Positions 1 through 64,000 of a DNA stretch of 64,000 nt are shown piece after piece. How positions within the stretch are numbered: position 1 is the stretch's first letter; every line of letters starts with the position of its first letter. The notes under the pieces were generated by a model. The model saw nothing but the letters and a program-made list of their open reading frames with translations. It searched no databases and had not been told where the DNA came from. Source of the DNA: an uncultured Candidatus Saccharibacteria bacterium (GTDB lineage: Bacteria > Patescibacteriota > Doudnabacteria > UBA920); the NCBI GenBank assembly GCA_964561085.1, contig CAZLNP010000001.1, positions 75,335 through 139,334 of the forward strand. The letters run 5' to 3'. The translations under genes and the position numbers were made by a program.

Positions 1-561
1 CGCGTTGGCAGTGTCTATAACAATTTTAAAAGGTTTAATTTCAGGATTGCCAGCAAACTTTAAAAATTCTGGAATTGTAATTTTTTCTACTGACTCTTTT
101 ACTTCTAAAGTTCCTTGAGTTTCTGATAAAGGCGCAAGATCATTTTCTAAAATCATTCGGCGCATCTCGTAGATGCCACTCTCTCCCCCAACTGCAATAC
201 CACGCTCGCGCACCATCTTAAAACCATTATACTCTGCTGGGTTATGAGAAGCAGAGACCTGTACACCACCATCTAGCTTGAAAAAACCGACTGCAAAATA
301 ATATGTCGGTGTAGAAATTAAGCCAACATCAACAACATTAACGCCAGAATCACGTAAACCCTTTATAACCTGTTCTTTTAGAGATGGAGTTGAAAGGCGC
401 ATATCGCCGCCGACAGCAATGTTCAAAGTGCGGTCTGGAATTTCTCTAGTCATTAGTGTGGCGAAAGCACGCCCAATAGCGTAAGCCCCTTCTTCATCTA
501 CTTGAGATGGATAGATAGCGCGAATGTCATAAGCTTTAAATATAGATGGTTCAAGATTCAT
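1..561 (-). CDS. Phosphomannomutase/phosphoglucomutase (alpha-D-phosphohexomutase), N-terminal part; gene continues beyond window start
   Basis: Reverse-strand translation from ATG at 561: MNLEPSIFKAYDIRAIYPSQVDEEGAYAIGRAF...GVQVSASHNPAEYNGFKMV; contains the phosphoserine active-site loop SASHNP typical of the family. Confidence 0.8.
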   Translation of the reverse strand, partial: MNLEPSIFKAYDIRAIYPSQVDEEGAYAIGRAFATLMTREIPDRTLNIAVGGDMRLSTPSLKEQVIKGLRDSGVNVVDVGLISTPTYYFAVGFFKLDGGVQVSASHNPAEYNGFKMVRERGIAVGGESGIYEMRRMILENDLAPLSETQGTLEVKESVEKITIPEFLKFAGNPEIKPFKIVIDTANA

Positions 562-680
562 AGAATTATAGTTAAATTTGGCGAGAGCAGCTTGCACTGC
601 TCTGCATTATTATAGCAAAAATAAAAGCCGCTTGCGTTGTAAGCGCATGCGGCTGGGTAAAACATTTTTTGTTGGCAATA

Positions 681-1004
681 CTAGCTGCTCGAAGGAATGG
701 CGAAACCAACGTCGCCTTGAGCAACTATACCACCTGTTCCTTTTAGGCCGACCCTAAAAGTGCCGAACTCGCCTGGCACAGCCGAGACATCTTTGAACAA
801 CCCAGACGATTTGAGCGCCGTCTTTACCTGCCTGAAGAAAGTCCGATTTTTGAGATCTTTGGGATCTGTTATTCCAGACTCCAACAATGAAGTGCTTAGC
901 CTTTCCCTTTGGTCAGGCGAAAGCGACGAGTGAATAGACGGAAGTTCTTCCTTCTTTCTGCCGAATGAAGAACCAATTATGATTGAACCAGTTTGCTTTG
1001 CCAC
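681..1004 (-). CDS. hypothetical protein (107 aa)
   Basis: ORF from track; no motif I can assign. Confidence 0.35.
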   Translation of the reverse strand: MAKQTGSIIIGSSFGRKKEELPSIHSSLSPDQRERLSTSLLESGITDPKDLKNRTFFRQVKTALKSSGLFKDVSAVPGEFGTFRVGLKGTGGIVAQGDVGFAIPSSS

Positions 1005-1423
1005 TAAAAAATTCCTCCTAGAACATAGTGTTAGTCAAAACTGCTGACTACAAAATTGATTTTACTTAATTAGTATATTTTTGTCAAAACAAAAAGCGAC
1101 CCGAAACTGCTGGGGCGCTTCTTTGCATCACTACCTTTTAGGTGTTTTACTTTTTCGATTTTCGATGTCTGTGTCTATCTATGAAACCTTGTGCGGAAAC
1201 ATGAATCTGATACCGGGAGTTAGAGACAATAATGCTGTCTTTCTTTTTTTGTTGACGCGAAATTTCAAGACCGAAAAATTTTAACACCTTTGGGATAAAA
1301 CCCAAAAGACTCATACACGATACCTCCGTTGAAAATAAACTGTCCGAGATGAAAATATAACAGATTTTATTCATCTAGTCCATAACCTTGTTCACACCAC
1401 CAAATTCGGCTACAATATAGGCT

Positions 1424-2542
1424 ATGTCATTTCAAATCGGAATCGTGGGTTTGCCCAACGTTGGTAAGTCCACACTATTTAACGCAATAACAAAGTCCTC
1501 TGTTGAGGCTGCTAATTACCCATTCGCGACTATCGATCCGAACGTGGGTGTTGTTCCTGTGCCCGATGAACGCTTAGCAAAGCTGGCTGTTCAGGAAAAG
1601 TCTAGCAAGATTGTTCCGACTACTATTGAGTTCGTGGACATCGCTGGCCTTGTGAGTGGCGCGCACAAAGGTGAAGGCCTTGGAAATCAGTTCCTGAGCC
1701 ACATTCGCGAAGTTGATGCGATTCTAGAAGTCGCTCGCCTCTTCACTGATGACGACATCATTCATGTTAATGGCTCAGTAGATGCAAAACGTGATATTGA
1801 GACAATCGGAATTGAACTTCAGCTTGCAGACTTGCAAAACGTCGAGAAGCGTTTAGAAAGCAATGGTAAGGCTGTGAAGTCTGGCGACCGTGATGCAAAG
1901 GTGCGTCAAGTAGTTTTGGAAAAATACAAAGTCGCTTTGGAAGCTGGCAAGATGGCGAACACAGTTGAGCTAACAGATGAAGAACGCGCAGCTTCTAAAG
2001 ATGTGCAACTGCTTACAACCAAGCCTTTCTTGCTTGCAGCAAATGCGACATACAACATGTCTAGCAAAAAATACGAAAGCGAAGATGGTAAGCAGATAGA
2101 CACTAGCGTTTTAAACGACAACGCATCTGGCGGCAAGTTCGGCGACACTATTATAGTAGACGCGAAATTAGAAACTGAACTCGCACAACTAGACGACGCA
2201 GACCGTGATGAATATTTAAAGGATTTAGGTTTAACAGAAAGTGGTTTAGACCGCATCATTACTGCTGCATATAAAACTTTAGGTCTAGTAACATTCATTA
2301 CTGCCGGTGAAATGGAAAGTAAAGCATGGACTTGCCCAGCAGGAACGAAAGCTCCACAAGCCGCAGGCGTAATTCACACAGACTTTGAAGCTGGGTTTAT
2401 TCGCGCGGAAGTTATCCAATGGGACAAACTTCTAGAAGCTGGCGGATACGTTGGTGCCAAAGAAAAAGGTTGGCTACGAATGGAAGGCAAAGAATATGTC
2501 ATCCAAGATGGCGACGTAGTTCACTTCCACTTTAATAGATAA
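1424..2542 (+). CDS. ychF: Ribosome-binding ATPase YchF (Obg-family GTPase/ATPase)
   Basis: N-terminus MSFQIGIVGLPNVGKSTLFNA (P-loop), C-terminal TGS-like domain; 372 aa typical length. Confidence 0.95.
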   Translation: MSFQIGIVGLPNVGKSTLFNAITKSSVEAANYPFATIDPNVGVVPVPDERLAKLAVQEKSSKIVPTTIEFVDIAGLVSGAHKGEGLGNQFLSHIREVDAILEVARLFTDDDIIHVNGSVDAKRDIETIGIELQLADLQNVEKRLESNGKAVKSGDRDAKVRQVVLEKYKVALEAGKMANTVELTDEERAASKDVQLLTTKPFLLAANATYNMSSKKYESEDGKQIDTSVLNDNASGGKFGDTIIVDAKLETELAQLDDADRDEYLKDLGLTESGLDRIITAAYKTLGLVTFITAGEMESKAWTCPAGTKAPQAAGVIHTDFEAGFIRAEVIQWDKLLEAGGYVGAKEKGWLRMEGKEYVIQDGDVVHFHFNR

Positions 2543-2544
2543 AA

Positions 2545-2590
2545 AGAAAAAGCGTTTCGACTGGGAGAGTCGAAACGCTTTTATATTTTG
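2545..2590. terminator. bidirectional intrinsic terminator between ychF and convergent small ORF
   Basis: 13-bp perfect stem AAGCGTTTCGACT/AGTCGAAACGCTT with GGGAG loop, A-run upstream and T-run downstream. Confidence 0.6.
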
Positions 2591-2610
2591 ATCAGTTGTT
2601 GCGTTGCCGC

Positions 2611-2883
2611 CTAACGATAAAAAGATTCGAAAGTGTGAATGGTCTTGGAATATTCGTTAACGTGATCTTGCATATGGCGCGCAGCAGCTGAATAAATGCC
2701 ACGAGCCAAGCTTTTACGAATATGAGCTTTCTGTCTTTTTGTAAACTTTATCCTCTTTTGGAAAAGATTGTAAAATTCATTGCCAATCGATGAGGATGTA
2801 GACGTATACTCATCAAGGACGTTAATAACGTCAACTGGCTGAGGTGAGTCCATGCGCAAAAGATCTGCTACACTAAGGTTCAT
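2611..2883 (-). CDS. hypothetical protein (90 aa)
   Basis: ORF from track, convergent with ychF; no recognisable motif. Confidence 0.3.
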   Translation of the reverse strand: MNLSVADLLRMDSPQPVDVINVLDEYTSTSSSIGNEFYNLFQKRIKFTKRQKAHIRKSLARGIYSAAARHMQDHVNEYSKTIHTFESFYR

Positions 2884-3196
2884 TTCATTTCTCCTTCAAT
2901 TTCAAATTGATACCAAAATCAGCATTATTCTACAACATTATACCAAAATTGTCAATACAAGCACCTACAAAATCACCTCTGGACAAAAGACACAGAATAC
3001 AGTAGAATTAAGGAAATTTGAAGAAAATTTTAAGTTTTCTTGAGGTAACATCAGGCACAATCAGGTTAAGAATATTAACCAAAAAGCCTATGGACCACCG
3101 CTTGGACTAGCTTAGAAGCTAGGCCAAATATAGAGAACGACACAATTATTAATATTCTCTGCACCAATTGGGGTGTAGAGATAAGGAAAACTCCTT

Positions 3197-3724
3197 ATGC
3201 CGAGATATGAATTGATGTACATTCTCGCATCTAGTGTATCTGATGATCAGGTACCTACAACCGCTCAAACTATTGAGCAGTACGTCACCGACAACGGTGG
3301 CACAGAAATTACCCACGAACAATTGGGTAAAAAGAAATTAGCTTATCCGATTAAGAAGACCCGCAACGGTCATTACGGAACTATTGTTTTCACTGCTGAA
3401 GGCAAAGGCGTAAATTCTTTGGACGCGAAAATTCGCACACAAAAAGCGACTATCATCCGTCACATCATTGTGAACATTGATGAGCACTTAGAACGTCTTG
3501 AAAAAGATAAAGAAGCTCAAGCAAAGATGAACCGCAATCGCCCACCGGAAGCTATCGCAGCTGACAACAGCGAACAAGTTGTTCCTGAAGCAAAGCCTGC
3601 TGCTAAACCAGTGCGCGAAGCTGCTGTAAAAGCTCCGAAAGCTGAAACACCAAAAGCTGTAGTGACTGAAGAAGTTCTTGACGAAGAAATCGAAAAAGCA
3701 CTTTCTGAAGATATTACTAAATAA
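3197..3724 (+). CDS. rpsF: 30S ribosomal protein S6 with Ala/Lys/Glu-rich C-terminal extension
   Basis: MPRYELMYIL...KKLAYPIKK pattern of bS6; first gene of conserved rpsF-ssb-rpsR cluster. Confidence 0.85.
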   Translation: MPRYELMYILASSVSDDQVPTTAQTIEQYVTDNGGTEITHEQLGKKKLAYPIKKTRNGHYGTIVFTAEGKGVNSLDAKIRTQKATIIRHIIVNIDEHLERLEKDKEAQAKMNRNRPPEAIAADNSEQVVPEAKPAAKPVREAAVKAPKAETPKAVVTEEVLDEEIEKALSEDITK

Positions 3725-3735
3725 AATTTACAACT

Positions 3736-4233
3736 ATGGACTTAAACAAAGTTATGATTATCGGTCGCTTAACTCGCGAACCGGAACTACGCAACACTCC
3801 TAACGGTGCTGCGGTCTGCCAAGTAGGATTGGCAACCAACTACGTTTACACTAACCAACAATCCGGCCAAAAAGTTGAGCAAGTCGAATACCACAATGTG
3901 GTGATGTGGCGCAAACTGGCTGAGATCGCTAACCAGTACTTAAAAAAAGGTCAGCGCGTTTACATCGAAGGTCGTCTAGTAACCCGTTCATGGGATGCAC
4001 AAGATGGCACAAAGCGCAGCAAGACTGAAATCGTTGCCGACAACATGATCATGTTAGACGGTGGCAAAGGTGCTGACGGTGGCATGGGAAGTGGAAACAA
4101 TAACTTCGGCGGCAACAACGCTTCCAATAACGGTCCAGACAATTCTAATCAATCTTTCCCTGATGAAGAACTTCCAACCATTCAAGCTAATGGTGGTGGC
4201 GAAGACATCAGCGTAGAAGATATCCCATTTTAA
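3736..4233 (+). CDS. ssb: Single-stranded DNA-binding protein
   Basis: OB-fold N-terminus MDLNKVMIIGRLTREPELR, Gly/Asn-rich linker, acidic C-terminal tip EDIPF. Confidence 0.9.
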   Translation: MDLNKVMIIGRLTREPELRNTPNGAAVCQVGLATNYVYTNQQSGQKVEQVEYHNVVMWRKLAEIANQYLKKGQRVYIEGRLVTRSWDAQDGTKRSKTEIVADNMIMLDGGKGADGGMGSGNNNFGGNNASNNGPDNSNQSFPDEELPTIQANGGGEDISVEDIPF

Positions 4234-4262
4234 ACTCTAATCAGTCCCCTTAATAATTACTC

Positions 4263-4508
4263 ATGGCATACAATAACAACAAGAATAATAACAATGCTCC
4301 AGTAGTAAAAAAGATTTGCTACTTCTGCTCTAACAAGATCAGCACTGTTGATTACAAAGATGGCCAAACAATGCGCCGCTTTATGTCTCCTCATGCTAAG
4401 ATCTTAGCGCATGGTCGTACAGGCACTTGCCCTAAGCACCAACGCATGGTGACAATCGCTTTAAAGCGTGCTCGTCACATGGCTTTGCTACCTTTTGTAG
4501 CTCCTTAA
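4263..4508 (+). CDS. rpsR: 30S ribosomal protein S18
   Basis: CYFCSNKISTVDYKD...RTGTCPKHQR bS18 signature; follows ssb. Confidence 0.9.
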   Translation: MAYNNNKNNNNAPVVKKICYFCSNKISTVDYKDGQTMRRFMSPHAKILAHGRTGTCPKHQRMVTIALKRARHMALLPFVAP

Positions 4509-4519
4509 GTCACTCAATC

Positions 4520-4590
4520 AACAAATACCTTTGGTACGAAAACACGTCGTTTTCTTAACCAAAGGTATTTGTTTATCACAACGTAAATAG
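4520..4590 (+). terminator. intrinsic terminator after rpsR (nested hairpins)
   Basis: 12-bp inverted repeat AAATACCTTTGG...CCAAAGGTATTT enclosing GAAAAC/GTTTTC, followed by TTGTTTAT. Confidence 0.5.
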
Positions 4591-4603
4591 TAACAAAAAT
4601 AGT

Positions 4604-5164
4604 ATGGATTTAAACGATGTAAAATTAGGCGCAATTGTGCTAATGAATGGTGAACCAATGCAAGTGATTTGGTCTAATCGTATGCGAACTGCACAACGCA
4701 AACCAGTAATGCAAGCTAAGCTTCGCAACGTTATCACCGGTAAAGTTTTAGAATACAGTTTCAAGTTTGGTGAAAAGGTTATTGAAGCAGACGTCACTCG
4801 CGAAAATGCTAATTTCCTGTATGCAGACGATGACGGCACTCACTTCATGAATAACGAAACGTTCGAAACAGTCGACTTCGACAAAGAAGCTACAAAAGAA
4901 CAAGAACTGTTCTTGAAAGAAGGCACTAAAGTGATGGTACTTCGTTTCAACGGCAAACCGGTATCAATTGAATTACCTGTAAAAGTTGAATTAGAAGTCA
5001 TCGAATCCCCTCCTAGCGTAACCGGTAACTCTGGAGGCAGTATTACTAAACCAGTGAAAGTTGAGACTGGCTTAATGGTTAACGCTCCGATGTTCATCAA
5101 AGAAGGTGAAATCATTCGTATCGATACTCGCACTGGCGAATATGTAGAACGAGTGAATAGTTAA
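4604..5164 (+). CDS. efp: Elongation factor P
   Basis: 186 aa; KPGKG-equivalent loop region and three OB/KOW-like segments; strong family resemblance. Confidence 0.93.
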   Translation: MDLNDVKLGAIVLMNGEPMQVIWSNRMRTAQRKPVMQAKLRNVITGKVLEYSFKFGEKVIEADVTRENANFLYADDDGTHFMNNETFETVDFDKEATKEQELFLKEGTKVMVLRFNGKPVSIELPVKVELEVIESPPSVTGNSGGSITKPVKVETGLMVNAPMFIKEGEIIRIDTRTGEYVERVNS

Positions 5165-5188
5165 GAAGAAACAATACAAATTTAAAAA

Positions 5189-5227
5189 GACCCTTTACCC
5201 TCTTTAGGGGGCCACGGGTCTTTTTTT
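5189..5227. terminator. bidirectional intrinsic terminator (efp / convergent redox operon)
   Basis: AGACCC...GGGTCT hairpin with inner AGGG/CCCT, followed by TTTTTTT. Confidence 0.6.
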
Positions 5228-5236
5228 GAAATTTAT

Positions 5237-5860
5237 TTATACAATGATTTTTCCCATATCTTTTGCAGCATCCCAAAGTGCTGCTTTCATCTTATTCTTT
5301 ATTATTGCCATCACTTGTTTTGGGCTAGTGTTGTCCATAATCATGGAAGTTGTTGCTCTAACAATATATTCTGATTCACTTTCTCCATGCACCGGTGAGG
5401 AGTAATTTATATCTTTAGCCAAATGGCTGTCTTCCAATAGCCACTCGCCCGGATAAGTTTCTCCCAATTTTGAAACTGTAGAGATGGTCCCACTCTCAGC
5501 ACCTAAGAATTTTTTAAGCTCTGCTACGAATTGAACTAATTCTTCGCTACGTCCACTTATAGACCAATCATTTTCTTGCATAGTATTTACGGCTTTTTTG
5601 AAATCATTGTCCAGGCTCGCAGCCATCGATTCCAACTTTTCTATCTCCTTTATGAGTTCTGGGTTGCGAAGCGCCTCATAAACATTTTCAGATCTTTCGA
5701 ATTCTCTATGAATCTGTTCCTTCTGAGCAACATCTGGCACTACCTTGATAGAACCGTCATGAGAAATATCTACCTCAGCTCCCTCGTCAACTAACTTTCG
5801 ATCAGAATTAAAGCGCTCAGCATTCATCATTTTAGCTTCCTGATCACTTAAATTTTCCAT
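5237..5860 (-). CDS. hypothetical protein (207 aa), last gene of csoR-trxB-gdhA-trxB operon
   Basis: ORF from track; 37-nt gap to upstream gene, same strand. Confidence 0.5.
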   Translation of the reverse strand: MENLSDQEAKMMNAERFNSDRKLVDEGAEVDISHDGSIKVVPDVAQKEQIHREFERSENVYEALRNPELIKEIEKLESMAASLDNDFKKAVNTMQENDWSISGRSEELVQFVAELKKFLGAESGTISTVSKLGETYPGEWLLEDSHLAKDINYSSPVHGESESEYIVRATTSMIMDNTSPKQVMAIIKNKMKAALWDAAKDMGKIIV

Positions 5861-5897
5861 ATGTTTTGATTAATTTATCTAATACGATTATAGCAAA

Positions 5898-6392
5898 CTA
5901 CGCGGCCTTGCGGAATTCTGTTTCTTCTTCTGAATCGTCTGGCTTTGGTTTTTCAGGTCCTGGCCAAACACTTTCTGGAACTTTTATTACGTTGTCATTT
6001 CCTGTTTGATGCGTATACCCATCTTTCTCCATAGACTCTCGGCGAGATGTGATATTGGCAATCCGCACAATACGAGCTAGCTTATGGATTTTATCTTCCA
6101 AATCAGTAATCTTTTTTACTTCCTGCCCCTGATTCGATATCCTGTCTTTGATTTTTGCCCAAAAGGACATAAAAGCCTGCTGTTCTTCTTCCTTTAATGC
6201 ATTAAGCTCCTCTACTGCTTGATCCAACGAGTCGTAGCCTGCGTCCTTTAGAATTTCTAAAGATTTTTGATGTGGACTTAGTTTATCAAAAATATGTTTA
6301 ATAACTTTCTCCGCTGGTTGATCGTGGCTTTCAAACTCCACTACGTTATCTTTTACCTCGCCTGGACTAAACTCTGATCTTTCACCATGCAT
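5898..6392 (-). CDS. hypothetical acidic protein (164 aa), coiled-coil-like
   Basis: ORF from track; 15-nt gap from the trxB-like gene, same strand. Confidence 0.5.
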   Translation of the reverse strand: MHGERSEFSPGEVKDNVVEFESHDQPAEKVIKHIFDKLSPHQKSLEILKDAGYDSLDQAVEELNALKEEEQQAFMSFWAKIKDRISNQGQEVKKITDLEDKIHKLARIVRIANITSRRESMEKDGYTHQTGNDNVIKVPESVWPGPEKPKPDDSEEETEFRKAA

Positions 6393-6407
6393 ATTTTTAA
6401 AATTTAA

Positions 6408-7322
6408 TTATTTTAAATTAGTAAAATAGTTGCTGACAGCCATGGCGGCCTTAGCACCTTCACCAGCTGCGATAATAATCTGTTCACCCCAGGCATCATT
6501 AATGTCTCCAGCTGCAAATATTCCCGGTACGCTGGTTTGCAAATCTTTATCTACCTTAATTTCATTCTTCTCGTTCTTCTCAAGAATATCCGCAAAAGAA
6601 ATACTTGGCTCGTAACCAATCTCTATAAAGACTCCACTGACGGGCAGCTCTTGGTCTGGCTTACCTATTTGCTGAACAGTCATCGCTTCGACATGAGTAG
6701 TGCCAGAAATTTTAGTTATTTGTGCTTGATGATACGCTTTGACATTAGGCAAGCTCATGATTTTATCTCTTACAATACCTTCACCAGTATAATCGTCAGT
6801 CATGTTAATTACATATACTTGACGAGCCACCCTTGATAGTGCGCAAATCGCATCCATTGCAGAGTTACCACCGCCTACCACAGCTACATCTTTACCTTTA
6901 TACAAAGGTCCATCGCAAGTAGCACAAATTGCTACACCTTTTCCATAAAACTCCTCTTCACCAGGAACACCTAAATGACGAGGGTTCTTTCCAGAAGCAA
7001 CTATTACAGATTTAGCATAGTAAACATTCCCTTGTTTATCTTCCAAAACAAAGCTGGTGATATTTTTGTCTAGTTTTACTATCTCTACATCAAGCTTTAC
7101 TTCAAGATCTTCTTTTAAGGCAGCCATGTGTTCCTGGAAACGCAAAGTTAAATCTGCGCCAGAGATCATGCTGAAACCGGTGTAGTTTTCTACATCGGCT
7201 GACCATATCATTTGCCCACCAACAGCCTTAGCAAGCACTAATGTTTTTAGTTTACGGCGAGCTGTATAGATCGCAGCAGTCATTCCTGCTGGTCCTGCGC
7301 CGATTATGATGCAGTCGTACAT
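6408..7322 (-). CDS. Thioredoxin-reductase-like flavoprotein (CATC redox-active disulfide) lacking the canonical NADPH HRRD motif
   Basis: GAGPAG FAD motif, CATCDG active site, GGGNSAMDA second dinucleotide motif; where TrxR has HRRDxxR this protein reads VINMTDDYTGE. Confidence 0.8.
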   Translation of the reverse strand: MYDCIIIGAGPAGMTAAIYTARRKLKTLVLAKAVGGQMIWSADVENYTGFSMISGADLTLRFQEHMAALKEDLEVKLDVEIVKLDKNITSFVLEDKQGNVYYAKSVIVASGKNPRHLGVPGEEEFYGKGVAICATCDGPLYKGKDVAVVGGGNSAMDAICALSRVARQVYVINMTDDYTGEGIVRDKIMSLPNVKAYHQAQITKISGTTHVEAMTVQQIGKPDQELPVSGVFIEIGYEPSISFADILEKNEKNEIKVDKDLQTSVPGIFAAGDINDAWGEQIIIAAGEGAKAAMAVSNYFTNLK

Positions 7323-7331
7323 ATGACTGTA

Positions 7332-8573
7332 TTATACCATCTTCTCTGCGATGCGCTCTAACGCCACAATGTATGCTGCTGTTCTCATTGTAGTATTATG
7401 CTTTTCTTGAGCAGCGCGGACTGCGGCAAAGGCTGCGACCATGTGTTCATCAAGTTTCTTGAGAACATCTTCCTTAGTCCATGTTTCGTTATTCTGGTTC
7501 TGATACCACTCGAAGTAACTTACACATACTCCTCCGCTGTTTGCGAGGATATCTGGCACTACAGTCACACCGTTTTGCGCAAAGATGGCATCTGCTTCTG
7601 GAGTAGTTGGACCATTAGCCATTTCTAGAATAAATTTTGCTTTGACTTTTGCAGCGTTGTCGCCAGTTAAAACGTTTTCAAGTGCTGCTGGCACTAGAAC
7701 ATCGACATCAAGTTCAAGCAATTCTTCATTAGTAATTTCAATGGTACCCTCTAGCCCGCGCAAAGCCTTATTCGCCGCTTTATGCGCTTCTGCCGCAGCT
7801 AAATCTATTCCTTCAGCGTTAAAAATCCCGCCCTTGCTGTCTGACAAAGCAACCACTTTAAAACCATGCTCTTTTACGTACTCTGCTAAGTAAGTCGCTA
7901 CGTTACCGAAACCTTGAATTGCAATAGTCTTTCGGCCTTCTGTTGCAGAAGCGTCTGGCACAAGTCCAGCTGCCAAAGCTTCGCGAAGTACATAGCCACC
8001 ACCAAAACCAGTTGCTTCGGTGCGACCCTGGCTGCCACCATTCTCTACTGACTTACCAGTAATTACACCAGGAGCTTGCGTGCCGGTTTGTTTTTCAAAT
8101 TCATCACGCATCCACGCCATGATCTGTCCGTTAGTATTTACATCAGGCGCAGGCACATCTACTAAGGGTCCAAAGTTGCGGAACATTTGCTTCATGTAAC
8201 CGCGAGATAAACGCTCAAGTTCCCCTTCGCTCAACTCTTTCGGATTCACAATTATTCCACCCTTACCTCCCCCAAAAGGAACGTTAACTACGGCGTTTTT
8301 GAAAGTCATCCAAAAACTTAACGCGCGAACTTCATCTAAGTTTACATCTTGATGATATCTAATTCCGCCTTTGTATGGACCGCGTGCGTTGTTGTGCTGT
8401 GATCGAAACCCAGAAAAAATCTTTTGAGTTCCGTCGTCCATTTGTACTGGAATTGAAACTTCGATGTAACGATCTGGATTCTTTAATTGGTCTACGATTT
8501 TGGCGTCTGCGTTGCTAACTTGTGCCGCAGCATCTAGTTGGGCTTTTGCTGATTCGAAAGGATTGTTTGTCAT
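7332..8573 (-). CDS. gdhA: Glutamate dehydrogenase (NAD(P)+)
   Basis: KGGIRYH...VNVPFGGGKGG...GFGNVA motifs diagnostic for Glu/Leu/Phe/Val dehydrogenase family, 413 aa. Confidence 0.95.
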   Translation of the reverse strand: MTNNPFESAKAQLDAAAQVSNADAKIVDQLKNPDRYIEVSIPVQMDDGTQKIFSGFRSQHNNARGPYKGGIRYHQDVNLDEVRALSFWMTFKNAVVNVPFGGGKGGIIVNPKELSEGELERLSRGYMKQMFRNFGPLVDVPAPDVNTNGQIMAWMRDEFEKQTGTQAPGVITGKSVENGGSQGRTEATGFGGGYVLREALAAGLVPDASATEGRKTIAIQGFGNVATYLAEYVKEHGFKVVALSDSKGGIFNAEGIDLAAAEAHKAANKALRGLEGTIEITNEELLELDVDVLVPAALENVLTGDNAAKVKAKFILEMANGPTTPEADAIFAQNGVTVVPDILANSGGVCVSYFEWYQNQNNETWTKEDVLKKLDEHMVAAFAAVRAAQEKHNTTMRTAAYIVALERIAEKMV

Positions 8574-8602
8574 GGTTCTAAACTTAATTTTTATTCTTCT
8601 GT

Positions 8603-9544
8603 TTACTCTTCTAACGCTTCAAGGTATTTCTCTACGTCTAGTGCAGCTTTACAACCTTCACCGGCAGCAGTAATTGCTTGGCGATAGCGGTGGTCATGAA
8701 CGTCACCAGCAACAAACACACCCGGAATGTTTGTCATGGTAAATTCTTTTGGTTCAATGTAGCCTTTTTCGTTTGTATCGATGCCAGCTTCACGGAATAT
8801 CTTAGTAGCGGGGGTGTGTCCAATCGCTGCGAAGTATCCTTGTGCTTTAATTTCTCTCTCTTCGCCGGTTGCGTTATCTTTTACGCGAATGCCCTCTACG
8901 CTGTTTTCACCCAACACTTCTGTGACAGTAACGTTAGTGACAAACTCAATTTTCGGATTATCTTGCGCTCGCTTAAGCATGATGCGAGAAGCTTTAAATT
9001 CATCACGACGATGAACAACAGTCACGTGAGAAGCGAACTTGGTCAGGAAATTTGCTTCTTCCATGGCGCTATCTCCGCCGCCAATTACCACTACATCTTT
9101 TTCTTTAAAGAAAAAACCATCACAAGTAGCACAAGCACTTACACCTTTACCACGTAGCTTTTGCTCACTTTCTAGGTTAAGCCAATTTGCTTCTGCGCCA
9201 GTGGCGATAATAACAGCCTTCGCCTTATACTCAGTATTAGCTGTTTTAAGCACGAAGGGGTTAGATTTAAAGTCTACCGACAGTACGTCTTCGTAAATCA
9301 TTTTAGTGCCGAAACGTTCCACTTGCTTAGTCATATTAGCCATGAGTTCTGGCCCTTGAATACCTTCTGGAAAGCCTGGGAAATTTTCTACTTCTGTTGT
9401 TAACATGAGCTGACCTCCAGGAGCGATGCCTGCCATTACTGTTGGCTCTAGTTCTGCTCTAGCAGCATACAAAGCTGCAGTTAGTCCCGCAGGTCCCGCA
9501 CCGATGATTATTAGTTTGTGAGTTTCATTTGATGTTGTTTCCAT
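8603..9544 (-). CDS. trxB: Thioredoxin-disulfide reductase (canonical NADPH type)
   Basis: GAGPAG, CATCDG, GGGDSAMEEA and HRRDEFKASRIM (NADPH 2'-phosphate binding) motifs. Confidence 0.9.
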   Translation of the reverse strand: METTSNETHKLIIIGAGPAGLTAALYAARAELEPTVMAGIAPGGQLMLTTEVENFPGFPEGIQGPELMANMTKQVERFGTKMIYEDVLSVDFKSNPFVLKTANTEYKAKAVIIATGAEANWLNLESEQKLRGKGVSACATCDGFFFKEKDVVVIGGGDSAMEEANFLTKFASHVTVVHRRDEFKASRIMLKRAQDNPKIEFVTNVTVTEVLGENSVEGIRVKDNATGEEREIKAQGYFAAIGHTPATKIFREAGIDTNEKGYIEPKEFTMTNIPGVFVAGDVHDHRYRQAITAAGEGCKAALDVEKYLEALEE

Positions 9545-9565
9545 AACTGTCCTTTCTAGTTTGTA

Positions 9566-9856
9566 CTAATTCTTTTTAGAGTAAATTTTGATGAGTTCTT
9601 CGACCGCAGCTTTACGCTTAGCAGGGTTAGTGCTTTTTGCATCTATGACACATTCGCCTAGGTATCCTTCTAGGATCAAATTGTTCACCTTCTTCATGGC
9701 TTCAATTACGGCGTGGCTTTGATTGATGATATCCATGCAGTAGGCGTCGGTTTCTACCATTGTGGCAACTGCCCGAACATGACCTTCTATGTAACGGAGT
9801 CGTTTTACTAAGTCAGCCTGGTTAGCGGCCGCAACACTGTTAAGTTTTTTTGACAT
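9566..9856 (-). CDS. CsoR/RcnR/FrmR-family (DUF156) metal- or thiol-sensing transcriptional repressor; start re-set to MSKKL (track ORF extends further upstream across the operator)
   Basis: LVKRLRYIEGHVRAV...YCMD...LGEC matches the CsoR-family helix bundle; fingerprint positions appear to be Cys-Tyr-Cys. Confidence 0.75.
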   Translation of the reverse strand: MSKKLNSVAAANQADLVKRLRYIEGHVRAVATMVETDAYCMDIINQSHAVIEAMKKVNNLILEGYLGECVIDAKSTNPAKRKAAVEELIKIYSKKN

Positions 9857-9874
9857 AATTTCTATATTTACTAG

Positions 9875-9891
9875 ACCCCCCTGTGGGGGGT
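9875..9891 (-). promoter_or_regulatory. candidate CsoR-family operator: ACCCCCC-TGT-GGGGGGT inverted repeat overlapping its own promoter
   Basis: Perfect 7-bp GC arms with 3-bp spacer, 19-35 nt upstream of the MSKKL start codon. On the coding strand it sits just downstream of TTGACT-17nt-TATACT (approx 9900-9928). Resembles known CsoR operators, which are G/C-tract palindromes. Confidence 0.5.
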
Positions 9892-9995
9892 ATATATCTA
9901 GTATATGCTCCCCCACTTTTTAAGTCAAACTTGAGAGGTGTTCATATGCATGGTATGATGTGCATGACAATCGCATTCTAAAGCCACTCTGGCTC

Positions 9996-10030
9996 AAATA
10001 AAGCCGCCCGAAAGGGCGGCTTTATTATTG
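9996..10030. terminator. bidirectional intrinsic terminator ending the 1760-aa surface protein gene
   Basis: AAGCCGCCC-GAAA-GGGCGGCTT hairpin flanked by A-run and T-run. Confidence 0.65.
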
Positions 10031-10065
10031 TCTATTTTATCTTTAGCTAATTTAGTATTGCAAGT

Positions 10066-13000
10066 TTAGAACCCCAGCACTCCAGCAGCACGGGTCACAA
10101 GAACTTGGGTCTGTTGAAGAAGTTTGTCTGCAGTATTAGCTGCTACTGCTGTAATTGGGTTGTATCCCCAAGAAGATAGGACTTCCATGGAAGGAATACC
10201 AGCTAGAGCGTTGTCTTTAATGACTTGAAGAGTACCACTGTTGTTAATTAGAGTTCCTGATCTGTGGGTAGAGTTAGGATCAGAGATATTGTCTGTTGAA
10301 GTCATGAAAGAGACATCTCCATACAAGGCATTAGCAAAGGAGAAGCCTTGAGCTTTGAACACCTTCTCAGAAACAAATCCTGCTTTCATTCCACCAGTGA
10401 TTAGGTAACAAGTGCCTTTGTCTGTACCACGATCTGAGCAAGTGATTGAGCCATCTCTTGGAGGAATGAATGATCCTACCGGAAGAGTTAGATCAGAGCT
10501 GCGAGCGGGAACTGCATTGCTCCAAGTGTTAAAGCCATATGAAAGGTATGCACCTGCTGAAGTGTAAGGCCTGCGTTTACCATCTGAAGTAAGAGTGTAG
10601 ATGGTTCCAGTCGAGTCTACGATGTTAGTACCTACTGGATGGCGAGTGACAGAGCCGGAGGTTGAGCCAGATGCAGAAGCTGTGCCAAACAGTGCGAACA
10701 TTGAGAAACCGCCTGTTTCGCAAGTCACAGTATTTGCATTTGTATCTACTGTGCAAGGAGCTAGCGAAGACCAAGTTCCTGAGCTATATCGCCAAACCAC
10801 AAGAGATGATTCACTGATACCATCTATCTCATCATCTTCATAAGAGAAAGTTAAAGTAATAGGATCATTAAAAGAAGTTACGGATGTCCCAATTCCTGTT
10901 AAGGCTTTCAAGTCGTATGTGTGGCCATTTACAGGGTTTAACCCTGTAGGCATTCCAGAAGCGATTAATGCATCTGCAGTATTTATTTGCTTAATCTGGA
11001 ATACAGACTCTGCCCCAACAGCTCCAGCAGGGATATCTAATTCAATTCCAGAATCCCCATCTGTTAATTCAACCGTGCCTCCAGTAGCATTAGAAACATT
11101 ATCACCTATTTCACTTTCTACTTCTGCAGAACCAGTACAACCGTCAGTTGTAAATGTTGCACTAGAACTTGAAGTAGAAACAGATGAAGCGTCTACCGAT
11201 ACCACACTGTAGTGGTATGTAGTACAAGCAGCAAGGGAAGAGATTGTCTTTGAGTGTGAAAGTACTCGTGGAGAAGTATCCGTTACTGCGGAGGTCTCTG
11301 TGTGAGTAGAAGTAAGTCCGTATGTTACACCAGTAGAAGCAAGAGAGCCTGTTGTCCAAGTGATAACCGCACTAGTGGTCGCAGGATTAACACTAATAGC
11401 GGAAATTACTGGGCCAGTTGTATCGATTACCAAAGCCTTGTTGGCAGCTAAGTTAGTAGTCGGAACGAAGTTTACCATGGCATGAGCATCAAGATCAGCG
11501 ATGGTTCCAGAAATAGTTTTAACGGTTAAGTCATCGGTCGAATCACCAGCTTGAACTGTGTAATTACAACTTCCACTGGTCGCGCTAGTGACTGTAAAAG
11601 TACAGGTCCTGTCTGTCGCACCAGTTTCCAATGTCACTGTGACGTTGCCAGTTGAAGTAACAGCCTTCGAGAAGGTGACATCAATGTCTATTACTTCACC
11701 AACGCTGTATGTACCATTAGCTTTGTCAGAAGAAACATTAGTAATAGTTGGAGCGGAAGAATCTAGGGTTACAGGGTGATCAAAGTGAACTGCCCAGTTG
11801 TACAAAGTGTTGCTGTACAAAGATGGGTACGGGTCTGTATCACGCAAGTTCCCAGCTGCGCTGCCAGCATTTTGTGCACCAGTGTTTGTTCCAGGCACAC
11901 CTGTATAAGCGTATCTTAAGCGTTGGTTATTGCCTGTTGGAGTACCGCTTAGAGTAACTCTAACTGTATCGGTGTCAACTAACTCAACTGAGCTAATTGT
12001 TGCCGATGAAGTTGAGTCGTAATATTCAAATCCATAGTTTGTGCGGGCACTAACTAGAGTTGTATCAAAAGCTAGTTGCCCTGCAGGGACATGGAAGTCT
12101 GCCAAAATTACGTTCCCTGTACGAGTAACAGTGTCTGGGCTCAATGGGCGCCAAGTCTCATGATCTATAGCAACTTTCTTAATTACTTTCGCATGATACT
12201 CCCCTAACCAACGGGAACTTGCTGCAGTTAAGTGATGTCGATCTGAGTAGCTAAAGAAGTATTTTGGAGCAACTAGTACGATCTCATCTGGATTATCTTC
12301 CGCTGCATACAATTGATAGATTGGGATTTCCGAAGTAGCATCGTTAGCGTAAGAAGACATGAAAGAACTCATCTGGTCGATGAACATGTAAACCTCATTA
12401 CTCTGTCCAGTAATTGCTTTTACATCAGTATCGTAATCGTTCTGCCATTCTTCTAAGTAACCCTGATATGTTGCTCCACTTACATTATTGAAGTTATCAG
12501 TTTCACCATGAATATTAGTTACGCCCATTACACGAGACACTCGGCCAAGAGACAAAGCAGCGCTTTTTGCATTCGTAACTTGGTTCATCGCATTAGTATA
12601 TGGCCCTGTCCCCTTTTTCAGCTGGGAATATGTATAACCACTAACTCCATGGAGCGACATAACTGTATCTAAATCATTGCCGGTATCGTTGAAAGTCAAA
12701 GAGTTTGCAATCGCACTACTCATGGTTTCAACACTGCTTTCTATCAAAGCTGTGAAGCTACCGCCAGCACCCATTCCACCAGAACCACCGGTTAACATTT
12801 TGTTAGAGTAAGGTTGTGTAGTCGAAAGGGCTGGGCTTGCAGCAACACCAACAGACAAACTTTGACCTGTAGACAGAATTTGGTTTAAATAATTGATTGT
12901 AGCAACTTGGCTAGTTGCAGAACTAAGAGTTGCGGATCCAGTTGTCGGTGCAGTTGCACTACCTGGCGTTACTTCAAACTTCAGGTACATGCCAATATCG

Positions 13001-15348
13001 TCTTCATCTACTATATACGTAGTACTAGTAGCGCCAGAAATAGCAGAATAGCTGCCACCAGCGCTTGTAGCAGTTAGCCATCTGAAAGTAGAACCTGATT
13101 CCGAGTTGCCGTTCACGTCTACAAAGGTGTACGTTCCTGTAAGTTGCTCCCCAACTGCTGCATTCCCTGAAATAGCTACACCTGTCGCAGTTGGCGCGGT
13201 TGGAGTTGCAGAAACTGGACGAGCTGTAGCTGTAGATGATGGATCACTTGTACCATTGCTATTAATTCCAGATACGCGGAAGTTATAATTCAAACCGTTA
13301 GTTAATCCTGTAACCGTAGCTCCTGTGGAAGTAGAAGTGCCATCAGAAAAAGTTAACCAGGTCCCAGAAGTACTGAGCTTGTATTCAACTAAGTAATCAG
13401 TAATTGCAGCGCCGTTGTCTGCTCCAGCAGTCCAAGTCAACGCTACCTGTCCGTCACCAGGTGTTGCACCTAAACCAGATGGAGCAGCTGGGCCAGTTGC
13501 GGGTTCTATAATTTGTACATTATCTAAGTCGCTAGTACCAGTACTACTCATTGCACCCAGCCAGAACCCTTCGTCAGTAAATGTGCCAGATGTAATAGTT
13601 GCGCTTGGTGTTCCAGAACCATTTACAAACACGCTCGCACCTCCACCTTGGAGCGCCGTTAAGGTTAAGGTGAATGGAACTCCATTTGTACAAGATGTGA
13701 ATCCGCTCAAAGTTTGAGGTGATGCAGATGGACCGGATCCAGCAACGTTTGACCCACCAGTCCAGTAATACAATTCCCAGTTCGTTGCATTAGCTAAAAG
13801 AATATAAGATGATGTTCCTACTCCAGTGAAAACTAAATCACCATAGCCAATTGCTACTGGGCCCACACCCGAACCACAAGATGACCTAGTAACAGTAACT
13901 GTAATACTTACATCGCCGTTAGTTCTATCATATGTTTGTACTGTACTCAGTCCAGCGCCACCCCATGCACCAGTACCGGTTATATTTAGATCTCCATTTT
14001 GTTGAACGTTTCCAACAGTCCCTCCCGTACCACCTGGATCAAGCTCAGTCCATTTGTCAGTATCAATAGTGGTGCCAGTAAAATCATCTGACATAGCAAA
14101 GGTATTTGGAATACCGTTAGCTGTACTGGAAACAGGGCCAGTTCCTACAGAGTTAGTAGCAGAAACGCGGAAGTTATATGTAGAACCGTTTACTAAGCCA
14201 GTAACTGTTGCCCCAGTTGAGCCTGATGTGCCGTCGGAAAAAGTAGTCCAAGTAGTGGGCTCAGTGGAAAGTTTATACTCTACTATATAGTCAGTAATAG
14301 CCGCGCCGCCGTTGGTAAGAGGTGCGGACCAAGTCAAAGTTGATTGTCCGCTCGTTCCGCTAGATGCAGACAAGCCTTGCGGTGCAGATGGGACACTTAA
14401 CGCGGGAGTTGCGGTCGCTGTACTGGAAGGTACGCCGGTGCCCACCGAGTTAGTCGCAGAGACGCGGAAATTATAGCTCAACCCATTTGTTAAACCGGTT
14501 ACTGTAGTAGCCGCTGTAGTTGATGTACCGTCTGAAAAAGTAGTCCAAGTAGTTGGTTCGCTAGCCAATTTATATTCGACTAAGTAATCAGTAATAGCCG
14601 CCCCACCATTGCTAACAGGAGCTGTCCATGTTAATCCCATTGCAGTGCTGGCAGGTGTTGTTGTAAGTCCAGTTGGAGCGTCAGGGGCCGTCGCAGCACT
14701 TGCGCTAGCAATCACAACGTTATCAATTAACGTAGCTGTGCCGGAATGCCCCGAAAGGAAAAAACCTTTGTTGGTAAAAGTACCGCCGGTCAATGTCGCT
14801 GCCGCGGTGCCACTCCCGTTAATGTATAGAGCAGCGCCACTAGTGGAATCAATAGCGATGCGGGCACTAAAAGCCACGCCGTTGGTACAGCTAAAAGCTG
14901 TGGTAATATTTTCAGCATTACCATTAGCAAGCTGTCGGGAGAAATAAACTGTATTTGATACAACGTACAGAGTATAAGACTGTCCGCCGCCGGTCAACAC
15001 CCCAGGATCTCCATATCCAATACCAAAAATACTACTACCACTAGCGCAAGTCACATCAGCTGTCATCTCTAATCCCCCAACAGACCTATCATATGTATCG
15101 TCAGTAACCAAATAGTTGTTACCCCAAGAAGCAGAACCTGTCATGCTCAAAGACCCATTCTGTTGAATGTTCCCAGAAGTTCCCCCTACGCCACCAGCAT
15201 CTGTCTCATTCCATTTTACTGTATTAATAGTGGTTCCAGTAAAATCATCTGATAAAAGAGTCGATGCCTGGGAAAGATTAAACGTACTAGTAATGATTCC
15301 TGTCACTGCAAGAACTGCTATGAGCGTATATATGGACTTTTTGAACAT
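10066..15348 (-). CDS. Giant secreted surface protein (1760 aa): signal peptide, tandem LamG/ConA-like + fibronectin type III modules, SASA/SGNH-like esterase-like domain, Ig-like and FN3 domains
   Basis: N-terminal MFKKSIYTLIAVLAVTG signal/anchor. Repeated DDFTGTTI(N/D)T.KW modules, each followed by FN3-like PSAP..LTWTAP..GGAAITDY.VEYK...Y.FRVSA.N units. Central region has GQSLSVG, reminiscent of the sialate-O-acetylesterase GQSN motif. Near-identical ~200-bp DNA tandem repeats (approx 14150-14350 vs 14445-14640). Confidence 0.8.
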   Translation of the reverse strand: MFKKSIYTLIAVLAVTGIITSTFNLSQASTLLSDDFTGTTINTVKWNETDAGGVGGTSGNIQQNGSLSMTGSASWGNNYLVTDDTYDRSVGGLEMTADVTCASGSSIFGIGYGDPGVLTGGGQSYTLYVVSNTVYFSRQLANGNAENITTAFSCTNGVAFSARIAIDSTSGAALYINGSGTAAATLTGGTFTNKGFFLSGHSGTATLIDNVVIASASAATAPDAPTGLTTTPASTAMGLTWTAPVSNGGAAITDYLVEYKLASEPTTWTTFSDGTSTTAATTVTGLTNGLSYNFRVSATNSVGTGVPSSTATATPALSVPSAPQGLSASSGTSGQSTLTWSAPLTNGGAAITDYIVEYKLSTEPTTWTTFSDGTSGSTGATVTGLVNGSTYNFRVSATNSVGTGPVSSTANGIPNTFAMSDDFTGTTIDTDKWTELDPGGTGGTVGNVQQNGDLNITGTGAWGGAGLSTVQTYDRTNGDVSITVTVTRSSCGSGVGPVAIGYGDLVFTGVGTSSYILLANATNWELYYWTGGSNVAGSGPSASPQTLSGFTSCTNGVPFTLTLTALQGGGASVFVNGSGTPSATITSGTFTDEGFWLGAMSSTGTSDLDNVQIIEPATGPAAPSGLGATPGDGQVALTWTAGADNGAAITDYLVEYKLSTSGTWLTFSDGTSTSTGATVTGLTNGLNYNFRVSGINSNGTSDPSSTATARPVSATPTAPTATGVAISGNAAVGEQLTGTYTFVDVNGNSESGSTFRWLTATSAGGSYSAISGATSTTYIVDEDDIGMYLKFEVTPGSATAPTTGSATLSSATSQVATINYLNQILSTGQSLSVGVAASPALSTTQPYSNKMLTGGSGGMGAGGSFTALIESSVETMSSAIANSLTFNDTGNDLDTVMSLHGVSGYTYSQLKKGTGPYTNAMNQVTNAKSAALSLGRVSRVMGVTNIHGETDNFNNVSGATYQGYLEEWQNDYDTDVKAITGQSNEVYMFIDQMSSFMSSYANDATSEIPIYQLYAAEDNPDEIVLVAPKYFFSYSDRHHLTAASSRWLGEYHAKVIKKVAIDHETWRPLSPDTVTRTGNVILADFHVPAGQLAFDTTLVSARTNYGFEYYDSTSSATISSVELVDTDTVRVTLSGTPTGNNQRLRYAYTGVPGTNTGAQNAGSAAGNLRDTDPYPSLYSNTLYNWAVHFDHPVTLDSSAPTITNVSSDKANGTYSVGEVIDIDVTFSKAVTSTGNVTVTLETGATDRTCTFTVTSATSGSCNYTVQAGDSTDDLTVKTISGTIADLDAHAMVNFVPTTNLAANKALVIDTTGPVISAISVNPATTSAVITWTTGSLASTGVTYGLTSTHTETSAVTDTSPRVLSHSKTISSLAACTTYHYSVVSVDASSVSTSSSSATFTTDGCTGSAEVESEIGDNVSNATGGTVELTDGDSGIELDIPAGAVGAESVFQIKQINTADALIASGMPTGLNPVNGHTYDLKALTGIGTSVTSFNDPITLTFSYEDDEIDGISESSLVVWRYSSGTWSSLAPCTVDTNANTVTCETGGFSMFALFGTASASGSTSGSVTRHPVGTNIVDSTGTIYTLTSDGKRRPYTSAGAYLSYGFNTWSNAVPARSSDLTLPVGSFIPPRDGSITCSDRGTDKGTCYLITGGMKAGFVSEKVFKAQGFSFANALYGDVSFMTSTDNISDPNSTHRSGTLINNSGTLQVIKDNALAGIPSMEVLSSWGYNPITAVAANTADKLLQQTQVLVTRAAGVLGF

Positions 15349-15410
15349 AAGGGTTTATTTTAATTCTGCTTTAAGTATGACATATTATTCTCTTATCATT
15401 GATTCAGCCC

Positions 15411-15439
15411 TTGACATTTATCCACAATTGGAGTATACT
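15411..15439 (+). promoter_or_regulatory. consensus sigma70 promoter (TTGACA-17-TATACT) reading rightwards into GC-rich segment
   Basis: TTGACA at 15411-15416, exactly 17-nt spacer, TATACT at 15434-15439. Confidence 0.55.
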
Positions 15440-15446
15440 CTAGCGT

Positions 15447-15838
15447 CGGATGCGTTTCTGGTGCCACCATAGACTGGTGACCCTGGGAATGATCCGCAGT
15501 ATTAACGGAGGATGTCTGCCTACAGAGCGCGGTGCGCTGTTGTGGAAAGACGAGAAAGGACTCTATGTCCCAGACTCTGAGAAAAGCTACTCGCTCTCTA
15601 GTGAAAGCGACCAAAGTAGCCCATGTGCATCAGATGCTAGGAGTGCTCATTGTAGTAGCTCATGCATCAGAAATCACTAGAGTGATTTCGCACATCAGCT
15701 TGTGGCACTTAGCCATAGCAATGGTTCTCTTCGGACTATGGCTAGCCAGCGAAAAGCACTCATCAAAAGAGCTGGCATAGAGGCCAGCACACCCTAAAAA
15801 CTGGACTGCATACTTATTGCGGCTCAGTTTTTTCTTTT
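15447..15838 (+). ncRNA. candidate ~390-nt structured RNA or mRNA of a 71-aa membrane peptide (identity unresolved)
   Basis: Noticeably GC-richer than surroundings, many local hairpins (e.g. GCCATAG...CTATGGC). Bounded by consensus promoter and intrinsic terminator (AAAAACTGGACTGC...GCGGCTCAGTTTTT at 15796-15838). No RNase P or tmRNA signature could be recognised by eye. Confidence 0.3.
15565..15780 (+). CDS. alternative reading of the same unit: 71-aa basic N-terminus/two hydrophobic helix peptide (possible small membrane toxin-like protein)
   Basis: GAAAGGA Shine-Dalgarno 5 nt before ATG at 15565; MSQTLRKATRSLVKATKVAHVHQMLGVLIVVAHASEITRVISHISLWHLAIAMVLFGLWLASEKHSSKELA. Confidence 0.25.
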   Translation: MSQTLRKATRSLVKATKVAHVHQMLGVLIVVAHASEITRVISHISLWHLAIAMVLFGLWLASEKHSSKELA

Positions 15839-15917
15839 ATTGGCTATCTGGGGGGTTAATGAGGGGCTTGATTTTTTCCTCAATTTCTGTTACAATTCGA
15901 TAGTTATTTAAGTTCAT

Positions 15918-15992
15918 GGCGCTATCGTCTAACGGTTAGGACAGACGGTTTTCATCCGTCAAATCGGAGTTCGATTCTCCGTAGCGCTACCA
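15918..15992 (+). tRNA. tRNA-Glu (anticodon TTC), CCA encoded
   Basis: 7-bp acceptor GGCGCTA/TAGCGCT (G1-U72), D-arm GTCT AACGGTTAGG AC, anticodon stem GACGG/CCGTC with loop TTTTCAT, T-arm CGGAG TTCGATT CTCCG, discriminator A then CCA. Confidence 0.85.
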
Positions 15993-17452
15993 CCTAACAT
16001 TTTATCCCTTTTGGAGATAGGCAAACATTCTTTTTTCCAATTGGTTATTACATTTTTATCACTTAGAGAAAAGTTTTCCACTAAACTTTTCACAAGACGG
16101 CGTCGGGATTCTTCCGACGCTGTTTTGTATGCAATGGTTGGGCTTTTAAGCAGTTTTCCAAGGTTTTCCATTTTCAGCATCGATTCAGCATTTTCAGACT
16201 GTACGCCATTTAATTGTTCAGTATATTCAATTTTTTTGTTTAACAATTTTGACTTCATGGATTGATAATCTTCGCTACTGATACTTTTGTCCAAAAATCG
16301 ATCCATTATATCGTCAAGCTGTTTCTCTACTTTATGAATTTCAAATATCCATTTAGCAGTAAGCTCCCCCTGTTGGCTTTTCAAGTCTTCCCTTAACTGT
16401 CCGATTGCTTTCAAAAACATTACTACTTCTTCATCCGAAAATTCAATACCCTTTAGTTCTTCAAAAAACTGTTCATCTACAAGTTCTTCTAACAAATTAT
16501 ATTTATGTTCTGCGCTGCGGCAGTTGTAGTACTTATAATAAACATTTCTATGTACTTTAGTTGAAGAAATACATCTTAATGGTCTATCGCAGGTAGGACA
16601 ATTAAGCATTCCTTGAAATACATACAACCGTTTTCTTTTATGCTTAAAGCTCTTCTTGTCTAACACTTCCTGAACTTTATCAAATAAAGATTTAGTAATG
16701 ATCGGTTGATGAATACCTTTGAAATCTCCTTTATTAGTCCACCGTACGATTCCGTAGTAAAATGGGTTTCTAAACATTTTATAAAGTGTTTTGTGTTTTA
16801 CCAAACCACCGTCATTATTCCTTAACCCCATTTCTTTTAACTTATCCTGTAAAGGTATAATCCCATACAAACCAGTAGCAAACATTTCGAATGCTTGTTT
16901 TACAAGTCTACTTTGAACAGGGTCAGGTTCTTTGAAACCTTTTTTAGAATCTAAATAACCGATTGGAGCTCTTGATGGAAAAAGTCCTTGTTCTAACATT
17001 CTATCAAATGCTGTATTTACTTTAACCCGCAATCTTTGGCTATAGACTGTTGCCTGCCCCCATAAATCATAAATTCTTGAAAGGTCATCGTCTGATTGAG
17101 TTGTGAGATTTTCAGCAGCAAAGTGAAAGTGATAGCCTTGTTCAATAAGTTTGTAAAAATTTCCAATATCTTGGTAATTCCTTGACGATCTGTCCACGGT
17201 AGCAAAGCAAATTCCAGCTAACTTTTCTTTCTTTAATCTTTGTATTAACATGCCAAACAACTTTCTCCCAGGACGAAAGGAAGATTCTACCCCCTCAAAG
17301 AAGTCAACTATTTCTAACCCTCTCTGTTTTGCATATAGTTCTATTTGTTTCTTTTGAATTTCTGGACTCCAGTTTGTTGCTTGGTCTTTTGAACTGACCC
17401 GTACATAAGCTAAGAATTTATTATTAGATAATTTTTTCATGTTGTCCTTCAT
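15959..17452 (-). CDS. Large serine recombinase (resolvase catalytic domain + recombinase domain + zinc ribbon + coiled coil)
   Basis: AYVRVSSKDQ catalytic serine motif near N-terminus, CPTCDRPLRC...C zinc ribbon, 497 aa; C-terminal codons overlap the tRNA-Glu 3' half. Confidence 0.9.
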   Translation of the reverse strand: MKDNMKKLSNNKFLAYVRVSSKDQATNWSPEIQKKQIELYAKQRGLEIVDFFEGVESSFRPGRKLFGMLIQRLKKEKLAGICFATVDRSSRNYQDIGNFYKLIEQGYHFHFAAENLTTQSDDDLSRIYDLWGQATVYSQRLRVKVNTAFDRMLEQGLFPSRAPIGYLDSKKGFKEPDPVQSRLVKQAFEMFATGLYGIIPLQDKLKEMGLRNNDGGLVKHKTLYKMFRNPFYYGIVRWTNKGDFKGIHQPIITKSLFDKVQEVLDKKSFKHKRKRLYVFQGMLNCPTCDRPLRCISSTKVHRNVYYKYYNCRSAEHKYNLLEELVDEQFFEELKGIEFSDEEVVMFLKAIGQLREDLKSQQGELTAKWIFEIHKVEKQLDDIMDRFLDKSISSEDYQSMKSKLLNKKIEYTEQLNGVQSENAESMLKMENLGKLLKSPTIAYKTASEESRRRLVKSLVENFSLSDKNVITNWKKECLPISKRDKMLGGSATENRTPI

Positions 17453-18176
17453 ATATGTTTCCTTTATATGATATTTTATTTTTATAAATATCGTTAGTTA
17501 ATATTTTTTTAATTGTTGACGGCCACCACCTGTTACCTCCACGCTTTGTTGGTATGCTTCGCAAATTTAGGTATGCAGCAATTTTAGTAAGATTCATTCT
17601 CTTATAGCGTTTTAAGTGAAAGATTTTTCTTACAATATCTGCCTCTGCTTGATTTGTTATCAACTGTCCGTCTTTGCAGTCGTATCCGTAAATTTCTCCT
17701 CCATGCCACCTCCCCTTAGCTGCAGCCGAAGCGCGTCCGTTGGTCAGTCGCATTGTAATCATGGCTCTTTCGAATTCACTAAAAGCACCTATAATTTGCC
17801 TAAACAGTTTACGAGTTGCATCATTACTACCTAAGTCTGGTTCAGTTAGTGAGATTAGCTGTTTATTTAGTTTTATAAACTCTCTTATTAGTCCTTCCTG
17901 GATATAGAGGTCACGGGCTAATCTCGTCAGTGACAAAATTACAACTGCTTTTACTTCGCTATTAACTTCTAAATACTGCATCATTTGTGCCAGCGCTGGC
18001 CTATGTTCCAAACCGCCACTTACACCATCGTCTTTAAACCATTCAACTATTTCTATACCGTTCTTTTTTGCATAATTTGATATTGATTCAACTTGTAATT
18101 CAATGTTGTCATTTTCCGCTTGTAGTGCAGTTGATACTCTGCAATATGCTATCGCTTGCATTTTCGTTCCTTCCAT
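17424..18176 (-). CDS. Serine recombinase, short form (resolvase domain + partial recombinase domain, no zinc ribbon)
   Basis: AIAYCRVSTALQ catalytic motif; 250 aa; 3' end overlaps the start of the 497-aa recombinase by 29 nt. Confidence 0.8.
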   Translation of the reverse strand: MEGTKMQAIAYCRVSTALQAENDNIELQVESISNYAKKNGIEIVEWFKDDGVSGGLEHRPALAQMMQYLEVNSEVKAVVILSLTRLARDLYIQEGLIREFIKLNKQLISLTEPDLGSNDATRKLFRQIIGAFSEFERAMITMRLTNGRASAAAKGRWHGGEIYGYDCKDGQLITNQAEADIVRKIFHLKRYKRMNLTKIAAYLNLRSIPTKRGGNRWWPSTIKKILTNDIYKNKISYKGNIYEGQHEKII

Positions 18177-18472
18177 ATCTGATTACTAACTTTTGCGAAT
18201 TCTGACCGAGCGAACTTTATCCCCTTTAACAACGAAAACGCTTTCGCGTAATCTGCGTCTAGTATTGCCCTAATTCTGTCCTGTTCCATCTGCCTTAATT
18301 TTTGTGAAGTACCTTTTAGCCACTCGAGCCGTTCTTCACAATTAGAGAATTTCATGTTACTCCAAATATAAAACCACCAGAGAATGAACTGCCAATTGTT
18401 ACGACACAACAACAGTTTCCCTGGTGGTTTAATTAAACTATACCAAATAAAAATTTGGCGTTCAATATCCAT
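18149..18472 (-). CDS. hypothetical small protein (likely starts at internal MKFSNCEER...)
   Basis: ORF from track upstream of the recombinase pair; N-terminal part of the track ORF is tryptophan-rich and implausible. Confidence 0.3.
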   Translation of the reverse strand: MDIERQIFIWYSLIKPPGKLLLCRNNWQFILWWFYIWSNMKFSNCEERLEWLKGTSQKLRQMEQDRIRAILDADYAKAFSLLKGIKFARSEFAKVSNQIWKERKCKR

Positions 18473-18609
18473 TGTTGTGTCGTATATAAATAGTAATCAC
18501 TATAGATGGCAAAGTACAATCTAGTCCGCAACTAGCCACAAAAGTATTCCCCTGTATACTCTTTATTAAATCCTCCTAAAATGGTGTCTATGGTGTATAT
18601 GCTGTCAGG

Positions 18610-20190
18610 CTAAAATGGTATGTCAGATTCATTTAGTGTATCCAAGGCCGCTTCGTCTGAATCTTCCATGACACCAGAAACAGCATTGACACCACTCTCG
18701 TAAATCTTCGTAAATGTAATCAGTCGTGCGCCGTCCTTATCGCGAGAAACTTTGATTCCGAGCGCCATCAGGTTTGTTGCGACAACTTGCAGTCTACGCC
18801 ATAGCCAATTCGGTGTTTTTGGAAATTCTCTCTGTCTTGTGTCTTGTTTTAGCTTTATTGCCAGTTCTTGAAGCACTAATAGCAAGTCAGTTGGAGTAGC
18901 TTGATAGTGCGTTTTGTTTTCCATGAATGCAATAACAACTTGCGCCACAGGAGAGTCATCAATCGCTTCAGCATTTTGTCTGATTAGGTTTTGAGTTAAC
19001 GCATCTATAAATTCTTCTGCCGTGTGTCCAATCGCAATACTGATAGCACAGCCCCACCGCACAAAATCTGCCATACGGAAGTTGCTTATTTGTTCTGGCA
19101 GTTCCATTCCCGGGTATACTTTAATGGATTTTTGTACTGCTCCAATTATTGCGCCTAAGAGCTGCGGTCGTGCTTGTTCAAACTCTGCCATTAACACACC
19201 TTCTTCTTTATAGTTTTGAGGTCTTTCTAGTTCAATAATTAGTGAACGTTCCAACAAATCAGGTTTACTAACCACAAGATTAATTCCGTTCATGGCAACG
19301 ACACGGCGGAAGCTGTAAATAATATCATCGTCATCTGAATAGAGTTCTCGCTTTGACATACCTTCGCCAGTCACGGTTCTGCATAATAGGTCTGAAAATT
19401 CAGGTTTTATAGGTGATAGATTATCAAGCGGTAAGAAATAATGATGGCTGGCTAACTGCACATACTCTCTGCTGTCGCCATGTGCGGTTAAAGTTTCCAT
19501 TATTGATGGGTCAATTAGCCCACGGAGCAGTTTGAACAAAGTAGTTTTTCTTGACCCTTGCGGTCCGTGAACAACTAATATCGGGTGCGGGAAGTTAGGC
19601 AACACAGACGCTACGAGCCATACAAGCAGTAATAATTTTTGACGTGGTTCTTTCGGAGTAGGAATGAAGTCAAATACTTTTTCTAACTCTGCTCCTGGTA
19701 TAGGTGCAACCTGCAGGCGCTGATGTCCGAATCTGTAAAACAGAATTGGTGCAGGGTCTAGTATTTTCCACTCATCTTTATTTATCAGTACCGCACGACC
19801 ATCACCTAAATCGTAAATTATACCGTTATCAGTTTCAGCAATTCTTACATGTAGCTTTATTTCTTCGCTGTCATGCGTTGCGTGTCCTTCTAGCGTTCTA
19901 ACTGCTGTTTCTATAGTGCCAGACGACACGGCCTTGCCTAATTCATCCCAACCGAGATGCGACAACCATGACTTGAATCCACGCGACCTCAGCTTTAGAG
20001 TCTTATGTCCATTCTCCTCTACAGCTATAAAGCCGTTATCAAACTGGTCATGAAATAGTTTAACGTTTCTGTTCAGTACCAGTTCAACAAGCTGTTCGGT
20101 AAGATTCTTTTCACTATCTGATTCAACTATAGATTCAGCTACAGAATCTTGGGTTTCTTTTTCTATAATTTCGTTTTCTTTGTCTGTCAT
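18610..20190 (-). CDS. Phage/plasmid primase-associated helicase (D5/P4-type P-loop NTPase)
   Basis: Walker A VHGPQGSRKTT about 190 aa from N-terminus, acidic C-terminus; gene order immediately after a primase zinc-finger protein. Confidence 0.6.
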   Translation of the reverse strand: MTDKENEIIEKETQDSVAESIVESDSEKNLTEQLVELVLNRNVKLFHDQFDNGFIAVEENGHKTLKLRSRGFKSWLSHLGWDELGKAVSSGTIETAVRTLEGHATHDSEEIKLHVRIAETDNGIIYDLGDGRAVLINKDEWKILDPAPILFYRFGHQRLQVAPIPGAELEKVFDFIPTPKEPRQKLLLLVWLVASVLPNFPHPILVVHGPQGSRKTTLFKLLRGLIDPSIMETLTAHGDSREYVQLASHHYFLPLDNLSPIKPEFSDLLCRTVTGEGMSKRELYSDDDDIIYSFRRVVAMNGINLVVSKPDLLERSLIIELERPQNYKEEGVLMAEFEQARPQLLGAIIGAVQKSIKVYPGMELPEQISNFRMADFVRWGCAISIAIGHTAEEFIDALTQNLIRQNAEAIDDSPVAQVVIAFMENKTHYQATPTDLLLVLQELAIKLKQDTRQREFPKTPNWLWRRLQVVATNLMALGIKVSRDKDGARLITFTKIYESGVNAVSGVMEDSDEAALDTLNESDIPF

Positions 20191-20193
20191 ATT

Positions 20194-20817
20194 TTATAGT
20201 CCTAGTAAGTACTTGACGGCTTCGGGGAAAGAATAGCCGTGAAGTAACATTATGAATTTAATTGAGTTGCCCCCTTCTTGGCAGCCGAAACACCAACAAG
20301 AATTTGTTTGTGAGTAAACTGTGAATGACGGGCGTTTGTCTTCGTGGAATGGGCATAGCCCTGTGAGATTGTTTCCACTACGCCTTAGTCTGCCGTCGTA
20401 CAAATCAGCTATTGGAATTTGAGTGGCCATTTCTATTTGCTCATCTGTCAATCGTCCTTTAGGCTTCTTGCCACTGGCGACATAAACTTGCCGTCTCAGT
20501 CTTGCTATATGCTTAATTACTTCAAGTAGTTGTAGCCCGTCAGTGTGCTTAACCAATTCTCTGCAAAACCAGTATTCAAAGTCAGTTTTTGTACTGTCAT
20601 ATAATCGTTCCAGTTTCCGCAATATTGATTTCTTGACGGCTTTCTTTACGATTTGCCATTCCTTAATCTTGCTTGGCAGTACAGACTTGATTTCAGGGAA
20701 TATCGATAACAACTCAGCATCTGTATATTTGCGCTTTGAATCCCTATGTTCAGATTCCAGTTCTTCATACATGAGCCACTGCTCATAATCTTTATCGACA
20801 TGACTAGCTTGTGTCAT
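20194..20817 (-). CDS. DnaG-type primase zinc-finger (CHC2) domain protein
   Basis: C-terminal CPFHEDKRPSFTVY...CWCFGCQEGGNSIKF matches the zf-CHC2 consensus; 3-nt gap to the helicase gene. Confidence 0.6.
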   Translation of the reverse strand: MTQASHVDKDYEQWLMYEELESEHRDSKRKYTDAELLSIFPEIKSVLPSKIKEWQIVKKAVKKSILRKLERLYDSTKTDFEYWFCRELVKHTDGLQLLEVIKHIARLRRQVYVASGKKPKGRLTDEQIEMATQIPIADLYDGRLRRSGNNLTGLCPFHEDKRPSFTVYSQTNSCWCFGCQEGGNSIKFIMLLHGYSFPEAVKYLLGL

Positions 20818-21168
20818 CAGTATCTCCTTTCGACTGTTTACAATCGTTATCGAAAATATGAATGACAGCTTCTAAGTAATCTCCGTACTTGTCTAGCACT
20901 TCTTCTATATTCATTTGTTTTCTTTCTGCATAAATGCAAAAAGAGCTTTCTCAAGCAGACAAACAAAACACCCGTTCGGTGATCGTTTATCAACATAAGA
21001 AAGCCCTTCTAGTTTTTACGTATATTCTAGAAGCAGGTGTCGCACCCCCTATACTCAACGGAGCGGTAGGATAGATATACCTCGCTTATCAATGCAGTAC
21101 TGTTTAAAAAGAACTCTTTACTTAATTACTAGGTAATTATAGCAGATTCAAACAACCATGTCAAAAAA

Positions 21169-21501
21169 TTATTTAATAATTTCAAAATCTCTATTGCATT
21201 TAGGGTTAGAGCAGGTGTAGAACTCCGTCAAATTCTTAGAAACAAACCGCATCCCCTGTTTTAAAAGGCCACTCTCATGAAATGGACAATGATAACTTTT
21301 TAGTTCAATTTCAGTATTTAAAGATAAGCTAATTTTCTTGTAAGCAGACTGCTCATCAAAAATTTGTACGGTGAACTCTAAACCACATTTCTCACAAACT
21401 AAATCTAACGCACTATTATCAGTAACTTTATTAAAACGCTTCCGACCCATAGGGTTGCTACATTTTATGCAATAAATTTTCTCTGCTATTTGATTACTCA
21501 T
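21169..21501 (-). CDS. hypothetical double zinc-ribbon protein (110 aa)
   Basis: Four CxxC pairs: CIKC...CEKC and CPFH...CSNPKC. Confidence 0.4.
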   Translation of the reverse strand: MSNQIAEKIYCIKCSNPMGRKRFNKVTDNSALDLVCEKCGLEFTVQIFDEQSAYKKISLSLNTEIELKSYHCPFHESGLLKQGMRFVSKNLTEFYTCSNPKCNRDFEIIK

Positions 21502-21793
21502 ATATATATTGTAGTATTAGTTAACTTCTCTAGACGTGATTTCTTACATTCGGTTAGTACCGAGTGTCCAAGACCCTAAAGCAAGTGACTATAATATAAC
21601 AAAATAACCCCTCTCAGAATAGGCATATAAATACCTATAACCAATACAAAAAGTGTTCTCTGAGGCCATTCTAGGACTTCATGGAATGCTTCAAAGTGCC
21701 TTGTTTATAGTACTTTTAGCTGTAATGGTATATAATTAACCTACAATTCTGCCTAAACCTTCAAGTAATTGAAGGCATGGCGCAATACTAAAC

Positions 21794-21922
21794 CCACTAC
21801 TACATGAAGGCGGCTATCCGTCTTGCTTACCATGTAGTAGTGGTTATCCTTCCGAAAGGTTGGATAAGGCAAGCGGGTAGCCCCTTTTGTTTTTTAAAAT
21901 AATTAAATCCACTACTACAATG
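21794..21922 (+). repeat. iteron-like element: three copies of CCACTACTACA(A)TG (two forming a 13-bp inverted repeat) plus TTATCC/GGATAA hairpin and T-tract
   Basis: Copies at 21794-21806, 21831-21843 (inverted) and 21909-21922 (overlapping the start codon of the downstream ORF). Confidence 0.5.
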
Positions 21923-22477
21923 AAAAAATGCCCATACTGCGCTGAAGAAATGCAGGACGAAGCAGTCGTTTGCAAGCACTGCAAAAAAGATATTCCCAAA
22001 CAAGACAAGCACTTACCAACGAATGTACCCAACTTTAATCCCACATTAAATAATAGAGTTTTAATTGCTATAGTAATTATTATTGCATTGTTATGCCTTT
22101 ACGCCATAATGCGAATGAAGCAAGGCAATACTTCCGTGCCGGCAACCCCGGCAGCAACTACAAATTCAATAAGCAACCAGTCGCTAGAACACAAACTGGC
22201 TTCTATACATTCTAACGACACAGCTCCACCGCAAGAACTGGTTAATCAGTTTAAAGACCAGTTATATAAACTAAGTTTAGTATGTCCGAAAAATACCGAA
22301 CAACAACTAAGCGATTATATCGTGAAAGCACATCAACTAATCACTGAAAAGCGTCCTGTATTTACACTTCTTGAAGTTAGTCAGGGATTTTATACTAGTA
22401 TTCCAAAAACAAATACCACTACAGACTGCGTTGATTACATGACAATATACATGGCTTTAGTCCTAAAAGGTTACTAA
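21920..22477 (+). CDS. hypothetical zinc-ribbon + single-TM membrane protein
   Basis: [23 protein letters not shown] then hydrophobic [17 protein letters not shown]; start re-set from the track TTG to ATG 21920. Confidence 0.45.
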
Positions 22478-23010
22478 ACCACTAAAGTAGTATTTTTCTG
22501 CTGATTGTATTCAGCCAACTGTGCCTTCAAATTTTTAACCACTTTTCGTTTTTCTTCAATAGACACATTTGCGTTCAGGTTATGATTATGCGTAATTATA
22601 CTAGCTTCGCCAAACTCGGTACGCTGAATGTCACAGATTACTGAAAATGCACTAGCTATTGTAGCGAGTTCTTTGGGTGCTAGAATATTTTCACTTTTAG
22701 CATACTCGCCAATCATATCTAGTAAATTGCTAGTCATTTCAATACGCTTGTGTTTAGCTGTGGTCATCTGCTCCATAGAGGAAACCACCACGTCCGCATA
22801 GTTCTGTTTTTCGTCTTGGTATACTTGCGCCTTTTCTAGTTCTTGCTTGATTGATTTTTTAAACTTGCTCCAGTTGTGGCGGGAAGCATAAAGTTGCAAC
22901 GCACTGACGGCAATTTGATTTGCATAATCTTTATGAATGTCTATTAAGGATTCACCTTTAATGTAGCGTTCAAATATTTTAGAGTATTCTGCTTTAGGAA
23001 TTCGTGCCAT
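22474..23010 (-). CDS. hypothetical protein (start re-set to MARIPKAEY...), last gene of five-gene cassette
   Basis: ORF from track; overlaps stop of downstream ORF by 4 nt; N-terminal region looks helix-turn-helix-like. Confidence 0.4.
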
Positions 23011-23067
23011 AAATTTATAACTTACTATATATCTAAAATATATCAACCTCTGCAGTAAGTACACATC

Positions 23068-23676
23068 TTATTCTATGCCATGTTTATTCTTCCAATCCTT
23101 GAAAAGCTGCTCTGTTCGCTGATGTTGCTCATCTGTTAGTTCCCCTACAATTCCAGACTGTTCTTCTAGGTCAATATTTTTAGAAAGTGTTATATAATCT
23201 TTAACCATTTTTGCCTTAGTTTCTAAATCAAACAGACTATCACCGTTATAAGATAATTCTTTAATTCTGCCGTGGCTTAAACTATCTCTTATGCTTTTTA
23301 TTTTCCATAAGAATTTAGTATGTGCGGTTTTGCCCCTGACTTTCTCTACAAAGAAGATTCTATCGCCGAACGAAATTTCATTCGGTTTATACGCAGGGTG
23401 AGTAGGATCAACTTTCTCCATTTTCAAACCTATATTAGTTCTGATAAAATTGTCCAAATCTTCTGTTGAATTACCCAACATTTCATTAACTACATTAGCC
23501 GCTTGGGTTAAGGTGGAATTTAAATCCTGTTCAACGGTATGACAAAACCAAAAAGCAAATTCAACAGTTAATCTTTCTTCTTTTGAAATCTTAAGCATCG
23601 TATCAGGAATTAAGTTAGCAAAATCCTGACTGCTGTATTGCTTCAATAAATTTTCTAAATCAATTTCTTCAGTCAT
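23068..23676 (-). CDS. HEPN-like protein (Rx4H motif)
   Basis: KIKSIRDSLSHGRIKE contains R-x4-H; 202 aa; start overlaps the upstream DUF4238-like gene by 8 nt. Confidence 0.4.
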   Translation of the reverse strand: MTEEIDLENLLKQYSSQDFANLIPDTMLKISKEERLTVEFAFWFCHTVEQDLNSTLTQAANVVNEMLGNSTEDLDNFIRTNIGLKMEKVDPTHPAYKPNEISFGDRIFFVEKVRGKTAHTKFLWKIKSIRDSLSHGRIKELSYNGDSLFDLETKAKMVKDYITLSKNIDLEEQSGIVGELTDEQHQRTEQLFKDWKNKHGIE

Positions 23677-24547
23677 GCTTAATTTCCTTTGCTAATTTTT
23701 CTAACACTTCTTTATCATTATGGAATAGGTATCTATCACTACGTGATGCTAGTGCTAAATTGATTTCATCTACACTCTTTCCACTAATGGTCGCTATTAA
23801 ATTTTCTTCGTGATCATCTAGCATTAACAAGCATACCTTTGAAGTTATAGGAAATACCTTTATTACTCCTCTAACCAGAAACCCCATAGCGGGCGGCTTC
23901 TTCCCTTCAATAAAAGTCATTACAAACGGCGAACTTGTAGTGATAAAAGAATAATTTTCTGGAGCAAAGCAGTATCGCCATTCTAGGTGCAAAAAATTAG
24001 CTGCGAATTGCACACCTGAATTAACAACCATTTCAAGGTGCTGGTTCTTAAACTTTGTATCCGAATCAAGCAGCTCAGTTAAATTGTCATGTAGTTCCCT
24101 CGCAGAGATACCTGGTGTATCCGATGGCAAGAAATCTGGAGTCTTAACTTCATGTTTTTCCTCCGGAATATCCCATTCTTTCATAATTTCCATGAGTTGA
24201 TTCATTGAATCTCTATTCTGATTCTCATAACTAGGTACTCGCACAAATTGATAAGCAATAAATAGCGCTAATTTATCTTTTTCCAATTGTGTCGGGCGTT
24301 CTTTGTTCTCAATTTTCTCTATTATTGGTTTGATATCGCTTTCCATCTGAGCAAAGTATCTTTCAATGTCATTATTTTTCTCACCTTCATAAACCAAAGA
24401 GTAGTAATTACTAATAACCGCCACGTTTTCAAGTGACGGTGAATAGTATTTATTTTCTAACTTATCGTAGACCCAAACCTTTTCGTTATCGGCAAAACCT
24501 CTTAAATAGGTTTGAGGTACATAGTGGTGTCGTTTAGGTTCGCTCAT
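23669..24547 (-). CDS. DUF4238-like protein
   Basis: N-terminal RHHYVPQTYLRGF and C-terminal FITTSSPFVM match what I recall of the DUF4238 family profile; 292 aa, the typical size. Confidence 0.45.
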   Translation of the reverse strand: MSEPKRHHYVPQTYLRGFADNEKVWVYDKLENKYYSPSLENVAVISNYYSLVYEGEKNNDIERYFAQMESDIKPIIEKIENKERPTQLEKDKLALFIAYQFVRVPSYENQNRDSMNQLMEIMKEWDIPEEKHEVKTPDFLPSDTPGISARELHDNLTELLDSDTKFKNQHLEMVVNSGVQFAANFLHLEWRYCFAPENYSFITTSSPFVMTFIEGKKPPAMGFLVRGVIKVFPITSKVCLLMLDDHEENLIATISGKSVDEINLALASRSDRYLFHNDKEVLEKLAKEIKHD

Positions 24548-24548
24548 T

Positions 24549-25328
24549 TTATATTTTTATCATACGAAAAATTATAAACTCCGGTATTTTATTTAGTCTA
24601 ATATAATCTCTTTCCGAGATTTGCTTCATTCCTTCCAAAGGCTTAGGTTCTAAAAAACGCTCTACCAGAAACCCCGCATTATTTGCTTCATTAATCATCT
24701 CACTAATAGGCTTATGCCAAGTAGTAACATCGGCAAGTGCACCTAAACCGTCAGCCAACTTTCTACGGTCCATATAATTACCAATAATTTCAACGCTCTT
24801 AGGCTGCTTTTGTTTAATAATAGCCAACTGCCTAATCTGCTGGTTATCAGTATCCTCTGTAACGACCATTGCAGTTCTTACTGGATGAGCGCAGGAAAAT
24901 TGAAAATAAGAGTTAGGCTTCAGCACACGATAGGCTTCTTGAAAAACTTTAGTCCAATCTTCGATGTAATGTATTGCGAGGCTCGAATAAACAAAATCAA
25001 AACTATTATCCGGAAAAATTAATTGTTCCATGTTCATAACCTCAAACTTACAGTCAGTATAACTGGCTTCAGCAATTTTAATTAACTCAGGAGATATATC
25101 TATACCCACTGATTCATTTGCTCCTTGTTGTTTCAAGTAAATGCTATCTTCCCCACTCCCACACCCGAGACTTAGTACTCGCTTACCTTTTAAGTCAGGC
25201 AACAAGCTATACATAGCCGGCTTTTCGTAATACGCATGGTATATAGAATCATTTGGGTTGCGCACATGAGCTGTATAACCTACGGCATTATCGTTGTACC
25301 AATTTTTAGTTTTATCGTCAGTAGACAT
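24549..25328 (-). CDS. Class I SAM-dependent methyltransferase (not a DNA N6/C5 MTase by motifs)
   Basis: VLSLGCGSGED motif I, acidic residue after beta2, 259 aa; no DPPY/NPPF or PC motifs. Confidence 0.75.
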   Translation of the reverse strand: MSTDDKTKNWYNDNAVGYTAHVRNPNDSIYHAYYEKPAMYSLLPDLKGKRVLSLGCGSGEDSIYLKQQGANESVGIDISPELIKIAEASYTDCKFEVMNMEQLIFPDNSFDFVYSSLAIHYIEDWTKVFQEAYRVLKPNSYFQFSCAHPVRTAMVVTEDTDNQQIRQLAIIKQKQPKSVEIIGNYMDRRKLADGLGALADVTTWHKPISEMINEANNAGFLVERFLEPKPLEGMKQISERDYIRLNKIPEFIIFRMIKI

Positions 25329-25380
25329 ATTAATTTATTAATAATGTAGATTTAAATTATTTGTCAGTTAATTATCACTC

Positions 25381-26208
25381 TTAAAATAATTCAAACTTGG
25401 TAATTAGATCCTTTGGTATATAAAACTCTGATGAGAATCGTTTGCGAATGCTTTTTGCTTTGGACTTATTCCGTTCAATTATAAGTTTGATTTTCTTCTT
25501 TTCTGTATCGATAGACTGTAAATAAGATTCTAGCGTAGGCATGTCTGGACTTTTTTTATAGCACTCCTCTATTTCAATCGCAAATTTAGGTGAAAAACTA
25601 TTAGTAATAATGTAGTCGCCTATAATGGTCTTATAATTATTAGTGGGAAATAATTTTTTACCAGTTGCTACTTGAACAAACTCATTTTGAATAGTCCTTT
25701 TAACTGCTTTGTCCTGTTCTGAATCTGAACCGATAAGACAAAAAGCCAAAGTTTCATTGCTTTTGAAAGCAGCATAATAATCCAGTTCACTTTTTTTACG
25801 ATTTTTGCCTAAGTAAATCCATATATAATGGAAATTATAGAAAAATACTGGGTTATTTTTCTGCGACTCATGTAGCGGTAAAACCACATTTTTCCATTGC
25901 AAATCGTTGTGAGTCAATGAAGTAAGATGATATGTAATACTTTCTCCTTCTGAAAGATTAATCGTTTTGCCGGTATGCATTTGGGAGCTTACTTTCATTC
26001 GCCATTCCTCATTAAGAAAATATACCTTCCCTCTTTTTATTACAGATTCTGAAGCAACTAGCGAGCGCAAAGCTACATATACTGCTTGAATAGTATAGGT
26101 AGAAGATTCGCTTTTTAATTGTTCCATTAATTCAGTAACGGTTAGCTCAGAACTAATTAAAAGCCTAATTAGTTTATCTTCTAACGTTTCCTTTTGAGTG
26201 AATATCAT
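25381..26208 (-). CDS. hypothetical protein with N-terminal winged-helix-like region
   Basis: ORF from track; first gene of tightly packed minus-strand cassette. Confidence 0.35.
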   Translation of the reverse strand: MIFTQKETLEDKLIRLLISSELTVTELMEQLKSESSTYTIQAVYVALRSLVASESVIKRGKVYFLNEEWRMKVSSQMHTGKTINLSEGESITYHLTSLTHNDLQWKNVVLPLHESQKNNPVFFYNFHYIWIYLGKNRKKSELDYYAAFKSNETLAFCLIGSDSEQDKAVKRTIQNEFVQVATGKKLFPTNNYKTIIGDYIITNSFSPKFAIEIEECYKKSPDMPTLESYLQSIDTEKKKIKLIIERNKSKAKSIRKRFSSEFYIPKDLITKFELF

Positions 26209-26277
26209 GATAATAGTATAACTTAAAAGGCTCAGTTTTTAAAATATTCTTTTAAAAACCTATTATTTCACCACATT

Positions 26278-27003
26278 TTGGTTGAAAAGTCAATAGTTTT
26301 GAGCTATACTGCGCTCATGATAAATAACGAAGTCACAACTCAATACAATAATTTCCACACTGACTACAGTATTCAACTATCCGAACAGGATGAAATTAGC
26401 AATGCTATGTTCCATAAAGCAATCGATTTTGAATTAACTGATAAAAAGCTTTTGGACATAGGCTGTGGGGATGGAAGCGCATTAAAAATGCTAAGTGGTA
26501 AAGGCGCTAGTGTCTATGGAATAGACCCCTCTACGGAATTCTTAAAAAAGGCGGAAATTAATAATCCTACTGGGATATTCAGACAGGGTGTTGGAGAAGC
26601 ACTCCCCTTTGAGGCTAATTACTTCGATGTAGTAGTCTCGAAATGGGCAATGCAAACATCTCCTGATGTGCCTGGAATATTGTCCGAAGCAGCTCGAGTT
26701 CTTAAGCCTGGTGGTATGTTCGTATTTTTAACCAAGCATCCTATTCAACAGTGGCTTGAAAAAATTAGAGATTACGGGCATGGATCTAATTACTACTCAC
26801 AGCAAATTGTTACCTCTAACATCTATGAGGGTACTATTAAGCTAAAAGAACCAACTCATACAATTGGGGAATATCTTAACGCAGACTTCTTTAAGAACTT
26901 TGAGGTTCTTGATTACAAAGAAGAGACTCAATTCCCTGCTTCTGAACAATTCAATAATGATATTTACCCCACCTTCCTTTTGATTAAGGCTCGTAAGAAA
27001 TAA
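26278..27003 (+). CDS. Class I SAM-dependent methyltransferase (UbiE/COQ5-like)
   Basis: LLDIGCGDGS motif I and VLKPGGMFVF; true start may be the ATG near 26316 (MINNEV). Confidence 0.75.
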   Translation: MVEKSIVLSYTALMINNEVTTQYNNFHTDYSIQLSEQDEISNAMFHKAIDFELTDKKLLDIGCGDGSALKMLSGKGASVYGIDPSTEFLKKAEINNPTGIFRQGVGEALPFEANYFDVVVSKWAMQTSPDVPGILSEAARVLKPGGMFVFLTKHPIQQWLEKIRDYGHGSNYYSQQIVTSNIYEGTIKLKEPTHTIGEYLNADFFKNFEVLDYKEETQFPASEQFNNDIYPTFLLIKARKK

Positions 27004-27007
27004 TCAC

Positions 27008-27541
27008 ATGAAAATTGCAATATTTAGTTCGTGGCTTCCAGAAGTCAATGAGTATAACCAAAAACTTGCGATACAAATTGCTGAATATTTAGCCGATAAA
27101 GATATCACGGTTGTCACTGGTGGATGTAGCGGTATTCCCGCAGCAGTCGTTGAAGCAGCGCACAATAAAGGAGTAAAAACTATCGGATACTTCCCACATA
27201 AAAGTAAGGAAGAATACCATGACCGCCAGCACGAAAAAAATATTCATGCTTTAGACTATTATTCAACTGCTCATTTTATTTCCGGTTTTACAGCTCGTAG
27301 CTTAGAAATGATCAAAAATGTAGATGCGGCTATAGTCTTGAACGGTAGGATTGGCACCCTATCAGAATTTGGAATTGCAATCGAGGAAGGTTTACCATTA
27401 GCAGTGATTGAGGGCACTGGCGGTATTACTGATGAATTACGAAATCTTGTAAAAGTAGCTCAAAAAGAATTCCCTAATAACGAGGTAATATTCGAACAAG
27501 ACTACAAAAAAGCTATTGATATGCTAATATCAAACCATTAA
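27008..27541 (+). CDS. LOG/TIGR00725-like Rossmann-fold nucleotide-binding protein (SLOG superfamily)
   Basis: VVTGGCSGIPAAVVEAA glycine-rich motif and ...GRIGTLSEF... typical of LOG-like phosphoribohydrolase fold. Confidence 0.6.
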   Translation: MKIAIFSSWLPEVNEYNQKLAIQIAEYLADKDITVVTGGCSGIPAAVVEAAHNKGVKTIGYFPHKSKEEYHDRQHEKNIHALDYYSTAHFISGFTARSLEMIKNVDAAIVLNGRIGTLSEFGIAIEEGLPLAVIEGTGGITDELRNLVKVAQKEFPNNEVIFEQDYKKAIDMLISNH

Positions 27542-27544
27542 TAC

Positions 27545-27576
27545 AAAACGGTCCAATTCAGGACCGTTTTTGTTTT
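27545..27576. terminator. bidirectional intrinsic terminator (LOG-like / HAD convergent pair)
   Basis: AAAACGGTCC-AATTCA-GGACCGTTTT perfect hairpin then TTGTTTT; overlaps last codons of the HAD gene. Confidence 0.6.
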
Positions 27577-28241
27577 GATTCAAAAATTTCAGTTAACTCT
27601 GCCAAAGAAGATATAAACTTGTCTGGCTCCGCACTATCCGGAATAGGAATGATTTCACGTTTATACAATATCGTGCTCAAGCCTAACAATTTGGCTTGAA
27701 GTAATCCCCTATACCAATTATCATCTATTAAAACGCTTTCAGATGGCAATGCACCCGAATCTTTCAATATTTCTAAATAAAAATTCGGGTCGGGTTTTTG
27801 CAGTCCAATGTGTCCTGACATTTTTTGATGGGAAAAATATTGCAACAAACCAGCATCTTCTAATACATTACCAGCTTTAACATTTTGGTTGGCCATAATT
27901 CCCAAGTTAAAAGATTTGCTCAATCCTGAAAGCACCTCCATCGCTTCAGGACGAACTTTCGATAAACCATAATAATCTACATTACATTCGTTGTTGTATA
28001 CTAACTCAGCTTCTTCTTTAAGTTTAGAGTCCTTAAATAGATAATGTAAGGCATTAATCCTAACGCTCCCAGGTTGCTGAGATGCAAACAGCCAAGCTTC
28101 GTAGATATTTGCCATAGTTATATTAGGCAAATACCGCTGTGCTACATTGAACAAAATTTCTTGTCGTAATGTCTCTGGCTTCGTATCATCTAGGATAACG
28201 CCTCCCATATCAAAGAATAGCCATTTGATGTTTTCTTTCAT
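27558..28241 (-). CDS. HAD-superfamily hydrolase
   Basis: FDMGGVI (motif I DxG), ...LIDDN (motif IV) and GHIGLQKPD region. Confidence 0.75.
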   Translation of the reverse strand: MKENIKWLFFDMGGVILDDTKPETLRQEILFNVAQRYLPNITMANIYEAWLFASQQPGSVRINALHYLFKDSKLKEEAELVYNNECNVDYYGLSKVRPEAMEVLSGLSKSFNLGIMANQNVKAGNVLEDAGLLQYFSHQKMSGHIGLQKPDPNFYLEILKDSGALPSESVLIDDNWYRGLLQAKLLGLSTILYKREIIPIPDSAEPDKFISSLAELTEIFESKQKRS

Positions 28242-28319
28242 GCAATTAGTATACCATCTTCAATTAAAGGTATGACACCAGAGACACCATTTTTGTCATA
28301 ATATATATTCTATTAACCA

Positions 28320-28420
28320 ATCCACATGGAATCACCAGAGGTCATCGTGGTAACTCTAGGATAATCTTAGAACTCACCACTATGATTGAGTTTTGGATTT
28401 TACCGAAAAGTTTTGAAAAC
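28320..28420. repeat. intergenic repeat element, copy A (shares three blocks with copy B at 30530-30760)
   Basis: CCACATGGAATCACC / GGTCATCGTGGTAACTCTAGGA / GAGTTTTGGATTTTACCGAAAAGTTTTGAAAAC recur, partly permuted, at 30532-30557, 30686-30720 and 30720-30737. Confidence 0.5.
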
Positions 28421-29184
28421 TATATCTTCTCCCAAATACCTTTAAACATCTCGCGTAGGTTTTGCGCCATAACTGCATCGTGAGTCTCAACCATATAATG
28501 CGGGTGTTGATTTGTAACTATAAACATTACATAATCTCCCAAGACCACATGCGTTGCGGTAAAGTCTACAGTTTTATCCCAATATTTTGTTTGACGTCTA
28601 TCGTCAGATACTCTATTCGCAACTTCTTTTTCAACTTGTTTGTTATTTGTAAATACTCTTAAACCAAAATTTTCCGGAAAGATTTCCCAATGATACTCAA
28701 CCCAATCTTTATATTCTTCCAATAGAGAAGTGTCCTGGAATCCCCACCAATTTTTATCATCTAATTTCTTAGCACTTTCTATCCAAACTGGTAATTGCTT
28801 TTTAAGAAAATCAGCTAGCTGAGGTTCATCTATAAAACGAATTTTAGGCACTGAATACTGCTTAGACTTAGGTAACGCCTGGAGTTCTAAGATTGCCTGT
28901 TCTATGGCAGTCTTTTTTTGTTCTAATTCCTGCTCTTGAGATTTATATAGAGTACGAAGCTCTTCAGGTGGCAAAGCAGTGTAATAAGTAGTAGTTCCCC
29001 CTAGGTCTTCTTGAATAACCCCCTTTTTTACAAGTTCCTTTGAAACACCATATACAGTGGTTCTATTGATTTTAGAAATACGAGACACATCAGCGGCTGA
29101 TAGTTTGCCATTCTCTTGAATACATAGATATACCGAGATTTCTTTATCAGTGAAGCCTAATTGTTGTAAATATTCATTTAACAT
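28420..29184 (-). CDS. TrmB-family transcriptional regulator
   Basis: N-terminal LGFTDKEISVYLCIQENGKLSAADVSRISKINRTTVYGVSKELVKKGVI winged-HTH characteristic of TrmB, plus C-terminal sensing domain. Confidence 0.75.
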   Translation of the reverse strand: MLNEYLQQLGFTDKEISVYLCIQENGKLSAADVSRISKINRTTVYGVSKELVKKGVIQEDLGGTTTYYTALPPEELRTLYKSQEQELEQKKTAIEQAILELQALPKSKQYSVPKIRFIDEPQLADFLKKQLPVWIESAKKLDDKNWWGFQDTSLLEEYKDWVEYHWEIFPENFGLRVFTNNKQVEKEVANRVSDDRRQTKYWDKTVDFTATHVVLGDYVMFIVTNQHPHYMVETHDAVMAQNLREMFKGIWEKI

Positions 29185-29284
29185 AGCTTAATTATAGCAT
29201 GTTGTTGAAGATAAATCAACAGTTATTTAATGGCTTATTTACGATATTATTTAGATTAATTTCTACATTCTTTTGAAGTAGTAT

Positions 29285-29313
29285 TGACAAAAGAGCAAAA
29301 ATCTGTTATACTG
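29285..29313 (+). promoter_or_regulatory. consensus sigma70 promoter TTGACA-17-TATACT for the PLP-fold gene
   Basis: TTGACAaaagagcaaaaatctgtTATACT followed by GAGGAGG Shine-Dalgarno and ATG at 29364. Confidence 0.6.
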
Positions 29314-29363
29314 GTAAGTCAAAAATAAAAACTATTAAAAAACAAGTCTTGAGGAGGACAATA

Positions 29364-30422
29364 ATGAATACACTATCGAACAAAAGAAAGGCTCTCTATG
29401 CTTCAATCTTGGGTTCTGTAAAGAACTCCCCTGTCGAGTCTATCGAGTTTGAGGGTAACCATTACCACTTCAAGCTTGATTACAAACTTCCCTACGGGGA
29501 ATGCCATTATGCCAGAGTGTTTTCTCAGCTAATATATCTCAAGGAATGCTTAGGCATTATCAAACCTGGAGATACATTACTAGAAACAACTTCCGGTTCT
29601 GGCGGACGAGGTGCAGCTGCTGTAGCAACTGCTCTTGGATACCGGATTATAATCGGCCTTCCCGCCGGTGGAGAAAAAGCTCGTGAAGATGCCATCAAGA
29701 AAGCGGGTGGAGAACTACTTCTTACGCCGTCTGAAGCTTACGTAAATGGTTTCCCGGAATTCATCAAAAAGTATCTTGTTGAAAACCGTGGAACCAGATA
29801 TATCAATCATGTTATGGGCGATATATCTGGCAGAGGGATTTCCATTAATCATGCGGCGATTAATGCCTTCCGCCCATTTGTGTACGAAGTATTGGAAGCT
29901 GGTATTAAACCAGACGTTGTGATCAGTCCTCTTGGCAACGGGACTACAACGCTTCCAATGGTTGAGGGGTTCAAATCTCTCTTTGCGAAAACAGAAGTTG
30001 TAGGTTTTGAGTCTGTTGCTGCCGGTTATGCACACAGAAAATACTATGCTGGCAAGTACGAAGACATCTTCGGAATAAACCCAGATGTGTTTACTCGGCA
30101 TGACCTGCCGGGCTCATCACCTTCTCACACAACTTTTCCAATGCCCGCTCTAGATGCAGCAATACCGCAACTAGATGGTGTCGGATTGGTGACAAGTGAT
30201 TACACAGATCGACTGTTCAGTGAAACCGTTGGCTTCAAGCCTTCGGATAAAAGTAACTGGGTCGTGAAGTGGGATGACTTTCATCATTCTGCGCTAACGG
30301 AATTTGGCCGGACTGGCAGAGCCGGTTTCGCACTCGCCGTCACATTGGCACGTAAAAAAGAAGTGTCTGGCAAACATTTTCTTGTACCAATATTTGACGC
30401 ATCCTGGCATTACGATAGCTGA
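29364..30422 (+). CDS. PLP-fold type II (CysK/tryptophan-synthase-beta-like) protein, apparently lacking the Schiff-base lysine
   Basis: IIKPGDTLLETTSGSGGRGAA matches the cysteine-synthase [21 protein letters not shown] Gly-loop. The position of the SIKDR lysine reads GECHYAR. Start re-set from the track TTG to ATG 29364. Confidence 0.65.
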   Translation: MNTLSNKRKALYASILGSVKNSPVESIEFEGNHYHFKLDYKLPYGECHYARVFSQLIYLKECLGIIKPGDTLLETTSGSGGRGAAAVATALGYRIIIGLPAGGEKAREDAIKKAGGELLLTPSEAYVNGFPEFIKKYLVENRGTRYINHVMGDISGRGISINHAAINAFRPFVYEVLEAGIKPDVVISPLGNGTTTLPMVEGFKSLFAKTEVVGFESVAAGYAHRKYYAGKYEDIFGINPDVFTRHDLPGSSPSHTTFPMPALDAAIPQLDGVGLVTSDYTDRLFSETVGFKPSDKSNWVVKWDDFHHSALTEFGRTGRAGFALAVTLARKKEVSGKHFLVPIFDASWHYDS

Positions 30423-30529
30423 AAAGCGCTCGAACTGATTATCTTTACGATAGTCAGTTCTTTTTTATTCTAAGAACATACTTTTACATGAATTATATGA
30501 ATATATTACTTGTACATTTCTATGACTCT

Positions 30530-30760
30530 CGGGGTCATCTAGTGAACTCTAGGAGGTGTCTGAGTTTCCATATAAACTTCTCTTACTAAAGCCAAATAGT
30601 TTTTCCACCTGTACCTATAGGACCTACCACGCAAATTCAAAACACCCTCACGGGTGTTTTTGCGTAGGTTTTCATTGGCTATGCGTGAGTTTTCAGTTTG
30701 ACCTAAAAGTTTTGAAAACCACATGGTATCCATCGTGATTTGAAAACTTTATTAGCTAGG
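30530..30760. repeat. intergenic composite repeat, copy B (blocks shared with copy A and copy C) including a hairpin AAAACACCC-TCAC-GGGTGTTTT
   Basis: 30579-30629 TCTCTTACTA..TTTTCCACCTGTACCTATAGGACCTACCA is ~90% identical to 31682-31731. Other blocks match copy A. Track ORFs 30539..30733 and 30556..30738 lie entirely inside the repeat. Confidence 0.55.
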
Positions 30761-30782
30761 GTAAAGTGAGTATAATGAATAT

Positions 30783-31667
30783 ATGAGTGAATTTAATAAA
30801 AACATACCAGGTACAGAGTTCAGTAATATCCCAGCACAGAGGGAAAATATAGAAAAACCATCTCCGGAATCCATTGCTTTAGAAAAACTAAAAAGCTCAG
30901 GCGAGATATTGTCCTATTACAAACAAAGCCGATCTACTTATATCGACATGAATGGTTGGCAAACTGATTTATCTGACGAAGAGGTTATTAACCATTTTAA
31001 GGAATCCCCTACTTTATTCCATAGCACATTTTTAACTAAAGAAAATAAAATAGAGCGGATAGGCCAGCAAGGATTAACAACCGAATCCTTCCGCGAACGC
31101 GCTGGTATTAAACCAGAACCACCCCTTGCAGAGGTGGTACAAGAAGCGAATGAGTATACAGAAGACGACTTTTGGAATGACATGATGGAAATGGAATATG
31201 ATATGGATAGTGCTTTCAAAAAAAGTCCTGAATACAATAAAAAGTATATATCCTTTTCATACTTACCTTGGTGGAATGAGCGTGAGATTATTGAAGATGC
31301 CCCGAATTCCGAATTTGACTTTGATGATAATGGCAAGATTAAGGATTTGAAAATTAGCATAGCACTTAATCCAAAATCTGGCCGTAGAATAATCGAAGAA
31401 AATCTAGAAAGCTTGAAAGATAATGATAGCGAGATAGCAAAGTTAGGCCGATTAACTTCCTTCTGCGAAGTCCTCGAACCAATCCGAACGGCACCCAGAG
31501 ATTTTGCTGCAATATTCCTATTAATCAAAGGTTACGAAGATATTGACGATCCAAAGAAAAAAGAATTATTTGTAAAATTTATTGAAAGATTAGGAGGCAA
31601 AAGTCAGTTGCCTATCTTTGATTACTACGGTAATTTGCTTTGGCCCCACCAGAATAAAGCTAACTAA
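30783..31667 (+). CDS. hypothetical acidic protein (294 aa) flanked by direct repeat copies B and C
   Basis: ORF from track; no motif assigned. Confidence 0.45.
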   Translation: MSEFNKNIPGTEFSNIPAQRENIEKPSPESIALEKLKSSGEILSYYKQSRSTYIDMNGWQTDLSDEEVINHFKESPTLFHSTFLTKENKIERIGQQGLTTESFRERAGIKPEPPLAEVVQEANEYTEDDFWNDMMEMEYDMDSAFKKSPEYNKKYISFSYLPWWNEREIIEDAPNSEFDFDDNGKIKDLKISIALNPKSGRRIIEENLESLKDNDSEIAKLGRLTSFCEVLEPIRTAPRDFAAIFLLIKGYEDIDDPKKKELFVKFIERLGGKSQLPIFDYYGNLLWPHQNKAN

Positions 31668-31681
31668 TGATATAATAAATC

Positions 31682-31770
31682 TCTCTTACTAGCGCCATAA
31701 AGGTTTTCCACCTGTATCTATAGGACCTACCAACAGTCCGCAGTATCGAGAGACCCAAATGGGTCTTTTA
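31682..31770. repeat. intergenic repeat copy C plus terminator-like hairpin AGACCC-AAAT-GGGTCT-TTT
   Basis: See copy B; the repeat is followed about 20 nt later by a stem-loop and T-run. Confidence 0.5.
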
Positions 31771-31786
31771 AAATAATTTATTATAT

Positions 31787-32596
31787 ATGAAAAATCGCAT
31801 CATTTTAATAAGCATAATATCCATTGCTTTATTAGCCGTTAGCTGCAGCGAGCAAGCACCGTCTGTTGATAATGCCAATACAAACTTACCTACATCAAAT
31901 TTACAAGAAGCAGATAATTCAAATAATTCTCAGCAAACCGATAATAATTTTTACGACAAAATTAACCAGAATACTAGCACTTGGAAAACATATTCCAATA
32001 ATTCTTTAGCGCTATCGTTTCAATATCCTAATGAACTAGGTGAAGTAAAAGAGGGCGCGGGTTCAAATGGTTATTCTCATGATTTTTCATTCACAAAAGA
32101 AAACCAAAGCTACAGCTATACTGCCATTCTTCCTTTTTCCCGAGATTCTATAAATAGCTATAACAACCAAATCAAAATTGAAAATATGGGAGAACGAGGC
32201 CCAGGTGAAACAAACGATTTTCCTGTAGAAATAGCAACTACTATAATTACTACAAAGCCAGTCGATTATAATTGCTCAAAAGATTTTGGACTTGATGTAA
32301 CTGCTAATGAATTTTGTAGCATTGTAAATATTAACGACACCAAGATTATCAGATCCATAACCAACGGCGATGGGCCTAATGGTAGAGATGCATCGTCTCT
32401 TGCATATTTATTCTATAAAGATGGTGCTTGGGTATCGTTTGCAAAAACTTTTTATGTATATCGATTTAGCAATGACGAAAGTTCTTACCCCAATTCCATG
32501 CTGAGCAAAGAATTAAATGCAAAAACGCGCAATGAAAAAGTAAAAGCTGAATTGGATATATTCGATAAGATGTTAAAAACAGTAAGTCTGGAATAA
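31787..32596 (+). CDS. hypothetical lipoprotein
   Basis: MKNRIILISIISIALLAVSC: signal peptide with lipobox-like LAVSC. Confidence 0.55.
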   Translation: MKNRIILISIISIALLAVSCSEQAPSVDNANTNLPTSNLQEADNSNNSQQTDNNFYDKINQNTSTWKTYSNNSLALSFQYPNELGEVKEGAGSNGYSHDFSFTKENQSYSYTAILPFSRDSINSYNNQIKIENMGERGPGETNDFPVEIATTIITTKPVDYNCSKDFGLDVTANEFCSIVNINDTKIIRSITNGDGPNGRDASSLAYLFYKDGAWVSFAKTFYVYRFSNDESSYPNSMLSKELNAKTRNEKVKAELDIFDKMLKTVSLE

Positions 32597-32714
32597 TCAT
32601 ATTTGCATCGATTTTGCCCTAAGACTCGAATGCATCAAAACGACTGTGTGAAATCTCCTAGAAATCCTTTATAGCTCCCCTAGTTGATCAGTTCTAGACG
32701 CGGTATCACTACCA

Positions 32715-32752
32715 AGAAAAAAGTACTCCAATTATTGGAGTACTTTTTTCTT
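32715..32752. terminator. bidirectional intrinsic terminator
   Basis: AAAAAAGTACTCCA-ATTATT-GGAGTACTTTTTT perfect 14-bp stem. Confidence 0.65.
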
Positions 32753-32805
32753 TGCCATGCTTGCTTATTGAAAGCAGTTCAATCCAAACTACTCCTAAAT
32801 AATTC

Positions 32806-33549
32806 CTACTTCTTAGTCACACTTTCAATTGCTCTAAGGATTTCAATCGGTAAAGCAAAGATGACTGTGTTGGATTTATCTGAGCTTAAATCATTTATAG
32901 TATTCAAAGTACGCAAGTGCAAAGCACCTGGTGCTCCAGACAAAGTTTCAGCTGCCTTCGCTAAGTTATCTGCAGCAACGACTTCCCCCTCAGCTTGAAT
33001 AATCACAGAACGACGTTCACGTTCTGCCTCAGCTTGACGACCAATCACACGCTTCATTTCTTCCGGCAAAACTACATCTTTCAATTCAACAGATTGCACA
33101 TCAACTCCCCAAGCATCGGTAGCATCATCTACTATGCTGCGAATTCGTTCTGCGGTTGCTACACGACTAGAAAGTAATTCATCTAAAGTGACCTCTCCTA
33201 CTACATTACGCATAGTCGTTTGAGCTAACTGAGAAACAGCGTAATAAAAATTCTCTACCTCGATGATCGCTTTTTGTGCATCGGCAATTCTGTAGTAGAT
33301 AACAGCGTTTACACTTGCTGAGATGTTGTCCTTAGTAATAGTTTCTTGATTTGGCACATCCACTGCTTTAATACGCATATCAACTTTTTGATAGCTCTGG
33401 AATACAGGGATGACTAATCTCCAGCCTGGCTCCATAATCCCAGAGAACTTTCCGATTGTGAACCTGACCCCTCGTTGATATTGGTTTATCTGTTTGATTG
33501 AGATAAGCAAGATGAAACCAATAGCTCCTAGCAAAATTACAAATATCAT
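32806..33549 (-). CDS. SPFH/band-7 (stomatin/prohibitin-like) membrane protein
   Basis: N-terminal TM then YQRGVRFTIGKF...; 247 aa, typical SPFH-domain organisation. Confidence 0.8.
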   Translation of the reverse strand: MIFVILLGAIGFILLISIKQINQYQRGVRFTIGKFSGIMEPGWRLVIPVFQSYQKVDMRIKAVDVPNQETITKDNISASVNAVIYYRIADAQKAIIEVENFYYAVSQLAQTTMRNVVGEVTLDELLSSRVATAERIRSIVDDATDAWGVDVQSVELKDVVLPEEMKRVIGRQAEAERERRSVIIQAEGEVVAADNLAKAAETLSGAPGALHLRTLNTINDLSSDKSNTVIFALPIEILRAIESVTKK

Positions 33550-33581
33550 AGTTTTATCCTTTAATTACAGTTAGTCTAGCA

Positions 33582-34760
33582 CTAAGATTTGCGAGCGTAA
33601 ATATACGCGGCAAGCAGCGTAGCCACTGGCACTGCCAATATTAAAGTGATGCTTCCCACCAAAGCTCGCACTAATTCTTCAGCCATGAACTCACTATTAA
33701 GTAGAATCCAAAGCGGCTGAGACTTTTGTAAGGTCAGCAGTAAAAACAGTGGCAAGGCTGCGCCGGCATAGACTAAAATTAATGTGTTTATTAGAGAAGC
33801 AATGTGTTCTCTACCAATCGACAACCCTTTTTGATACAAAGCTTTCACGGACAAAGTTTGATCAGTTTTGTGCAACTCTTCTACGGCGGCAGTTTGAGCC
33901 GTTGTGACATCATCCAGAACTCCTAGAACAGAAATCATAATACCAGCAAGTAAAATCCCTTGAAGATTAATACTACCTAAGAAACCTGTCTCTAGAATGA
34001 AGGCATCGCTTTGACCGAACCCAAATATACTAGAAATTTGTACGAACGCGTAAGCAATGGCAGCCGTAATAGCTAAAGAGATAATCGTACTGACAGCAGA
34101 AATTTGAATGCGCTTATTGAACCCATGAGAGATGAACATGCTTACTAACACAATTGCACCTGCTCCAACCAGTGCCACCAAGAACGGATCTTTCCCCGCT
34201 AAAATTTGTGGGGCGATGAAGAAAAGAAGTATACATCCAGTTATTCCTAATCCTATTAGTGAAGTTAAACCACGGCGGCGCCCAACAATTAATGCCAAAG
34301 CTAAAAATACACCAACAACAATGTATAGCCCCGGAAGTCTGTACCGATCTATAATCACATATTCTTCAGTCACTTCCGCGGAAATCGATCCAAGCACGAC
34401 TTTATCGCCGACTTCATATTGCACACTACGAGCTGCATCTAGAATTTGGGTGTTATCTACTAAAACTTCTTCACCTGCATCTTCAGCGTCATCAGTCAGC
34501 CTTACTTTTAGTTGCTGAGTTATGTATTGAGTTCGCTGAACATCATCAACTTGCTCAAAAATAACTTCAATAACTTCCCCTTTAGCATAGCCCTTAAATG
34601 AGGTTGTATCTTGAGAAGCGTTCTCTTGGCTAAAAGATGAGTTACTACTTGGCAATTGCAAAACATAGACCCCAGCCGCGGCAATAATGATAGCAAATAC
34701 AATTAGAAGATGAATTAATCGAAATTGTTTAAACATATTTATAGTGTACATTTTCCGCAA
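33582..34760 (-). CDS. YibE/F-family polytopic membrane protein
   Basis: About 10 predicted TM helices after a periplasmic N-domain; resembles YibE/F family by overall pattern; overlaps the Fur-family gene by 22 nt. Confidence 0.5.
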   Translation of the reverse strand: MRKMYTINMFKQFRLIHLLIVFAIIIAAAGVYVLQLPSSNSSFSQENASQDTTSFKGYAKGEVIEVIFEQVDDVQRTQYITQQLKVRLTDDAEDAGEEVLVDNTQILDAARSVQYEVGDKVVLGSISAEVTEEYVIIDRYRLPGLYIVVGVFLALALIVGRRRGLTSLIGLGITGCILLFFIAPQILAGKDPFLVALVGAGAIVLVSMFISHGFNKRIQISAVSTIISLAITAAIAYAFVQISSIFGFGQSDAFILETGFLGSINLQGILLAGIMISVLGVLDDVTTAQTAAVEELHKTDQTLSVKALYQKGLSIGREHIASLINTLILVYAGAALPLFLLLTLQKSQPLWILLNSEFMAEELVRALVGSITLILAVPVATLLAAYIYARKS

Positions 34761-35170
34761 AGTCCGAACAACTCAAAAGAATGTCCAGTCACTTGCTTAA
34801 AATTTACAGAGTTTTTAATAGCTTTGCTTATGATGGAATCAAGATCACAATTCTCTATGTCTTCCACTTTCCCGCACTGACTACAAATAAAGTGATGATG
34901 ATCCTCTAAACCCGCAAACTCATAATGACCATGTCCATGCTGAAAATTAATTTGTTTTATCAAACCCGCCGCTAAAAACTCTTTGATAGAGCGGTAGACA
35001 GTCGCCATATCTGGAGCAGGTTCAGTGAATTTTCTATAAATCCCTTCTACAGACAGCGGCTTCTTACTCTTTGCCAATATAGACAAAAGCTGGACTTTTG
35101 ATTGAGTCGCCTTGAAACCTGCCTTCCTTAGCAAATCAGCGTATTGATTGTCGATTCTAGGTGTTTTCAT
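34739..35170 (-). CDS. Fur-family metalloregulator (likely Zur given divergent ZIP transporter)
   Basis: wHTH N-domain, HHHFICSQCGKV...C..C metal-site motifs. Confidence 0.8.
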   Translation of the reverse strand: MKTPRIDNQYADLLRKAGFKATQSKVQLLSILAKSKKPLSVEGIYRKFTEPAPDMATVYRSIKEFLAAGLIKQINFQHGHGHYEFAGLEDHHHFICSQCGKVEDIENCDLDSIISKAIKNSVNFKQVTGHSFELFGLCGKCTL

Positions 35171-35203
35171 GTTATTTACATACTAGCATTTAGTTGATCT
35201 AAA

Positions 35204-35245
35204 TGCAAATTACTTGCATTATCATTTTAGATATGATAGTATTGT
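35204..35245. promoter_or_regulatory. candidate Fur/Zur box in divergent fur/ZIP promoter region
   Basis: TGCAAATTACTTGCA palindrome and GCATTATCATTTTAGATATGATAGTATT containing an AATGATAAT-like half site. Confidence 0.3.
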
Positions 35246-35267
35246 TTCAATCAATAATATTTTTCAA

Positions 35268-36146
35268 ATGACAACAATCTATATTTTATTAGCCTCGTTC
35301 GCGGTGATGCTTATGTCTCTGGTAGGCATATTTACCGTGACTCGAGTCTTCCGTGGATGGGCGGAACGAAATCTAAAATACCTGGCAACTTTTGCAACTG
35401 GTGTCTTCATTGTGGTTGCATACAACTTAGTCAAAGAAACTTTTCATAGCGATATTGCTCTCGCTCCCCTACTTGGAATCATGCTAATTGGAGTTCTAAT
35501 TGCTTTTGCGGTAGACAAAGCTATCCCTAACTCTCATCACCACCATGACGATAGCGAGCACCCGGATTCACACAGTAAAGCTGGGGCACAAAGAATCATC
35601 CTCAGCGATACATTACACAACATTACTGATGGGTTTTTAATTGTCCCAGCCTTTTTAGTTGATGTGCATCTAGGATTGCTTACAACTGCAGGCATTATGA
35701 TTCATGAGATAGCGCAAGAAGTTTCAGAATTCTTTGTTCTTAAAAGCGCAGGATATTCGACTAAAAAAGCACTTACCATAAACTTTGTGACATCGGGGAG
35801 TATTCTACTTGGAGTACTAGGAGCACTATTCATTACCAACATTTCTGAGGACATAATTTTCTCTCTACTAGCAGTGGCTGCAGGAATCATTGTTTACACT
35901 ATATTAAAGGATTTAATTCCTTACTCACTCTCTGTCGCTAAAAAAGAAAAGACTTACCTAAAACATCTTGTTGCTGCGCTGGCTGGGATTGCAATCATTG
36001 CCGCGTTAACAACTGCCACTGCAGATACCCATGTTCATTCTGAAGATGAACATGCCCATACTGAGGAAATTCATCTTGAAGAAAATCACTCAGAGGAACC
36101 TAGTGCTGATATAATTCATTCCGAAGAAGATACACATTCTCACTAA
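35268..36146 (+). CDS. ZIP-family divalent-metal (zinc) transporter
   Basis: His-rich loop NSHHHHDDSEHPDSHS, conserved HEIAQE..F motif of ZupT/ZIP TM helices; start re-set to MTTIYILL. Confidence 0.75.
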   Translation: MTTIYILLASFAVMLMSLVGIFTVTRVFRGWAERNLKYLATFATGVFIVVAYNLVKETFHSDIALAPLLGIMLIGVLIAFAVDKAIPNSHHHHDDSEHPDSHSKAGAQRIILSDTLHNITDGFLIVPAFLVDVHLGLLTTAGIMIHEIAQEVSEFFVLKSAGYSTKKALTINFVTSGSILLGVLGALFITNISEDIIFSLLAVAAGIIVYTILKDLIPYSLSVAKKEKTYLKHLVAALAGIAIIAALTTATADTHVHSEDEHAHTEEIHLEENHSEEPSADIIHSEEDTHSH

Positions 36147-36147
36147 T

Positions 36148-36179
36148 CAAAAAAGCAGGCAATATTGCCTGCTTTTTTG
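36148..36179 (+). terminator. intrinsic terminator after ZIP gene
   Basis: AAAAAGCAGGC-AATATT-GCCTGCTTTTTT. Confidence 0.7.
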
Positions 36180-36361
36180 ATTATCTATCACTTTTAGGCT
36201 ATACTAACTAAGCCTTGGATATTGCTGAGGGAGAAGCGATAGGTCTCGCGTTATTAGACAGCGAGCGCTTCAACCATTGAATCAATATCAATTATAACCG
36301 GCTTGTCCGGTCTTTTTTTATATCAGACCGTGGCACAAATTTATAATTAAAGGAAAAACAT

Positions 36362-36667
36362 ATGCAATGTCCAAACGATCAAGCGACTCTCTTAATGACT
36401 GAACGACAAGGTATCGAAATTGATTACTGTCCTACCTGTCGAGGTGTATGGCTAGATAAAGGCGAGCTAGATAAACTAATTGCTAATAGCGAAGTCGGTG
36501 CTGCTCCTGCACAGTCATACCAGTCCCCTGCGCCACAACAACAACCGCAACAGCAATATCAGCAACCGCGCTACGAACAACAGCGTCCAACTTACTCAAA
36601 CGACGACCATAACTACAAAAAGAAGCACAAAAAAGAATCATTCTTAGGAGATCTATTCGATTTCTAA
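36362..36667 (+). CDS. zinc-ribbon (zf-TFIIB-like) domain protein with Gln/Pro-rich tail
   Basis: MQCPNDQATL...YCPTCRGVWLDKGELDKL matches the common bacterial C4 zinc-ribbon family. Confidence 0.55.
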   Translation: MQCPNDQATLLMTERQGIEIDYCPTCRGVWLDKGELDKLIANSEVGAAPAQSYQSPAPQQQPQQQYQQPRYEQQRPTYSNDDHNYKKKHKKESFLGDLFDF

Positions 36668-36710
36668 ATGATTTTAGTAAAACACGTGGCCCACAAAAAT
36701 AAGAACATGA

Positions 36711-38147
36711 ATGTTTGTTAACAACTCACCCTGGCTAAAACAATTAAATAGAACCAGACCCGTTACAGCGCTCGATGGAGATCATCATGCTGACGTGGCA
36801 ATAATCGGCGGCGGAATTGCAGGTATATCCACCGCCTTTTATGCTTTAAAAAATACCAACAAGCACGTAATTCTTGTAGAGGCAGGGAAAATTGCGCATG
36901 GCGCTACCGGACACAATGGCGGCTTTTTAGCTACTTATTTTGAAAGAAGTTTTTCAAGTCTTATTTCCGAGTTTGGAATCAAGAAAGCATCCGAGGGCCA
37001 GCAAGCAATTGAGTCCACGTGGACTTTACTAGATGAAATTCGTGAAGAGGCCCAAATCCAAACCCCAATTTGGCAATTCACGGGTTACGCTGCTTGTGCC
37101 AACATAGACGAAGTCCTAGTGCACCTAAGAAATAATGCACTAAGAGTTAAAGCTGGGCTCCCTACTACTTTGCTTATGGTTTCTGACGAAGCAAAAGACC
37201 TAAACAGTATTCCAGATATGTACAAAGAACTCTACACAGCTCTACCGAAAGCAGATATTCTTTCCTTGTTAGAAACAACTGATGAAGAGTACATTGCTAT
37301 CTTGCCAGAACGTAAAGGCTGTATGAACAGTGCTTTATTTTGTGAGGAGCTGATCGGTTATTTGCTTGCCGAGTATCCCGAAAGATTCACTCTTGCCGAA
37401 AACACACCCGTGCGACGCCTTGTCCTTAAAGATAGCTACGCGGTCTTAGACATATCCAAAACAAAAAAAGTCACCGCTAAAGAAGTAGTGCTTTGCACCA
37501 ATGGTTTTGAGAATATCAATATAGTTAATACTCCAGGGAAAGCAATTAATGCTAAGTTTCATCAGCTAGTTCGCGGCATAGTTGGATACATGGCCGGTTA
37601 TACAGAAGAGCTTAACAAGCCCCCAGCAGAAATTAGCTATCTACCCAAGAAGTCTAATCACAGCAGCGATATTTACGAAGAAGATCCGTACTTTTACCTC
37701 ACCCGAAGGCCTTTTGAAACCGAGACCAAGGAAACCCATAACCTAATTTGTATTGGTGGGCCTGAGGCTTTAATGGATGATACTAACAATTACAACCAAG
37801 AACATCTTTACCCAGATGAAGCTCGTTCAGAAATAGATAACTTCCTCCGCTACACTTACAAACACAGTCCCAAAGATAAAATTGAGTACAAGTTTCTATG
37901 GCATGGCCTTATGGGATTCACACCCAATGGTATTAGATTAATTGGCCCTGAGCCCAACAACCCAATTCTGTACTATAATTTGGGATGCAATGGCGTTGGC
38001 TTACTTCCTTCCATTTATGGAGGGCAAAGGATCTCTTGGTTTTTGTCAGGGAAAAAAGTTGAGCCATCAATTTTTGATCCGAAGGGAGACACTAAACAAG
38101 TCATCCCAAAGAAGCACATTCGCAAACGCTTAAACTTAAAAAAATAG
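36711..38147 (+). CDS. FAD-dependent oxidoreductase (DAO/glycine-oxidase-like)
   Basis: DVAIIGGGIAGISTAFYAL Rossmann dinucleotide motif near the N-terminus, 478 aa. Confidence 0.75.
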   Translation: MFVNNSPWLKQLNRTRPVTALDGDHHADVAIIGGGIAGISTAFYALKNTNKHVILVEAGKIAHGATGHNGGFLATYFERSFSSLISEFGIKKASEGQQAIESTWTLLDEIREEAQIQTPIWQFTGYAACANIDEVLVHLRNNALRVKAGLPTTLLMVSDEAKDLNSIPDMYKELYTALPKADILSLLETTDEEYIAILPERKGCMNSALFCEELIGYLLAEYPERFTLAENTPVRRLVLKDSYAVLDISKTKKVTAKEVVLCTNGFENINIVNTPGKAINAKFHQLVRGIVGYMAGYTEELNKPPAEISYLPKKSNHSSDIYEEDPYFYLTRRPFETETKETHNLICIGGPEALMDDTNNYNQEHLYPDEARSEIDNFLRYTYKHSPKDKIEYKFLWHGLMGFTPNGIRLIGPEPNNPILYYNLGCNGVGLLPSIYGGQRISWFLSGKKVEPSIFDPKGDTKQVIPKKHIRKRLNLKK

Positions 38148-38169
38148 CGCGTTAACGAACTAAGTACCT

Positions 38170-38370
38170 CTACTTATGTTCTATAATGTCGCCAGGCTGG
38201 CAGTTTAATGCCTTACAGATTGCAGCCAAGGTTGAAAAACGGATAGCTTTAGCTTTACCGTTTTTTAATATAGATATATTAGCCATCGTAATCCCTACTT
38301 TCTCTGCCAATTCCGTCACACTCATCTTTCTCTTCGCTAACATTACATCAATATTTATTATTATTGCCAT
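38170..38370 (-). CDS. XRE-family (Cro/C1-type HTH) transcriptional regulator
   Basis: MSVTELAEKVGITMANISILKNGKAKAIRFSTLAAICKAL. Confidence 0.8.
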   Translation of the reverse strand: MAIIINIDVMLAKRKMSVTELAEKVGITMANISILKNGKAKAIRFSTLAAICKALNCQPGDIIEHK

Positions 38371-38371
38371 A

Positions 38372-38836
38372 TTAAACTGTTAAATCATTTTCTAATTTGA
38401 TATCTAAAACATTCTCTAACAACATTTGTAGCAGTGCCGCGAATACTGCAATCACTAATGGCGCCCCACTAAATGCCAGCCACATCAAGATCATTCCTGG
38501 AGCATCATCTTCTTGAGCTACTCTAAATATCCATGGCAAACACGCGACATATAGAACTGTCATTACCATTGCGCAATATTTAATTTTATCTAAAGCTTTA
38601 ACAGAATTAACAGAAAAAGCAGTGTTATTATTTATGTATCCCAAAAGTTTTATTCCCTGATATAGCGCTATATAGAATGGAATACATGTAAGGTACAACA
38701 ACACGAAGAATATTAGATCATTTTTGATGCCGTTAGTGATGATTTCGTAAGGCAGTGCGATACCTGCAATACCAAACACAGCCAAACCCATCACAATGAT
38801 GACTAATTCAAGAAATAAAGTAGAACCTTTTTTCAT
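38372..38836 (-). CDS. DUF2975-like membrane protein (common partner of short XRE regulators)
   Basis: Four hydrophobic helices; stop abuts the XRE gene start; start re-set to MKKGSTLF. Confidence 0.5.
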   Translation of the reverse strand: MKKGSTLFLELVIIVMGLAVFGIAGIALPYEIITNGIKNDLIFFVLLYLTCIPFYIALYQGIKLLGYINNNTAFSVNSVKALDKIKYCAMVMTVLYVACLPWIFRVAQEDDAPGMILMWLAFSGAPLVIAVFAALLQMLLENVLDIKLENDLTV

Positions 38837-38978
38837 AAAATTTAAATTAATTTTTGTTAAACTTATTGTATATAGACGTTTATTGTTTGTCAATATATTT
38901 TTATTGTTAAAAATATGCTAGTTACAGAGCCTTGCTACTTTCCCAAATAGGGCTACAATAAAAGTAGAAAGGATATTT

Positions 38979-39764
38979 ATGAAAAAGTTACTTGGTCTCG
39001 TCATCGCTATATCTGTTATTATTTCCCCATTAATTACACCTATTTCTAAGGTAGAAGCTTACACTCCTCCTAAAATAGAAGTGGATGCACTGGGTCGCAG
39101 CCAGTTCCGCATTAGCATTACTAATGCCCCAAGCTACAGCACAGTTGACCTGTATTACCACCAGTCCGATTCAGAACTTTGGAATGGTACATTAGATATT
39201 GGGACCACAGACAGAAATGGGCGTTTTACTACCACTCGAACTTTTAACTCCTTTTCTCCGCAACTCGATTGGTTCTGGTACGCTAAAGTTGGTGGATACA
39301 ACACACCATCAATCTCAACAAATTCCCGCTCTACTTCCGACAAAACATACTACCCAGATAGGCCAGGTAGAGTCCGTGCTAATACCACTTTCAAGAGCGG
39401 TGCACTTGTCTTAGATAATGGCACGGTTTACTTAATTTATCGGGACCAAAAAATTGGATTCTCTAACGAACGCGTTTTCTTAGATCTTGGATATCAATGG
39501 AGTGACGTAGTTTACGGAAACACCTCTTACTTACCACACATCTATACAGTCACAAGTGGCACATATTCTCACCCATGGGGTAGTTGGGTAAAATCTGGTA
39601 ACACCATCTACTTCGTTCACGAGGACGGCTTAATTCCAGTCCCTTCTGACAGCATCTTCAAGAATAATGGCGGAGAATCCAAACTAACTGTACCGATGAA
39701 CTACTATGATAGACAGTTAGATACACTCTCCAAAATGAAAAATAACGACTCTCGCCTGAAATAA
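38979..39764 (+). CDS. hypothetical secreted protein
   Basis: MKKLLGLVIAISVIISPLITPISKVEA signal peptide. Confidence 0.5.
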   Translation: MKKLLGLVIAISVIISPLITPISKVEAYTPPKIEVDALGRSQFRISITNAPSYSTVDLYYHQSDSELWNGTLDIGTTDRNGRFTTTRTFNSFSPQLDWFWYAKVGGYNTPSISTNSRSTSDKTYYPDRPGRVRANTTFKSGALVLDNGTVYLIYRDQKIGFSNERVFLDLGYQWSDVVYGNTSYLPHIYTVTSGTYSHPWGSWVKSGNTIYFVHEDGLIPVPSDSIFKNNGGESKLTVPMNYYDRQLDTLSKMKNNDSRLK

Positions 39765-39799
39765 AAATAAAATTTCATAGCTAGTGATATAATGAAGTT

Positions 39800-40828
39800 A
39801 TGAACATAACTCATTTTGAAGTGTCCGACGAAGACAAGAAGATTCTGCACTCTTTGTCATCAAACGTTGGGGGTCTCCAGCAAGATAAAATTGACTACAT
39901 CGAAGAAAACTTAAGCTCATCAACAATAAGTCGCGCTACCAAAGCAGAGGCAGTGACGGTCTTTGTTAATTCCATGGTTGATAAGTCCATAATTGACTCG
40001 CTGCCAAATTTAAAGCTCATCATCACTCGGTCTACAGGTTTCGATCACATCGATGTAGCCCACGCCCAATCCAAAGGAATTCTAGTTTGCAATATCCCCG
40101 CCTATGGCTCACGTACTGTAGCTGAGTTTACTTTTGCTTTAATCCTAACTCTGTCTCGCAAAGTATTTAGCGCGATTGAGCAGATTAAATTTAATAAAAG
40201 TTGGGATGTTTCGAATTTTGAAGGGTTTAATTTGCAGGGTAAAACCTTAGGGGTGGTTGGCACTGGGCGCATTGGTTTGAACGTCATACAAATAGCTAAA
40301 GGGTTCGATATGAAAATAATGGCCCACGATGCTTTTCCAAATGAAGATAAAGCTAAAGCTTATGGCTTTGAATACTCCAAATCACTAGAAGAATTGCTCG
40401 CGGCTTCTGACATTGTCACCTTACATGTGCCTGCGAACCCTGATACTCATCATCTAATTAATTTAGATAACATCTCGAAAGTGAAAAAGGGTTGCATGTT
40501 AATAAATACAGCGCGCGGTGATGTAATTGACCCAGCCGCACTAATCAAAGGTTTAAACGAAGGAATTTTGGGAGGTGCCGGACTGGACGTACTTGAAGGA
40601 GAACATGAACTAAAGGAAGAGGCTGAGTTAATGTCTTCGAATCATCTAAGTTTCGAGAAACTTAAAGTGCTCTTGGAAGATCACGAATTAATGGATCATC
40701 CAAAGGTTATTATTACCCCACACGTTGCGTTCAATACAAGAGAAGCTCGCACCGAAATTATGACCACCACTTTGACTAATCTATCTGGGTTCATGGCTAA
40801 CGAACCCCAAAATGTTATTACTATATAA
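39800..40828 (+). CDS. D-isomer-specific 2-hydroxyacid dehydrogenase (hydroxypyruvate/glycerate dehydrogenase-like)
   Basis: GVVGTGRIG NAD motif, ...INTARG.. and catalytic His region HVAFNT. Confidence 0.85.
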   Translation: MNITHFEVSDEDKKILHSLSSNVGGLQQDKIDYIEENLSSSTISRATKAEAVTVFVNSMVDKSIIDSLPNLKLIITRSTGFDHIDVAHAQSKGILVCNIPAYGSRTVAEFTFALILTLSRKVFSAIEQIKFNKSWDVSNFEGFNLQGKTLGVVGTGRIGLNVIQIAKGFDMKIMAHDAFPNEDKAKAYGFEYSKSLEELLAASDIVTLHVPANPDTHHLINLDNISKVKKGCMLINTARGDVIDPAALIKGLNEGILGGAGLDVLEGEHELKEEAELMSSNHLSFEKLKVLLEDHELMDHPKVIITPHVAFNTREARTEIMTTTLTNLSGFMANEPQNVITI

Positions 40829-40830
40829 AA

Positions 40831-42105
40831 ATGAGTAAACAATGGATAAAAAATAGGTCTGAGCTACAAACCTCACCGGAAAGAAAAATAGTGTTAGATA
40901 TAATTGAGGCTGCTTACGACGCTATTGATACAAAAGAAATTATTAAGAAGAGCGTGAAGCTTGATGGCAAGACACTGACTGTCAAAGATAAGGTTTTCAA
41001 CCTGGAAGGGGTTGAGCATATCTATGTAATCGGTTTTGGGAAGGCATCTTGTCTAGCAGCTTCTGAATTAGACGGAATTTTAGGCTCTGTAATTAAAGAA
41101 GGAGTGGCAATTGGCCTCGCTCCGATTGCCTGCGACTACATACAAACTTATGGGGGCTCTCATCCATTACCTTCTGTTGCTAACGTGGAGTTCTCAGATA
41201 AGATTGTCCAGCTCAGTAGAGAAATTACTGAAAAAGATTTAGTAATAACAGTAGTTTCTGGAGGTGGATCTTCCCTACTATGCTGGCCAATGGATGAATG
41301 TAAACAAGCTAATAAACTATATGAAGAGTTCCTGAAAACTGGCGGCGACATCAGAGAATTAAACACTGTCCGCAAACACATTTCCATGCTTAAAGGTGGT
41401 GGCCTGGCTAAAGTTCTCTACCCTGCCACCGTAATTGGTTTAATTTTTTCTGACGTACCTGGTGATAATTATGAATACATTGCATCTGGGCCAACTTACA
41501 AAGACATAACCACTATTGCAGATGCTCAAGCAATCTTGGACAAGTATGGACTTACGGGCTACACGCTTAACGAAACTCCGAACGAAGATGTCTATTTTGA
41601 AAAGGTTACTAACATACCGTTAGTTTCTAACATTGAAGCCCTTGAAGCGATGAAAAGTAAAGTAAAGAGTCTAGGGTTAAAAGCAGAAATTCTATCTTCG
41701 GAACTTTATGGGGCACCAGAGCAAATTGTAAAAAAGTTTATCAAGGAGATCGAGCCTGGATGTGTTGTATTAGGTGGTGGTGAACCACAGGCGATAGTTC
41801 CTGATTCAGGAGGAACTGGCGGTCGTTGTCAGCGACTAGGCATTGAAATGCTCTCCGTCTTAAAGAAGACCGATGTGTTTGCCAGCATAGCCTCAGACGG
41901 TTTAGATAACAGTAATGCTGCAGGCGTCATAGAAGATTGGGATACTTTACAGATGGTTCAATCCAAAGCGATCGATATAGAAGATTACAAAAACCGGTGG
42001 GACAGCCTTGGATTCTACAAACAGACTGGAAATGAACTTTTAGAAACAGGGCCAACGCAAGCCAACGTTTCTGATCTGATGATTTTATATAGAAATAGAG
42101 GCTAA
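40831..42105 (+). CDS. Glycerate kinase (MOFRL/GckA family)
   Basis: DUF4147-like N-domain (VIGFGKAS) and MOFRL C-domain; 3-nt gap from the dehydrogenase gene. Confidence 0.75.
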   Translation: MSKQWIKNRSELQTSPERKIVLDIIEAAYDAIDTKEIIKKSVKLDGKTLTVKDKVFNLEGVEHIYVIGFGKASCLAASELDGILGSVIKEGVAIGLAPIACDYIQTYGGSHPLPSVANVEFSDKIVQLSREITEKDLVITVVSGGGSSLLCWPMDECKQANKLYEEFLKTGGDIRELNTVRKHISMLKGGGLAKVLYPATVIGLIFSDVPGDNYEYIASGPTYKDITTIADAQAILDKYGLTGYTLNETPNEDVYFEKVTNIPLVSNIEALEAMKSKVKSLGLKAEILSSELYGAPEQIVKKFIKEIEPGCVVLGGGEPQAIVPDSGGTGGRCQRLGIEMLSVLKKTDVFASIASDGLDNSNAAGVIEDWDTLQMVQSKAIDIEDYKNRWDSLGFYKQTGNELLETGPTQANVSDLMILYRNRG

Positions 42106-42151
42106 GTCTTGTGGGACTTAGCCTTTTAAATAAACTCTTTAGCGAAACTTA

Positions 42152-42949
42152 TTAGTTAGCTAGAGTTCTCAAGTCTCTGACGATTAAGTCTGAGATTTCT
42201 GGTAGTTGTTTTTTCATTACCTCAATACGTTTTTCAATTTGCCTAAAGAATCCCTCAGCCACATCGCTTTTCTTAAGAAGAAGCTCAGCAAATAGTTTAA
42301 TGTCACCATTCCCAGAGCCGACCGGTTGCCATGCAAACTTGGCCAACTTCGATACCTTTTCTCTCTTTCGTTTGCTGTCGCCGATTAATTCCAAGCACTT
42401 GTTCTGATAGAACGTAAGGTGTCTAAGCTCTTCGCTCTGTATTAAACTAATGATCTTTCTCAACTCAGGGTCAGAAGTGTGTTGCATATATGCCCAATAC
42501 CCGGCTTTAGCTGTAACTTCATTGAACAATCCCACCAGCATATGAACAGCCGGAGATGAATACCAATACCACCATGACGCAAGAATCATACGCCAAGTGC
42601 GTAATAAGTATTTCCAATCCACATTTTGATTTGTTAGTGGTTCAAAAATGTGTCCGTGAACACGTAAGTATTCTTGAATGGCCACCCCGTGACGAGTTTC
42701 CTCATACTCCCAAGCTCTGCTAAACTCGCGGATGTCAGCATCCATGTATGATGGCATTTTGCTGATTTCTTTAGCATATTGAACCATTACCATCAGTTCA
42801 ATTTTCCGAAAATATAATAGCATAGAGACTTCATCTTCCGACAAAGGTGGCTTGCTACCCGTCGCTTGTAATTTTAGCTTTTGTATTTGTGCGTCTAATG
42901 CTGCAGTGTTCCGAGTATTCCTAAACTCCATTATTGCTGCTCTACTCAT
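42152..42949 (-). CDS. ferritin-like diiron-carboxylate protein (desaturase/MiaE-like)
   Basis: Two ExxH diiron motifs: EYEETRHG and SEELRH. Confidence 0.45.
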   Translation of the reverse strand: MSRAAIMEFRNTRNTAALDAQIQKLKLQATGSKPPLSEDEVSMLLYFRKIELMVMVQYAKEISKMPSYMDADIREFSRAWEYEETRHGVAIQEYLRVHGHIFEPLTNQNVDWKYLLRTWRMILASWWYWYSSPAVHMLVGLFNEVTAKAGYWAYMQHTSDPELRKIISLIQSEELRHLTFYQNKCLELIGDSKRKREKVSKLAKFAWQPVGSGNGDIKLFAELLLKKSDVAEGFFRQIEKRIEVMKKQLPEISDLIVRDLRTLAN

Positions 42950-43057
42950 TTTGTAATGTCCTCCGATATGATTTACTTACAATAGTACTAATACTACCTA
43001 AGACATAAAAACCGCCGAGTGACGGTTTTTATATTCTAGATACTAAACGCTTCTAAA

Positions 43058-43660
43058 CTATTTAGGCATCAAAACTGAGTCAATCACGAATGTCACACCG
43101 TTCTTGGAAATAACATCTTGAGTTTGAACCATTGTTGTACCATTAACAGTGATTACACCATTCTTATTACCAATAAGTAGTGTTTGGCCTTGGACTGACT
43201 TAAGAGTCATGCCATCTTTTAGATCCTTAGCTAAATAGCGACCCGCTACCACGTGATAAGTAAGAATCTTAGTAAGCATTTCTTTGCTTTCAGGCTTCAC
43301 TAAAGTTTCCACTGTCCCAGCTGGAAGCTTTGCGAAGGCATCGTTAGTAGGTGCGAATACTGTAAAAGGACCTTCTCCCTTTAAAGTTTCAACTAATCCT
43401 GCTGCTTTAACAGCAGTCACTAAAGTAGTGACGTTGCTAGCATTGGACGCGTTGTCTACAATATCCTTTGACGGTACCATCATTGCTCCACCGACTTCTA
43501 CGCCAGCTTCGTTCATCATGGAATCGTTAGTTGCTGTAGCATCATTTTTAACCATGGCCTCATCTTTCATCATGGAGTCCTGGTTATCTGCTTTGTTGCC
43601 ACAACCAGCGGCCAAAAGTGATAGCGCTACAATAGGGACAAGAATGTATCTTGCTTTCAT
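43058..43660 (-). CDS. Fasciclin (FAS1) domain lipoprotein
   Basis: LLAAGCG lipobox, FTVFAPTNDAF...TYHVV FAS1 motifs. Confidence 0.8.
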   Translation of the reverse strand: MKARYILVPIVALSLLAAGCGNKADNQDSMMKDEAMVKNDATATNDSMMNEAGVEVGGAMMVPSKDIVDNASNASNVTTLVTAVKAAGLVETLKGEGPFTVFAPTNDAFAKLPAGTVETLVKPESKEMLTKILTYHVVAGRYLAKDLKDGMTLKSVQGQTLLIGNKNGVITVNGTTMVQTQDVISKNGVTFVIDSVLMPK

Positions 43661-43696
43661 AATTTATGTTCCTTTTCTCTAATTAATTTATTAGAT

Positions 43697-43719
43697 AATA
43701 CTTAACTAAGTTAAGTATT
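43697..43719. promoter_or_regulatory. palindrome AATACTTAAC-TAA-GTTAAGTATT (candidate MarR operator, site 1)
   Basis: Perfect 10-bp arms with 3-bp spacer, upstream of the fasciclin gene start and downstream of the MarR stop. Confidence 0.4.
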
Positions 43720-43769
43720 ATACATATTCATTATAATGTCAAGGAATGAATAAACTATGATATTTACTG

Positions 43770-44252
43770 CTATTTACTATGTTTCTCGGAGTAATCCACA
43801 ATCCCCTCTAGGACCTTAATGTACCCAATTGCATCTGGTAACGAAATTCCTGCGGATATCTTCTCCATCTCCTTAGTTAAATTCGCTTCCATTTGTTTTA
43901 CGAAAGCTTTCCCCTCTTTGCTTAAATGAATTATTTTTGCGCGCTTGTCTGTAGGGTCTGGAGATACTATGACAAAGCCTCTTTTCTTAAGTTTATTGAT
44001 AACTACTGTAATAAAAGGCTGTTCCACTCCCATTATTTCAGAAAGGAGTAAAGCACGTAATCCAGCAGAGTGATCGTTAATTGTTCCTAGTGCTACCCAA
44101 TCGGAATTAGATATATCTAAGCGGTTTAGCAAATCAGAAGTAGTTCCCATCAAAGCTTTATAGGCTTTTGTCTGTAAAAGACCAATGTGGTAAGTATTTG
44201 TAATTCCGGATTTATTCTTTTGGCTCTTCAAAAATGACAATATAGTTTTCAT
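43770..44252 (-). CDS. MarR-family transcriptional regulator
   Basis: Winged HTH ...NSDWVALGTINDHSAGLRALLLSEIMGVEQPFITVVINKLKKRGFV... Confidence 0.8.
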   Translation of the reverse strand: MKTILSFLKSQKNKSGITNTYHIGLLQTKAYKALMGTTSDLLNRLDISNSDWVALGTINDHSAGLRALLLSEIMGVEQPFITVVINKLKKRGFVIVSPDPTDKRAKIIHLSKEGKAFVKQMEANLTKEMEKISAGISLPDAIGYIKVLEGIVDYSEKHSK

Positions 44253-44260
44253 TAGTTTAC

Positions 44261-44302
44261 ATTCTTAAGAATCTATTATATAATACTTAAGCTACTTAAG
44301 TA
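44261..44302. promoter_or_regulatory. palindromes ATTCTTAAGAAT and TACTTAAG-CTA-CTTAAGTA (candidate MarR operator, site 2) in the divergent MarR/DipZ-like intergenic region
   Basis: Same TACTTAAG-N3-CTTAAGTA architecture as site 1. Confidence 0.4.
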
Positions 44303-44324
44303 AAGTTATTAATTACTAATTTTT

Positions 44325-45947
44325 ATGATCGAACTTTTATTTGCTGTCATAGCAGGCGTTCTGACTGTAGGGGCTCCATGTATTTTACCCATGCTTCCTA
44401 TTCTACTAGGAACAACTGTTGGCCAACAAAGTAAGTGGCGCCCTGCGTTCATTGCCTTAGGGTTTATCATTGCTTTCTCTATTGTAGCATTTTTATTCGG
44501 ATTATTTACTAATATTTTAGGTCTATCCCCTCAGGTCCTACGTACGGTCGCCGTTGTAATGCTGGCCATTTTCGGGGTATTCATGGTTTGGCCTACTCCT
44601 TTTGAAAAACTTACTACTTACTTAACCGGTTTCATAAATGGAGCAAATCGCCTAAGTCAGAAAGCTGGTAACGGAAACCTTGGCGCTTTGGTTCTCGGTC
44701 TGATGCTTGGAGTAATTTGGACCCCTTGTGCAGGGCCAGTGCTTGGTAGCATCTTAACATTAATAGCAACAAAACAAGACATAGTAAAAGCTGGACTTCT
44801 TTTGCTTGCTTACGCAATCGGCGCCGGTATTCCCCTTCTACTTGTTGGATACGGTGGCCAGTACGTCACTACTAAAGTTCGCTTCTTTGCTCAATATGCT
44901 CGCCGTATTCAGCAAGGGTTTGGTATTTTAATTCTACTTTTAGCTGGAGCGATATACTTCCAATACGATACAGTTATTCAAGCAAAGATTTTGCAGTATG
45001 TTCCAGTTCCAAATATAGAATTACCTGGCAGCGAAAAAGAACAAAGAGAAAGTGGTATTGGGCAGTATGGCGCCGCGCCTGAATTTACAGGAATAACAAA
45101 GTGGTTAAACGGTGATGAACAAAAGATTGCTGATTTAAAGGGTAAAGTAGTCTTAATAGATTTCTGGACTTACTCTTGTATTAACTGTGTCCGAACTTTA
45201 CCAAATGTTACTGCATGGTACGACAAATATAAGAATGACGGGCTAGTAGTAATCGGCGTTCATACTCCTGAATTTGCTTTTGAAAGGGAGACCAGTAATG
45301 TTGAGAGGGCAATTGATCGTTTTAACATTAACTACCCTGTCGCCCAAGATAATGACTATGCCACATGGAATGCTTACTCAAACAATGCTTGGCCAGCAAG
45401 CTACCTAATAGATAAAGAAGGTAATATTGTTTACAAGCATTTTGGTGAAGGTAACTATGATGTGACGGAGAACAATATCCGTAAATTGCTTGGCCTTGAA
45501 GGCGGTACTGAAACGAAAGTTGAACTTCCCAACTTTAGAGCCATTCAAACACCAGAAATTTACTTTGGATTAAGTCGCCAAGAATACATTGCTAACAACG
45601 AACGCATTAGTGGAGACGCCCAACAACTAGAGCTACCAGCTGAAATTCCAAGCAATCAATTCGCTGTATCAGGTAATTGGAAATTTAATGCTGAGTCAGC
45701 GAAGCTAGTTAGCGGTCCCGGCAAAATCAAACTGCAGTTCAATGCGAGTAAGGTTTACATGGTTGCCCAATCTGTGGCATCACCCGTAACTCTGCGTATT
45801 CTGGTAGACGAGCAGTTTGTAAAAGAAATTACTGTGTCTGGATCTGATATATACACCCTGTTCGAGTCCGAAGAATATAAAGATCGCACTCTGGAAATAG
45901 AAATCCCACCAAGTGATTTTGAAGCCTTTACGTTCACATTCGGATAA
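44325..45947 (+). CDS. DipZ-like thiol:disulfide interchange protein (CcdA/DsbD transmembrane domain fused to TlpA-like thioredoxin domain and C-terminal beta-rich domain)
   Basis: Paired Cys in TM region (GAPCILP, WTPCAGP), periplasmic thioredoxin fold with WTYSCINCVRTLP. Confidence 0.75.
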   Translation: MIELLFAVIAGVLTVGAPCILPMLPILLGTTVGQQSKWRPAFIALGFIIAFSIVAFLFGLFTNILGLSPQVLRTVAVVMLAIFGVFMVWPTPFEKLTTYLTGFINGANRLSQKAGNGNLGALVLGLMLGVIWTPCAGPVLGSILTLIATKQDIVKAGLLLLAYAIGAGIPLLLVGYGGQYVTTKVRFFAQYARRIQQGFGILILLLAGAIYFQYDTVIQAKILQYVPVPNIELPGSEKEQRESGIGQYGAAPEFTGITKWLNGDEQKIADLKGKVVLIDFWTYSCINCVRTLPNVTAWYDKYKNDGLVVIGVHTPEFAFERETSNVERAIDRFNINYPVAQDNDYATWNAYSNNAWPASYLIDKEGNIVYKHFGEGNYDVTENNIRKLLGLEGGTETKVELPNFRAIQTPEIYFGLSRQEYIANNERISGDAQQLELPAEIPSNQFAVSGNWKFNAESAKLVSGPGKIKLQFNASKVYMVAQSVASPVTLRILVDEQFVKEITVSGSDIYTLFESEEYKDRTLEIEIPPSDFEAFTFTFG

Positions 45948-46159
45948 AACAAAAACCCGCTCAAGCGCTAAGCCTGAGCGGGTAAACTGATTGCTATCTA
46001 AAGTCTAGGCATTAGTAGCAGGAGGTGTTTCAGTTGTTTTCTTTTCTTCTTCGTCGTTGTTGTTTAATTTTGCTTTCATCTTTTTACCTTTCTCTGTGTG
46101 TACAGAATTAATTGATGACATATACACCATACTATTCTGAGATGAGGTAAAGATGTTTT

Positions 46160-46669
46160 TTATTTCGTTGCTTTCTTTTTCCCTTCTATGAAAGTTATCT
46201 CTGAGTCAGTATCTCTTACGGTAGTATCAGGAAAAACTTCTCGGGGGTACTTCTGAAATACGATGTATCCTTCTAAATACTGAAGGAAGTCATATCGTTT
46301 GGGCATGAATTGAAAATGGTAGGCAAAGAAGTGCCTTATTGGGTCGTACTCTGGGGTGTACTCATAATGCCCACGAATCTCACCATCGCTAAATACTCTT
46401 AAATGATATTGCTCTTCAAAGGAAGAAAGCTTTCGCCAAGACAATATTTGCCCAGTATCTTCCCAAGCGATGAAATGGTTACCAAATCCCCATTTTGTGC
46501 TTAAATGTCGCTTTAATTGCGGTAAAGATTTATCTGGATGAAGCCAACCAATATGATACGGCTGTCTGCGCTTCTCATGAAAAGGCAAAGCTAAATGCTC
46601 CAACTTCTTAAAACTTGGATAAATAAACCGCCAAAATTTTTGTTTTAGTTTCTGAACCGTTGTCATCAT
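46160..46669 (-). CDS. hypothetical protein (169 aa)
   Basis: ORF from track. Confidence 0.4.
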   Translation of the reverse strand: MMTTVQKLKQKFWRFIYPSFKKLEHLALPFHEKRRQPYHIGWLHPDKSLPQLKRHLSTKWGFGNHFIAWEDTGQILSWRKLSSFEEQYHLRVFSDGEIRGHYEYTPEYDPIRHFFAYHFQFMPKRYDFLQYLEGYIVFQKYPREVFPDTTVRDTDSEITFIEGKKKATK

Positions 46670-46755
46670 ATATATTATACCAAAACTTTAAAGAAATTGG
46701 GGAAATTATTTTTTAAATCATATCTTTATCATGTAGGGTCAGGTATACTTAAAGT

Positions 46756-47445
46756 ATGATAAAAACAAAATTTATATCGATATTTCTACTAGCAATTGCA
46801 GTGGGTCAATTCCCACTGTTTTCTATTAGTGCCCAATCAAGTTTTCCAAGTCGGCCACAAAGCACCATACTAAATGTCCCATATGTCTCTCAGATCCCTA
46901 CTGGCAATTGGAATGATCCCCGCCAAGCTGACGGATGCGAAGAAGCAAGTATTATAATGGCCATGTCTTGGATTAGAGGCGGCACAGTTCCCCCAGAGGA
47001 AGCCGAGCGAGATATTATTAATATGTCTGAATACGAAAGAGCAATCCTCGGATTCTTCCAAGATACCTCTGCTCAAGATACCGCAGAATTGATGCGAAAT
47101 TTCTATCTATATAAAGACGTAATTGTTAAACAAAACATTAGCGTAGAAGATGTGAAGCAAGAGCTTGCTTCTAATAGAGTGGTAATCTTGCCGATTAATG
47201 TTCGCGCTACTGGGTTAGCGATGTATCAGGGTGGACCTGTCCGCCATACAATAGTAGTAGTTGGCTATGACGATAAGAGTGATCAATTAATTATTCACGA
47301 CCCTCTTTACAAAAACATTCAAAATTTCTGGATTTCTTCGAGCGCAATTAATAAGTCACTGCGGAATTACGACTCTGGGAATCACCTCTCTACCAGCAAT
47401 GGAACAGCATTGATAAGTGTTGGTCGAGCCAGTATAATGTATTAA
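46756..47445 (+). CDS. secreted peptidase-C39-like (papain-fold) domain protein
   Basis: Signal peptide, VPYVSQ...GCEEAS candidate catalytic Cys and HTIVVVGYDD His segment as in C39_2/BtrH-like domains. Confidence 0.55.
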   Translation: MIKTKFISIFLLAIAVGQFPLFSISAQSSFPSRPQSTILNVPYVSQIPTGNWNDPRQADGCEEASIIMAMSWIRGGTVPPEEAERDIINMSEYERAILGFFQDTSAQDTAELMRNFYLYKDVIVKQNISVEDVKQELASNRVVILPINVRATGLAMYQGGPVRHTIVVVGYDDKSDQLIIHDPLYKNIQNFWISSSAINKSLRNYDSGNHLSTSNGTALISVGRASIMY

Positions 47446-48500
47446 TGAACTCAGTAAATATCTTAGCGATCGAGACTAGCTGTGATGAAACAGCGGCCAG
47501 TGTTTTGCGTGGCGATATAAAAGCAAGCCAGCCGAAATTTAAATTTCTCTCCTCAGTTGTAAAATCTCAAATTTCTATCCACAAGAAAACTGGTGGGGTT
47601 GTGCCGGAAGTAGCTGCTCGCGAGCACATGGTAAACATTCTGCCTGTTACAGGCAAAGCTCTCACCGACGCCAAGCTAAAACTAAATCAAATAGATTACA
47701 TTGCTGTCACTAGTGGACCCGGCTTGGTAGTGGCTTTAATTGTTGGTACAGAGTTTGCTAAAGGTTTAGCCCTAGCGACGAAGACTCCCCTGCTCCCTAC
47801 TAACCATATGGAAGGTCATTTATATTCTGCGTTTGCTGACAAGCCCGAGAAGGTACAGTTCCCAGTGCTATCTATAATTGTTAGTGGTGGTCACACAATG
47901 TTTGTGCTTTTAAAGGACTACAAGAACTACAAAGTAATTGGCAACACTGTTGATGATGCCGCTGGCGAAGCTTTCGATAAAGTAGCTCGCCTTCTTAAAC
48001 TTCCCTACCCTGGAGGGCCCGAGATTTCCAAACTAGCACACCTAGGTAAAACTGACATAAAGTTTCCTCGCCCAATGATTGGCGAAAATAACTTTAACTT
48101 CTCTTTCTCAGGATTAAAAACAGCGGTGCTCTATTATATAGACAAAGTTAGGTCTGGCCAAAAAGACAAACCTCTATCTAAACAGCAAAAAGCAGATGTA
48201 GCCATGTCTTTTGAGAATGCAGTGGCTGACGTCATAACCAGAAAAGCTGCCAAAGCTGTGGCAAAATACAAATGTAAGACAGTTGCCCTTTCAGGAGGGG
48301 TAGCCGCTAACAAAAAACTTCGCGCTGAGTTGGATCGGATGGCTGGAGAAAATAATATTAATTTTACAGTACCCGATTTTGAACTATGTACCGATAACGC
48401 GCAAATGATAGCCCTAGCAGCTTACTTTAACCTGCGCGCTGGCAAAAAACCAACCTCATCTGGGAAAGTTAGAGCCAATCCAGCCTGGGAAATTAGCTAA
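47445..48500 (+). CDS. tsaD: tRNA N6-adenosine threonylcarbamoyltransferase
   Basis: ILAIETSCDETAASV, SGGVAAN..LR motifs of the Kae1/TsaD family. Confidence 0.9.
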   Translation: MNSVNILAIETSCDETAASVLRGDIKASQPKFKFLSSVVKSQISIHKKTGGVVPEVAAREHMVNILPVTGKALTDAKLKLNQIDYIAVTSGPGLVVALIVGTEFAKGLALATKTPLLPTNHMEGHLYSAFADKPEKVQFPVLSIIVSGGHTMFVLLKDYKNYKVIGNTVDDAAGEAFDKVARLLKLPYPGGPEISKLAHLGKTDIKFPRPMIGENNFNFSFSGLKTAVLYYIDKVRSGQKDKPLSKQQKADVAMSFENAVADVITRKAAKAVAKYKCKTVALSGGVAANKKLRAELDRMAGENNINFTVPDFELCTDNAQMIALAAYFNLRAGKKPTSSGKVRANPAWEIS

Positions 48501-48519
48501 TCTTTACAAACGCCTTAAT

Positions 48520-48766
48520 TTTCAATATACTCTAACTAGATAAGAGCCAATACTTCGGCTGTCACCGAAGTGGCGCAGAAAGAACGTTGCAACTTTTTTG
48601 AAAGTTCAACTATTAGAATCTGCCGGAACCTTCCGTAAACAGGACAAATTAAGCCTACAAGTTGTAGGAAATCTAGATGGTACCGTCTCGTTAATCTCAC
48701 AAGAAACGCGAGGCTCTAGACACCGCCAGTAACTGGTAGCGGTGTTTTATTTTTAACCAAAAACAT
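48520..48766 (+). promoter_or_regulatory. candidate T-box riboswitch leader of valS
   Basis: TCTAGA-UGGUACC-GUCUCG matches the T-box antiterminator core (7-nt bulge UGGNACC, N=U fitting the tRNA-Val discriminator A). Upstream hairpin loop CUGUCACC carries a Val GUC codon followed by a purine. Terminator ACACCGC...GCGGTGTTTTATTTT ends just before the valS start. Confidence 0.35.
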
Positions 48767-50986
48767 ATGGCCTCAGAAATTGATCAACAAATAGATATGG
48801 AAAAATCTTACGATGCTTCCAAATACGAAACTGACATATATAAATTATGGATGGATTCAGGGTTCTTCAATCCAGATAACATGCCAAAAGATGCGGAGCC
48901 TTTTACTATTGTCCTCCCTCCGCCGAACGTAACTGGAACACTTCATTTGGGCCATGCTTACGAGCATACTATTCAAGACATCTTAATTCGTCATAAACGA
49001 ATGCAAGGCCGGAAGACTTTGTGGCTTCCTGGAGTGGATCATGCTGCGATTGCCACTCAAAGTAAAGTTGAGAAAATTTTAGACAAAGAAGAGGGGAAAC
49101 GCAAAACAGATTTAGGCCGTGATGAATTCCTAAAACGCGTGAATGATTTTGCTCAAGCTAGCCACGACACAATTGTTGGGCAACTAAGAACGCTTGGATC
49201 ATCTTTAGATTGGAGTCGTGAAGCTTACACTCTAGACGATAAGCGAAACTTGGCAGTACGCACTGCTTTTAAATCCATGTACGACGATGGGCTTATTTAC
49301 CGTGGCCATAAAGTAGTGAACTGGGATCCGAAAGGTCAGACAGTTATCTCAGATGAAGAAATAGTTCACCAAGAGCGTGATGCACTTCTCTATACATTCA
49401 AGTACTCATCTGATTTCCCTATTCCAATTTCTACTACCCGCCCTGAAACTAAAGTTGGAGATACAGCGGTTGCTGTTCATCCTAGTGATGAGCGTTATTC
49501 TGAATTCGTAGGTAAAGAATACGACATGGAATTTGCAGGGGTACCAATCCATATTAAAGTTGTTGCTGATGAAAGCGTAGAAAAAGATTTTGGTACTGGA
49601 GCGCTTGGAGTTACTCCAGCTCATAGTCAAATTGATGCCGAAATTGCCGAACGCCACAACCTACCAATGAAGGCAGTTATTAACGAGTTTGCGAAGATGA
49701 CGGTTGGCAGTGAAGATATACTGGGCAAAAAGACCACTGAAGCGCGCACTATAATTGTCGATTGGTTAAAGTCTCAAAACTTGCTTATTTCTGAGGAAAA
49801 TATCAAGCAGAACGTGGCGACTGCTGAACGCTCTGGGGGTGTTATTGAACCGCTTCCAAAGCTTCAATGGTTCTTGAATGTAAATAAAACATTCACGATG
49901 AAGCATTCAGAAATTGAAGGCATTAAAGAAGGAGGCCAAGTTACCCTAAAACAACTAATGCTTCACGTTGTGACTGAGAACCAAATTGGCATTACGCCAG
50001 ACCGCTTCGGCAAAGTTTATGTGAACTGGGTTAACAATTTACACGACTGGTGTATTTCTCGCCAGTTGTGGTTTGGACACAGAATCCCTGTTTGGTACAA
50101 AGGCAACGTGGCAAATCCAGAAGAAATTTACTGCGGAGTAGATGCGCCAGACAGAGACAAAGAAAATAGCGAGTGGGTTCAAGATGAAGACACATTAGAC
50201 ACATGGTTCTCATCAGGACTATGGACCTTCTCTACATTAGGGTGGCCCGAAAAAACTCCTGACTTAGAAACTTTTCACCCGACTTCTGTAATTGCACCGG
50301 GGTATGAAATCCTGTTCTTCTGGGTAGCTCGTATGATTCTAATGTCTACTTACAACGTCGGTCAGATCCCTTTCAAGCAAGTTTTAATCCATGGAATGGT
50401 TCGCGACAAACAAGGCCGCAAGTTTAGCAAGTCTCTAAACAACGGCATTGATCCAATTGAAATGATAGACAAGTACGGTGCGGATGCTTTGCGCTTTGCA
50501 ATTATCAGTGGCAACGCGATTGGTAATGACGTAATGTTTGATGAACAAAAAGTTAAAGGGATGAAGCACTTTGGAAACAAAGTTTGGAATATCACTCGTT
50601 TTGTTCTTTCAAATTTAGATGCAGCGAAAGTTAATCCGCTACCAATGACGGACGCAGACAAGGCTATTCTTGATCAGCTAGCAGAAACAACAAAGCTAAC
50701 CACGAAGTACTTAGAAGAGTACAGACTCCACGAAGCTGCGCAAGAACTCTACGACTTCATTTGGAAAAACTTTGCCGATGTCTACATTGAAGCTAGCAAA
50801 CCTCAACTTCAAGACGAAGTTAACAAAGCTAACACCCAAGCAATTCTTCTACATTGTCTAATCCAATCTATTAAACTCCTCCACCCTTTCATGCCATTTG
50901 TGACAGAGGTATTATGGCAGGAACTGAAGAAAGATAATCTAGTGGATGAGCCACTACTAATGGTCGCAGACTGGCCTAAATCCTAG
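48767..50986 (+). CDS. valS: Valine--tRNA ligase (short form without long C-terminal coiled coil)
   Basis: PPPNVTGTLHLGHA (HIGH), WLPGVDHAAIATQ, KFSKSLNNGIDP (KMSKS). Confidence 0.88.
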   Translation: MASEIDQQIDMEKSYDASKYETDIYKLWMDSGFFNPDNMPKDAEPFTIVLPPPNVTGTLHLGHAYEHTIQDILIRHKRMQGRKTLWLPGVDHAAIATQSKVEKILDKEEGKRKTDLGRDEFLKRVNDFAQASHDTIVGQLRTLGSSLDWSREAYTLDDKRNLAVRTAFKSMYDDGLIYRGHKVVNWDPKGQTVISDEEIVHQERDALLYTFKYSSDFPIPISTTRPETKVGDTAVAVHPSDERYSEFVGKEYDMEFAGVPIHIKVVADESVEKDFGTGALGVTPAHSQIDAEIAERHNLPMKAVINEFAKMTVGSEDILGKKTTEARTIIVDWLKSQNLLISEENIKQNVATAERSGGVIEPLPKLQWFLNVNKTFTMKHSEIEGIKEGGQVTLKQLMLHVVTENQIGITPDRFGKVYVNWVNNLHDWCISRQLWFGHRIPVWYKGNVANPEEIYCGVDAPDRDKENSEWVQDEDTLDTWFSSGLWTFSTLGWPEKTPDLETFHPTSVIAPGYEILFFWVARMILMSTYNVGQIPFKQVLIHGMVRDKQGRKFSKSLNNGIDPIEMIDKYGADALRFAIISGNAIGNDVMFDEQKVKGMKHFGNKVWNITRFVLSNLDAAKVNPLPMTDADKAILDQLAETTKLTTKYLEEYRLHEAAQELYDFIWKNFADVYIEASKPQLQDEVNKANTQAILLHCLIQSIKLLHPFMPFVTEVLWQELKKDNLVDEPLLMVADWPKS

Positions 50987-51032
50987 TTAATAAGCAAAAA
51001 ACAGCCCCACGCGGGCTGTTTTTGTTATATAG

Positions 51033-52241
51033 CTAAACTGGGTTAGACGACCTGTTTTGTTCGTCCAGCAGACGAGTATGATGCCTTACGTATCTGTAAG
51101 CTATGTAGAAAAGCACTAAGAATAGAATCAACAGTAGAACTAGTAAACTCCAAATTACTGCGGGCCCCTGAGCAATCACTCCACTTGCAGAAGCAGGTTC
51201 CTTCAAGACAAACTTGGCTGAAGCCACAGACTCCACACCTTCATAGGTACTAGACACTCTAATAGTGTAGGTGCCAGTCGGAGTTAGTGGCGCAATATTA
51301 AATGTTTTCAAGAATTGAACCTGTCCACTAAATGATATTGTGTCTTGAGTCTCCAATACAACTTTTCCCAAAGGAGAGATAATCTGATAGTTTACATTTT
51401 GATTAGAAATTTGCTGACCAGTATTACTTACTAACGTGACCCAACTAACAAGTTTTCCGCCAGTTTCAACAGTTTCGTACTCGGGCAATATTTCATAGAA
51501 AACTCCAAAAATTATATCGGATGCATCTATAGGTGGGTTTGGAGGAAGTGGGATGGAGGTTCCGCCATCGCCGTCACCTGTTCCTGAACCTGGGTCTTCT
51601 CCATCATTGCCACCAGGTTGTCCAGGTTGCGTAGGCTGACCTGGCTCCTGTGGAACCTTAGGAGATTGGATTACAAAGTATGCTTGTGTACTGCCAGAAC
51701 GAGTTAAGTCATATGAATCATAGACTCGTGCAGTCACTGAATAAACACCATACGGTAGCGGATCGGGAGATTGCCATATCCAATCACCCTGCAGGCTTGC
51801 TCTGGCAGTGGTATTTAAATTTTTTGGGCCCTCTATGTATAAGAAGATGATTCCGTTTGGAACAGAGGTGGTACCTGAAAATGTAGGCCGAACAGTCTCG
51901 AAGACATACGCTGGTAAAATATTTCCGCCGACAGTAATGTTTCTTTGAGGAATTTGTCCAAGTGGTTCTGCTTTAATGGTTACTGTCGGAAAAGCTGTCG
52001 ATACAGGAGGCCTGCTTCCAGATGTAGATGTTGGCTCTGTTGGACCAGGATTAATACCAGCAACGGTTGCTGTAATGGTAAGATTCTCGGTATCTGTGAC
52101 GTCAAAAGCGCTCGCGTCTATTAAGAAAGTGCCCATCCCTGTAGCCATCACTAAAGCAGCAACACCAAAACACATGCTCATCGAAAGATGATACAACCTA
52201 TGTGCATGATGATGAGTCCACTTTTCTGGTTTGATTTTCAT
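51033..52241 (-). CDS. hypothetical cell-surface protein with N-terminal signal/TM, Pro/Gly/Thr-rich linker and C-terminal TM anchor
   Basis: ORF from track; hydrophobic segments at both termini, GQPTQPGQPGGNDGEDPGSG low-complexity linker. Confidence 0.5.
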   Translation of the reverse strand: MKIKPEKWTHHHAHRLYHLSMSMCFGVAALVMATGMGTFLIDASAFDVTDTENLTITATVAGINPGPTEPTSTSGSRPPVSTAFPTVTIKAEPLGQIPQRNITVGGNILPAYVFETVRPTFSGTTSVPNGIIFLYIEGPKNLNTTARASLQGDWIWQSPDPLPYGVYSVTARVYDSYDLTRSGSTQAYFVIQSPKVPQEPGQPTQPGQPGGNDGEDPGSGTGDGDGGTSIPLPPNPPIDASDIIFGVFYEILPEYETVETGGKLVSWVTLVSNTGQQISNQNVNYQIISPLGKVVLETQDTISFSGQVQFLKTFNIAPLTPTGTYTIRVSSTYEGVESVASAKFVLKEPASASGVIAQGPAVIWSLLVLLLILFLVLFYIAYRYVRHHTRLLDEQNRSSNPV

Positions 52242-52265
52242 TATTGTATTTATAGAGTTTCGATG

Positions 52266-52829
52266 TTACTGCGCTGGTGCCGCCGCTGGTGTAGGGACCG
52301 GTGCCGGGCTAGTCGCTGGTGTAGAAGTAGCTGGCGTTCCTGCACTGCCACTATTATTTAGTGGCGCTAATTCAATTATTTTATTTGTACTTGGGCGGAA
52401 AAGAATCGCCTTTCTATCTTTCTGATAGATAAGAACTTTGTCACCCACTTCAGCTTTTTCAAAAAATGGCTGACCTTCAAGTTTACTTAAATCAGATACA
52501 GTAGCGATGGTAGGATCTTCATCGGTTGGCAAAATAATCAATTTACCTACTTGCTCTACTAATTGTTTATTTGATTCCTTAGTCTTTGCAGCAGGATCGT
52601 TTTGGACAGATTCTAAATCTTTTTGGACAGACTTTAGCTGTTGCTGAGAGCGGATAAATAGGAATAGTGCGCCAAGAACTACTACAACAGCGATAACAAT
52701 TACAGCCCAAAGCAATCTTTTAGGCACTCTTGCTACCTCCGGTCGATTGCGCATACCTTCAGTTAAAGGGCGCTTTTCGGTCACACTGATTTTTGGAGAT
52801 TGGTTTTTTATTTCATCAAACATAAGCAT
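52266..52829 (-). CDS. hypothetical single-pass membrane protein with Pro/Thr/Ala-rich tail
   Basis: ORF from track; TM LLWAVIVIAVVVVLGALFLFI. Confidence 0.45.
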   Translation of the reverse strand: MLMFDEIKNQSPKISVTEKRPLTEGMRNRPEVARVPKRLLWAVIVIAVVVVLGALFLFIRSQQQLKSVQKDLESVQNDPAAKTKESNKQLVEQVGKLIILPTDEDPTIATVSDLSKLEGQPFFEKAEVGDKVLIYQKDRKAILFRPSTNKIIELAPLNNSGSAGTPATSTPATSPAPVPTPAAAPAQ

Positions 52830-52906
52830 TTTTACTATCTATATCATTATACAATAAAACCCTAAGTAATAACTACTACTTAGGGTTTATATGTTTTTCG
52901 AATAGA

Positions 52907-55900
52907 TTATGGATTGGTTCCACTGCCTTCACCGCCGCCGTCTCCTGGAGGCGTATCACCTGAAGGTGGTGTATCTCCTGATGGAGTATCGGCAGGTGGG
53001 TCTGATGCAGGAGGTGTCCCACCGTCGCCAGAGCCTTCACCGGAACCGCTGTCACCAGAGCCACTATCTCCAGATCCTGAATCACCGTCATCGGCACCGG
53101 CCACAAAGCCGCTTGGAGTATCTATACTCATAAATGTTGTAGCGTTACGAACTGCTAACGCTGTCCATGACATCTTCACGTCACTAGGAGCTGGCTTGCT
53201 TAACACAATTGTGAAGCCAAACTTGCTCTTGTTTGTTACAACATAAGTGATGCCTTCAGCTAAGAAGGTTTGTGCTGCAGCAATTGAATCGTTCTTAAGA
53301 ACTTCGCGAGCTTCTTCATCTAGTAATTCTTGATCTACGTCTTGCTCAAAGCTAATTGATGCATTAACTATTGGCTGAGCTAGGTATTCACGAGTAAACA
53401 CTACATCTACACTTTGAACACCAGCTTTCACTACGGCGAACCCTGCAGTGTCAGAAGTAAAGTAAGGAGTGCCGAAGAATTCAACGTCGCTGCTGAATGA
53501 TAGCAGGTCACCAATTGCACTGATTGTATCAACTGTTAACCCACCGTTGAACATGGTTGTAGAAGCCACAGATAGTCCTCCGTCAGAAGTAGCTGAGCTC
53601 AAGAAGTCAGCACGCAAAGTTTGCGTTGTCACAGTTGGAGTGATTATTTCACCATTAGCAACTACTACGTCAGTTACAACTTCGGAGAGATTTTCTGAGT
53701 CTAAGCTTGGAAGTTGAGAAATTAAGTATTCTAGAATTTGTGAAGAATTTTGCGCTGAGTTTAACAATCCCTGTTCTGTACCAGTGTAATCAAAGGTTAA
53801 TCCAGCGAGCTGATCTTCAATAGCAAGGCCATTGTAGTTAGATGGTTTGATGAAAGCGTCAATTTTTCCAACGCCACCAGTAAATGTTTCTAGAGCTTGC
53901 CCAATCACAGATCCAGCTTTAGTTGCCTTCATGGCAGCACCTGGTATTGTTGCTGAGTTAACCAAGAAGTCACCTGGCATAATCTCGCCGTTCTCGTTAG
54001 AGACCTTAACCTGCGCTCGGCCAATCAACGCAACTGAATATTTTGTATTACCACTGCCTTCTTCTAGCTCAGAGCCAAGCTCTAATCCTGACTCTTCTAC
54101 TACAACTCCAAGAATTGATTTAGAACCAGACATGTCTGCTCGAGCAATTAGCGCATCTTCAGAATTGTCTATTGCTACCACTTCCCCTGCTTCTAAAGAG
54201 TCATCTGATGATTCATAGTTTTCAGATATACTATTGCCTGAAACCTTTACTGAATCTGCAACAACGTTTTCAGCTGTCACTGTTTCAGATGTGATTGTTT
54301 CGGCTGTCACTTCTTCAGCAACAACACTCTCCGCAATTATACTTTCTACCATGATACTACCTTCGATTTGAGCATCGCCTCTCACTATAATATTGCCAAA
54401 TAGCTCTAGCTCTGCAGAGTCTGCAGCTGTGCCAATTGTAAGCTTGCGAGTATTAGTGTTTACATTAAACAATGTGCTGCCGGTGTTATCTGAAATGTTT
54501 ACCGCAGTATCAGATGCCGCCTGAAGTACAATATCGCTACTAGCACCTGTGCTTGAACCATTCCAAGATAAGTTAACTAATACCAATACTTGGGTTTGAG
54601 AAGTGCCAGGAGTCCAGCTCTCTAGAGCTTTTCCAATAGTTGGTCCGTTAACCGACGCCTTCATAGCTTTACCAGGGTAGGTACCAGAAGATACGATTGC
54701 ATCTCCTGCTGCAATTGGTGCAGAGTCTGGCGCGATGTTTACAGGAACACGTCCAGCCAAAGCAACAGGTACAGTTGGCAAACCGTTAATAGCCGCTTCT
54801 TCCTGAGACAGACGTAAACCAGGTTTTGTAGAGTAGATACCAACTACTGTTCTGTCATAGCCAACAGAAGAGCGAACTACTAAACCAGTTTCATTTGGAT
54901 TCAAGCTAAGTACATCCCCTGCCACAAGGCCTTGTTCACGAGTTGGGTAGTCTTCCGCAATGTCATAAGCACCTGTAGTAGAAACAAGTGAGTGGCTAAA
55001 CAAGAAGCTACCCATGTTGTCGGCATTACTGTCTCCAGTCTGATTGCCAACAAAGCTAATGCTACCATAGTTTCCGCTTCCAGAATCAAATTTAAGCGCG
55101 TATGAATTAGTAAATGTCTTACTCCATGTGTAGACGCTACCGATACCACCTTCAGTGGTTCCTAAATATAGGGTTCCATTAAAAGCAATTATTGCAGAAA
55201 GTGAATCAACATTAGCCTGACTGCCAAATGTGCCTTCAGTAGAGTTTATTATATCCCACTTACGAGTAGTATCATCATACTCATATAAATTAGCCTGATT
55301 AACGTCACTATATGTGCCAGCATACAATCTTCCATTGTACTCTCGTAATACAGGCACGGAATCAGTAAAGTCTGCTTGGGTTTGATCAAGAATGCCTTCA
55401 GTAATCCCTGTCGGGTCAAAACTCAACTCAGGTTCGCCAAATCTTCCCTCAAGGTCACTAGCATTGCTAAATACAAATGAATAAACTTGCCCGGCGTCGG
55501 GTTCAGCAGTACCAAAGTACAAACGGCCATTATGGACTGCTAAGGATGAGATATCATCGATAGCGGTAAGGCCTCCAGCTGAAAATGTTCCGTCTGTTGT
55601 ATGAAGTCTTACGAAATTATTACTATTGCTATTTTCTCCTGTGTAAACACATAATCTAGCTCCATCACTGCCAGTACCTGCAGCAATACCCCAGAACAGA
55701 CGGCCATCGTATACAGCCAATTGACCAGAGTCTTGGTTATTCTGAGCAGTACAATATTGAGATCCACTCCCGCCATAACTAAGGTTAACAAAAGCTCCGC
55801 TTCCTCTATACGAGTACACCTGCGCTGCATCCGCCTCTTGGGTAGCAACTATTAGTACACCTCCATAAACTACCATATCGCTAATGCCATCAATGCCATT

Positions 55901-58900
55901 CTCAGCTCCGAATTCTCCCAAAGTATAATTGTCCATCATCCAGGCCGATCCATTGTAAGAATAAAGTGCCCCACGGTCTGCAGCAGCACCAGTTCTGGTA
56001 CCAGCGTATAATTTACCGTTAAACACTGTTAATACCATGGAGTCAGCTTCAGCAAAATCACCAGAAACCACCTTACCAGGAGTACTGTCTGATACTTTTG
56101 TCCATGTTGTACCGCCATCGTGCCTATAAACACTAGATCCATTTGTTTCTGCAGTAGCAGCATATAATTTACCATTGTAGATAGCAAAGCTAGATACGCC
56201 ATCACGAGCTGTTTCAGATCCAAATGTTCCAGCAGCGCTATTGGTAATAGTGAAAGTGCTTCCAGTATTTGCATCGGTTTGTGCTCCAACTGTTAAGTCA
56301 CCAGATGCCACGGTTAAGCGACCAGCAATGTTTACTGTTGTTGCACTTGTACCTAAGTTTAGAGTGGTAGTATTGCCGTTGTTTAAGAAGTTAAATGTGC
56401 TACTAGCCAGTGATTGACTAATTCCGCCATCGGAGAAGTAAGTAGAGCCATTACCAGCAACTATACCGTCAATAAAGTAACCACGACCGTAGCGATTTGC
56501 CAAAGGTTCAGAAGTATTAATACCACCAACTTCTGGAACATGCATTTCTACCACACTAGCGCCGTTATCCCAAGTAAGCGCAGGTGATATTATAAATAGG
56601 TTTGCTGAAGGATTGTCTATAATTTTCGCATAACAGACCGCAGTGGAACCGGAACAGTTTCCTGAAACAGGATCAACCTTTACATAATTTCCTATGTCAA
56701 AATCGTTATCAGAGGATACTGTCAGGCTGGTGCTATTTGAACCAGTTCCAACAGCTGTAGTTGAACCATCAAGCTGAGTGAAACCAGAGGTAATAGATCC
56801 ATAGTTGCTAGCAGCTAATAGTGCTGCACCACTGCTATTTTGTAGTTGTAACAAGTCTGCGGTTTGGCTAGCAATAGCCTTAACTTTCATGGTAATCGCA
56901 GAAGTAGACCAGGAGTTTTGAACTGCAAAGGCAGCATCGCCAGGCAAAGTTGCTGTACCAAATACATATTTAGAGTTACCTTGATCGAAAGCGAAGTTTA
57001 GACCATAGACAGTCGCATTAGAGTTACCTCCTACCCCAAACGCCACTGTTCCATTAGATTGCTGAGCTTGGAACAGGTCCGCGGATTGAGATGCAAAACC
57101 TTGAACCACTAATCCTTTATGAGATGCATTAGCTGAGTTAATCTGAGCAGTGGCATTGTTATCTACTGTGCTGTAGGCATTAACTAATAGCTTATTGCTA
57201 GTTCCGAAAGTAGTGGCATTAATACCAACATTACCATTGCTTGAGTTTGCAAATAATGTAGTTAAACTTGGGGTACCGTAGAACAAAGTACCTGTAACAC
57301 CAGATCCATCATTAGTTACTTTTAACCGATGTCCTGTACCAGCATCATTAGCGCCAACATCCAGCAACAAGGCAGAGCCACTAGGAGAAACTCCAGCAAT
57401 TAAACCTCCTCCGGAGTAGTTGTATGAATTAGAGTTAGAGTTAGCGGCTACTAATTGAGTAGCGAGAACTCTCAAAGTGTTACCATCGCTATTAGTGGAT
57501 TGACGGATTTCAGTATTGCCGGTCATGCCGATACTTCCAGCTACTTGCAAAATTCCATTTGCAGAGTTTGGAACAACTCCCACGCCAACATTTCCACCAG
57601 CAAATACGGCAGCGTAGCTGTTTATAGCACCTGTTTGAGAATCTACATAAAGGCCATAAGAGGTTTCTCCACCACTTGCCCCTTGATTGCCAATACGCAT
57701 TCCGTAAATATTTTGGGTACCGTTAACTGGACTACCCGCAGCGTTTTGAATACGTATAGAGTACGTATCATGAGTTCCAGAAGTTCCAGAAGCAGTGATA
57801 GTTGGAGCGATGTTAATACCACTAACGACTGATACTCCAGAAGTAGATGTTGAGTTATTTGTAAATGCTAAGTTAATTAAGTTACCTGTATTGCCAGAAC
57901 CTGGATTGTAAGAAGCACCACTAGTAGAAAGTAGTGAACCTGTTGTTAAGGAGGACCCTAGGGTAGCAGAAACTAGGCTGCCAGAGGTTAAACCACTACC
58001 GCTAAGAGCAGCAAGTGTACCAGTAGTAGCAGAGTTAGCAGTTAGGTTGAATATACCAGTACCAGTGTAAACGCCAGTGTTAGTAAGAGCTAAGTCTGCT
58101 CCAGTTGTTGTTGTGTTTGCAATTGAAATAGTATCGTTTGCAGTTGTTTGCGAGAGCACAGTTCCAGTCCTGGTCCAATATCCTAAAGCACCACTAGTAG
58201 GCGCAGTTGTTGTTAGCGTCCCATTACCACCAGAAGTATATAGAGCACCGTTAGTTGTTAGAGCTGAAAATTGAATAGTGCCTGAAGAAACAATTCCAGT
58301 AGCAGCAGCAATTGCACCTGAGGAGTTTACTTGAAACAAGTCGCCAGAACCTACTGTTAACAAGGCAGCTGGTGTTGTGTCGCCTATTCCGACGTTGCCG
58401 CTAGCCAAAACAGTAAGTTTTGCAGATGTCTGATTACGAACTTCTAACAGTTTAGCAGTAGCATTAACTAAGTTATTAGTTGTATCTAATGTATATCCAA
58501 CAGCTGAACCACCGTCTGCAACACCAGGATTGGCAATAAACTTATTATTACCACCCGCATCCATTAATGAAATTATTCCACTTCTAGGGTTGGTATGGAA
58601 ATTAGCCAAGTCTCCTTCATAGCTTTTAAAAGTAAGGGATGAAGCATAGGTATTATCCACACCTTGAATCGTTAATCCTTGATAAACAGACAGGGTTGCG
58701 CCATTACCCCCACCCTCATTACTACCACCGAATGAAAAGTAGTTACCCATAATATTCAGCCTAGGGGCGTGGGCATATGCTGTAGCTCCTGCAATTGTAT
58801 TTACGCCAGTGGTACTAATAAGCTGCCAACCCAATGAGTTAGTAATATTAATTCCGTTATTCCCCAGTATTTGCCCAGCGGACGATGCGTACAAGGGAGG

Positions 58901-61900
58901 AGATGTCACAGTCCCAGCTGCACCAGTATCAGAGTATGATGTTCCAGATGTAGAATATCTAGTAAAGGTGCCATTGGACCCACCAGAGGAACGATAGATA
59001 TAGTAGCTTGTTGCTAAAGTTGAAGCTGTCCAGGTTAAGTCAACTTGGTTATTTCCGCCGGTCACATTTACATATATATACGCAGGGGCGGATTCCCCCG
59101 TTGCATCAATTGACGTAATAACATAGTAGTAGTTGGCATTCGCCAAGCTACCGCCAGTAGTTGCTGTACCGCTAAAGTTAGTTGGAGCTTGGACGCCGTA
59201 TGCTTTAATGTTTCCTTGGGAAACTGATAGTTTTTCTGCCGGCGACACAGTACCAATCCCCACTCTTTGAGATGTATCAATAGTCAAAGCTGCGGTACTG
59301 TTAGTACCTAAAGTTAAATTGCTAGAGTTAATTGTTTGCACAACCCCAGCACTGGTCATTTGCAAAGTCTCAACATTGCCAGCAGTAACTAAACGGATGC
59401 TTCCGCCACTAGTTCCATCTTGTACGCGCAAATAACTAGCAGAGGTAGCAAGCAACATATTTCCTGTAGCAGAAATTTGAATAGGTTGTGTACTTGAAAG
59501 CTCACTATACCCACCACCATTGTAGGTAGCTTTTAGCATGTCAAAGTAACCACCACCGGAGTCATATCTTAGAAGTAAAGGAGCTACTCCTCCGCTACTG
59601 TTTGCTTGAAGTCTTGCAGTGGGTGATGTTGCATTTATACCAACATTACCATCGCCTTGAATGGTCATTTTTTCTGCCAAAGCGGCTGCGCTATTAACAG
59701 TGTAGAATCCTATATTTGATGTGCGGGAAGCGTGGGTTGCTGTGGTCCAATAAGAAGCAATTCGAGCCATATCTTGGTTGTCAGTGGTGGAAGATTCACC
59801 CTGCAAAAGAATACCTGTTCCAAAGTTGGCAGCTGCAGTACCTGTAGAATTACTTGAAGAAATAAATTGATCAACTATAGTATTAGTTGTTGTGTTATCA
59901 CCATTGTAAGACCTTAGTGCGCCTCCACTACCTCGCAAAGAGAAGTAAAGTCCACCGCCAGAGGAGTATGATTGTAATAAACCACCCGCAGATGTGCTAT
60001 TATTGGGGCGGAAATCTAACCCTGGATAATATCCATTAGTTGCATCGCCGGCTAGAATCAAGGTCGGATTAACACCAGAGACATCCAAATGGATATTTCC
60101 ATTTCCTGAACCACCTGACACAGTTAATTTGGAAGATGGGGCAGTTGTCCCAATCCCCACATTACCTGCATCGAAAATCGCTGCGTAGTTGTTTGTGGCG
60201 CCAGTTGCTGTTGCATACAAACCCACGTTTACAGAAGTCGCGCCAGCGCCAGTTGCTTCTGCTGAAATTGCAGTTCTTGTTTGAGATGCAGTCGCATCAT
60301 TTTGAAGAACTCGTAGCTGGTTGTAGTTTCCAGGAGCGGTAGTGTTAATGCCGACATTACTATTCCCTGTACCAGAGCCACCAGGAACAAATAAAATATA
60401 TTTAGACGCGTTTTGGTTTACTAAAGAAAACTCTCTCGAGCCTCCACCAACATTAAATGTGAAGTCCCCGTTTTGACTAAGCCCGGAATTACCACCTACC
60501 ATTTGAAGAACTTGAGCTGCATCTGTACGACTAAGTGTGACTCTGCCTGTAGTTATCTGAACGTCACCAGCAGTAGTGACTAAGGCATAATTAGCTGCAG
60601 TTGCTCCTGAAGCAGTTAATTGCAATGCGTAGTTTACAGCAGATGCCCCTGTATGAGTATTAGAGATTTGAGCACCATAAGTAGCCTGAGCTCCAGTTAC
60701 AGCTCCTTGCAAAGCAACATTTAATCCAGTTTGATTATTTAGAGCCCCTGTACCATTTGAAGAAAGAGACAGCAAGTTTCCAGAAGTTAATCCATTCCCA
60801 GTAACTGCAGCAAGTGTTCCTGTAGTAGCAGAGTTAGCAGTTAGGTTGAATATACCAGTACCAGTGTAAACGCCAGTATTAGTAAGAGCTAAGTCTGCTC
60901 CAGTTGTTGTTGTGTTAGCTACAGAGATAACATCATTTGCTGTAGCAGGTTGAAGAGTTGTTCCTGTTCTAGACCAATAACCAATAGTACCACTTGTTGG
61001 AGCGGTTGTTGTTAGAGTTCCATTACCACCAGAAGTATATAGAGCGCCGTTGGTTGTTAAAGAGGAGAATTGAATAGTTCCAGAAGAAGAAAGACCAGTA
61101 AGTGCAGAAGCCACACCAGCTGAAGTAATTTTAAAGTTAGTAAAGTCAATTAAGTTGCCGCCAGCTGTGGTTCCTGAAATTAATGTGTCCCAACCTGTAC
61201 CAAGTCTAATGGCAGCCGAAGTTATACCTGTTCCGTCTGTCACATTTCCAATGTTAACACCATTTGGATTACAAGTTGAGCCACCAGTACAAGCTGTGAA
61301 AGTTGGAGCAACTGAGACACCATTAATAGTCTTAGTGCCAGATGCACCAGTAGTCACGTTTACTGTTGGTGAAATTAAAATTCCATTTGTTGTGGAAGTA
61401 GCTGTGCCATTTGTTGCATCTGTAAAGGCTAAGCTAACAAGGCTTCCCGTTTCTGTTGCCGAACCATGATTGTAAGAAGCACTTGAAACTCTATATGCTC
61501 CCCCAGTTGTAAGAGCAGAACCTAGAGTTATAGACTCAGCAATGCCAGTAGTTAGACCTGTTGCTGAAGTGCCTTGAATTGTCCCAGTAGTTGCAGAGTT
61601 TGCAGTCAGAGTAATTAGGCCAGTACCAGTATAAACTCCTGAAGTAGTGACTGCCAAGCCATTGCCTGCAGTTGCAGCACCCATTTGAAGATCAACTAGT
61701 TCTGCATTAGTGGCTAAGTTAGCGCCGCCACCTGTGATGAGCAATCCAGTTCCAGATGTCATGCCAGTGAAAGACATTTTAGAACCATGACCAGTCGTGA
61801 GTGAGTTACCAACAACATTAAATCCAAGGGCGTCAGCTGCGCCAGTTCCTGTATAAACTCCTGTGCTGGTTATAGTAATACCTGCACCCACAGTATTAGC

Positions 61901-64000
61901 ACCAAGAGGTAGGTCTATTAATTCTCCACCAGTTTGCATAGTAGCTCCAGAACCTTGAATTTGCATACCATTACCAGTTGTAATTCCTAAGGTGGCTACA
62001 TAAAAACCAGTACCTGAATTAACAGAGCTCGCAAGTAATGCTAAAGCAGAGGACGATGCTGATTGGTTAGTGTTCGCAGAAGTTACTCTCATTGTTCCGG
62101 AACCTTGGATATAGCCTGTGACACCACTTATAGCACCGGCAGAAGAAATATCAATGTTAGTAGTTTGCAGAGAGAAAGTACCAGAGCCACCGCCAATAGT
62201 CACAAGAGAAGTAGCCCCACCAGTACCAATGTTAACTGCACTAGAGCCTGAGGTATTGATGTTGGTTGTGCCAGTCAAAGTTAAACCACCAGTTCCCTGA
62301 AGTAAGCCAGAGCCAGAGTTAACACCAACCGCTACCACAGCACCAGCTGAAGAAACATCAAAGTTTGTAAAGTCGATTGCGGAAGTTGTACCAACAATAT
62401 TATTGTCAGCAATAGAGAGTGCATTTGTGAAGTCTGTATCAGTGATTGTTATTGCTGTTGTTTCAGCAGTTGCAGCGCCTAAAGTAATGGCACCGTTTTC
62501 AGAAAGCTGGAACAAAGTAGTAGCTGCATCATCTTGCACCAAGATTGGAGAACCAGTGTTTTGAGATTGATCAACAATAATATTCAAGCCATTACCAGTG
62601 TAAGCATTCGCATCTACGCCATCCATTGTAATTTGAATTGCATCACCGGCAAAAGTTCCGCCAGTTGCCTGGTTAACTGTAAGTTGTAATAAGTCACCGG
62701 TCACTGCACCTGTTGTTGTTTCTGTGATAATTACCGGATTGTTTGATGCAGTTTCAATTGTATTACCAGCACCATATGCTGCTTGCAAAGTTACAAGACC
62801 CGCACAAGACGACCATGAAGGAGCTGCTGCTGTATTCCCTACTAAACACTGCCCAGTAGTTCCGACCGCGGTGAATGACAATGCATTTGATGCGCCACCA
62901 TACATCACACCGTTTTGGGTGATGGCGTTAGCTTGCCATGTTCCAGAGTTAATTGATGGAACTCCAGAAGAAGCAGAGAAGTTTTGACCAGTACCACCAT
63001 ATTGAGAACCAACCGCTGTCCCGTTCCATGTTCCCGTTGTGATAACGCCTGTATTGGCAGTGACTACAAGGCCATTGAAGCCTGTCGCATCAGTAATAGC
63101 TCCAGCTGAGGAAATATCTATGTTTGTTGTTTGCAGGGAAAAAGTTCCAGAACCCCCACCAATTGTTGTAAGAGTGTTGTTAGTACCTGTAGAAATGCTT
63201 GTCGCAAAGTTGCTGTTGTTGTTTAGACTCACTGCTCCACCAGCTGTAGTAATACCGACGGAAGCAGCAATAGCTCCAGAAGAATTTACTTGGAACAAAT
63301 CCCCTGAACCAACGGTTAGAAGGGAAGCGGGAGTTGAATCGCCAATACCGACGTTGCCAGTACTAGTTTTAATTGTTACTTGAGTTGTGTTATTTTCTCT
63401 TATAGAAATGTCGCCACCAGTTGGTCTGTTGATGTATAAATTAGTAGCATCACCAAGCAGTGAATAGTTTGAACTAGTTAAAGTTCCCTGAACGCTCAAG
63501 CCTGCATATCCCGTTCCGAAACCTGCATCACCTATAATAGTGCTAAGTTGGCCACTAGTACCTTTTACTTCAAATTTACCCGCCAATGATGCAACACCGG
63601 TCCCTACTCCAACATTTCTACTACTATCTATATATAGAGCATTCCCTGCATTAACATCAAAACGAATATTACCACTAGCCTGTCTATTCACAAAGTAAAG
63701 GTCTGTTGTGTACACACCAAAGTCTGCCTCTGCAGTTCCTGCTTGATCCACGAACTGAACTGCTTCTCCCAAATTACCTTGAACTACTAATGCAGTGACC
63801 TTTGCAGCATCATTAGCAGAAACCCATAATGGATTAAGTTGATCTGCTCCAAAATAAGCACCACTCAAGTTTGTTGGAGTTGATGTACCAATACCAACGT
63901 TTCCACCACTTGCTGGAACTATGATTGCATAGTTATTTGTGCCACCTGAAGCATTAAAGTAACCAGCTACGTTTGTAGAGCTAGTCCCAGTGTGTGTATT
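52907..64000 (-). CDS. Giant fibre/adhesin-like protein, >3650 aa, 5' end beyond window
   Basis: Continuous ORF to the window edge. Dozens of ~30-aa GNVGIGTT.P...L.V.G beta-helix-like units, long internal duplications (DNA approx 58020-58355 vs 60822-61140 about 90% identical), central FNGKLYAGT-type propeller-like repeats, two homologous ~120-aa C-proximal modules and a GSGDSGSG/TPPSGDTPP low-complexity C-terminus. Confidence 0.8.
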   Translation of the reverse strand, partial: NTHTGTSSTNVAGYFNASGGTNNYAIIVPASGGNVGIGTSTPTNLSGAYFGADQLNPLWVSANDAAKVTALVVQGNLGEAVQFVDQAGTAEADFGVYTTDLYFVNRQASGNIRFDVNAGNALYIDSSRNVGVGTGVASLAGKFEVKGTSGQLSTIIGDAGFGTGYAGLSVQGTLTSSNYSLLGDATNLYINRPTGGDISIRENNTTQVTIKTSTGNVGIGDSTPASLLTVGSGDLFQVNSSGAIAASVGITTAGGAVSLNNNSNFATSISTGTNNTLTTIGGGSGTFSLQTTNIDISSAGAITDATGFNGLVVTANTGVITTGTWNGTAVGSQYGGTGQNFSASSGVPSINSGTWQANAITQNGVMYGGASNALSFTAVGTTGQCLVGNTAAAPSWSSCAGLVTLQAAYGAGNTIETASNNPVIITETTTGAVTGDLLQLTVNQATGGTFAGDAIQITMDGVDANAYTGNGLNIIVDQSQNTGSPILVQDDAATTLFQLSENGAITLGAATAETTAITITDTDFTNALSIADNNIVGTTSAIDFTNFDVSSAGAVVAVGVNSGSGLLQGTGGLTLTGTTNINTSGSSAVNIGTGGATSLVTIGGGSGTFSLQTTNIDISSAGAISGVTGYIQGSGTMRVTSANTNQSASSSALALLASSVNSGTGFYVATLGITTGNGMQIQGSGATMQTGGELIDLPLGANTVGAGITITSTGVYTGTGAADALGFNVVGNSLTTGHGSKMSFTGMTSGTGLLITGGGANLATNAELVDLQMGAATAGNGLAVTTSGVYTGTGLITLTANSATTGTIQGTSATGLTTGIAESITLGSALTTGGAYRVSSASYNHGSATETGSLVSLAFTDATNGTATSTTNGILISPTVNVTTGASGTKTINGVSVAPTFTACTGGSTCNPNGVNIGNVTDGTGITSAAIRLGTGWDTLISGTTAGGNLIDFTNFKITSAGVASALTGLSSSGTIQFSSLTTNGALYTSGGNGTLTTTAPTSGTIGYWSRTGTTLQPATANDVISVANTTTTGADLALTNTGVYTGTGIFNLTANSATTGTLAAVTGNGLTSGNLLSLSSNGTGALNNQTGLNVALQGAVTGAQATYGAQISNTHTGASAVNYALQLTASGATAANYALVTTAGDVQITTGRVTLSRTDAAQVLQMVGGNSGLSQNGDFTFNVGGGSREFSLVNQNASKYILFVPGGSGTGNSNVGINTTAPGNYNQLRVLQNDATASQTRTAISAEATGAGATSVNVGLYATATGATNNYAAIFDAGNVGIGTTAPSSKLTVSGGSGNGNIHLDVSGVNPTLILAGDATNGYYPGLDFRPNNSTSAGGLLQSYSSGGGLYFSLRGSGGALRSYNGDNTTTNTIVDQFISSSNSTGTAAANFGTGILLQGESSTTDNQDMARIASYWTTATHASRTSNIGFYTVNSAAALAEKMTIQGDGNVGINATSPTARLQANSSGGVAPLLLRYDSGGGYFDMLKATYNGGGYSELSSTQPIQISATGNMLLATSASYLRVQDGTSGGSIRLVTAGNVETLQMTSAGVVQTINSSNLTLGTNSTAALTIDTSQRVGIGTVSPAEKLSVSQGNIKAYGVQAPTNFSGTATTGGSLANANYYYVITSIDATGESAPAYIYVNVTGGNNQVDLTWTASTLATSYYIYRSSGGSNGTFTRYSTSGTSYSDTGAAGTVTSPPLYASSAGQILGNNGINITNSLGWQLISTTGVNTIAGATAYAHAPRLNIMGNYFSFGGSNEGGGNGATLSVYQGLTIQGVDNTYASSLTFKSYEGDLANFHTNPRSGIISLMDAGGNNKFIANPGVADGGSAVGYTLDTTNNLVNATAKLLEVRNQTSAKLTVLASGNVGIGDTTPAALLTVGSGDLFQVNSSGAIAAATGIVSSGTIQFSALTTNGALYTSGGNGTLTTTAPTSGALGYWTRTGTVLSQTTANDTISIANTTTTGADLALTNTGVYTGTGIFNLTANSATTGTLAALSGSGLTSGSLVSATLGSSLTTGSLLSTSGASYNPGSGNTGNLINLAFTNNSTSTSGVSVVSGINIAPTITASGTSGTHDTYSIRIQNAAGSPVNGTQNIYGMRIGNQGASGGETSYGLYVDSQTGAINSYAAVFAGGNVGVGVVPNSANGILQVAGSIGMTGNTEIRQSTNSDGNTLRVLATQLVAANSNSNSYNYSGGGLIAGVSPSGSALLLDVGANDAGTGHRLKVTNDGSGVTGTLFYGTPSLTTLFANSSNGNVGINATTFGTSNKLLVNAYSTVDNNATAQINSANASHKGLVVQGFASQSADLFQAQQSNGTVAFGVGGNSNATVYGLNFAFDQGNSKYVFGTATLPGDAAFAVQNSWSTSAITMKVKAIASQTADLLQLQNSSGAALLAASNYGSITSGFTQLDGSTTAVGTGSNSTSLTVSSDNDFDIGNYVKVDPVSGNCSGSTAVCYAKIIDNPSANLFIISPALTWDNGASVVEMHVPEVGGINTSEPLANRYGRGYFIDGIVAGNGSTYFSDGGISQSLASSTFNFLNNGNTTTLNLGTSATTVNIAGRLTVASGDLTVGAQTDANTGSTFTITNSAAGTFGSETARDGVSSFAIYNGKLYAATAETNGSSVYRHDGGTTWTKVSDSTPGKVVSGDFAEADSMVLTVFNGKLYAGTRTGAAADRGALYSYNGSAWMMDNYTLGEFGAENGIDGISDMVVYGGVLIVATQEADAAQVYSYRGSGAFVNLSYGGSGSQYCTAQNNQDSGQLAVYDGRLFWGIAAGTGSDGARLCVYTGENSNSNNFVRLHTTDGTFSAGGLTAIDDISSLAVHNGRLYFGTAEPDAGQVYSFVFSNASDLEGRFGEPELSFDPTGITEGILDQTQADFTDSVPVLREYNGRLYAGTYSDVNQANLYEYDDTTRKWDIINSTEGTFGSQANVDSLSAIIAFNGTLYLGTTEGGIGSVYTWSKTFTNSYALKFDSGSGNYGSISFVGNQTGDSNADNMGSFLFSHSLVSTTGAYDIAEDYPTREQGLVAGDVLSLNPNETGLVVRSSVGYDRTVVGIYSTKPGLRLSQEEAAINGLPTVPVALAGRVPVNIAPDSAPIAAGDAIVSSGTYPGKAMKASVNGPTIGKALESWTPGTSQTQVLVLVNLSWNGSSTGASSDIVLQAASDTAVNISDNTGSTLFNVNTNTRKLTIGTAADSAELELFGNIIVRGDAQIEGSIMVESIIAESVVAEEVTAETITSETVTAENVVADSVKVSGNSISENYESSDDSLEAGEVVAIDNSEDALIARADMSGSKSILGVVVEESGLELGSELEEGSGNTKYSVALIGRAQVKVSNENGEIMPGDFLVNSATIPGAAMKATKAGSVIGQALETFTGGVGKIDAFIKPSNYNGLAIEDQLAGLTFDYTGTEQGLLNSAQNSSQILEYLISQLPSLDSENLSEVVTDVVVANGEIITPTVTTQTLRADFLSSATSDGGLSVASTTMFNGGLTVDTISAIGDLLSFSSDVEFFGTPYFTSDTAGFAVVKAGVQSVDVVFTREYLAQPIVNASISFEQDVDQELLDEEAREVLKNDSIAAAQTFLAEGITYVVTNKSKFGFTIVLSKPAPSDVKMSWTALAVRNATTFMSIDTPSGFVAGADDGDSGSGDSGSGDSGSGEGSGDGGTPPASDPPADTPSGDTPPSGDTPPGDGGGEGSGTNP

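Follow-up and report, generated by a model that had tools for sequence, protein, structure and literature searches.

A CsoR-family regulator encoded directly upstream of a thioredoxin reductase gene raises the question of what such a protein senses: Cu(I), like the founding copper-sensing CsoRs, or the oxidation of thiols. We found neither a CsoR-family regulator of trxB nor any CsoR-family regulator in Patescibacteria described in the literature, and the protein is an uncharacterized variant of the known CsoR family. The features of the locus, which lie in a 64-kb window (the whole stretch of DNA analyzed), are as follows.

9928..9900, minus strand: sigma-70-type promoter TTGACT-17-TATACT, with 10/12 consensus matches, the top promoter-like match in the region
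9875-9891: predicted operator, the perfect palindrome ACCCCCC-N3-GGGGGGT (ACCCCCCTGTGGGGGGT), 8 nt past the -10 element
9856..9566, minus strand: csoR-like gene for the predicted repressor, 96 aa, MSKKL start, PF02583 E=2e-23
9544..8603, minus strand: trxB1, canonical NADPH thioredoxin-disulfide reductase, TIGR01292 414 bits (cutoff 343), CATC and HRRD motifs present
8573..7332, minus strand: gdh, hexameric-type glutamate dehydrogenase, PF00208 (ELFV_dehydrog) and PF02812 (N-terminal domain)
7322..6408, minus strand: trxB2, 304-aa flavoprotein resembling TrxR and the AhpF C-terminal half, TIGR01292 296 bits, AhpF C-terminal half 270 bits
6392..5898, minus strand: orphan ORF, 164 aa, acidic and fast-evolving, no match in Pfam/NCBIfam
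5860..5237, minus strand: orphan ORF, 207 aa, final operon gene, no match in Pfam/NCBIfam
~5185-5227: bidirectional intrinsic terminator (A-run, GC stem, T-run) between the convergent efp gene and the last ORF

The PF02583 match of the regulator (82.9 bits) covers positions 2-76 of the 78 in the profile and spans the ~80-residue three-helix core of the CsoR/RcnR superfamily. Its sensing triad is x-C40-Y65-C69 with 25/4 spacing; in HMMER alignments with solved CsoRs, Cys40 and Cys69 fall on both Cu-ligand cysteines, and Tyr65 falls on His100 of the S. lividans protein and His61 of the M. tuberculosis protein. Family membership and the triad, both proposed in an initial annotation of this DNA, are established by these matches, and the Tyr at the Y position stands. 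The first-shell x-C-H-C triad of the Cu(I) CsoRs is interrupted by Tyr65; the second-shell residues of these sensors are retained, with Tyr39 and Glu87, both invariant in the clade alignment discussed below, corresponding to M. tuberculosis Tyr35 and Glu81. Among solved structures (4ADZ, 2HH7, 4M1P, 5FMN, 7MQ1, 3AAI, and 5LCY), the Cu(I) CsoRs are matched most strongly (E 3e-11 to 6e-10), followed by CstR (3e-6) and, most weakly, FrmR (0.015-0.045). The closest solved and curated relatives are thus Cu(I) CsoRs and RicR, contrary to the earlier suggestion that the protein is closer to CstR or FrmR, and 136 of the 150 nearest representatives from outside its own clade are of the C-H-C type.

That clade comprises about 190 homologs, is tight, and is confined to Patescibacteria, its hosts being Saccharibacteria-labelled and Doudnabacteria MAGs. 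It is also discrete, with just two 50%-identity clusters scoring above 130 bits and the next reaching 96 bits, and both sensing cysteines are invariant throughout. In every one of the 37 related loci with enough sequence, trxB lies directly 3' of the regulator gene, an invariant linkage that we regard as established; 31 of 38 related loci have gdh in the operon, and most retain trxB2, in full or as a remnant. The coupling of glutamate dehydrogenase to thioredoxin reductases, previously flagged as unusual, is therefore real but no quirk of the window genome. The operons of relatives often include a riboflavin kinase gene with one for an EamA transporter, and they also carry genes for riboflavin synthase, lumazine synthase, and an FAD-domain-only protein. 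One possibility raised by these flavin genes is that the effector is a cofactor-linked metabolite reporting flavin or NAD(P)H status, and neither an oxidant nor a metal. We consider this very unlikely, as the canonical sensing site holds two invariant cysteines, indicative of cysteine chemistry, and we know of no CsoR-family member that binds flavin- or NAD(P)H-type ligands. The window operon and 39 related loci were found to contain neither copA, copZ, nor any other metal-efflux gene; two large downstream ORFs in related loci (718 and 734 aa), considered as candidates for CopA, lack P-type ATPase domains. The outgroup regulator P0085, a C-H-C protein and the nearest with a readable gene neighborhood, adjoins genes for an HMA protein and a P-type ATPase.

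Within the window, the genes of the operon lie on the minus strand and are separated by gaps of 21, 29, 9, 15, and 37 nt; no convincing terminator was found inside it, and the terminator at its end folds at -24 kcal/mol (z = -4.1). This arrangement, including the gaps of 9-37 nt, the two orphan genes, and the bidirectional terminator, agrees with the initial annotation, and we infer that the genes are co-transcribed. The trxB1 product scores above the TIGR01292 equivalog cutoff and contains the CATC disulfide and VHRRDEF in its translation. The gdh product obtains 504 bits with the GdhA_Arch model, below its equivalog cutoff. The second reductase likewise falls under the equivalog cutoff of TIGR01292 (296 versus 343 bits) and is not assigned as a TrxR; it keeps the CATC disulfide, and the HRRD NADPH motif is replaced by NMTDD. 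Across 111 members of the trxB2 family, this slot reads N-[IMV]-[NT]-[DE]-[DE] with CATC retained, and JGI labels such relatives “AhpF / NADH-dependent peroxiredoxin subunit F.” The 164-aa ORF matches same-position ORFs of L001, L006, and L008 in BLASTP searches and shares an N-terminal NV[IV]EF and a C-terminal ...KAA with the post-trxB2 ORFs of the closest relatives. No counterpart of the 207-aa ORF was found in the related loci, where efp directly follows the equivalent of the 164-aa ORF. A thioredoxin (CxPC) gene was found near the operon neither in the window nor in 38 related loci.

The promoter and the palindrome that follows it were found as originally described, the latter overlapping the expected transcription start. 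In the 64-kb window, no second operator site was detected with up to 3 mismatches or with relaxed C4+/G4+ patterns. The frame A-C5-7-N2-4-G5-7-T occurs as a single copy per 12-kb locus in 37 of 39 related loci, plus L039, mostly 7-12 nt past the -10 element; its flanking A and T are invariant (38/38), and a TTGACA/TATAcT pair lies upstream in nearly all of these loci. Conservation of the operator is thus established, and because it is a single site in the same place in 37/39 related loci, the palindrome is not a chance occurrence. The earlier emphasis on a GC-palindrome operator was justified to this extent; the site itself is of an ordinary kind, since G-tract pseudopalindromes such as ATATACCCCTNAGGGGTATAT are among the experimentally defined CsoR operators of S. 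lividans (PMC3902906). As judged from its sequence, it is a standard CsoR-type operator, a G/C-tract pseudopalindrome at the regulated promoter, to which binding is predicted. Alternatively, the palindrome might act as a 5'-terminal RNA hairpin that stabilizes or attenuates the transcript, with the regulator acting elsewhere: it lies at or just past the predicted start and would usually be transcribed, C6-N3-G6 would fold very stably, and a terminator-like stem was also scored there on the opposite strand. However, the stem (the C-run, the G-run, and the flanking A/T) is invariant rather than co-varying amid unalignable surroundings, fits the known CsoR recognition motif (PMC3902906), and always accompanies the regulator gene, with one per locus, leaving the hairpin only a slender probability in our estimation. 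On the genomic evidence, the regulator, its operator, and the operon are a single unit across the clade.

The Y position divides the clade into 135 members with Tyr and 56 with His. The His subtype (~30% of the clade), which has the canonical C-H-C triad, shares its syntenic slot, its operator, and the trxB operon with the Tyr subtype, as in P0083/L039. The subtypes carry co-varying sets of residues, namely, (Y65, E68, M41) versus (H65, V/I68, L41), which could reflect different signals. In a neighbor-joining tree built on 84 columns, the clade is monophyletic with respect to C-H-C outgroups, and the two subtypes are not reciprocally monophyletic, the tree being too crude to count His-to-Tyr events. 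Outside the clade, the gene for an unrelated C-Y-C CsoR, P0178, lies directly upstream of a copA-like gene encoding an HMA-HMA P-type ATPase. Taken alone, the W-X-Y-Z fingerprint mispredicts function: regulators with the full Cu(I) signature stand in front of trxB operons, and one of the C-Y-C type precedes a copA-like operon. On the same two grounds, we rejected the idea that Tyr reliably indicates non-metal sensing.

These observations bear on the possibility that the clade senses a thiophilic metal of the Cu(I) type, which would bind Cys40/Cys69' (plus His in the C-H-C proteins) and derepress thiol buffering with no local efflux pump. Kinship with Cu(I) CsoRs and RicR, the prevalence of C-H-C among the nearest representatives, the retention of Tyr39 and Glu87, the full C-H-C signature of 56 clade members, and the position of P0178 before an ATPase gene are all in keeping with such a sensor. 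Yet the regulon consists of redox and flavin genes, a metal transporter or chaperone gene is present in 0/39 loci versus its presence beside P0085, and the Tyr subtype, which lacks the allosterically essential Cu ligand (PMC8643695), is nevertheless in the majority and strongly constrained. Hence, we regard metal sensing as rather unlikely.

Instead, we lean, with modest confidence, toward the regulator being an autoregulated Patescibacteria CsoR-family repressor of a thiol-redox/flavoenzyme operon, with oxidation of Cys40/Cys69' as its signal. We infer this signal from the genomic context: no cop genes are present, trxB always is, and riboflavin kinase and the EamA transporter often are, so the clade probably senses thiol oxidation and not copper. 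The thiol-based, non-copper switch of the initial annotation therefore survives as the most likely reading on the grounds of gene context; its appeal to Tyr does not, as 56 of ~190 members have His. In the proposed mechanism, a repressor tetramer would bind the A-C6-N3-G6-T operator where transcription of its own operon begins and shut off the thiol-redox and flavoenzyme module. In the window, this module would comprise the NADPH thioredoxin reductase, glutamate dehydrogenase as the likely supplier of NAD(P)H, and the AhpF-like second reductase; in relatives, it might extend to riboflavin kinase and the EamA transporter. Peroxide, disulfide, or electrophile stress would generate an intersubunit Cys40/Cys69' disulfide or sulfur-bridged cross-link, which would free the DNA; the Trx system, once induced, would then re-reduce the sensor, thereby providing negative feedback.

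M. tuberculosis CsoR depends on His61 for its allosteric response to Cu(I) (PMC8643695); therefore, a signal common to the His and Tyr variants should need the cysteines only. CstR shows this scaffold operating through Cys-Cys' cross-links and also reacts with H2O2 in vitro (PMC8643695, PMC11672702). The Cu(I) sensors are said to be poor sensors of thiol oxidation because their first Cys is caged by the Tyr that precedes it and by a bulky aromatic residue at the Y position (PMC8643695). The clade keeps the caging Tyr39, an aromatic residue at Y, and Glu87, which counts against the thiol-oxidation reading, as do the complete Cu(I) signature in 30% of its members, the linkage of an unrelated C-Y-C CsoR to a copA-like gene, the co-varying Y65/E68/M41 and H65/V-I68/L41 sets, and the finding of no thioredoxin or peroxiredoxin gene in the operon or the 12-kb neighborhoods.

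A 2024 review on metal and redox sensing in bacteria notes that the CsoR family has yielded no characterized sensor specific for H2O2, a gap that limits insight into how the scaffold discriminates between oxidants, persulfides, and Cu(I) (PMC11672702). With its invariant trxB link and well-defined predicted operator, the clade is a candidate for this missing oxidant sensor, and its otherwise near-identical proteins come in two natural variants of the sensing site, C-Y-C and C-H-C. We tentatively raise the possibility, to which we give somewhat less than even chances, that it represents the first CsoR-family sensor of peroxide/disulfide stress, whose Cys40-Cys69' switch would be reset by Trx and which would serve as the local master regulator of a thioredoxin/NAD(P)H/flavin module in ultra-small, host-dependent bacteria. 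If so, the His/Tyr subtypes (with Val/Glu and Leu/Met) would amount to a natural experiment on the retuning of Cu(I) sensing to oxidant sensing. For the regulator-poor Patescibacteria, thiol-redox defense and flavin supply may be controlled at the level of transcription mainly by this regulator.

Several parallels are offered by known systems. With the Cu(I) CsoRs of M. tuberculosis, S. lividans, and B. subtilis and with RicR, the window protein has in common the PF02583 domain, the X and Z cysteines at 25/4 spacing, the Tyr35/Glu81 equivalents, the promoter-adjacent G-tract pseudopalindrome, and, as predicted here, autoregulation of its gene. It differs in that the His Cu ligand is replaced by Tyr (as in ~70% of the clade) and the RLXR DNA-binding motif by RLRY, and the clade differs in the trxB, gdh, and flavin genes of its regulon, in place of copA/copZ neighbors, and in its longer G-tracts (6+6 versus ~4+4).

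The CstRs (CsoR-like sulfurtransferase repressors) of S. aureus, E. faecalis, and S. pneumoniae supply the precedent for non-metal sensing via intersubunit Cys-Cys' cross-linking, the chemistry proposed here. The window protein formally shares their x-C-x-C fingerprint, with conserved X/Z cysteines and no His at Y, whereas ~30% of the clade has His. CstR clusters 3, 4, and 10, which bear this fingerprint, sense RSSH through di-, tri-, and tetrasulfide Cys-Cys' links, and in cluster 10, the Y position is filled by an Asn wedge, and the N-terminal Cys is exposed and highly nucleophilic (PMC8643695). By analogy, the clade might be specific for persulfides or reactive sulfur, with the Trx system induced as a depersulfidase. 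We find this improbable: Tyr or His occupies the position of the Asn55 wedge, the caging Tyr39 before the first Cys is retained, similarity to CstR (E 3e-6) is much weaker than that to CsoR, and no sulfur-oxidation or sulfurtransferase gene for sulfide/persulfide detoxification (rhodanese, SQR, persulfide dioxygenase, CoA-persulfide reductase, or TauE) was found in any related locus.

FrmR, which senses formaldehyde, and RcnR/InrS, which sense Ni/Co, belong to the same superfamily. FrmR is marked by Pro2 and Cys35 (P-C-H-x), with Pro2 needed for the methylene bridge; the window protein has Ser2 in its MSKKL N-terminus, a region variable across the clade, and an FrmR-like reading was rejected for want of Pro2 and given the very weak similarity (30 bits with the FrmR model versus a cutoff of 133). 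RcnR/InrS proteins carry an N-terminal His (W) plus H-C-H-H or H-C-H-C; the window protein lacks both a conserved N-terminal His and the Y/Z His residues and scores 21.7 bits with the RcnR model, against a cutoff of 138. Elsewhere, trxB is under the control of the thiol-oxidation regulators OxyR, Spx, and RsrA/SigR. These are analogous in function only, as activators or an anti-sigma factor with folds and mechanisms unrelated to those of a CsoR-type repressor, but the logic proposed here would be the same: a cysteine sensor induces TrxR, and the thioredoxin system in turn resets the sensor.

The CsoR-like gene of the window heads an operon with genes for two thioredoxin reductase (TrxR)-like flavoproteins and a glutamate dehydrogenase (GDH), the intergenic gaps being, in order, 21, 29, 9, 15, and 37 nt.

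Genes of the operon, from the ORF listing and profile searches
9856..9566, minus: CsoR-like protein, 96 aa (PF02583, E=2e-23)
9544..8603, minus: canonical thioredoxin-disulfide reductase, trxB1 (TIGR01292, 414 bits versus a cutoff of 343; CATC and HRRD)
8573..7332, minus: hexameric-type glutamate dehydrogenase
7322..6408, minus: TrxR-like flavoprotein 2, TrxR2 (TIGR01292, 296 bits, under cutoff; AhpF C-terminal half, 270 bits)
6392..5898, minus: orphan ORF 1, no family match in profile searches
5860..5237, minus: orphan ORF 2, no family match in profile searches

The top match of the promoter scan is TTGACT-17-TATACT at 9928..9900; a perfect palindrome, ACCCCCCTGTGGGGGGT, lies at 9875-9891, eight bases past the -10, and the operon and the convergent efp gene end at one common A-run/GC-stem/T-run hairpin (-24 kcal/mol, z = -4.1). 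In all its descriptive statements, the initial annotation was correct. The orphan ORF following trxB2 (5898-6392, minus) is fast-evolving, though its N terminus retains an NV[IV]EF/FP motif and its C terminus still reads ...(K)AA, an ending of these post-trxB2 ORFs that looks like an ssrA-type degron; its counterparts lie in related genomic loci (L001 9402-9797, L004 11024-11368, L005 5233-5670, L006 9451-9888, and L008 7216-7608).

The palindrome has no second copy in the 64-kb window, whether three mismatches are tolerated or the run lengths relaxed. Of 39 loci of 12 kb, 37 have a single copy of its A-C5-7-N2-4-G5-7-T frame, and the other two have degenerate versions; in most related loci it is found 7 to 12 nt past the -10 hexamer. 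The A and T at its flanks never vary, although the sequence around them cannot be aligned. Such conservation amid unalignable sequence constitutes, at the level of sequence, a strong phylogenetic footprint, and the placement over the start site would fit both repression and autoregulation. That the palindrome acts instead as an RNA hairpin is highly improbable, as this fails to account for a stem invariant in sequence rather than in pairing alone. Experimentally defined CsoR operators are G-tract pseudopalindromes (e.g., ATATACCCCTNAGGGGTATAT), on each of which two tetramers bind (PMC3902906). The window palindrome is of the same kind, which makes the operator a typical, not an atypical, one for the family.

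Additional elements are seen around the promoter. A G-tract (GGGGGAG or AGGGGA) directly upstream of the -10 in the window (9907-9913, minus), and at the same position in L002, L007, L008, L012, L016, and L018, could provide an extra half-site; together with the C-run of the operator it brackets the -10 as an inverted repeat (9885-9913), the one that the scan called on the plus strand as a terminator-like stem. The -35 hexamer often lies inside its own palindrome, TTGACA-N2-4-TGTCAA (L010-L013, L016, L017, L019, L021, L026, L027, L029, L030, L032, L036, and L038), a possible sign of a divergent promoter or of another regulator site. In Doudnabacteria-type loci (L017, L021, L026, L027, L029-L032, and L036), a conserved GC stem-loop followed by AGTATA (e.g., GCCGGTGGACCGGTCAGTATAG) precedes the -35 by about 10 nt and could either have a regulatory function or form an upstream terminator. 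Leaders between operator and start codon contain short tandem repeats in L020, L026, L030, L032, L034, and L035, such as CCTAATT x3, TTTAAGA x4, and GATGAAAGAG x3.

A scan of one genome per species yielded 38 related loci, across which TrxR is the invariant partner of the regulator: trxB is the next gene in 37/37 loci with enough downstream sequence, and gdh, a plausible source of NAD(P)H, lies within the operon in 31 of the 38. About 20 loci encode TrxR2 at its full length of 304 aa, and 8 encode a remnant of 170 to 180 aa. In this AhpF-like reductase the CATC disulfide is kept, but across the family the HRRD NADPH motif is gone, and dependence on NADPH is improbable. Judged by its gene content, the regulon is a flavoenzyme and thiol-reductase module.

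TrxR2 (window 6408-7322, minus) is one of a large family in Patescibacteria whose members are, with few exceptions, exactly 304 aa long, with CATCD conserved and HRRD replaced by N-[IMV]-[NT]-[DE]-[DE]; JGI labels its relatives AhpF or NADH peroxiredoxin subunit F, though the N-terminal AhpF domains are missing. In the “mini TrxR2” that stands in place of trxB2 (L017 10498-11028, L035 6287-6817, L027 9171-9695, and L038 8809-9321; also L026, L028, L032, and L034), the whole NAD(P)H domain, including CxxC, aligns as precisely lost, leaving the FAD-binding domain alone. In more distant relatives (L010, L012, L016-L020, L027-L030, L032, L034, L036, L037, and L039), genes for riboflavin kinase (PF01687) and an EamA-family transporter (PF00892) lie between trxB1 and gdh, and the L019 operon includes riboflavin synthase and lumazine synthase (2309-3779), which suggests that flavin supply is coregulated with the flavoenzyme TrxR.

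HMMER alignment to solved CsoR structures places Cys40, Tyr65, and Cys69 (positions X, Y, and Z of the W-X-Y-Z sensing fingerprint) on Cys75, His100, and Cys104 of the Streptomyces lividans protein and on Cys36, His61, and Cys65 of that from Mycobacterium tuberculosis, bearing out the earlier reading of Tyr, not His, at the Y position. Tyr39 and Glu87 align to the allosteric second-shell residues Tyr35 and Glu81, so that the fingerprint is x-C-Y-C on an otherwise Cu-sensor-like background. FrmR Pro2 and the RcnR/InrS N-terminal His are absent from the window protein, whose MSKKL N terminus is variable among homologs. A word-indexed search recovered 81 homologs, every one of metagenomic or MAG origin; where a source is named, the label is Patescibacteria or Doudnabacteria. 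When 1.84 billion representatives were searched exhaustively with a profile, just two clusters at 50% identity exceeded 130 bits, the next match being at 96 bits, which sets the homologs apart as a discrete clade. Because 136 of the 150 best representatives carry the canonical C-H-C triad and the best solved relatives of the window protein are Cu(I) CsoRs, sequence comparison puts the clade inside the copper-sensor-like part of the superfamily and not near CstR or FrmR, to which the initial annotation had held the window protein closer.

The second high-scoring cluster (representative P0083) has His at the Y position, and its contigs show the same layout, with the same promoter, TATACCCCCCTATGGGGGGTTA, regulator, TrxR, riboflavin kinase, and EamA transporter. 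Among about 190 clade sequences, positions 26, 39, 40, 65, 69, and 87 (window numbering) read H-Y-C-Y-C-E (n=135) or H-Y-C-H-C-E (n=56), and the His form occupies the same syntenic slot in 11 of the 38 genome loci; the two forms appear to be positional orthologs with the same operator and regulon. Three site-lining positions change jointly, (Tyr65, Glu68, Met41) in 104 sequences versus (His65, Val/Ile68, Leu41) in 35, and, with few intermediates between them, the sensing pocket was thus remodeled as a unit. Further, the gene for an unrelated C-Y-C CsoR, P0178 (HYLDDC; L043 3728-5421), directly precedes a gene for an HMA-HMA P-type ATPase, with whose start it overlaps, and thus offers a counterexample to the notion that Tyr means non-metal. 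With the P0083 His form in the same operon and a C-Y-C form adjoining a P-type ATPase, the suggestion that Tyr points to non-Cu sensing does not hold; as we read these cases, the fingerprint alone cannot settle metal versus non-metal sensing, in either direction.

Support for a thiol-redox role comes from the gene context, not from the fingerprint. Genuine CsoRs need His61 for allosteric control by Cu(I) (PMC8643695), yet the Tyr and His forms appear to share operator and regulon, and the simplest mechanism common to both would therefore involve just the two invariant cysteines. This mechanism, to which we give slightly better than even chances, would be intersubunit Cys40-Cys69' oxidation, as in CstR, undone by the induced Trx system. 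Against this, in Cu sensors the first Cys is caged and made less reactive by the Tyr before it (Tyr39 here) and by an aromatic at the Y position (PMC8643695); the clade retains both, and 30% of it is indistinguishable from Cu(I) sensors at known determinant positions. For these reasons, a thiophilic metal is a serious, if unlikely, rival as the signal; however, none of 39 loci carries a metal transporter or chaperone, whereas the C-H-C protein P0085, the nearest outgroup with a readable neighborhood, is followed by both an HMA protein and a P-type ATPase. A persulfide-specific, CstR-like role is less probable still, sulfur-metabolism genes being absent from the loci, and a cofactor or metabolite effector, for which there is no known precedent, ranks barely above the RNA hairpin.

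Elsewhere in the window, a MarR-family gene adjoins that for a 540-aa fusion of DsbD/CcdA transmembrane, Redoxin/AhpC-TSA, and Thioredoxin_10 domains (43770-45947), which is likely a membrane acceptor of Trx-derived electrons. A Fur-family regulator (PF01475; 34739-35170, minus) could be a PerR-type peroxide sensor; if so, the CsoR-like protein might not be the sole oxidant sensor. A LOOT RNA (RF03000) match at 21750-21882 (plus) scores 50.3 bits, just above the gathering score of 46.4. At 15918-18176, two consecutive ORFs have serine-recombinase-like N termini (YxRVSxxxQ), and the first of them overlaps at its end with a tRNA gene (15918-15989); an integrated element may have its edge here.

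Full-text literature searches turned up neither a described CsoR-family regulator of trxB nor any account of this clade. A 2021 sequence-similarity-network study reported several uncharacterized CsoR-superfamily clusters (PMC8643695), and, according to a 2024 review, an H2O2-specific CsoR-family sensor is not known (PMC11672702). Set beside the known systems, neither the type of repressor nor that of operator stands out; new are the regulon, the lineage restriction, and the His/Tyr dimorphism.

Follow-up and report, generated by a model that had tools for sequence, protein, structure and literature searches.

The minus strand of the window, which is the whole 64,000-nucleotide stretch of DNA analysed here, carries two genes of the thioredoxin reductase (TrxR) type, at 6408..7322 and 8603..9544; plus-strand translation gives stops only. 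The first of the two encodes the TrxR-like protein considered below, and the genes and sites around it are as follows.

5898..6392, minus strand: downstream same-strand ORF of 164 amino acids, with no Cys and no Pfam or NCBIfam match
6408..7322, minus strand: TrxR-like flavoprotein disulfide reductase gene (ORF of 304 amino acids; Pfam Pyr_redox_2, 1.4e-47)
7331..7339, minus strand: extended -10-like element TGGTATAAT, 8 nt upstream of the ATG of the TrxR-like gene and overlapping the gdh stop codon
7332..8573, minus strand: glutamate dehydrogenase (Glu/Leu/Phe/Val-type) gene gdh (413 amino acids; Pfam ELFV_dehydrog_N and ELFV_dehydrog)
8603..9544, minus strand: canonical NADPH-type TrxB gene (313 amino acids; TIGR01292, 414.4 bits against a cut-off of 343.45)
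9566..9856, minus strand: CsoR/RcnR-family repressor gene (96 amino acids from the ATG at 9856; Pfam Trns_repr_metal, 3.7e-23)
9875..9891, minus strand: palindrome ACCCCCC-ACA-GGGGGGT, a candidate operator of the CsoR-like repressor
9928..9900, minus strand: promoter-like site TTGACT-17-TATACT from a promoter scan, with the palindrome just downstream

The product of the gene at 8603..9544 is an NADPH-type TrxR, as the sequence-only reading had proposed: it scores well above the family cut-off and has the motifs CATCDGFFF, GGGDSAMEEA, and HRRDEFK within VVHRRDEFKASR. The same reading described two TrxB paralogs flanking gdhA. A gdh gene does lie between the two, 9 nt upstream of the TrxR-like gene, and its product reaches 504 bits against NCBIfam GdhA_Arch, which is under the cut-off of that model. 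The flanking genes, however, are not recent paralogs. Their products are only 35% identical and fall on different tree branches, which rules out a recent duplication of the adjacent trxB as the origin of the TrxR-like gene.

Six of seven lineages, down to 63-65% identity, keep the order csoR-like/trxB/gdh/.../trxB-like. The adjacency of gdh and trxB may be inherited gene order, since conservation extends to the flanking efp-S18-ssb-S6-ychF block. The palindrome occurs once per locus and always upstream of the csoR-like gene (window, L001, L006, L007, L008 and L009). In an alignment of four lineages the CsoR-like protein has two conserved Cys 29 residues apart, and Tyr occupies what we take to be the position of the Cu-ligand His of CsoR. 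The TrxR-like gene has an apparent promoter of its own in most lineages and sometimes lies behind an opposite-strand insert. A TGnTAnAAT motif, which is a consensus match only, stands 6-8 nt before the ATG in six of the seven family lineages examined, and TGGTATAAT is possibly the gene's own promoter, which would yield a nearly leaderless transcript. The 164-residue ORF downstream is probably co-transcribed with the TrxR-like gene; it has a homolog only in L006, and unrelated genes occupy this position in other lineages.

The TrxR-like gene product is a homodimer-type low-molecular-weight flavoprotein disulfide reductase that falls, within the thioredoxin reductase family, on the AhpF-like 'CxxC-D-[GA]-P-L' branch. 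It scores below the cut-offs of both pertinent NCBIfam models, with 296.1 bits for TRX_reduct (TIGR01292; cut-off 343.45) and 269.7 bits for AhpF (TIGR03140; cut-off 502.9). Its sequence and an AF2 model (pLDDT 89) agree on a two-domain TrxR/AhpF fold with an FAD site. The best structural match is S. solfataricus TrxR-B3 (TM 0.92), followed by AhpF (TM 0.91), and values for NTR structures and AhpF together span 0.90-0.92. The model is closer to the FO-state structure of the L. lactis enzyme (TM 0.87) than to its FR state (0.67). Since it thus resembles flavin-oxidising-state more than flavin-reducing crystal structures, the C133/C136 disulfide is predicted to sit next to the flavin. Within the gene, five segments bear on the function of the protein.

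7284..7301, minus strand: FAD-binding GxGxxG motif GAGPAG, residues 8-13, read from the sequence
6915..6926, minus strand: redox-active CATC (C133 and C136), followed by D-G-P-L-Y where canonical TrxB has D-G-F-F (sequence and alignment)
6849..6875, minus strand: dinucleotide pyrophosphate loop GGGNSAMDA, residues 150-158, kept (sequence and alignment)
6780..6806, minus strand: N173-M-T-D-D-Y-T-G-E181 in place of HRRDxxR(A) at the 2'-phosphate site (ungapped alignments)
6480..6491, minus strand: W278-G-E-Q281 beside the FAD-domain GD motif (family comparison)

The FAD motif, the GGGNSAMDA loop and the CATC disulfide that had been read from the sequence are all present, and they are strongly conserved in a family sample of 121 members that are 62-98% identical and nearly all 304 amino acids long. 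No family member varies at G8, G10, P11, A12 or G13, which occur also in E. coli TrxB and AhpF. C133 and C136, which lie within GKGVAICATCDGPLY, are likewise invariant together with A134, T135 and D137. In the pyrophosphate loop, G150, G152, S154 and D157 are invariant and G151, N153 and A155 are at least 90% conserved, so that little else in the nucleotide domain is conserved as well as GGGNSAMD; relative to the NTR consensus GGGxxAxE, its last residue is changed from Glu to Asp. GKG is present, whereas the FF of the G[RK]G + FF thioredoxin-binding pair is PL, as in AhpF. This 'PL' state after CATC is common to AhpF and to relatives that are linked with Grx-like or PDO-like redoxin genes.

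The 2'-phosphate site is where the protein departs from NADPH-type enzymes. We aligned it with PDB chains by HMMER and, using MAFFT, with E. coli TrxB, the C-terminal module of E. coli AhpF and the window's own TrxB. Both alignments are ungapped over residues about 105-200, and therefore no Arg at the 2'-phosphate positions is recovered by re-gapping. The E. coli TrxB segment H175-R176-R177-D178-G179-F180-R181 is matched, within VYVINMTDDYTGEG (residues 169-182), by N173-M174-T175-D176-D177-Y178-T179. Residues 174, 175 and 179, which correspond to R176, R177 and R181, are basic in 0, 1 and 0 of the 121 family sequences, bearing out the earlier proposal that VINMTDDYTGE replaces HRRD..R. The loop is acidic instead: positions 176, 177 and 181 carry an acidic residue in 91, 75 and 121 of the 121 members, respectively. 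N173 is found in 115, G180 in 120 and [ED]181 in all 121. Alignment with both E. coli TrxR and clostridial ferredoxin-dependent TrxR (FFTR) had been suggested as a check; no Arg appears opposite E. coli TrxB, and the FFTR comparison is one of bit scores only (134-140).

Because all three 2'-phosphate arginines are absent family-wide and the loop is acidic, the TrxR-like protein is not an NADPH-specific TrxR. It has the fold, FAD site, CATC, GKG and pyrophosphate loop of canonical NADPH-dependent low-molecular-weight TrxRs (E. coli TrxB, 4ZN0 and the window's TrxB), but it is without HRRxxxR and the FF thioredoxin contact, and it stays below the TIGR01292 cut-off. It might nonetheless use NADPH, or NADH and NADPH equally, through non-classical contacts and serve as a second, functionally redundant thioredoxin reductase. 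The intact pyrophosphate loop and overall fold are compatible with this, no single PDB chain matches better than the NADPH-dependent M. mazei NTR, and K164, K/R185 and K187 are conserved close to the motif. These basic residues are not extra, however, being matched in E. coli TrxB and AhpF. The two to three acidic loop residues would repel a 2'-phosphate at a site that is almost never basic, the thioredoxin-contact FF is replaced by PL, and the TRX_reduct equivalog cut-off is not reached, all of which makes NADPH use quite improbable.

A donor other than NADPH is likely, judging from these residues. The sequence-only reading had taken the pattern for one that is described for ferredoxin- or flavodoxin-dependent or otherwise non-NADPH TrxR-like enzymes. 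HRR loss combined with a retained GxGxxA is, however, no signature of the ferredoxin or flavodoxin type. A clostridial FFTR is recognised by having lost GxGxxA as well as HRRxxxR, the two NAD(P)H motifs, and by clustering with FFTRs (PMC10880999, PMC9025218). Loss or degradation of the pyrophosphate motif extends to FFTR, DDOR, DvTRi, CpFTR and MjDFTR (PMC9025218, PMC10880999, PMC5627308). FFTR and DDOR (diflavin-linked disulfide oxidoreductase) are without GxGxxA/G, and DDOR is also without the Trx-binding motifs (PMC9025218). TR1 (NADPH type) and TR3 (NADH type) conserve the motif, whereas it is degenerate in the NAD(P)H-independent TRi, CpFTR and MjDFTR (PMC5627308). Like the clostridial FFTRs (6GNA-D), the cyanobacterial FFTR/DTR (5J60) and DvTRi (5NII), the TrxR-like protein is a CxxC TrxR homolog without the NADPH arginines, but it has lost HRR only and conserves GxGxxA. 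The cyanobacterial FFTR requires a C-terminal Trp tail (PMC8154056), whereas the TrxR-like protein has no added tail: it ends a few residues before E. coli TrxB in the alignment, and helix 285-303 is the last element of the AF2 model. DvTRi has TQ/NGK for HRRD and a degenerate GEGxxAxN (PMC5627308), in contrast to NMTD and GGGNSAMD here.

Similarity scores point in the same direction. The comparison with TaTrxR, Thermosipho TrxR and clostridial FFTR is by bit scores and published motif descriptions. M. mazei NTR (4ZN0) is the best PDB sequence match. A profile of the family scores 264 bits against this structure, 239-241 against AhpF, 229 against Thermosipho TrxR and 223 against T. acidophilum TrxR (TaTrxR; 3CTY), but 178 against GvFFTR, 134-140 against the clostridial FFTR chains (6GNA/C/D) and 115 against DvTRi (5NII). 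A single-sequence search gives 218 bits for NTR and 99-109 for the clostridial FFTRs (6GNA/C/D). Two further classes are rejected as homes for the protein. Membership in DDOR conflicts with the presence of GxGxxA and GKG, and the single-sequence score against DDOR 5JRI is 54 bits. TRLF/FdR (TrxR-like ferredoxin-NADP+ reductase) has no CxxC active site (PMC5627308), whereas CATC is present here, and FNR chains score 63-86 bits in that search.

A pyridine-nucleotide-independent TrxR, convergent with FFTR, DvTRi or DFTR, is therefore an alternative that has to overcome the conserved GGGNSAMD, the absent aromatic tail, scores for all three structurally known independent types that lie far below those for NTR, AhpF and TaTrxR, and neighbourhoods in which no ferredoxin or flavodoxin gene was noticed. 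In such an enzyme, ferredoxin, flavodoxin or another low-potential carrier would reduce the FAD, and the former nucleotide domain would only carry the CxxC; the pyrophosphate loop might owe its retention to structure alone. The entire HRRxxxR motif is indeed gone across the family, and the Glu that usually binds NADH is missing at the end of beta-2. Position 280, which precedes the conserved Gln, is acidic (E/D) in 121 of 121 members but Lys or Arg in most relatives, and this Glu or Asp could alter the flavin environment and favour a different donor. DvTRi shows that there are TrxR homologs whose donor is still unknown (PMC5627308). We consider this alternative unlikely. The earlier suggestion of a different donor or function thus stands as far as NADPH is concerned, given the missing arginines and the acidic loop, but for the donor itself NADH is a better guess, from the motifs, than ferredoxin or flavodoxin.

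Several characterised enzymes illustrate how NADH use could go with this set of motifs. TaTrxR and Thermotoga maritima TmTR lack HRR and use NADH (PMC6262447, PMC5627308), and the NADH-using Desulfovibrio vulgaris TR3 (DvTR3) retains the pyrophosphate motif GGGxxAxE (PMC5627308). All three share the absence of HRRxxxR with the TrxR-like protein; they belong to other lineages and are not its nearest PDB matches, and the likeness is drawn from published descriptions and the 3CTY score. The NADH-specific C-terminal module of E. coli/Salmonella AhpF shows 35% identity and TM 0.91, and the alignment covers AhpF residues 213-519 only. Both proteins have CxxC-D-G-P-L, the GGGNS loop, no HRR and QIIIA[AT]GEGAKA, and the second and third of the three acidic positions of AhpF EFAPEMKAD align with D177 and E181. 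The TrxR-like protein differs in its CATC disulfide (CPHC in AhpF), in the Glu before the conserved Gln (Lys in AhpF) and in N173 at the end of beta-2, where AhpF has the Glu of LLEF; here acidic residues follow at 176 and 177. AhpF also has an N-terminal tandem Trx-fold domain with its own CxxC, which is absent from the 304-residue protein, and an adjacent ahpC, whereas no AhpC/Prx gene occurs in the TrxR-like neighbourhoods examined.

A third precedent is the Clostridium pasteurianum system of Cp34, Cp9 (YruB) and Cp20, which the account cited in PMC3720550 (Reynolds, Meyer & Poole 2002) gives as an NADH-dependent TrxR-like protein, a glutaredoxin-like redoxin and a peroxiredoxin. Like Cp34, the TrxR-like protein is a stand-alone TrxR homolog of about 300 amino acids. 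It keeps CxxC and lacks the NADPH arginines, as is set for NADH-dependent reductases of the Cp34 type, and the broad AhpF-like branch in which it falls also holds proteins with adjoining Cp9/YruB-type redoxin genes. The likeness is to Cp34 as described in print, and NADH use by the TrxR-like protein is something we infer.

We put about even confidence in the reading that the TrxR-like protein is a disulfide reductase that prefers NADH and serves a non-canonical Trx-fold redoxin, with both donor and partner inferred from such comparisons. Its nucleotide domain would still bind a pyridine nucleotide, preferably NADH, with N173 and D176/D177 standing in for the ribose-binding Glu of AhpF. Hydride would pass from NADH to FAD and on to C133/C136. 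After domain rotation, the resulting dithiol would reduce a Trx-fold redoxin other than a classical WCGPC thioredoxin, for which the likeliest candidate would be a glutaredoxin-like protein of the Cp9/YruB type whose gene lies elsewhere in the genome. The enzyme would act beside the NADPH-dependent TrxB and draw disulfide-reducing power from the NADH pool, and reduced nucleotide could plausibly be supplied locally by the neighbouring glutamate dehydrogenase. Because beta-2 ends in Asn in 115 of 121 members, and not in the usual Glu or Asp that binds the adenosine ribose of NADH, this recognition would be atypical. We found no characterised branch member with Asn at this position in the literature searched.

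Gene neighbourhoods show what kind of partner might be expected. In the sister group (L010, L011 and L020), a CVFC glutaredoxin-like gene of the Cp9/YruB type lies immediately downstream, and many other branch members have an adjacent Grx-like or PDO-like gene. An adjacent Cp9/YruB-type gene, and a peroxiredoxin gene, would be expected of a Cp34-type reductase, but no Cp9-like or peroxiredoxin gene lies near the TrxR-like gene or at six other family loci. More generally, a redoxin partner gene was found neither in the 64-kb window nor, at the seven family loci, closer than 7-8 kb to the gene. Searches by tblastn with E. coli TrxA, NrdH, a CPR Trx and three Grx-like proteins gave no cytoplasmic redoxin in the window, and no Cp9/YruB-type glutaredoxin-like gene was found by tblastn in the window or in L006-L009. 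No redoxin domain was called next to the TrxR-like gene in L090-L092. A database search with the Grx-like protein of the sister clade returned 1522 matches, and none of the 120 listed was on a contig that matches, by its length, one bearing a family member. The two downstream ORFs (164 and 207 amino acids) were rejected as partners; they have no family match and are not conserved across lineages, and the shorter contains no Cys.

The empty neighbourhoods might mean that the enzyme has no dedicated protein partner and acts mainly as an NADH oxidase or general diaphorase, scavenging O2 or directly reducing small disulfides or persulfides. A partner gene is adjacent in 0/7 family loci, and stress from thiols or persulfides would suit the adjoining two-Cys CsoR-family regulator. 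Oxidase activity in the TrxR family is usually a side reaction, which counts against this explanation. TmTR directly reduces DTNB (PMC5627308), and an S. solfataricus enzyme isolated at first as an NAD(P)H oxidase later proved, going by a title cited in PMC7278568, to be a TrxR; TrxR-B3 of this organism is the best structural match noted above. Against a partnerless enzyme stand the conserved CxxC and GKG, the latter described in the literature as an element that binds redoxins, and the tight linkage to redoxin genes in the sister clade and in many relatives. An oxidase as the main function seems very improbable.

The TrxR-like family is an uncharacterised subfamily of a known kind and, as far as sampled, is confined to Patescibacteria, which are ultra-small bacteria; some close homologs of the protein are labelled Ca. 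Doudnabacteria. A GTDB scan with the family alignment gave at least 600 matches, and those listed comprise only relatives that are 50% identical or less, with no close family members among them. When PDB queries were made with the relatives L014 and L032 and a domain fragment, the best five alignments listed were to AhpF or NTR. HRR is also missing from 115 of the 150 nearest cluster representatives, and variants without it are common among relatives. Taken as a finding on one gene, this is unsurprising to a specialist.

A bolder interpretation, which we regard as rather improbable, is that the subfamily constitutes a new cofactor class and forms a glutamate-fuelled, thiol-stress-responsive module with TrxB, glutamate dehydrogenase and the two-Cys CsoR-family repressor. 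The Asn-capped acidic beta-2 loop and the family-specific Glu beside the flavin-proximal helix, in place of the Lys or Arg of most relatives, would then alter both the flavin environment and the donor specificity. Either NADH would be recognised in an unusual mode or the donor would be something other than NAD(P)H, and the disulfide-reducing module would be specific to these reduced-genome bacteria.

Loss of HRR with GxGxxA retained is the majority state among the nearest relatives (the same 115 of 150 cluster representatives). For such proteins the labels NADPH thioredoxin reductase and AhpF are therefore unsuitable, and ferredoxin dependence should not be assumed by default. A single enzyme assay would calibrate the annotation of many sequences. 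Patescibacteria have a minimal redox metabolism, and the upkeep of thiol reduction in them is poorly known; a conserved second reductase that draws on a non-NADPH nucleotide pool would show how these bacteria spread their thiol-reducing load.

The trxB-like gene of the window has about an even chance of encoding a disulfide reductase of the AhpF/Cp34-like branch that prefers NADH and, in parallel with the NADPH-dependent TrxB, serves a non-classical Trx-fold redoxin. It belongs to a run of six minus-strand genes with gaps of 9-37 nt, in the order csoR-like, trxB, gdh, trxB-like and two unknown ORFs.

Features of the reductase cluster
6408..7322, minus: trxB-like gene, 304 aa (plus-strand translation gives only stops)
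7331-7339, minus: extended -10-like TGnTAnAAT before the trxB-like ATG, overlapping the gdh stop codon
7332..8573, minus: glutamate dehydrogenase gene (gdh), between the two reductase genes
8603..9544, minus: canonical TrxB gene, two genes upstream of trxB-like (TIGR01292, 414 bits)
9566-9856, minus: CsoR/RcnR-family repressor gene, heading the cluster
9875..9891, within 9875-9928: perfect palindrome ACCCCCC-N3-GGGGGGT, just past a TTGACT-17-TATACT promoter-like site

The trxB-like protein, which runs MYDCIIIGAGPAGMT...GKGVAICATCDGPLYKGKDVAVVGGGNSAMDAICALSRVARQVYVINMTDDYTGEGIV...AAGDINDAWGEQIIIAAGEGAKAAMAVSNYFTNLK, matches Pyr_redox_2 (Pfam, 1.4e-47) and scores below the NCBIfam cut-offs for thioredoxin-disulfide reductase (TIGR01292, 296 bits against 343) and AhpF (TIGR03140, 270 bits against 503). 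The window TrxB carries CATCDGFFF, GGGDSAMEE and HRRDEFK. The ORFs and motifs that the sequence-only reading had described for both proteins, including the replacement of the HRRxxxR arginine motif (HRR) for the 2'-phosphate of NADPH, are thus correct. Alignments by HMMER to PDB chains, and by MAFFT with E. coli TrxB, the E. coli AhpF C-terminal module and the window TrxB, are both ungapped across the relevant stretch of the nucleotide domain.

Residues of the 2'-phosphate segment
E. coli TrxB: H175-R-R-D-G-F-R181
Window TrxB: H-R-R-D-E-F-K
E. coli AhpF: E-F-A-P-E-M-K
trxB-like protein: N173-M-T-D-D-Y-T179

The nearby basic residues K/R164, K/R185 and K187 already have equivalents in TrxB and AhpF, and the arginines therefore cannot be restored by re-gapping, an outcome that the sequence-only reading had allowed for. 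Among the 121 aligned family sequences, a basic residue occupies the three Arg positions in 0, 1 and 0 cases, and acidic residues occur at positions 176, 177 and 181 in 91, 75 and 121. With N173 in 115/121 and G180 in 120/121, the replacement approximates [VI]-N-[IMV]-[NT]-[DE]-[DEQ]-[LFY]-x-G-[ED], and these counts indicate a conserved alternative motif rather than decay.

Characterised enzymes help to narrow the electron donor. The NADPH-type TR1 and the NADH-type TR3 share a highly conserved GGGxxAxE, and the NAD(P)H-independent DvTRi has a degenerate GEGxxAxN and TQ/NGK instead of HRRD (PMC5627308). The FTR of C. pasteurianum and the DFTR of M. jannaschii show weaker conservation of the pyrophosphate motif (PMC5627308), GxGxxA/G is absent from cyanobacterial FFTR and DDOR (PMC9025218), and both motifs are missing from the FFTR-type TrxB1 and TrxB4 of C. 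difficile (PMC10880999). Cyanobacterial FFTR also depends on a tail at its C-terminus that stacks a Trp against the flavin (PMC8154056). HRR is absent from T. acidophilum TrxR and T. maritima TR, both of which nevertheless use NADH (PMC6262447, PMC5627308). The trxB-like protein keeps GGGNSAMD (G150, G152, S154 and D157 are family-invariant; conservation at G151, N153 and A155 is 90% or more), and no C-terminal tail was found in its sequence, its alignment with the E. coli references or its model.

Family-profile scores against structures
4ZN0, NTR: 264 bits
AhpF, NADH-specific: 239-241 bits
7JYP, Thermosipho TrxR: 229 bits
3CTY, TaTrxR, NADH: 223 bits
5J60, GvFFTR: 178 bits
6GNA-D, clostridial FFTR: 134-140 bits
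5NII, DvTRi: 115 bits

By signature and similarity, the protein groups with nucleotide-using enzymes. A nucleotide-independent donor, which the sequence-only reading had proposed in ferredoxin/flavodoxin form, would fit the loss of HRR across the family; it is nevertheless unlikely, given the intact GGGNSAMD, the missing tail and the low FFTR and DvTRi scores. The other part of that proposal, a donor other than NADPH, gains support from the arginine-free, acidic loop, which argues against NADPH, and a preference for NADH is the best inference. A caveat is that AhpF has Glu at the end of beta-2, whereas the trxB-like protein has Asn, and of the AhpF acidic positions only the second and third have counterparts, D177 and E181. 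This Asn is common among relatives, and no characterised enzyme demonstrably carrying it was found in the literature searched. Residual or dual use of NADPH is distinctly unlikely with such a loop.

An AlphaFold2 model built from a 65-sequence alignment (mean pLDDT 89) was compared with the PDB by Foldseek. It matches S. solfataricus TrxR-B3 (TM 0.92), AhpF (0.91) and several bacterial NTRs (0.90), and L. lactis TrxR better in the flavin-oxidising (0.87) than in the flavin-reducing state (0.67). This pattern points to an ordinary two-domain TrxR modelled in the flavin-oxidising conformation, with the CATC predicted to adjoin the flavin. One signature sets the family apart.

6480-6491, minus: W-G-[ED]-Q, residues 278-281, present in 121/121 family members

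In place of this acidic residue, most relatives have Lys or Arg ahead of the conserved Gln beyond the GD motif (TrxB, YRQ; AhpF, YKQ; sister clade, EKQ). Altered flavin chemistry is a possibility here. A role mainly as an oxidase or diaphorase is very unlikely.

More than 120 clusters (90% identity) in a large protein database are 62-98% identical to the trxB-like protein, nearly all of 304 aa; those with a name are assigned to the Patescibacteria group, Ca. Doudnabacteria or 'bacterium', and JGI annotates them as AhpF or 'NADH-dependent peroxiredoxin subunit F'. Among the 50%-identity representatives the best match reaches only 50%, which makes the family in essence one such cluster. HRR-like motifs are absent from 115 of the 150 nearest representatives in the 50%-identity library and the GGG loop is kept in 124; a kept loop without HRR is thus the rule there. 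In a rough neighbour-joining tree that also took in 80 relatives from GTDB genomes and the E. coli references, the sister of the family is a Saccharibacteria group at 44-50% identity (loci L010, L011 and L020, with loops VNITDTLTGDE, INNTDELTGDE and INITKELTGDA). Both fall within a large CxxC-D-[GA]-P-L (PL) branch that also holds the AhpF C-terminal module. Some PL-branch members bear HRR, so it was either lost several times or carried by the branch's ancestors. Canonical 'FF' TrxBs, including that of the window, lie outside the branch. Of the claim that the window holds two TrxB paralogs, the presence of two reductase genes therefore stands and recent paralogy is rejected. An HRR-less reductase directly beside a canonical TrxB-type gene also occurs in L064 and in four Anaerolineales loci (L069, L070, L079 and L082), where an AhpF-like VEFLDH reductase accompanies an HRRD TrxB-type protein; pairing of the two types arises repeatedly, in other phyla too.

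The acceptor site also differs. Published TrxR comparisons give the FF pair as the Trx-binding motif, and the trxB-like protein has PL instead, like AhpF, with GKG retained. Varied Trx-fold genes adjoin PL-branch reductase genes. Glutaredoxin-like proteins of 76-86 aa (Pfam Glutaredoxin; CVFC, CPWC, CPYC or CAYC) are encoded downstream in the sister group and upstream in Dehalococcoidia, Bacillota and Actinomycetota, and two-domain thioredoxin-like proteins of 213-222 aa beside the reductases of L034, L035 and L038. At L041 (6740-7909), an N-terminal extension matches the glutaredoxin-like protein, which suggests a naturally occurring fusion of Grx and reductase, akin to a miniature AhpF. Extensions of 80-110 aa occur in some relatives of 390-425 aa (L041, P0123, P0131, P0149, P0167 and others). 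Rubrerythrin-domain genes (Pfam) lie just downstream in L017 (7238-8264), L018 (8257-8787) and L033 (7921-8406). The Dehalococcoidia order, an HRR-less reductase and Grx-like gene followed by one or two rubrerythrin-domain genes, suggests a peroxide-defence module. Most HRR-bearing CPR members adjoin WCGPC thioredoxins of 104-108 aa.

JGI names the small Grx-like proteins 'glutaredoxin-like YruB-family'. YruB is Cp9 of C. pasteurianum, which, in the account of Reynolds et al. 2002 given by PMC3720550, acts as the electron carrier that links Cp34, a TrxR-like NADH-dependent protein, with the peroxiredoxin Cp20. This system is the closest characterised analogue, and by its example electrons would pass from NADH through the trxB-like reductase to a non-classical Trx-fold redoxin, in parallel with TrxB. 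No redoxin gene was found adjacent to a family reductase or within 7-8 kb of it at seven family loci, and the ORFs downstream are not conserved among the family loci compared; the partner is therefore proposed by analogy only. In the window, the sole redoxin found is a domain of a membrane fusion.

43770-44252, minus: MarR-family gene, near the fusion
44325..45947, plus: DsbD/CcdA-type membrane, Redoxin/AhpC-TSA (CINC) and Thioredoxin_10 fusion, 540 aa

DsbD/CcdA proteins draw on cytoplasmic reducing power, and the fusion may receive it from one of the two reductases.

The gene order from csoR-like, trxB and gdh through trxB-like to efp-S18-ssb-S6-ychF recurs in family loci L006, L007/L008, L009, L091 and L092 (reductase identity 65-84%); in L090 (63%) only trxB and trxB-like remain near each other. 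The flanking housekeeping block is likewise conserved, and an opposite-strand gene splits gdh from trxB-like in several lineages, so their adjacency may be partly inherited gene order. TGnTAnAAT lies 6-8 nt before the trxB-like ATG in six of seven lineages, and just upstream of the reductase ATG in L006, L007, L009, L091, L092 and L020 besides the window, which suggests transcription from a separate promoter into an mRNA with little or no leader. Each of six loci has a single copy of the palindrome, in every case upstream of its csoR-like gene. That regulator has two invariant Cys 29 residues apart and a Tyr at the position of the Cu-binding His of CsoR; its signal may be thiol-based or a persulfide, and not copper.

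Other features of the window
10066-15348, minus: giant ORF, 1760 aa, with a hydrophobic signal-like N-terminus and repeated segments
15959-18176, minus: two adjacent large serine recombinase genes (Resolvase and Recombinase domains)
33582-36146: metal-homeostasis cluster (YibE/F-like membrane protein, Fur-family regulator, ZIP transporter)
52907-63868, minus: giant ORF, 3653 aa

The giant ORFs probably encode cell-surface proteins. Several unknown ORFs, a DUF4238 protein and a methyltransferase follow the recombinases to about 26200, and the region from 15959 looks like an integrated mobile element.

The trxB-like family is an uncharacterised subfamily among relatives in which loss of HRR is common. 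A large set of related proteins is mis-annotated, and the question of the electron donor is common to them.

Follow-up and report, generated by a model that had tools for sequence, protein, structure and literature searches.

A gene for a predicted small membrane protein, with a structured leader and a strongly folded coding region, beside tRNA-Glu of an uncultured Candidatus Saccharibacteria bacterium

Stem-loops at the 5′ end and STAB-SD sequences are documented stabilisers of mRNA, according to the passage of PMC7509114 that cites Emory et al. (1992) and Agaisse & Lereclus (1996). The locus described here lies in a 64-kb stretch of Candidatus Saccharibacteria DNA, hereafter the window, and resembles the ompA-type 5′-terminal stem-loop in having a hairpin at most a few nucleotides from its predicted 5′ end, and the Bacillus STAB-SD of the cryIIIA leader in having an unpaired GGAGG far upstream with no conserved start codon after it. 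It differs from the ompA and cryIIIA stabilisers in that the effect here is a predicted one, in that an optional covarying hairpin lies between the upstream and the true Shine–Dalgarno (SD) sequence, and in that the coding region is also under selection for folding. The 71-aa product is comparable to KdpF, CydX, AcrZ and MgtS, which are accessory or ion-site subunits, as a functional class and not as a homologous family: it shares with them a size below 100 aa, one to three helices, a chromosomal single-copy gene and polar or small residues that are conserved within the membrane along one face of a helix, but showed no sequence or fold relationship to them in Pfam, NCBIfam, PDB and Foldseek comparisons. 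The dual-function RNAs RNAIII/hld, SgrS/SgrT and SR1/SR1P are likewise monocistronic units of ~400 nt that have a promoter and a terminator to themselves, contain a small ORF and are structured beyond what coding needs, whereas here the ORF makes up 55% of the transcript and is its most conserved part at the protein level. The type I toxin mRNAs tisB, hok and zorO also have a small hydrophobic product, a compact mRNA fold, a long structured leader and an upstream single-stranded purine tract; in contrast to them, the present locus has its SD and AUG unsequestered in predicted folds and no antitoxin RNA found in the window, is syntenic and single-copy, and encodes a larger peptide with invariant His, Glu and Ser. 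RNase P RNA and tmRNA are similar in length (~390 nt), in their strong promoter and terminator and in an adjacent tRNA gene, but this segment lacks a covariance-model or ARAGORN match and a tRNA-like end, and carries a coding substitution pattern.

The segment is bounded by a sigma-70-type promoter and an intrinsic terminator (Table 1), and this arrangement of promoter, G+C-enriched hairpin-rich segment and terminator recurred in the equivalent position of 12 other loci from metagenomes. The promoter agreed with the consensus at 11 of 12 positions; since the window contained, on both strands, 8 sites with at least 11/12 agreement against 2.8 expected from shuffles, this match taken alone is a modest signal. 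The pattern TTGAC(A/T)-17-TA(T/G)A(C/A)T was retained by 12 of 13 distinct loci where homology places it, and a terminator of A-tract, stem and U-tract was found in all 13 with differing stem sequences. Transcription would start at about 15443–15447, and the transcription, the 5′ end and the translation of the gene described below are all predictions from such signals. The predicted transcript had a G+C content of 48.9% against 40.7% for the whole window, a value attained by just 1.4% of 393-nt windows, and a minimum free energy (MFE) of −140.4 kcal/mol (z = −4.07 relative to dinucleotide-shuffled sequences); a similar z, −4.22, was obtained for the reverse strand of the segment. Thus, the preliminary description was right about the TTGACA-17-TATACT promoter, the terminator and the stable hairpins, and about the G+C enrichment as such, its wording that the segment is richer than anything around being slightly overstated because 200-nt windows of the neighbouring adhesin gene reach 57%.

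Table 1. Positions of the features of the locus in the window.
Feature	Coordinates	Strand	Details
Sigma-70-type promoter	15411..15439	+	−35 TTGACA 15411-15416, 17-nt spacer, −10 TATACT 15434-15439
Hairpin P1	15447..15496	+	CGGAU/AUCCG pairs, variable tip; predicted 5′ end at most a few nt away
Unpaired block AUUAACGGAGGAUGUC	15501..15516	+	SD-like GGAGG 15507-15511, unused as start; conserved in all loci
Hairpin P2	15514..15551	+	GUCU.../...AGAC; optional insert separating two purine tracts
True ribosome-binding site GAGAAAGGA and AUG	15552..15567	+	SD 15552-15560, AUG 15565-15567
Coding sequence, 71 aa	15565..15780	+	Stop TAG 15778-15780; basic N-terminus, two helices, core HVHQMLGVLIVVAHASEITRVISHISLWHL, C-terminal ELA
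Hairpin inside coding sequence, codons 22-36	15630..15671	+	Stem GAUGC 15633-15637 / GCAUC 15664-15668, flanking pairs
Intrinsic terminator	15796..15838	+	A-tract, stem-loop 15796-15832, U-run to 15838; inverted repeat I2

A unit of ~390 nt with a strong promoter, a terminator and such a folding z could be a structured RNA without coding function, whether a tmRNA, a divergent form of RNase P RNA or some large RNA of a new type, in which the ORF is incidental, and the ORF end ...ELA superficially resembles a tmRNA tag; the preliminary description had put a structured RNA of this size class first. The database scans did not uphold it. Rfam returned for 15300–15950 at E ≤ 10 only three chance-level matches (snoRNA and tpke11, E 0.56–9.3), far below the gathering score, and for the whole window at gathering thresholds only tRNA-Glu and LOOT, so that no family was assigned to the segment at either level. 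RNaseP_bact_a and RNaseP_bact_b were listed in neither scan. For tmRNA there was no Rfam match, ARAGORN found only tRNA-Glu in the window, and the 3′ end of the unit is the terminator without a tRNA-like domain. The longer intergenic region of locus L003 likewise gave only the tRNA in Rfam. Furthermore, the reverse strand folds as well as the forward strand, RNAalifold saw no covariation in the core, and the ORF has remained open in 13/13 loci despite a pS of ~0.68. The non-coding reading is effectively refuted by the protein-coding substitution pattern of the 13 loci, described next, and we regard it as hardly credible. This removes a false lead, the segment not being the RNase P RNA or tmRNA of this candidate-phyla-radiation genome.

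The SD-preceded 71-codon ORF that had been put forward as the alternative was confirmed at 15565–15780, preceded by AGAAAGGA. The search for close homologues of its product returned 17 proteins with 57–99% identity. Across 13 loci the reading frame contained no stops in any, and frames 2 and 3 carried 3–11 and 0–5 stops, respectively. The mean pairwise differences at codon positions 1, 2 and 3 were 0.327, 0.188 and 0.538, with a median pN of 0.25, a median pS of 0.68 and a median dN/dS of 0.16, and some first-position changes were synonymous, AGA to CGA being one example. Indels in the N-terminal region stay in frame, unlike the lengths of P2 in the leader, which are not multiples of three and hence mark P2 as non-coding. 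The open frame, the third-position bias and the low dN/dS over the 13 loci are what is generally looked for in protein-coding sequence, and judged by this substitution pattern 15565–15780 is a genuine protein-coding gene. An upstream GTG start at 15532 (82 aa) was rejected because the indel lengths there are non-coding and the SD and ATG at 15565 are conserved; the overlapping ORFs 15450–15680 (+) and 15396–15614 (−) were also set aside, as they are not conserved and frames 2 and 3 of the homologues carry stops. We hold with high confidence that the segment is best explained as a monocistronic gene whose product is a small protein of the inner membrane, from an unnamed, very small family, and not as a non-coding RNA.

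The two hydrophobic helices that had been proposed behind a basic N-terminus were predicted by AlphaFold2 as a helical hairpin (helices 3–43 and 46–70, pLDDT 78); the pTM was 0.36, a low value of the kind expected from a hairpin of 71 residues. The product has the invariant core HVHQMLG..VVAHASEI.RV.SHIS.WHL, and Ser35, Glu36, His43 and Trp59 were near-invariant across 32 family members. Conservation along each helix followed a period of 100–105 degrees and placed Ala32-His33-Ala34-Ser35-Glu36, Val40 and His43 on one face of helix 1 and His48, Ala52, Phe56 and Trp59 on one face of helix 2. The hydrophobicity of helix 1 was moderate (Kyte–Doolittle about 1.2–1.5 over 19 residues). The basic, probably cytoplasmic N-terminal helix would run on into transmembrane helix 1, and a tight turn at His43–Ser45 would connect it to transmembrane helix 2, with a predicted N-in/C-in topology. 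From this model we tentatively suggest, as a doubtful proposal, that the hairpin forms oligomers or attaches to a larger complex in the membrane, and that a His/Ser/Glu cluster would thereby sit in the outer half of the membrane and bind or relay a cation, which might be a proton or a divalent metal.

The family comprised 29 clusters among 1.84 billion representatives and was confined to Saccharibacteria-like metagenomic lineages. The peptide VAHVHQMLGVLIVVAHASEITR comes from the product of 15565–15780. Samples that carry contigs with the locus include SRR12762285, SRR28468968 and the Hainich groundwater source of ERZ1292645. A scan of GTDB genomes with two peptide patterns gave one locus, in a Candidatus Saccharibacteria MAG, a metagenome scan for relatives gave three loci, and searching 5.8 billion proteins with a profile brought in no further member that has a name. 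Pfam assigned no family to the 71-aa protein and no common family to the 32 members, and its best match to the 82-aa extension was MscS_TM with 17.3 bits against a cut-off of 28. All NCBIfam matches had E ≥ 0.006 and were far under its cut-off, PADLOC did not match the 71-aa protein, PHROGs matched neither the window protein nor its close family, the PDB profile search gave only coiled-coil noise at E ~ 1, and Foldseek gave no match in PDB or BFVD. The protein family is thus previously unnamed, and gene callers label its members merely as 'hypothetical'. In place of the RNA lead, the outcome is a defined, unannotated small-protein family; the addition is modest and does not overturn current understanding.

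The leader is ~120 nt of the ~390-nt transcript. Leaders were compared by per-sequence folds anchored on conserved blocks, as MAFFT with RNAalifold left the 3′ arms of both hairpins out of register and made the consensus meaningless. P1 began at the identical C of GUC in 12/12 loci. Its second pair was G-C in seven loci, C-G in four and A-U in one, the fourth was A-U or G-C and the fifth U-A or C-G; the 5′ arm GCGUUUC was conserved and the 3′ arm changed so that pairing persists. The block AUUAACGGAGGAUGUC occurred once in the 64-kb window, and the AUG after it is missing in L006, L010, L015 and L016. An upstream mini-ORF from AUG 15512 of GGAGGAUG was rejected on account of the AUG being missing in four loci and of zero SD spacing. 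P2 was present in 10 of 13 loci (missing from L006, L010 and L015), and its basal pairs showed compensatory changes (GUCUG/CAGAC, GUCCG/CGGAC and GCCUGC/GCGGGC). The SD core AGAAAGGA spans 15553–15560, 4 nt ahead of the AUG, and GAAAGG(A/G)C followed by ATG 4–7 nt downstream was found in 13/13 loci. The SD and AUG were unpaired in both the MFE and the centroid fold of the window leader, and in each of the 12 leaders that were folded neither fell within P1 or P2. These compensatory changes across loci agree with the long structured 5′ UTR that the preliminary description had proposed; of its proposal to look for covariation across homologous loci, the leader hairpins showed it and the coding sequence did not.

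The sequence features of a 5′-terminal stem-loop and a STAB-SD are therefore present and conserved, with covarying hairpins and both SD-like tracts unpaired in the predicted folds, the 5′ end being placed from the promoter. In the mechanism that we propose, the near-consensus sigma-70 promoter would initiate the ~390-nt transcript, and its leader would present, in order, the 5′-terminal P1, the unpaired SD-like GGAGG, the optional P2 and the unpaired strong SD; the upstream SD-like tract may act as a 'STAB-SD'-type docking site for 30S, and the intrinsic terminator would end the transcript ahead of the separately promoted tRNA-Glu. On balance we lean towards the view that P1, the STAB-SD-like tract, the folded coding region and the terminator together give a long-lived, efficiently translated mRNA for steady, abundant synthesis.

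The SELEX-derived consensus of CsrA is RUACARGGAUGU, and AGGAUGU of this leader resembles it. The two GGA tracts ACGGAGGAU and AGAAAGGAC are conserved, unpaired and ~14–18 nt apart when P2 is discounted, with one of them overlapping the SD, and P1 keeps its 5′ arm and its pairing; the leader might therefore bind a CsrA-type repressor through these tracts, or sense a ligand, and make expression conditional. Such regulation appears unlikely to us, as the tips of P1 and P2 vary, conserved internal loops or junctions are absent, unlike in riboswitch aptamers, no cis-regulatory family of Rfam was matched, and neither P1 nor P2 can mask the SD.

The same leader bears on the suggestion of a type I toxin–antitoxin-like module, in which a membrane-damaging peptide would be made from a structured mRNA checked by an antisense or trans-acting RNA. 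The peptide is small and hydrophobic with a basic N-terminus, the mRNA is strongly folded, the locus adjoins an integration hotspot, and the long structured 5′ UTR carries an unpaired upstream purine tract which we take to be reminiscent of the standby site of tisB. However, the predicted folds leave the SD and AUG unpaired and the promoter comes near the consensus, which is the reverse of the usual silencing, and in the 12 leaders folded the translation initiation region was sequestered in neither P1 nor P2. The minus strand of 15411–15838 contained no promoter-like site, though a weak or non-canonical antisense promoter may escape such a scan, and the 64-kb window had no sequence complementary to the conserved block AUUAACGGAGGAUGUC of the leader. 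In addition, the gene is single-copy in the window and keeps the same syntenic place on the chromosome in all relatives, its helix-internal polar residues are invariant under the low dN/dS given above, and its products of 71–90 aa with two or three helices exceed typical type I toxins, which are smaller. The toxin reading of the preliminary description thus found no support, and we consider it very unlikely.

The coding region itself was compared with synonymous-codon shuffles, which gave z from −0.8 to −6.3 (median −2.9) in the 13 homologues, against a mean of −0.22 and a minimum of −1.82 in 34 control segments drawn from the window's other genes. This shows that the folding of the coding region exceeds what the encoded protein sequence demands. 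Of the structured-RNA idea, the folding beyond coding need has therefore stood, and the non-coding identity has given way to the coding substitution pattern. The excess points to selection that favours an mRNA of high stability, or possibly one with a dual function. The signal recurred across the 13 homologues and was not shown by neighbouring genes, and selection on synonymous sites for folding represents a clean, testable constraint at the mRNA level in an uncultured lineage.

In the dual-function reading, the ~390-nt transcript would encode the 71-aa protein and also act as a structured or regulatory RNA, with the folded coding region and the conserved single-stranded block of the leader as its functional parts. 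Synonymous-site selection for folding in 12 of 13 homologues, far past the control genes, is consistent with this, as are the monocistronic unit with its strong promoter and terminator and the unpaired 16-nt AUUAACGGAGGAUGUC, which is conserved more than the protein N-terminus. The hairpin at 15630–15671 is conserved in position, with a mean pair probability of 0.80–0.88 over the 13 homologues; synonymous sites in its stem were almost always pair-compatible (Ala34 GCA/GCG in 12/12, Ala32 GCU/GCC in 11/13) and those in its loop variable. The evidence for this hairpin is suggestive only, because double compensatory changes were not found within the coding sequence of the homologous loci. RNAalifold gave a covariation term of +0.54 for the core of the coding sequence, which is no support, and synonymous entropy was not significantly related to pairing probability per site (Spearman −0.29, p = 0.12). 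An 8-bp hairpin GAAAUCAC/GUGAUUUC at 15670–15689 of the coding sequence seemed to covary between the window and L004, and was dropped as it is lost outside the close clade. Apart from the one hairpin the homologues each fold differently, and therefore generic selection for stability fits better than a defined RNA machine. The distant homologue L019 lacked the excess folding (z = −0.24), and a complementary target for the RNA was not found in the 64-kb window. We thus rate a dual function as improbable. Equally so is the wider proposal that a compact, maintained RNA fold with a role at the RNA level, made up of the leader hairpins, the exposed 16-nt block and a coding region whose folding is shaped at synonymous sites, is combined with a new group of His/Glu-lined membrane proteins of Saccharibacteria forming a cation-binding or cation-conducting oligomer. 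We return to the protein gene with a stable mRNA as the preferred reading.

The neighbours of this gene are those described before, an fn3-rich ORF of 1760 aa, the adhesin gene, at 10066–15348 (−) and tRNA-Glu(UUC) at 15918–15992 downstream, with two serine recombinase genes immediately past the tRNA; an exact look-up of the neighbouring recombinase had no entry on record. With 71 residues and two hydrophobic helices, the product might therefore be taken for a pinholin-like two-TMD holin of a phage or mobile element integrated at tRNA-Glu. The gene is upstream of the tRNA, on its chromosomal side and so beyond the element, and relatives whose cargo after the tRNA differs entirely retain it, so it is not part of the mobile element. 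The holin reading is already contradicted by this synteny, and we give it practically no weight; one flank holds csoR-trxB-gdh or the adhesin gene and the other tRNA-Glu, with neither an endolysin neighbour nor a lysis cassette, and PHROGs (close family) and Foldseek-BFVD gave no match. Hence the earlier placement at the edge of a mobile element holds for the adjacency to the tRNA and fails for membership of the gene in the element.

The gene is single-copy in the 64-kb window. It is divergent from csoR-trxB-gdh in L002, L003, L004, L012, L013 and L016–L018, and in the L019 relative (39% identity) it again adjoins a TrxR-like gene and gdh. The small genomes of Saccharibacteria, the strong purifying selection, the near-consensus signals and the fixed place of the gene together make it likely that the protein matters to the cell. 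The tie to the csoR-trxB-gdh operon may be one of synteny only, because the promoter of the small gene has no CsoR box between −35 and +1 in the window, and relatives have none there consistently. The csoR-trxB-gdh neighbour was described as a thioredoxin-reductase/glutamate-dehydrogenase stress operon, and a CsoR box, ACCCCCCTGTGGGGGGT, was found at the csoR promoter itself (9876–9892) and likewise in L002, L003 and L008.

The segment between the giant adhesin ORF on its left and tRNA-Glu(UUC) on its right, the neighbours named in the preliminary description, is a real, hitherto unannotated gene that encodes a small membrane protein; its expression signals are strong and its mRNA is unusually structured. 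Near-consensus promoter sites (at least 11 of 12 positions, both strands) numbered 8 in the window against 2.8 expected from shuffles, about a threefold frequency, so the promoter match is by itself only suggestive. Another TTGACA-17-TATACT, identical in both hexamers, lies at 29284–29312(+) upstream of ORF 29349–30422, which has a GAGGAGG SD. The G+C content of the transcript was 48.9% against 40.7% for the window; 1.4% of windows of equal size are as G+C-rich, and parts of the neighbouring adhesin gene reach 57%. The transcript folded more stably than its dinucleotide shuffles (z = −4.07; reverse strand, z = −4.22), and the promoter, the G+C-rich hairpin-forming segment and the terminator described earlier are confirmed. 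Its size had also suggested RNase P RNA or tmRNA. Rfam at gathering thresholds matched only tRNA and LOOT RNA in the whole window, a permissive scan (E ≤ 10) of 15300–15950 gave three chance-level matches (two eukaryotic snoRNA families and tpke11), and ARAGORN found no tmRNA in the window; a catalogued RNA was therefore rejected.

Coordinates of the features in and around the small-gene unit
Feature	Position	Strand	Remarks
csoR-family repressor gene	9566–9930	−	TTGACT-17-TATACT promoter, directly followed by the CsoR box
CsoR box ACCCCCCTGTGGGGGGT	9876–9892	−	at csoR promoter
Giant ORF (adhesin gene), 1760 aa	10066–15348	−	rich in fn3 and Ig-like domains; SASA esterase-like segment
Sigma-70-type promoter	−35 TTGACA 15411–15416; −10 TATACT 15434–15439	+	17-nt spacer; 11/12 consensus positions
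CDS hairpin, positionally conserved	15630–15671	+	stem GAUGC/GCAUC; mean pair probability 0.80–0.88
Intrinsic terminator	15796–15832, U-run to 15838	+	textbook stem-loop
tRNA-Glu promoter	15868–15896	+	TTGATT-17-TACAAT, extended TG, conserved
tRNA-Glu(UUC)	15918–15992		ARAGORN
Large serine recombinase ORF	15959–17452	−	3′ end overlaps tRNA-Glu 3′ end
Second resolvase/recombinase	17424–18176		element at tRNA-Glu (15918–20817)
P-loop protein	18610–20190		same element
CHC2 primase zinc-finger protein	20194–20817		same element
LOOT RNA (Rfam RF03000)	21750–21882	+	50.3 bits; gathering score 46.4
Giant ORF, 3653 aa	52907–63868	−	

Seventeen homologues of the small gene, all unnamed and 57–99% identical, were found in a collection of 5.8 billion proteins. 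A codon alignment of 13 loci (the window plus 12 other distinct loci whose DNA was recovered) gave mean pairwise differences of 0.327 at first, 0.188 at second and 0.538 at third codon positions, and medians of 0.25 for pN, 0.68 for pS and 0.16 for dN/dS. The coding frame is open in 13 of 13 loci, the other two frames containing 3–11 and 0–5 stops, and is preserved across N-terminal indels. The start codon is ATG 15565; GAAAGG(A/G)C and the ATG are kept in every locus, and upstream of it the length differences between loci are not multiples of three. The codon-biased substitution, open frame, frame-keeping indels and conserved start together exclude a purely non-coding reading. Judged by this comparison of sequences, the SD-preceded 71-codon ORF 15565–15780, proposed earlier as the alternative to a structured RNA, is a genuine protein-coding gene.

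AlphaFold2, supplied with a 32-sequence alignment, predicted helices at residues 3–43 and 46–70 (pLDDT 78). The hydropathy maxima fall at residues 24–42 and 40–62 and the N-terminus holds five Arg/Lys, in agreement with the basic N-terminus and two hydrophobic helices described before; from this N-terminus and the positive-inside rule, we infer an N-in/C-in hairpin. The core HVHQMLG..VVAHASEI.RV.SHIS.WHL is invariant in the close clade, where the C-terminus is ELA. When 1.84 billion cluster representatives were searched with a profile, only 29 proteins passed E ≤ 0.001, some with an additional N-terminal helix. Across them Ser35, Glu36, His43 and Trp59 are near-invariant and Ala32, His33, Ala34, Val40, His48, Ala52 and Phe56 strongly conserved, with a period of 100–105 degrees per helix that indicates a single conserved face on each. 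A second profile search gained no named members, and no relatives were found in Pfam, NCBIfam, PHROGs, PADLOC, PDB sequences or by Foldseek against PDB and BFVD. The sole match in 185,579 species-representative genomes was a Candidatus Saccharibacteria MAG, and the family is tiny and Saccharibacteria-restricted. The LOOT RNA match may also point to a Saccharibacteria-like lineage; we take this RNA to be a motif of candidate-phyla-radiation lineages, for which a literature check gave no confirmation. The two helices had also brought a holin to mind, a reading that is effectively excluded, as neither a phage relative (PHROGs, BFVD Foldseek) nor a lysis cassette was found. The protein might instead be an oligomeric or accessory hairpin presenting clustered His, Ser and Glu residues within the membrane's outer half that would bind or relay a cation, a tentative proposal of low probability drawn from residue conservation.

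When 12 leaders were folded individually between conserved anchors, the first hairpin (P1, 15447–15496) began at the C of GUC in every one, a few nucleotides past the inferred transcription start, with compensatory changes in its basal pairs (pair 2, G-C/C-G/A-U; pair 4, A-U/G-C; pair 5, U-A/C-G). It is followed by the highly conserved, unpaired AUUAACGGAGGAU. The second hairpin (P2, 15514–15551), also with compensatory basal pairs, occurs in 10 of 13 loci and is missing altogether in three. The leader ends with GAGAAAGGAC and then AUG; in the predicted folds GAGAAAGGAC is unpaired and neither P1 nor P2 could mask the ribosome-binding site. The long structured 5′ UTR proposed earlier thus withstood the covariation check. 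Passages of PMC7509114 record a 5′-terminal stem-loop and an upstream non-initiating SD (“STAB-SD”) as mRNA stabilisers. The leader likewise has both, a stabiliser-type anatomy that differs from that of a riboswitch or a silenced toxin mRNA, and by analogy it may stabilise the mRNA. A type I toxin, the other likeness suggested by the small hydrophobic peptide, is unlikely, since the gene occurs once in the window, is syntenic and evolves under strong purifying selection, with an open SD and a strong promoter, and neither a minus-strand promoter-like site within the unit nor a complement of the conserved leader block in the window was found. Apart from being unannotated before, the unit is of an ordinary kind.

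The coding region is also over-folded, with negative z in 13 of 13 homologues (−1.2 to −6.3, dinucleotide shuffles). When codons were swapped only between positions that encode an identical residue, keeping protein and codon usage constant, z was −0.8 to −6.3 (median −2.9), and in 12 of the 13 at most 2 of 100 shuffles folded equally well; 34 control segments of 216 nt from other window genes gave a mean z of −0.22 (sd 0.77, minimum −1.82). Synonymous sites of the positionally conserved hairpin are nearly always pair-compatible in the stem and variable in the loop; the Ala34 codon is GCA/GCG in 12 of 12, whereas at adjacent Ala32 GCU/GCC is used in 11 of 13 and GCA in none. The other hairpins vary between homologues, no double compensatory changes were found in the CDS, the per-site correlation between synonymous entropy and pairing was not significant, and the excess folding is absent in L019, a distant relative's locus. 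We read this pattern as selection, specific to the clade, for an mRNA that is compact and probably long-lived; that the transcript acts as an RNA besides encoding the protein is possible but less likely.

In relatives, the small gene is divergent from an operon comprising the csoR-family repressor gene, trxB, gdh and another TrxR-like gene, and tRNA-Glu then follows; the L019 relative, only 39% identical, likewise adjoins a TrxR-like gene and gdh. The window trxB scored above the NCBIfam cut-off as thioredoxin-disulfide reductase, and in the window an insertion, the adhesin gene, separates csoR from the small gene. Because the CsoR box lies at the csoR promoter and none at that of the small gene, the association is treated as synteny, with a loose functional link at most. 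The listed GTG start of csoR (9916) would read through the operator, the true start probably being ATG 9856. The Tyr of its DAYC...YLGEC motif occupies the position of the M. tuberculosis CsoR copper ligand His61, so the repressor may be a CstR-like thiol/persulfide sensor over trxB-gdh-trxR2 and not a copper sensor. Where csoR is directly divergent (L002, L003, L006, L008, L012 and L019), a palindrome TTGAC-N4-GTCAA (L002, 5876–5889) supplies both promoters with their −35 hexamers, placed back to back; in the window, whose two genes are kept apart by the adhesin gene, the second half of the palindrome has decayed (TTGACATTTATCCA). A conserved non-coding block with small hairpins and a final terminator AAAGCCGCCCGAAAGGGCGGCTTT is common to window 9940–10030, in the csoR/adhesin-gene spacer, and L003 ~5750–5830, in the csoR/small-gene spacer; it had no Rfam match and is a candidate for either a small RNA or a shared bidirectional terminator region. 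The same L003 intergenic region carries at ~5620–5700 a tRNA-like 3′ end (…GCGGGTGCAACTCCCGTCCGGTCCACCA), called by neither ARAGORN nor Rfam, possibly an att-site remnant or a degenerate tRNA.

The tRNA-Glu has its own promoter, so it does not share a transcript with the small gene; a conserved block TTCGATAGTTA lies ahead of it. The cargo past it varies by locus, comprising two serine recombinases and a primase-like protein in the window and a HamA-plus-helicase pair (Hachiman-like), a recombinase and an HsdM methylase in L002, which makes tRNA-Glu an integration hotspot with the small gene on its chromosomal side. The earlier placement at a mobile-element edge beside a tRNA holds as adjacency to the hotspot; the gene itself is not part of the element. 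The LOOT RNA is directly 5′ of ORF 21887–22477, within the island starting at tRNA-Glu, and in L004 an fn3 protein similar to the adhesin lies elsewhere, after the tRNA.
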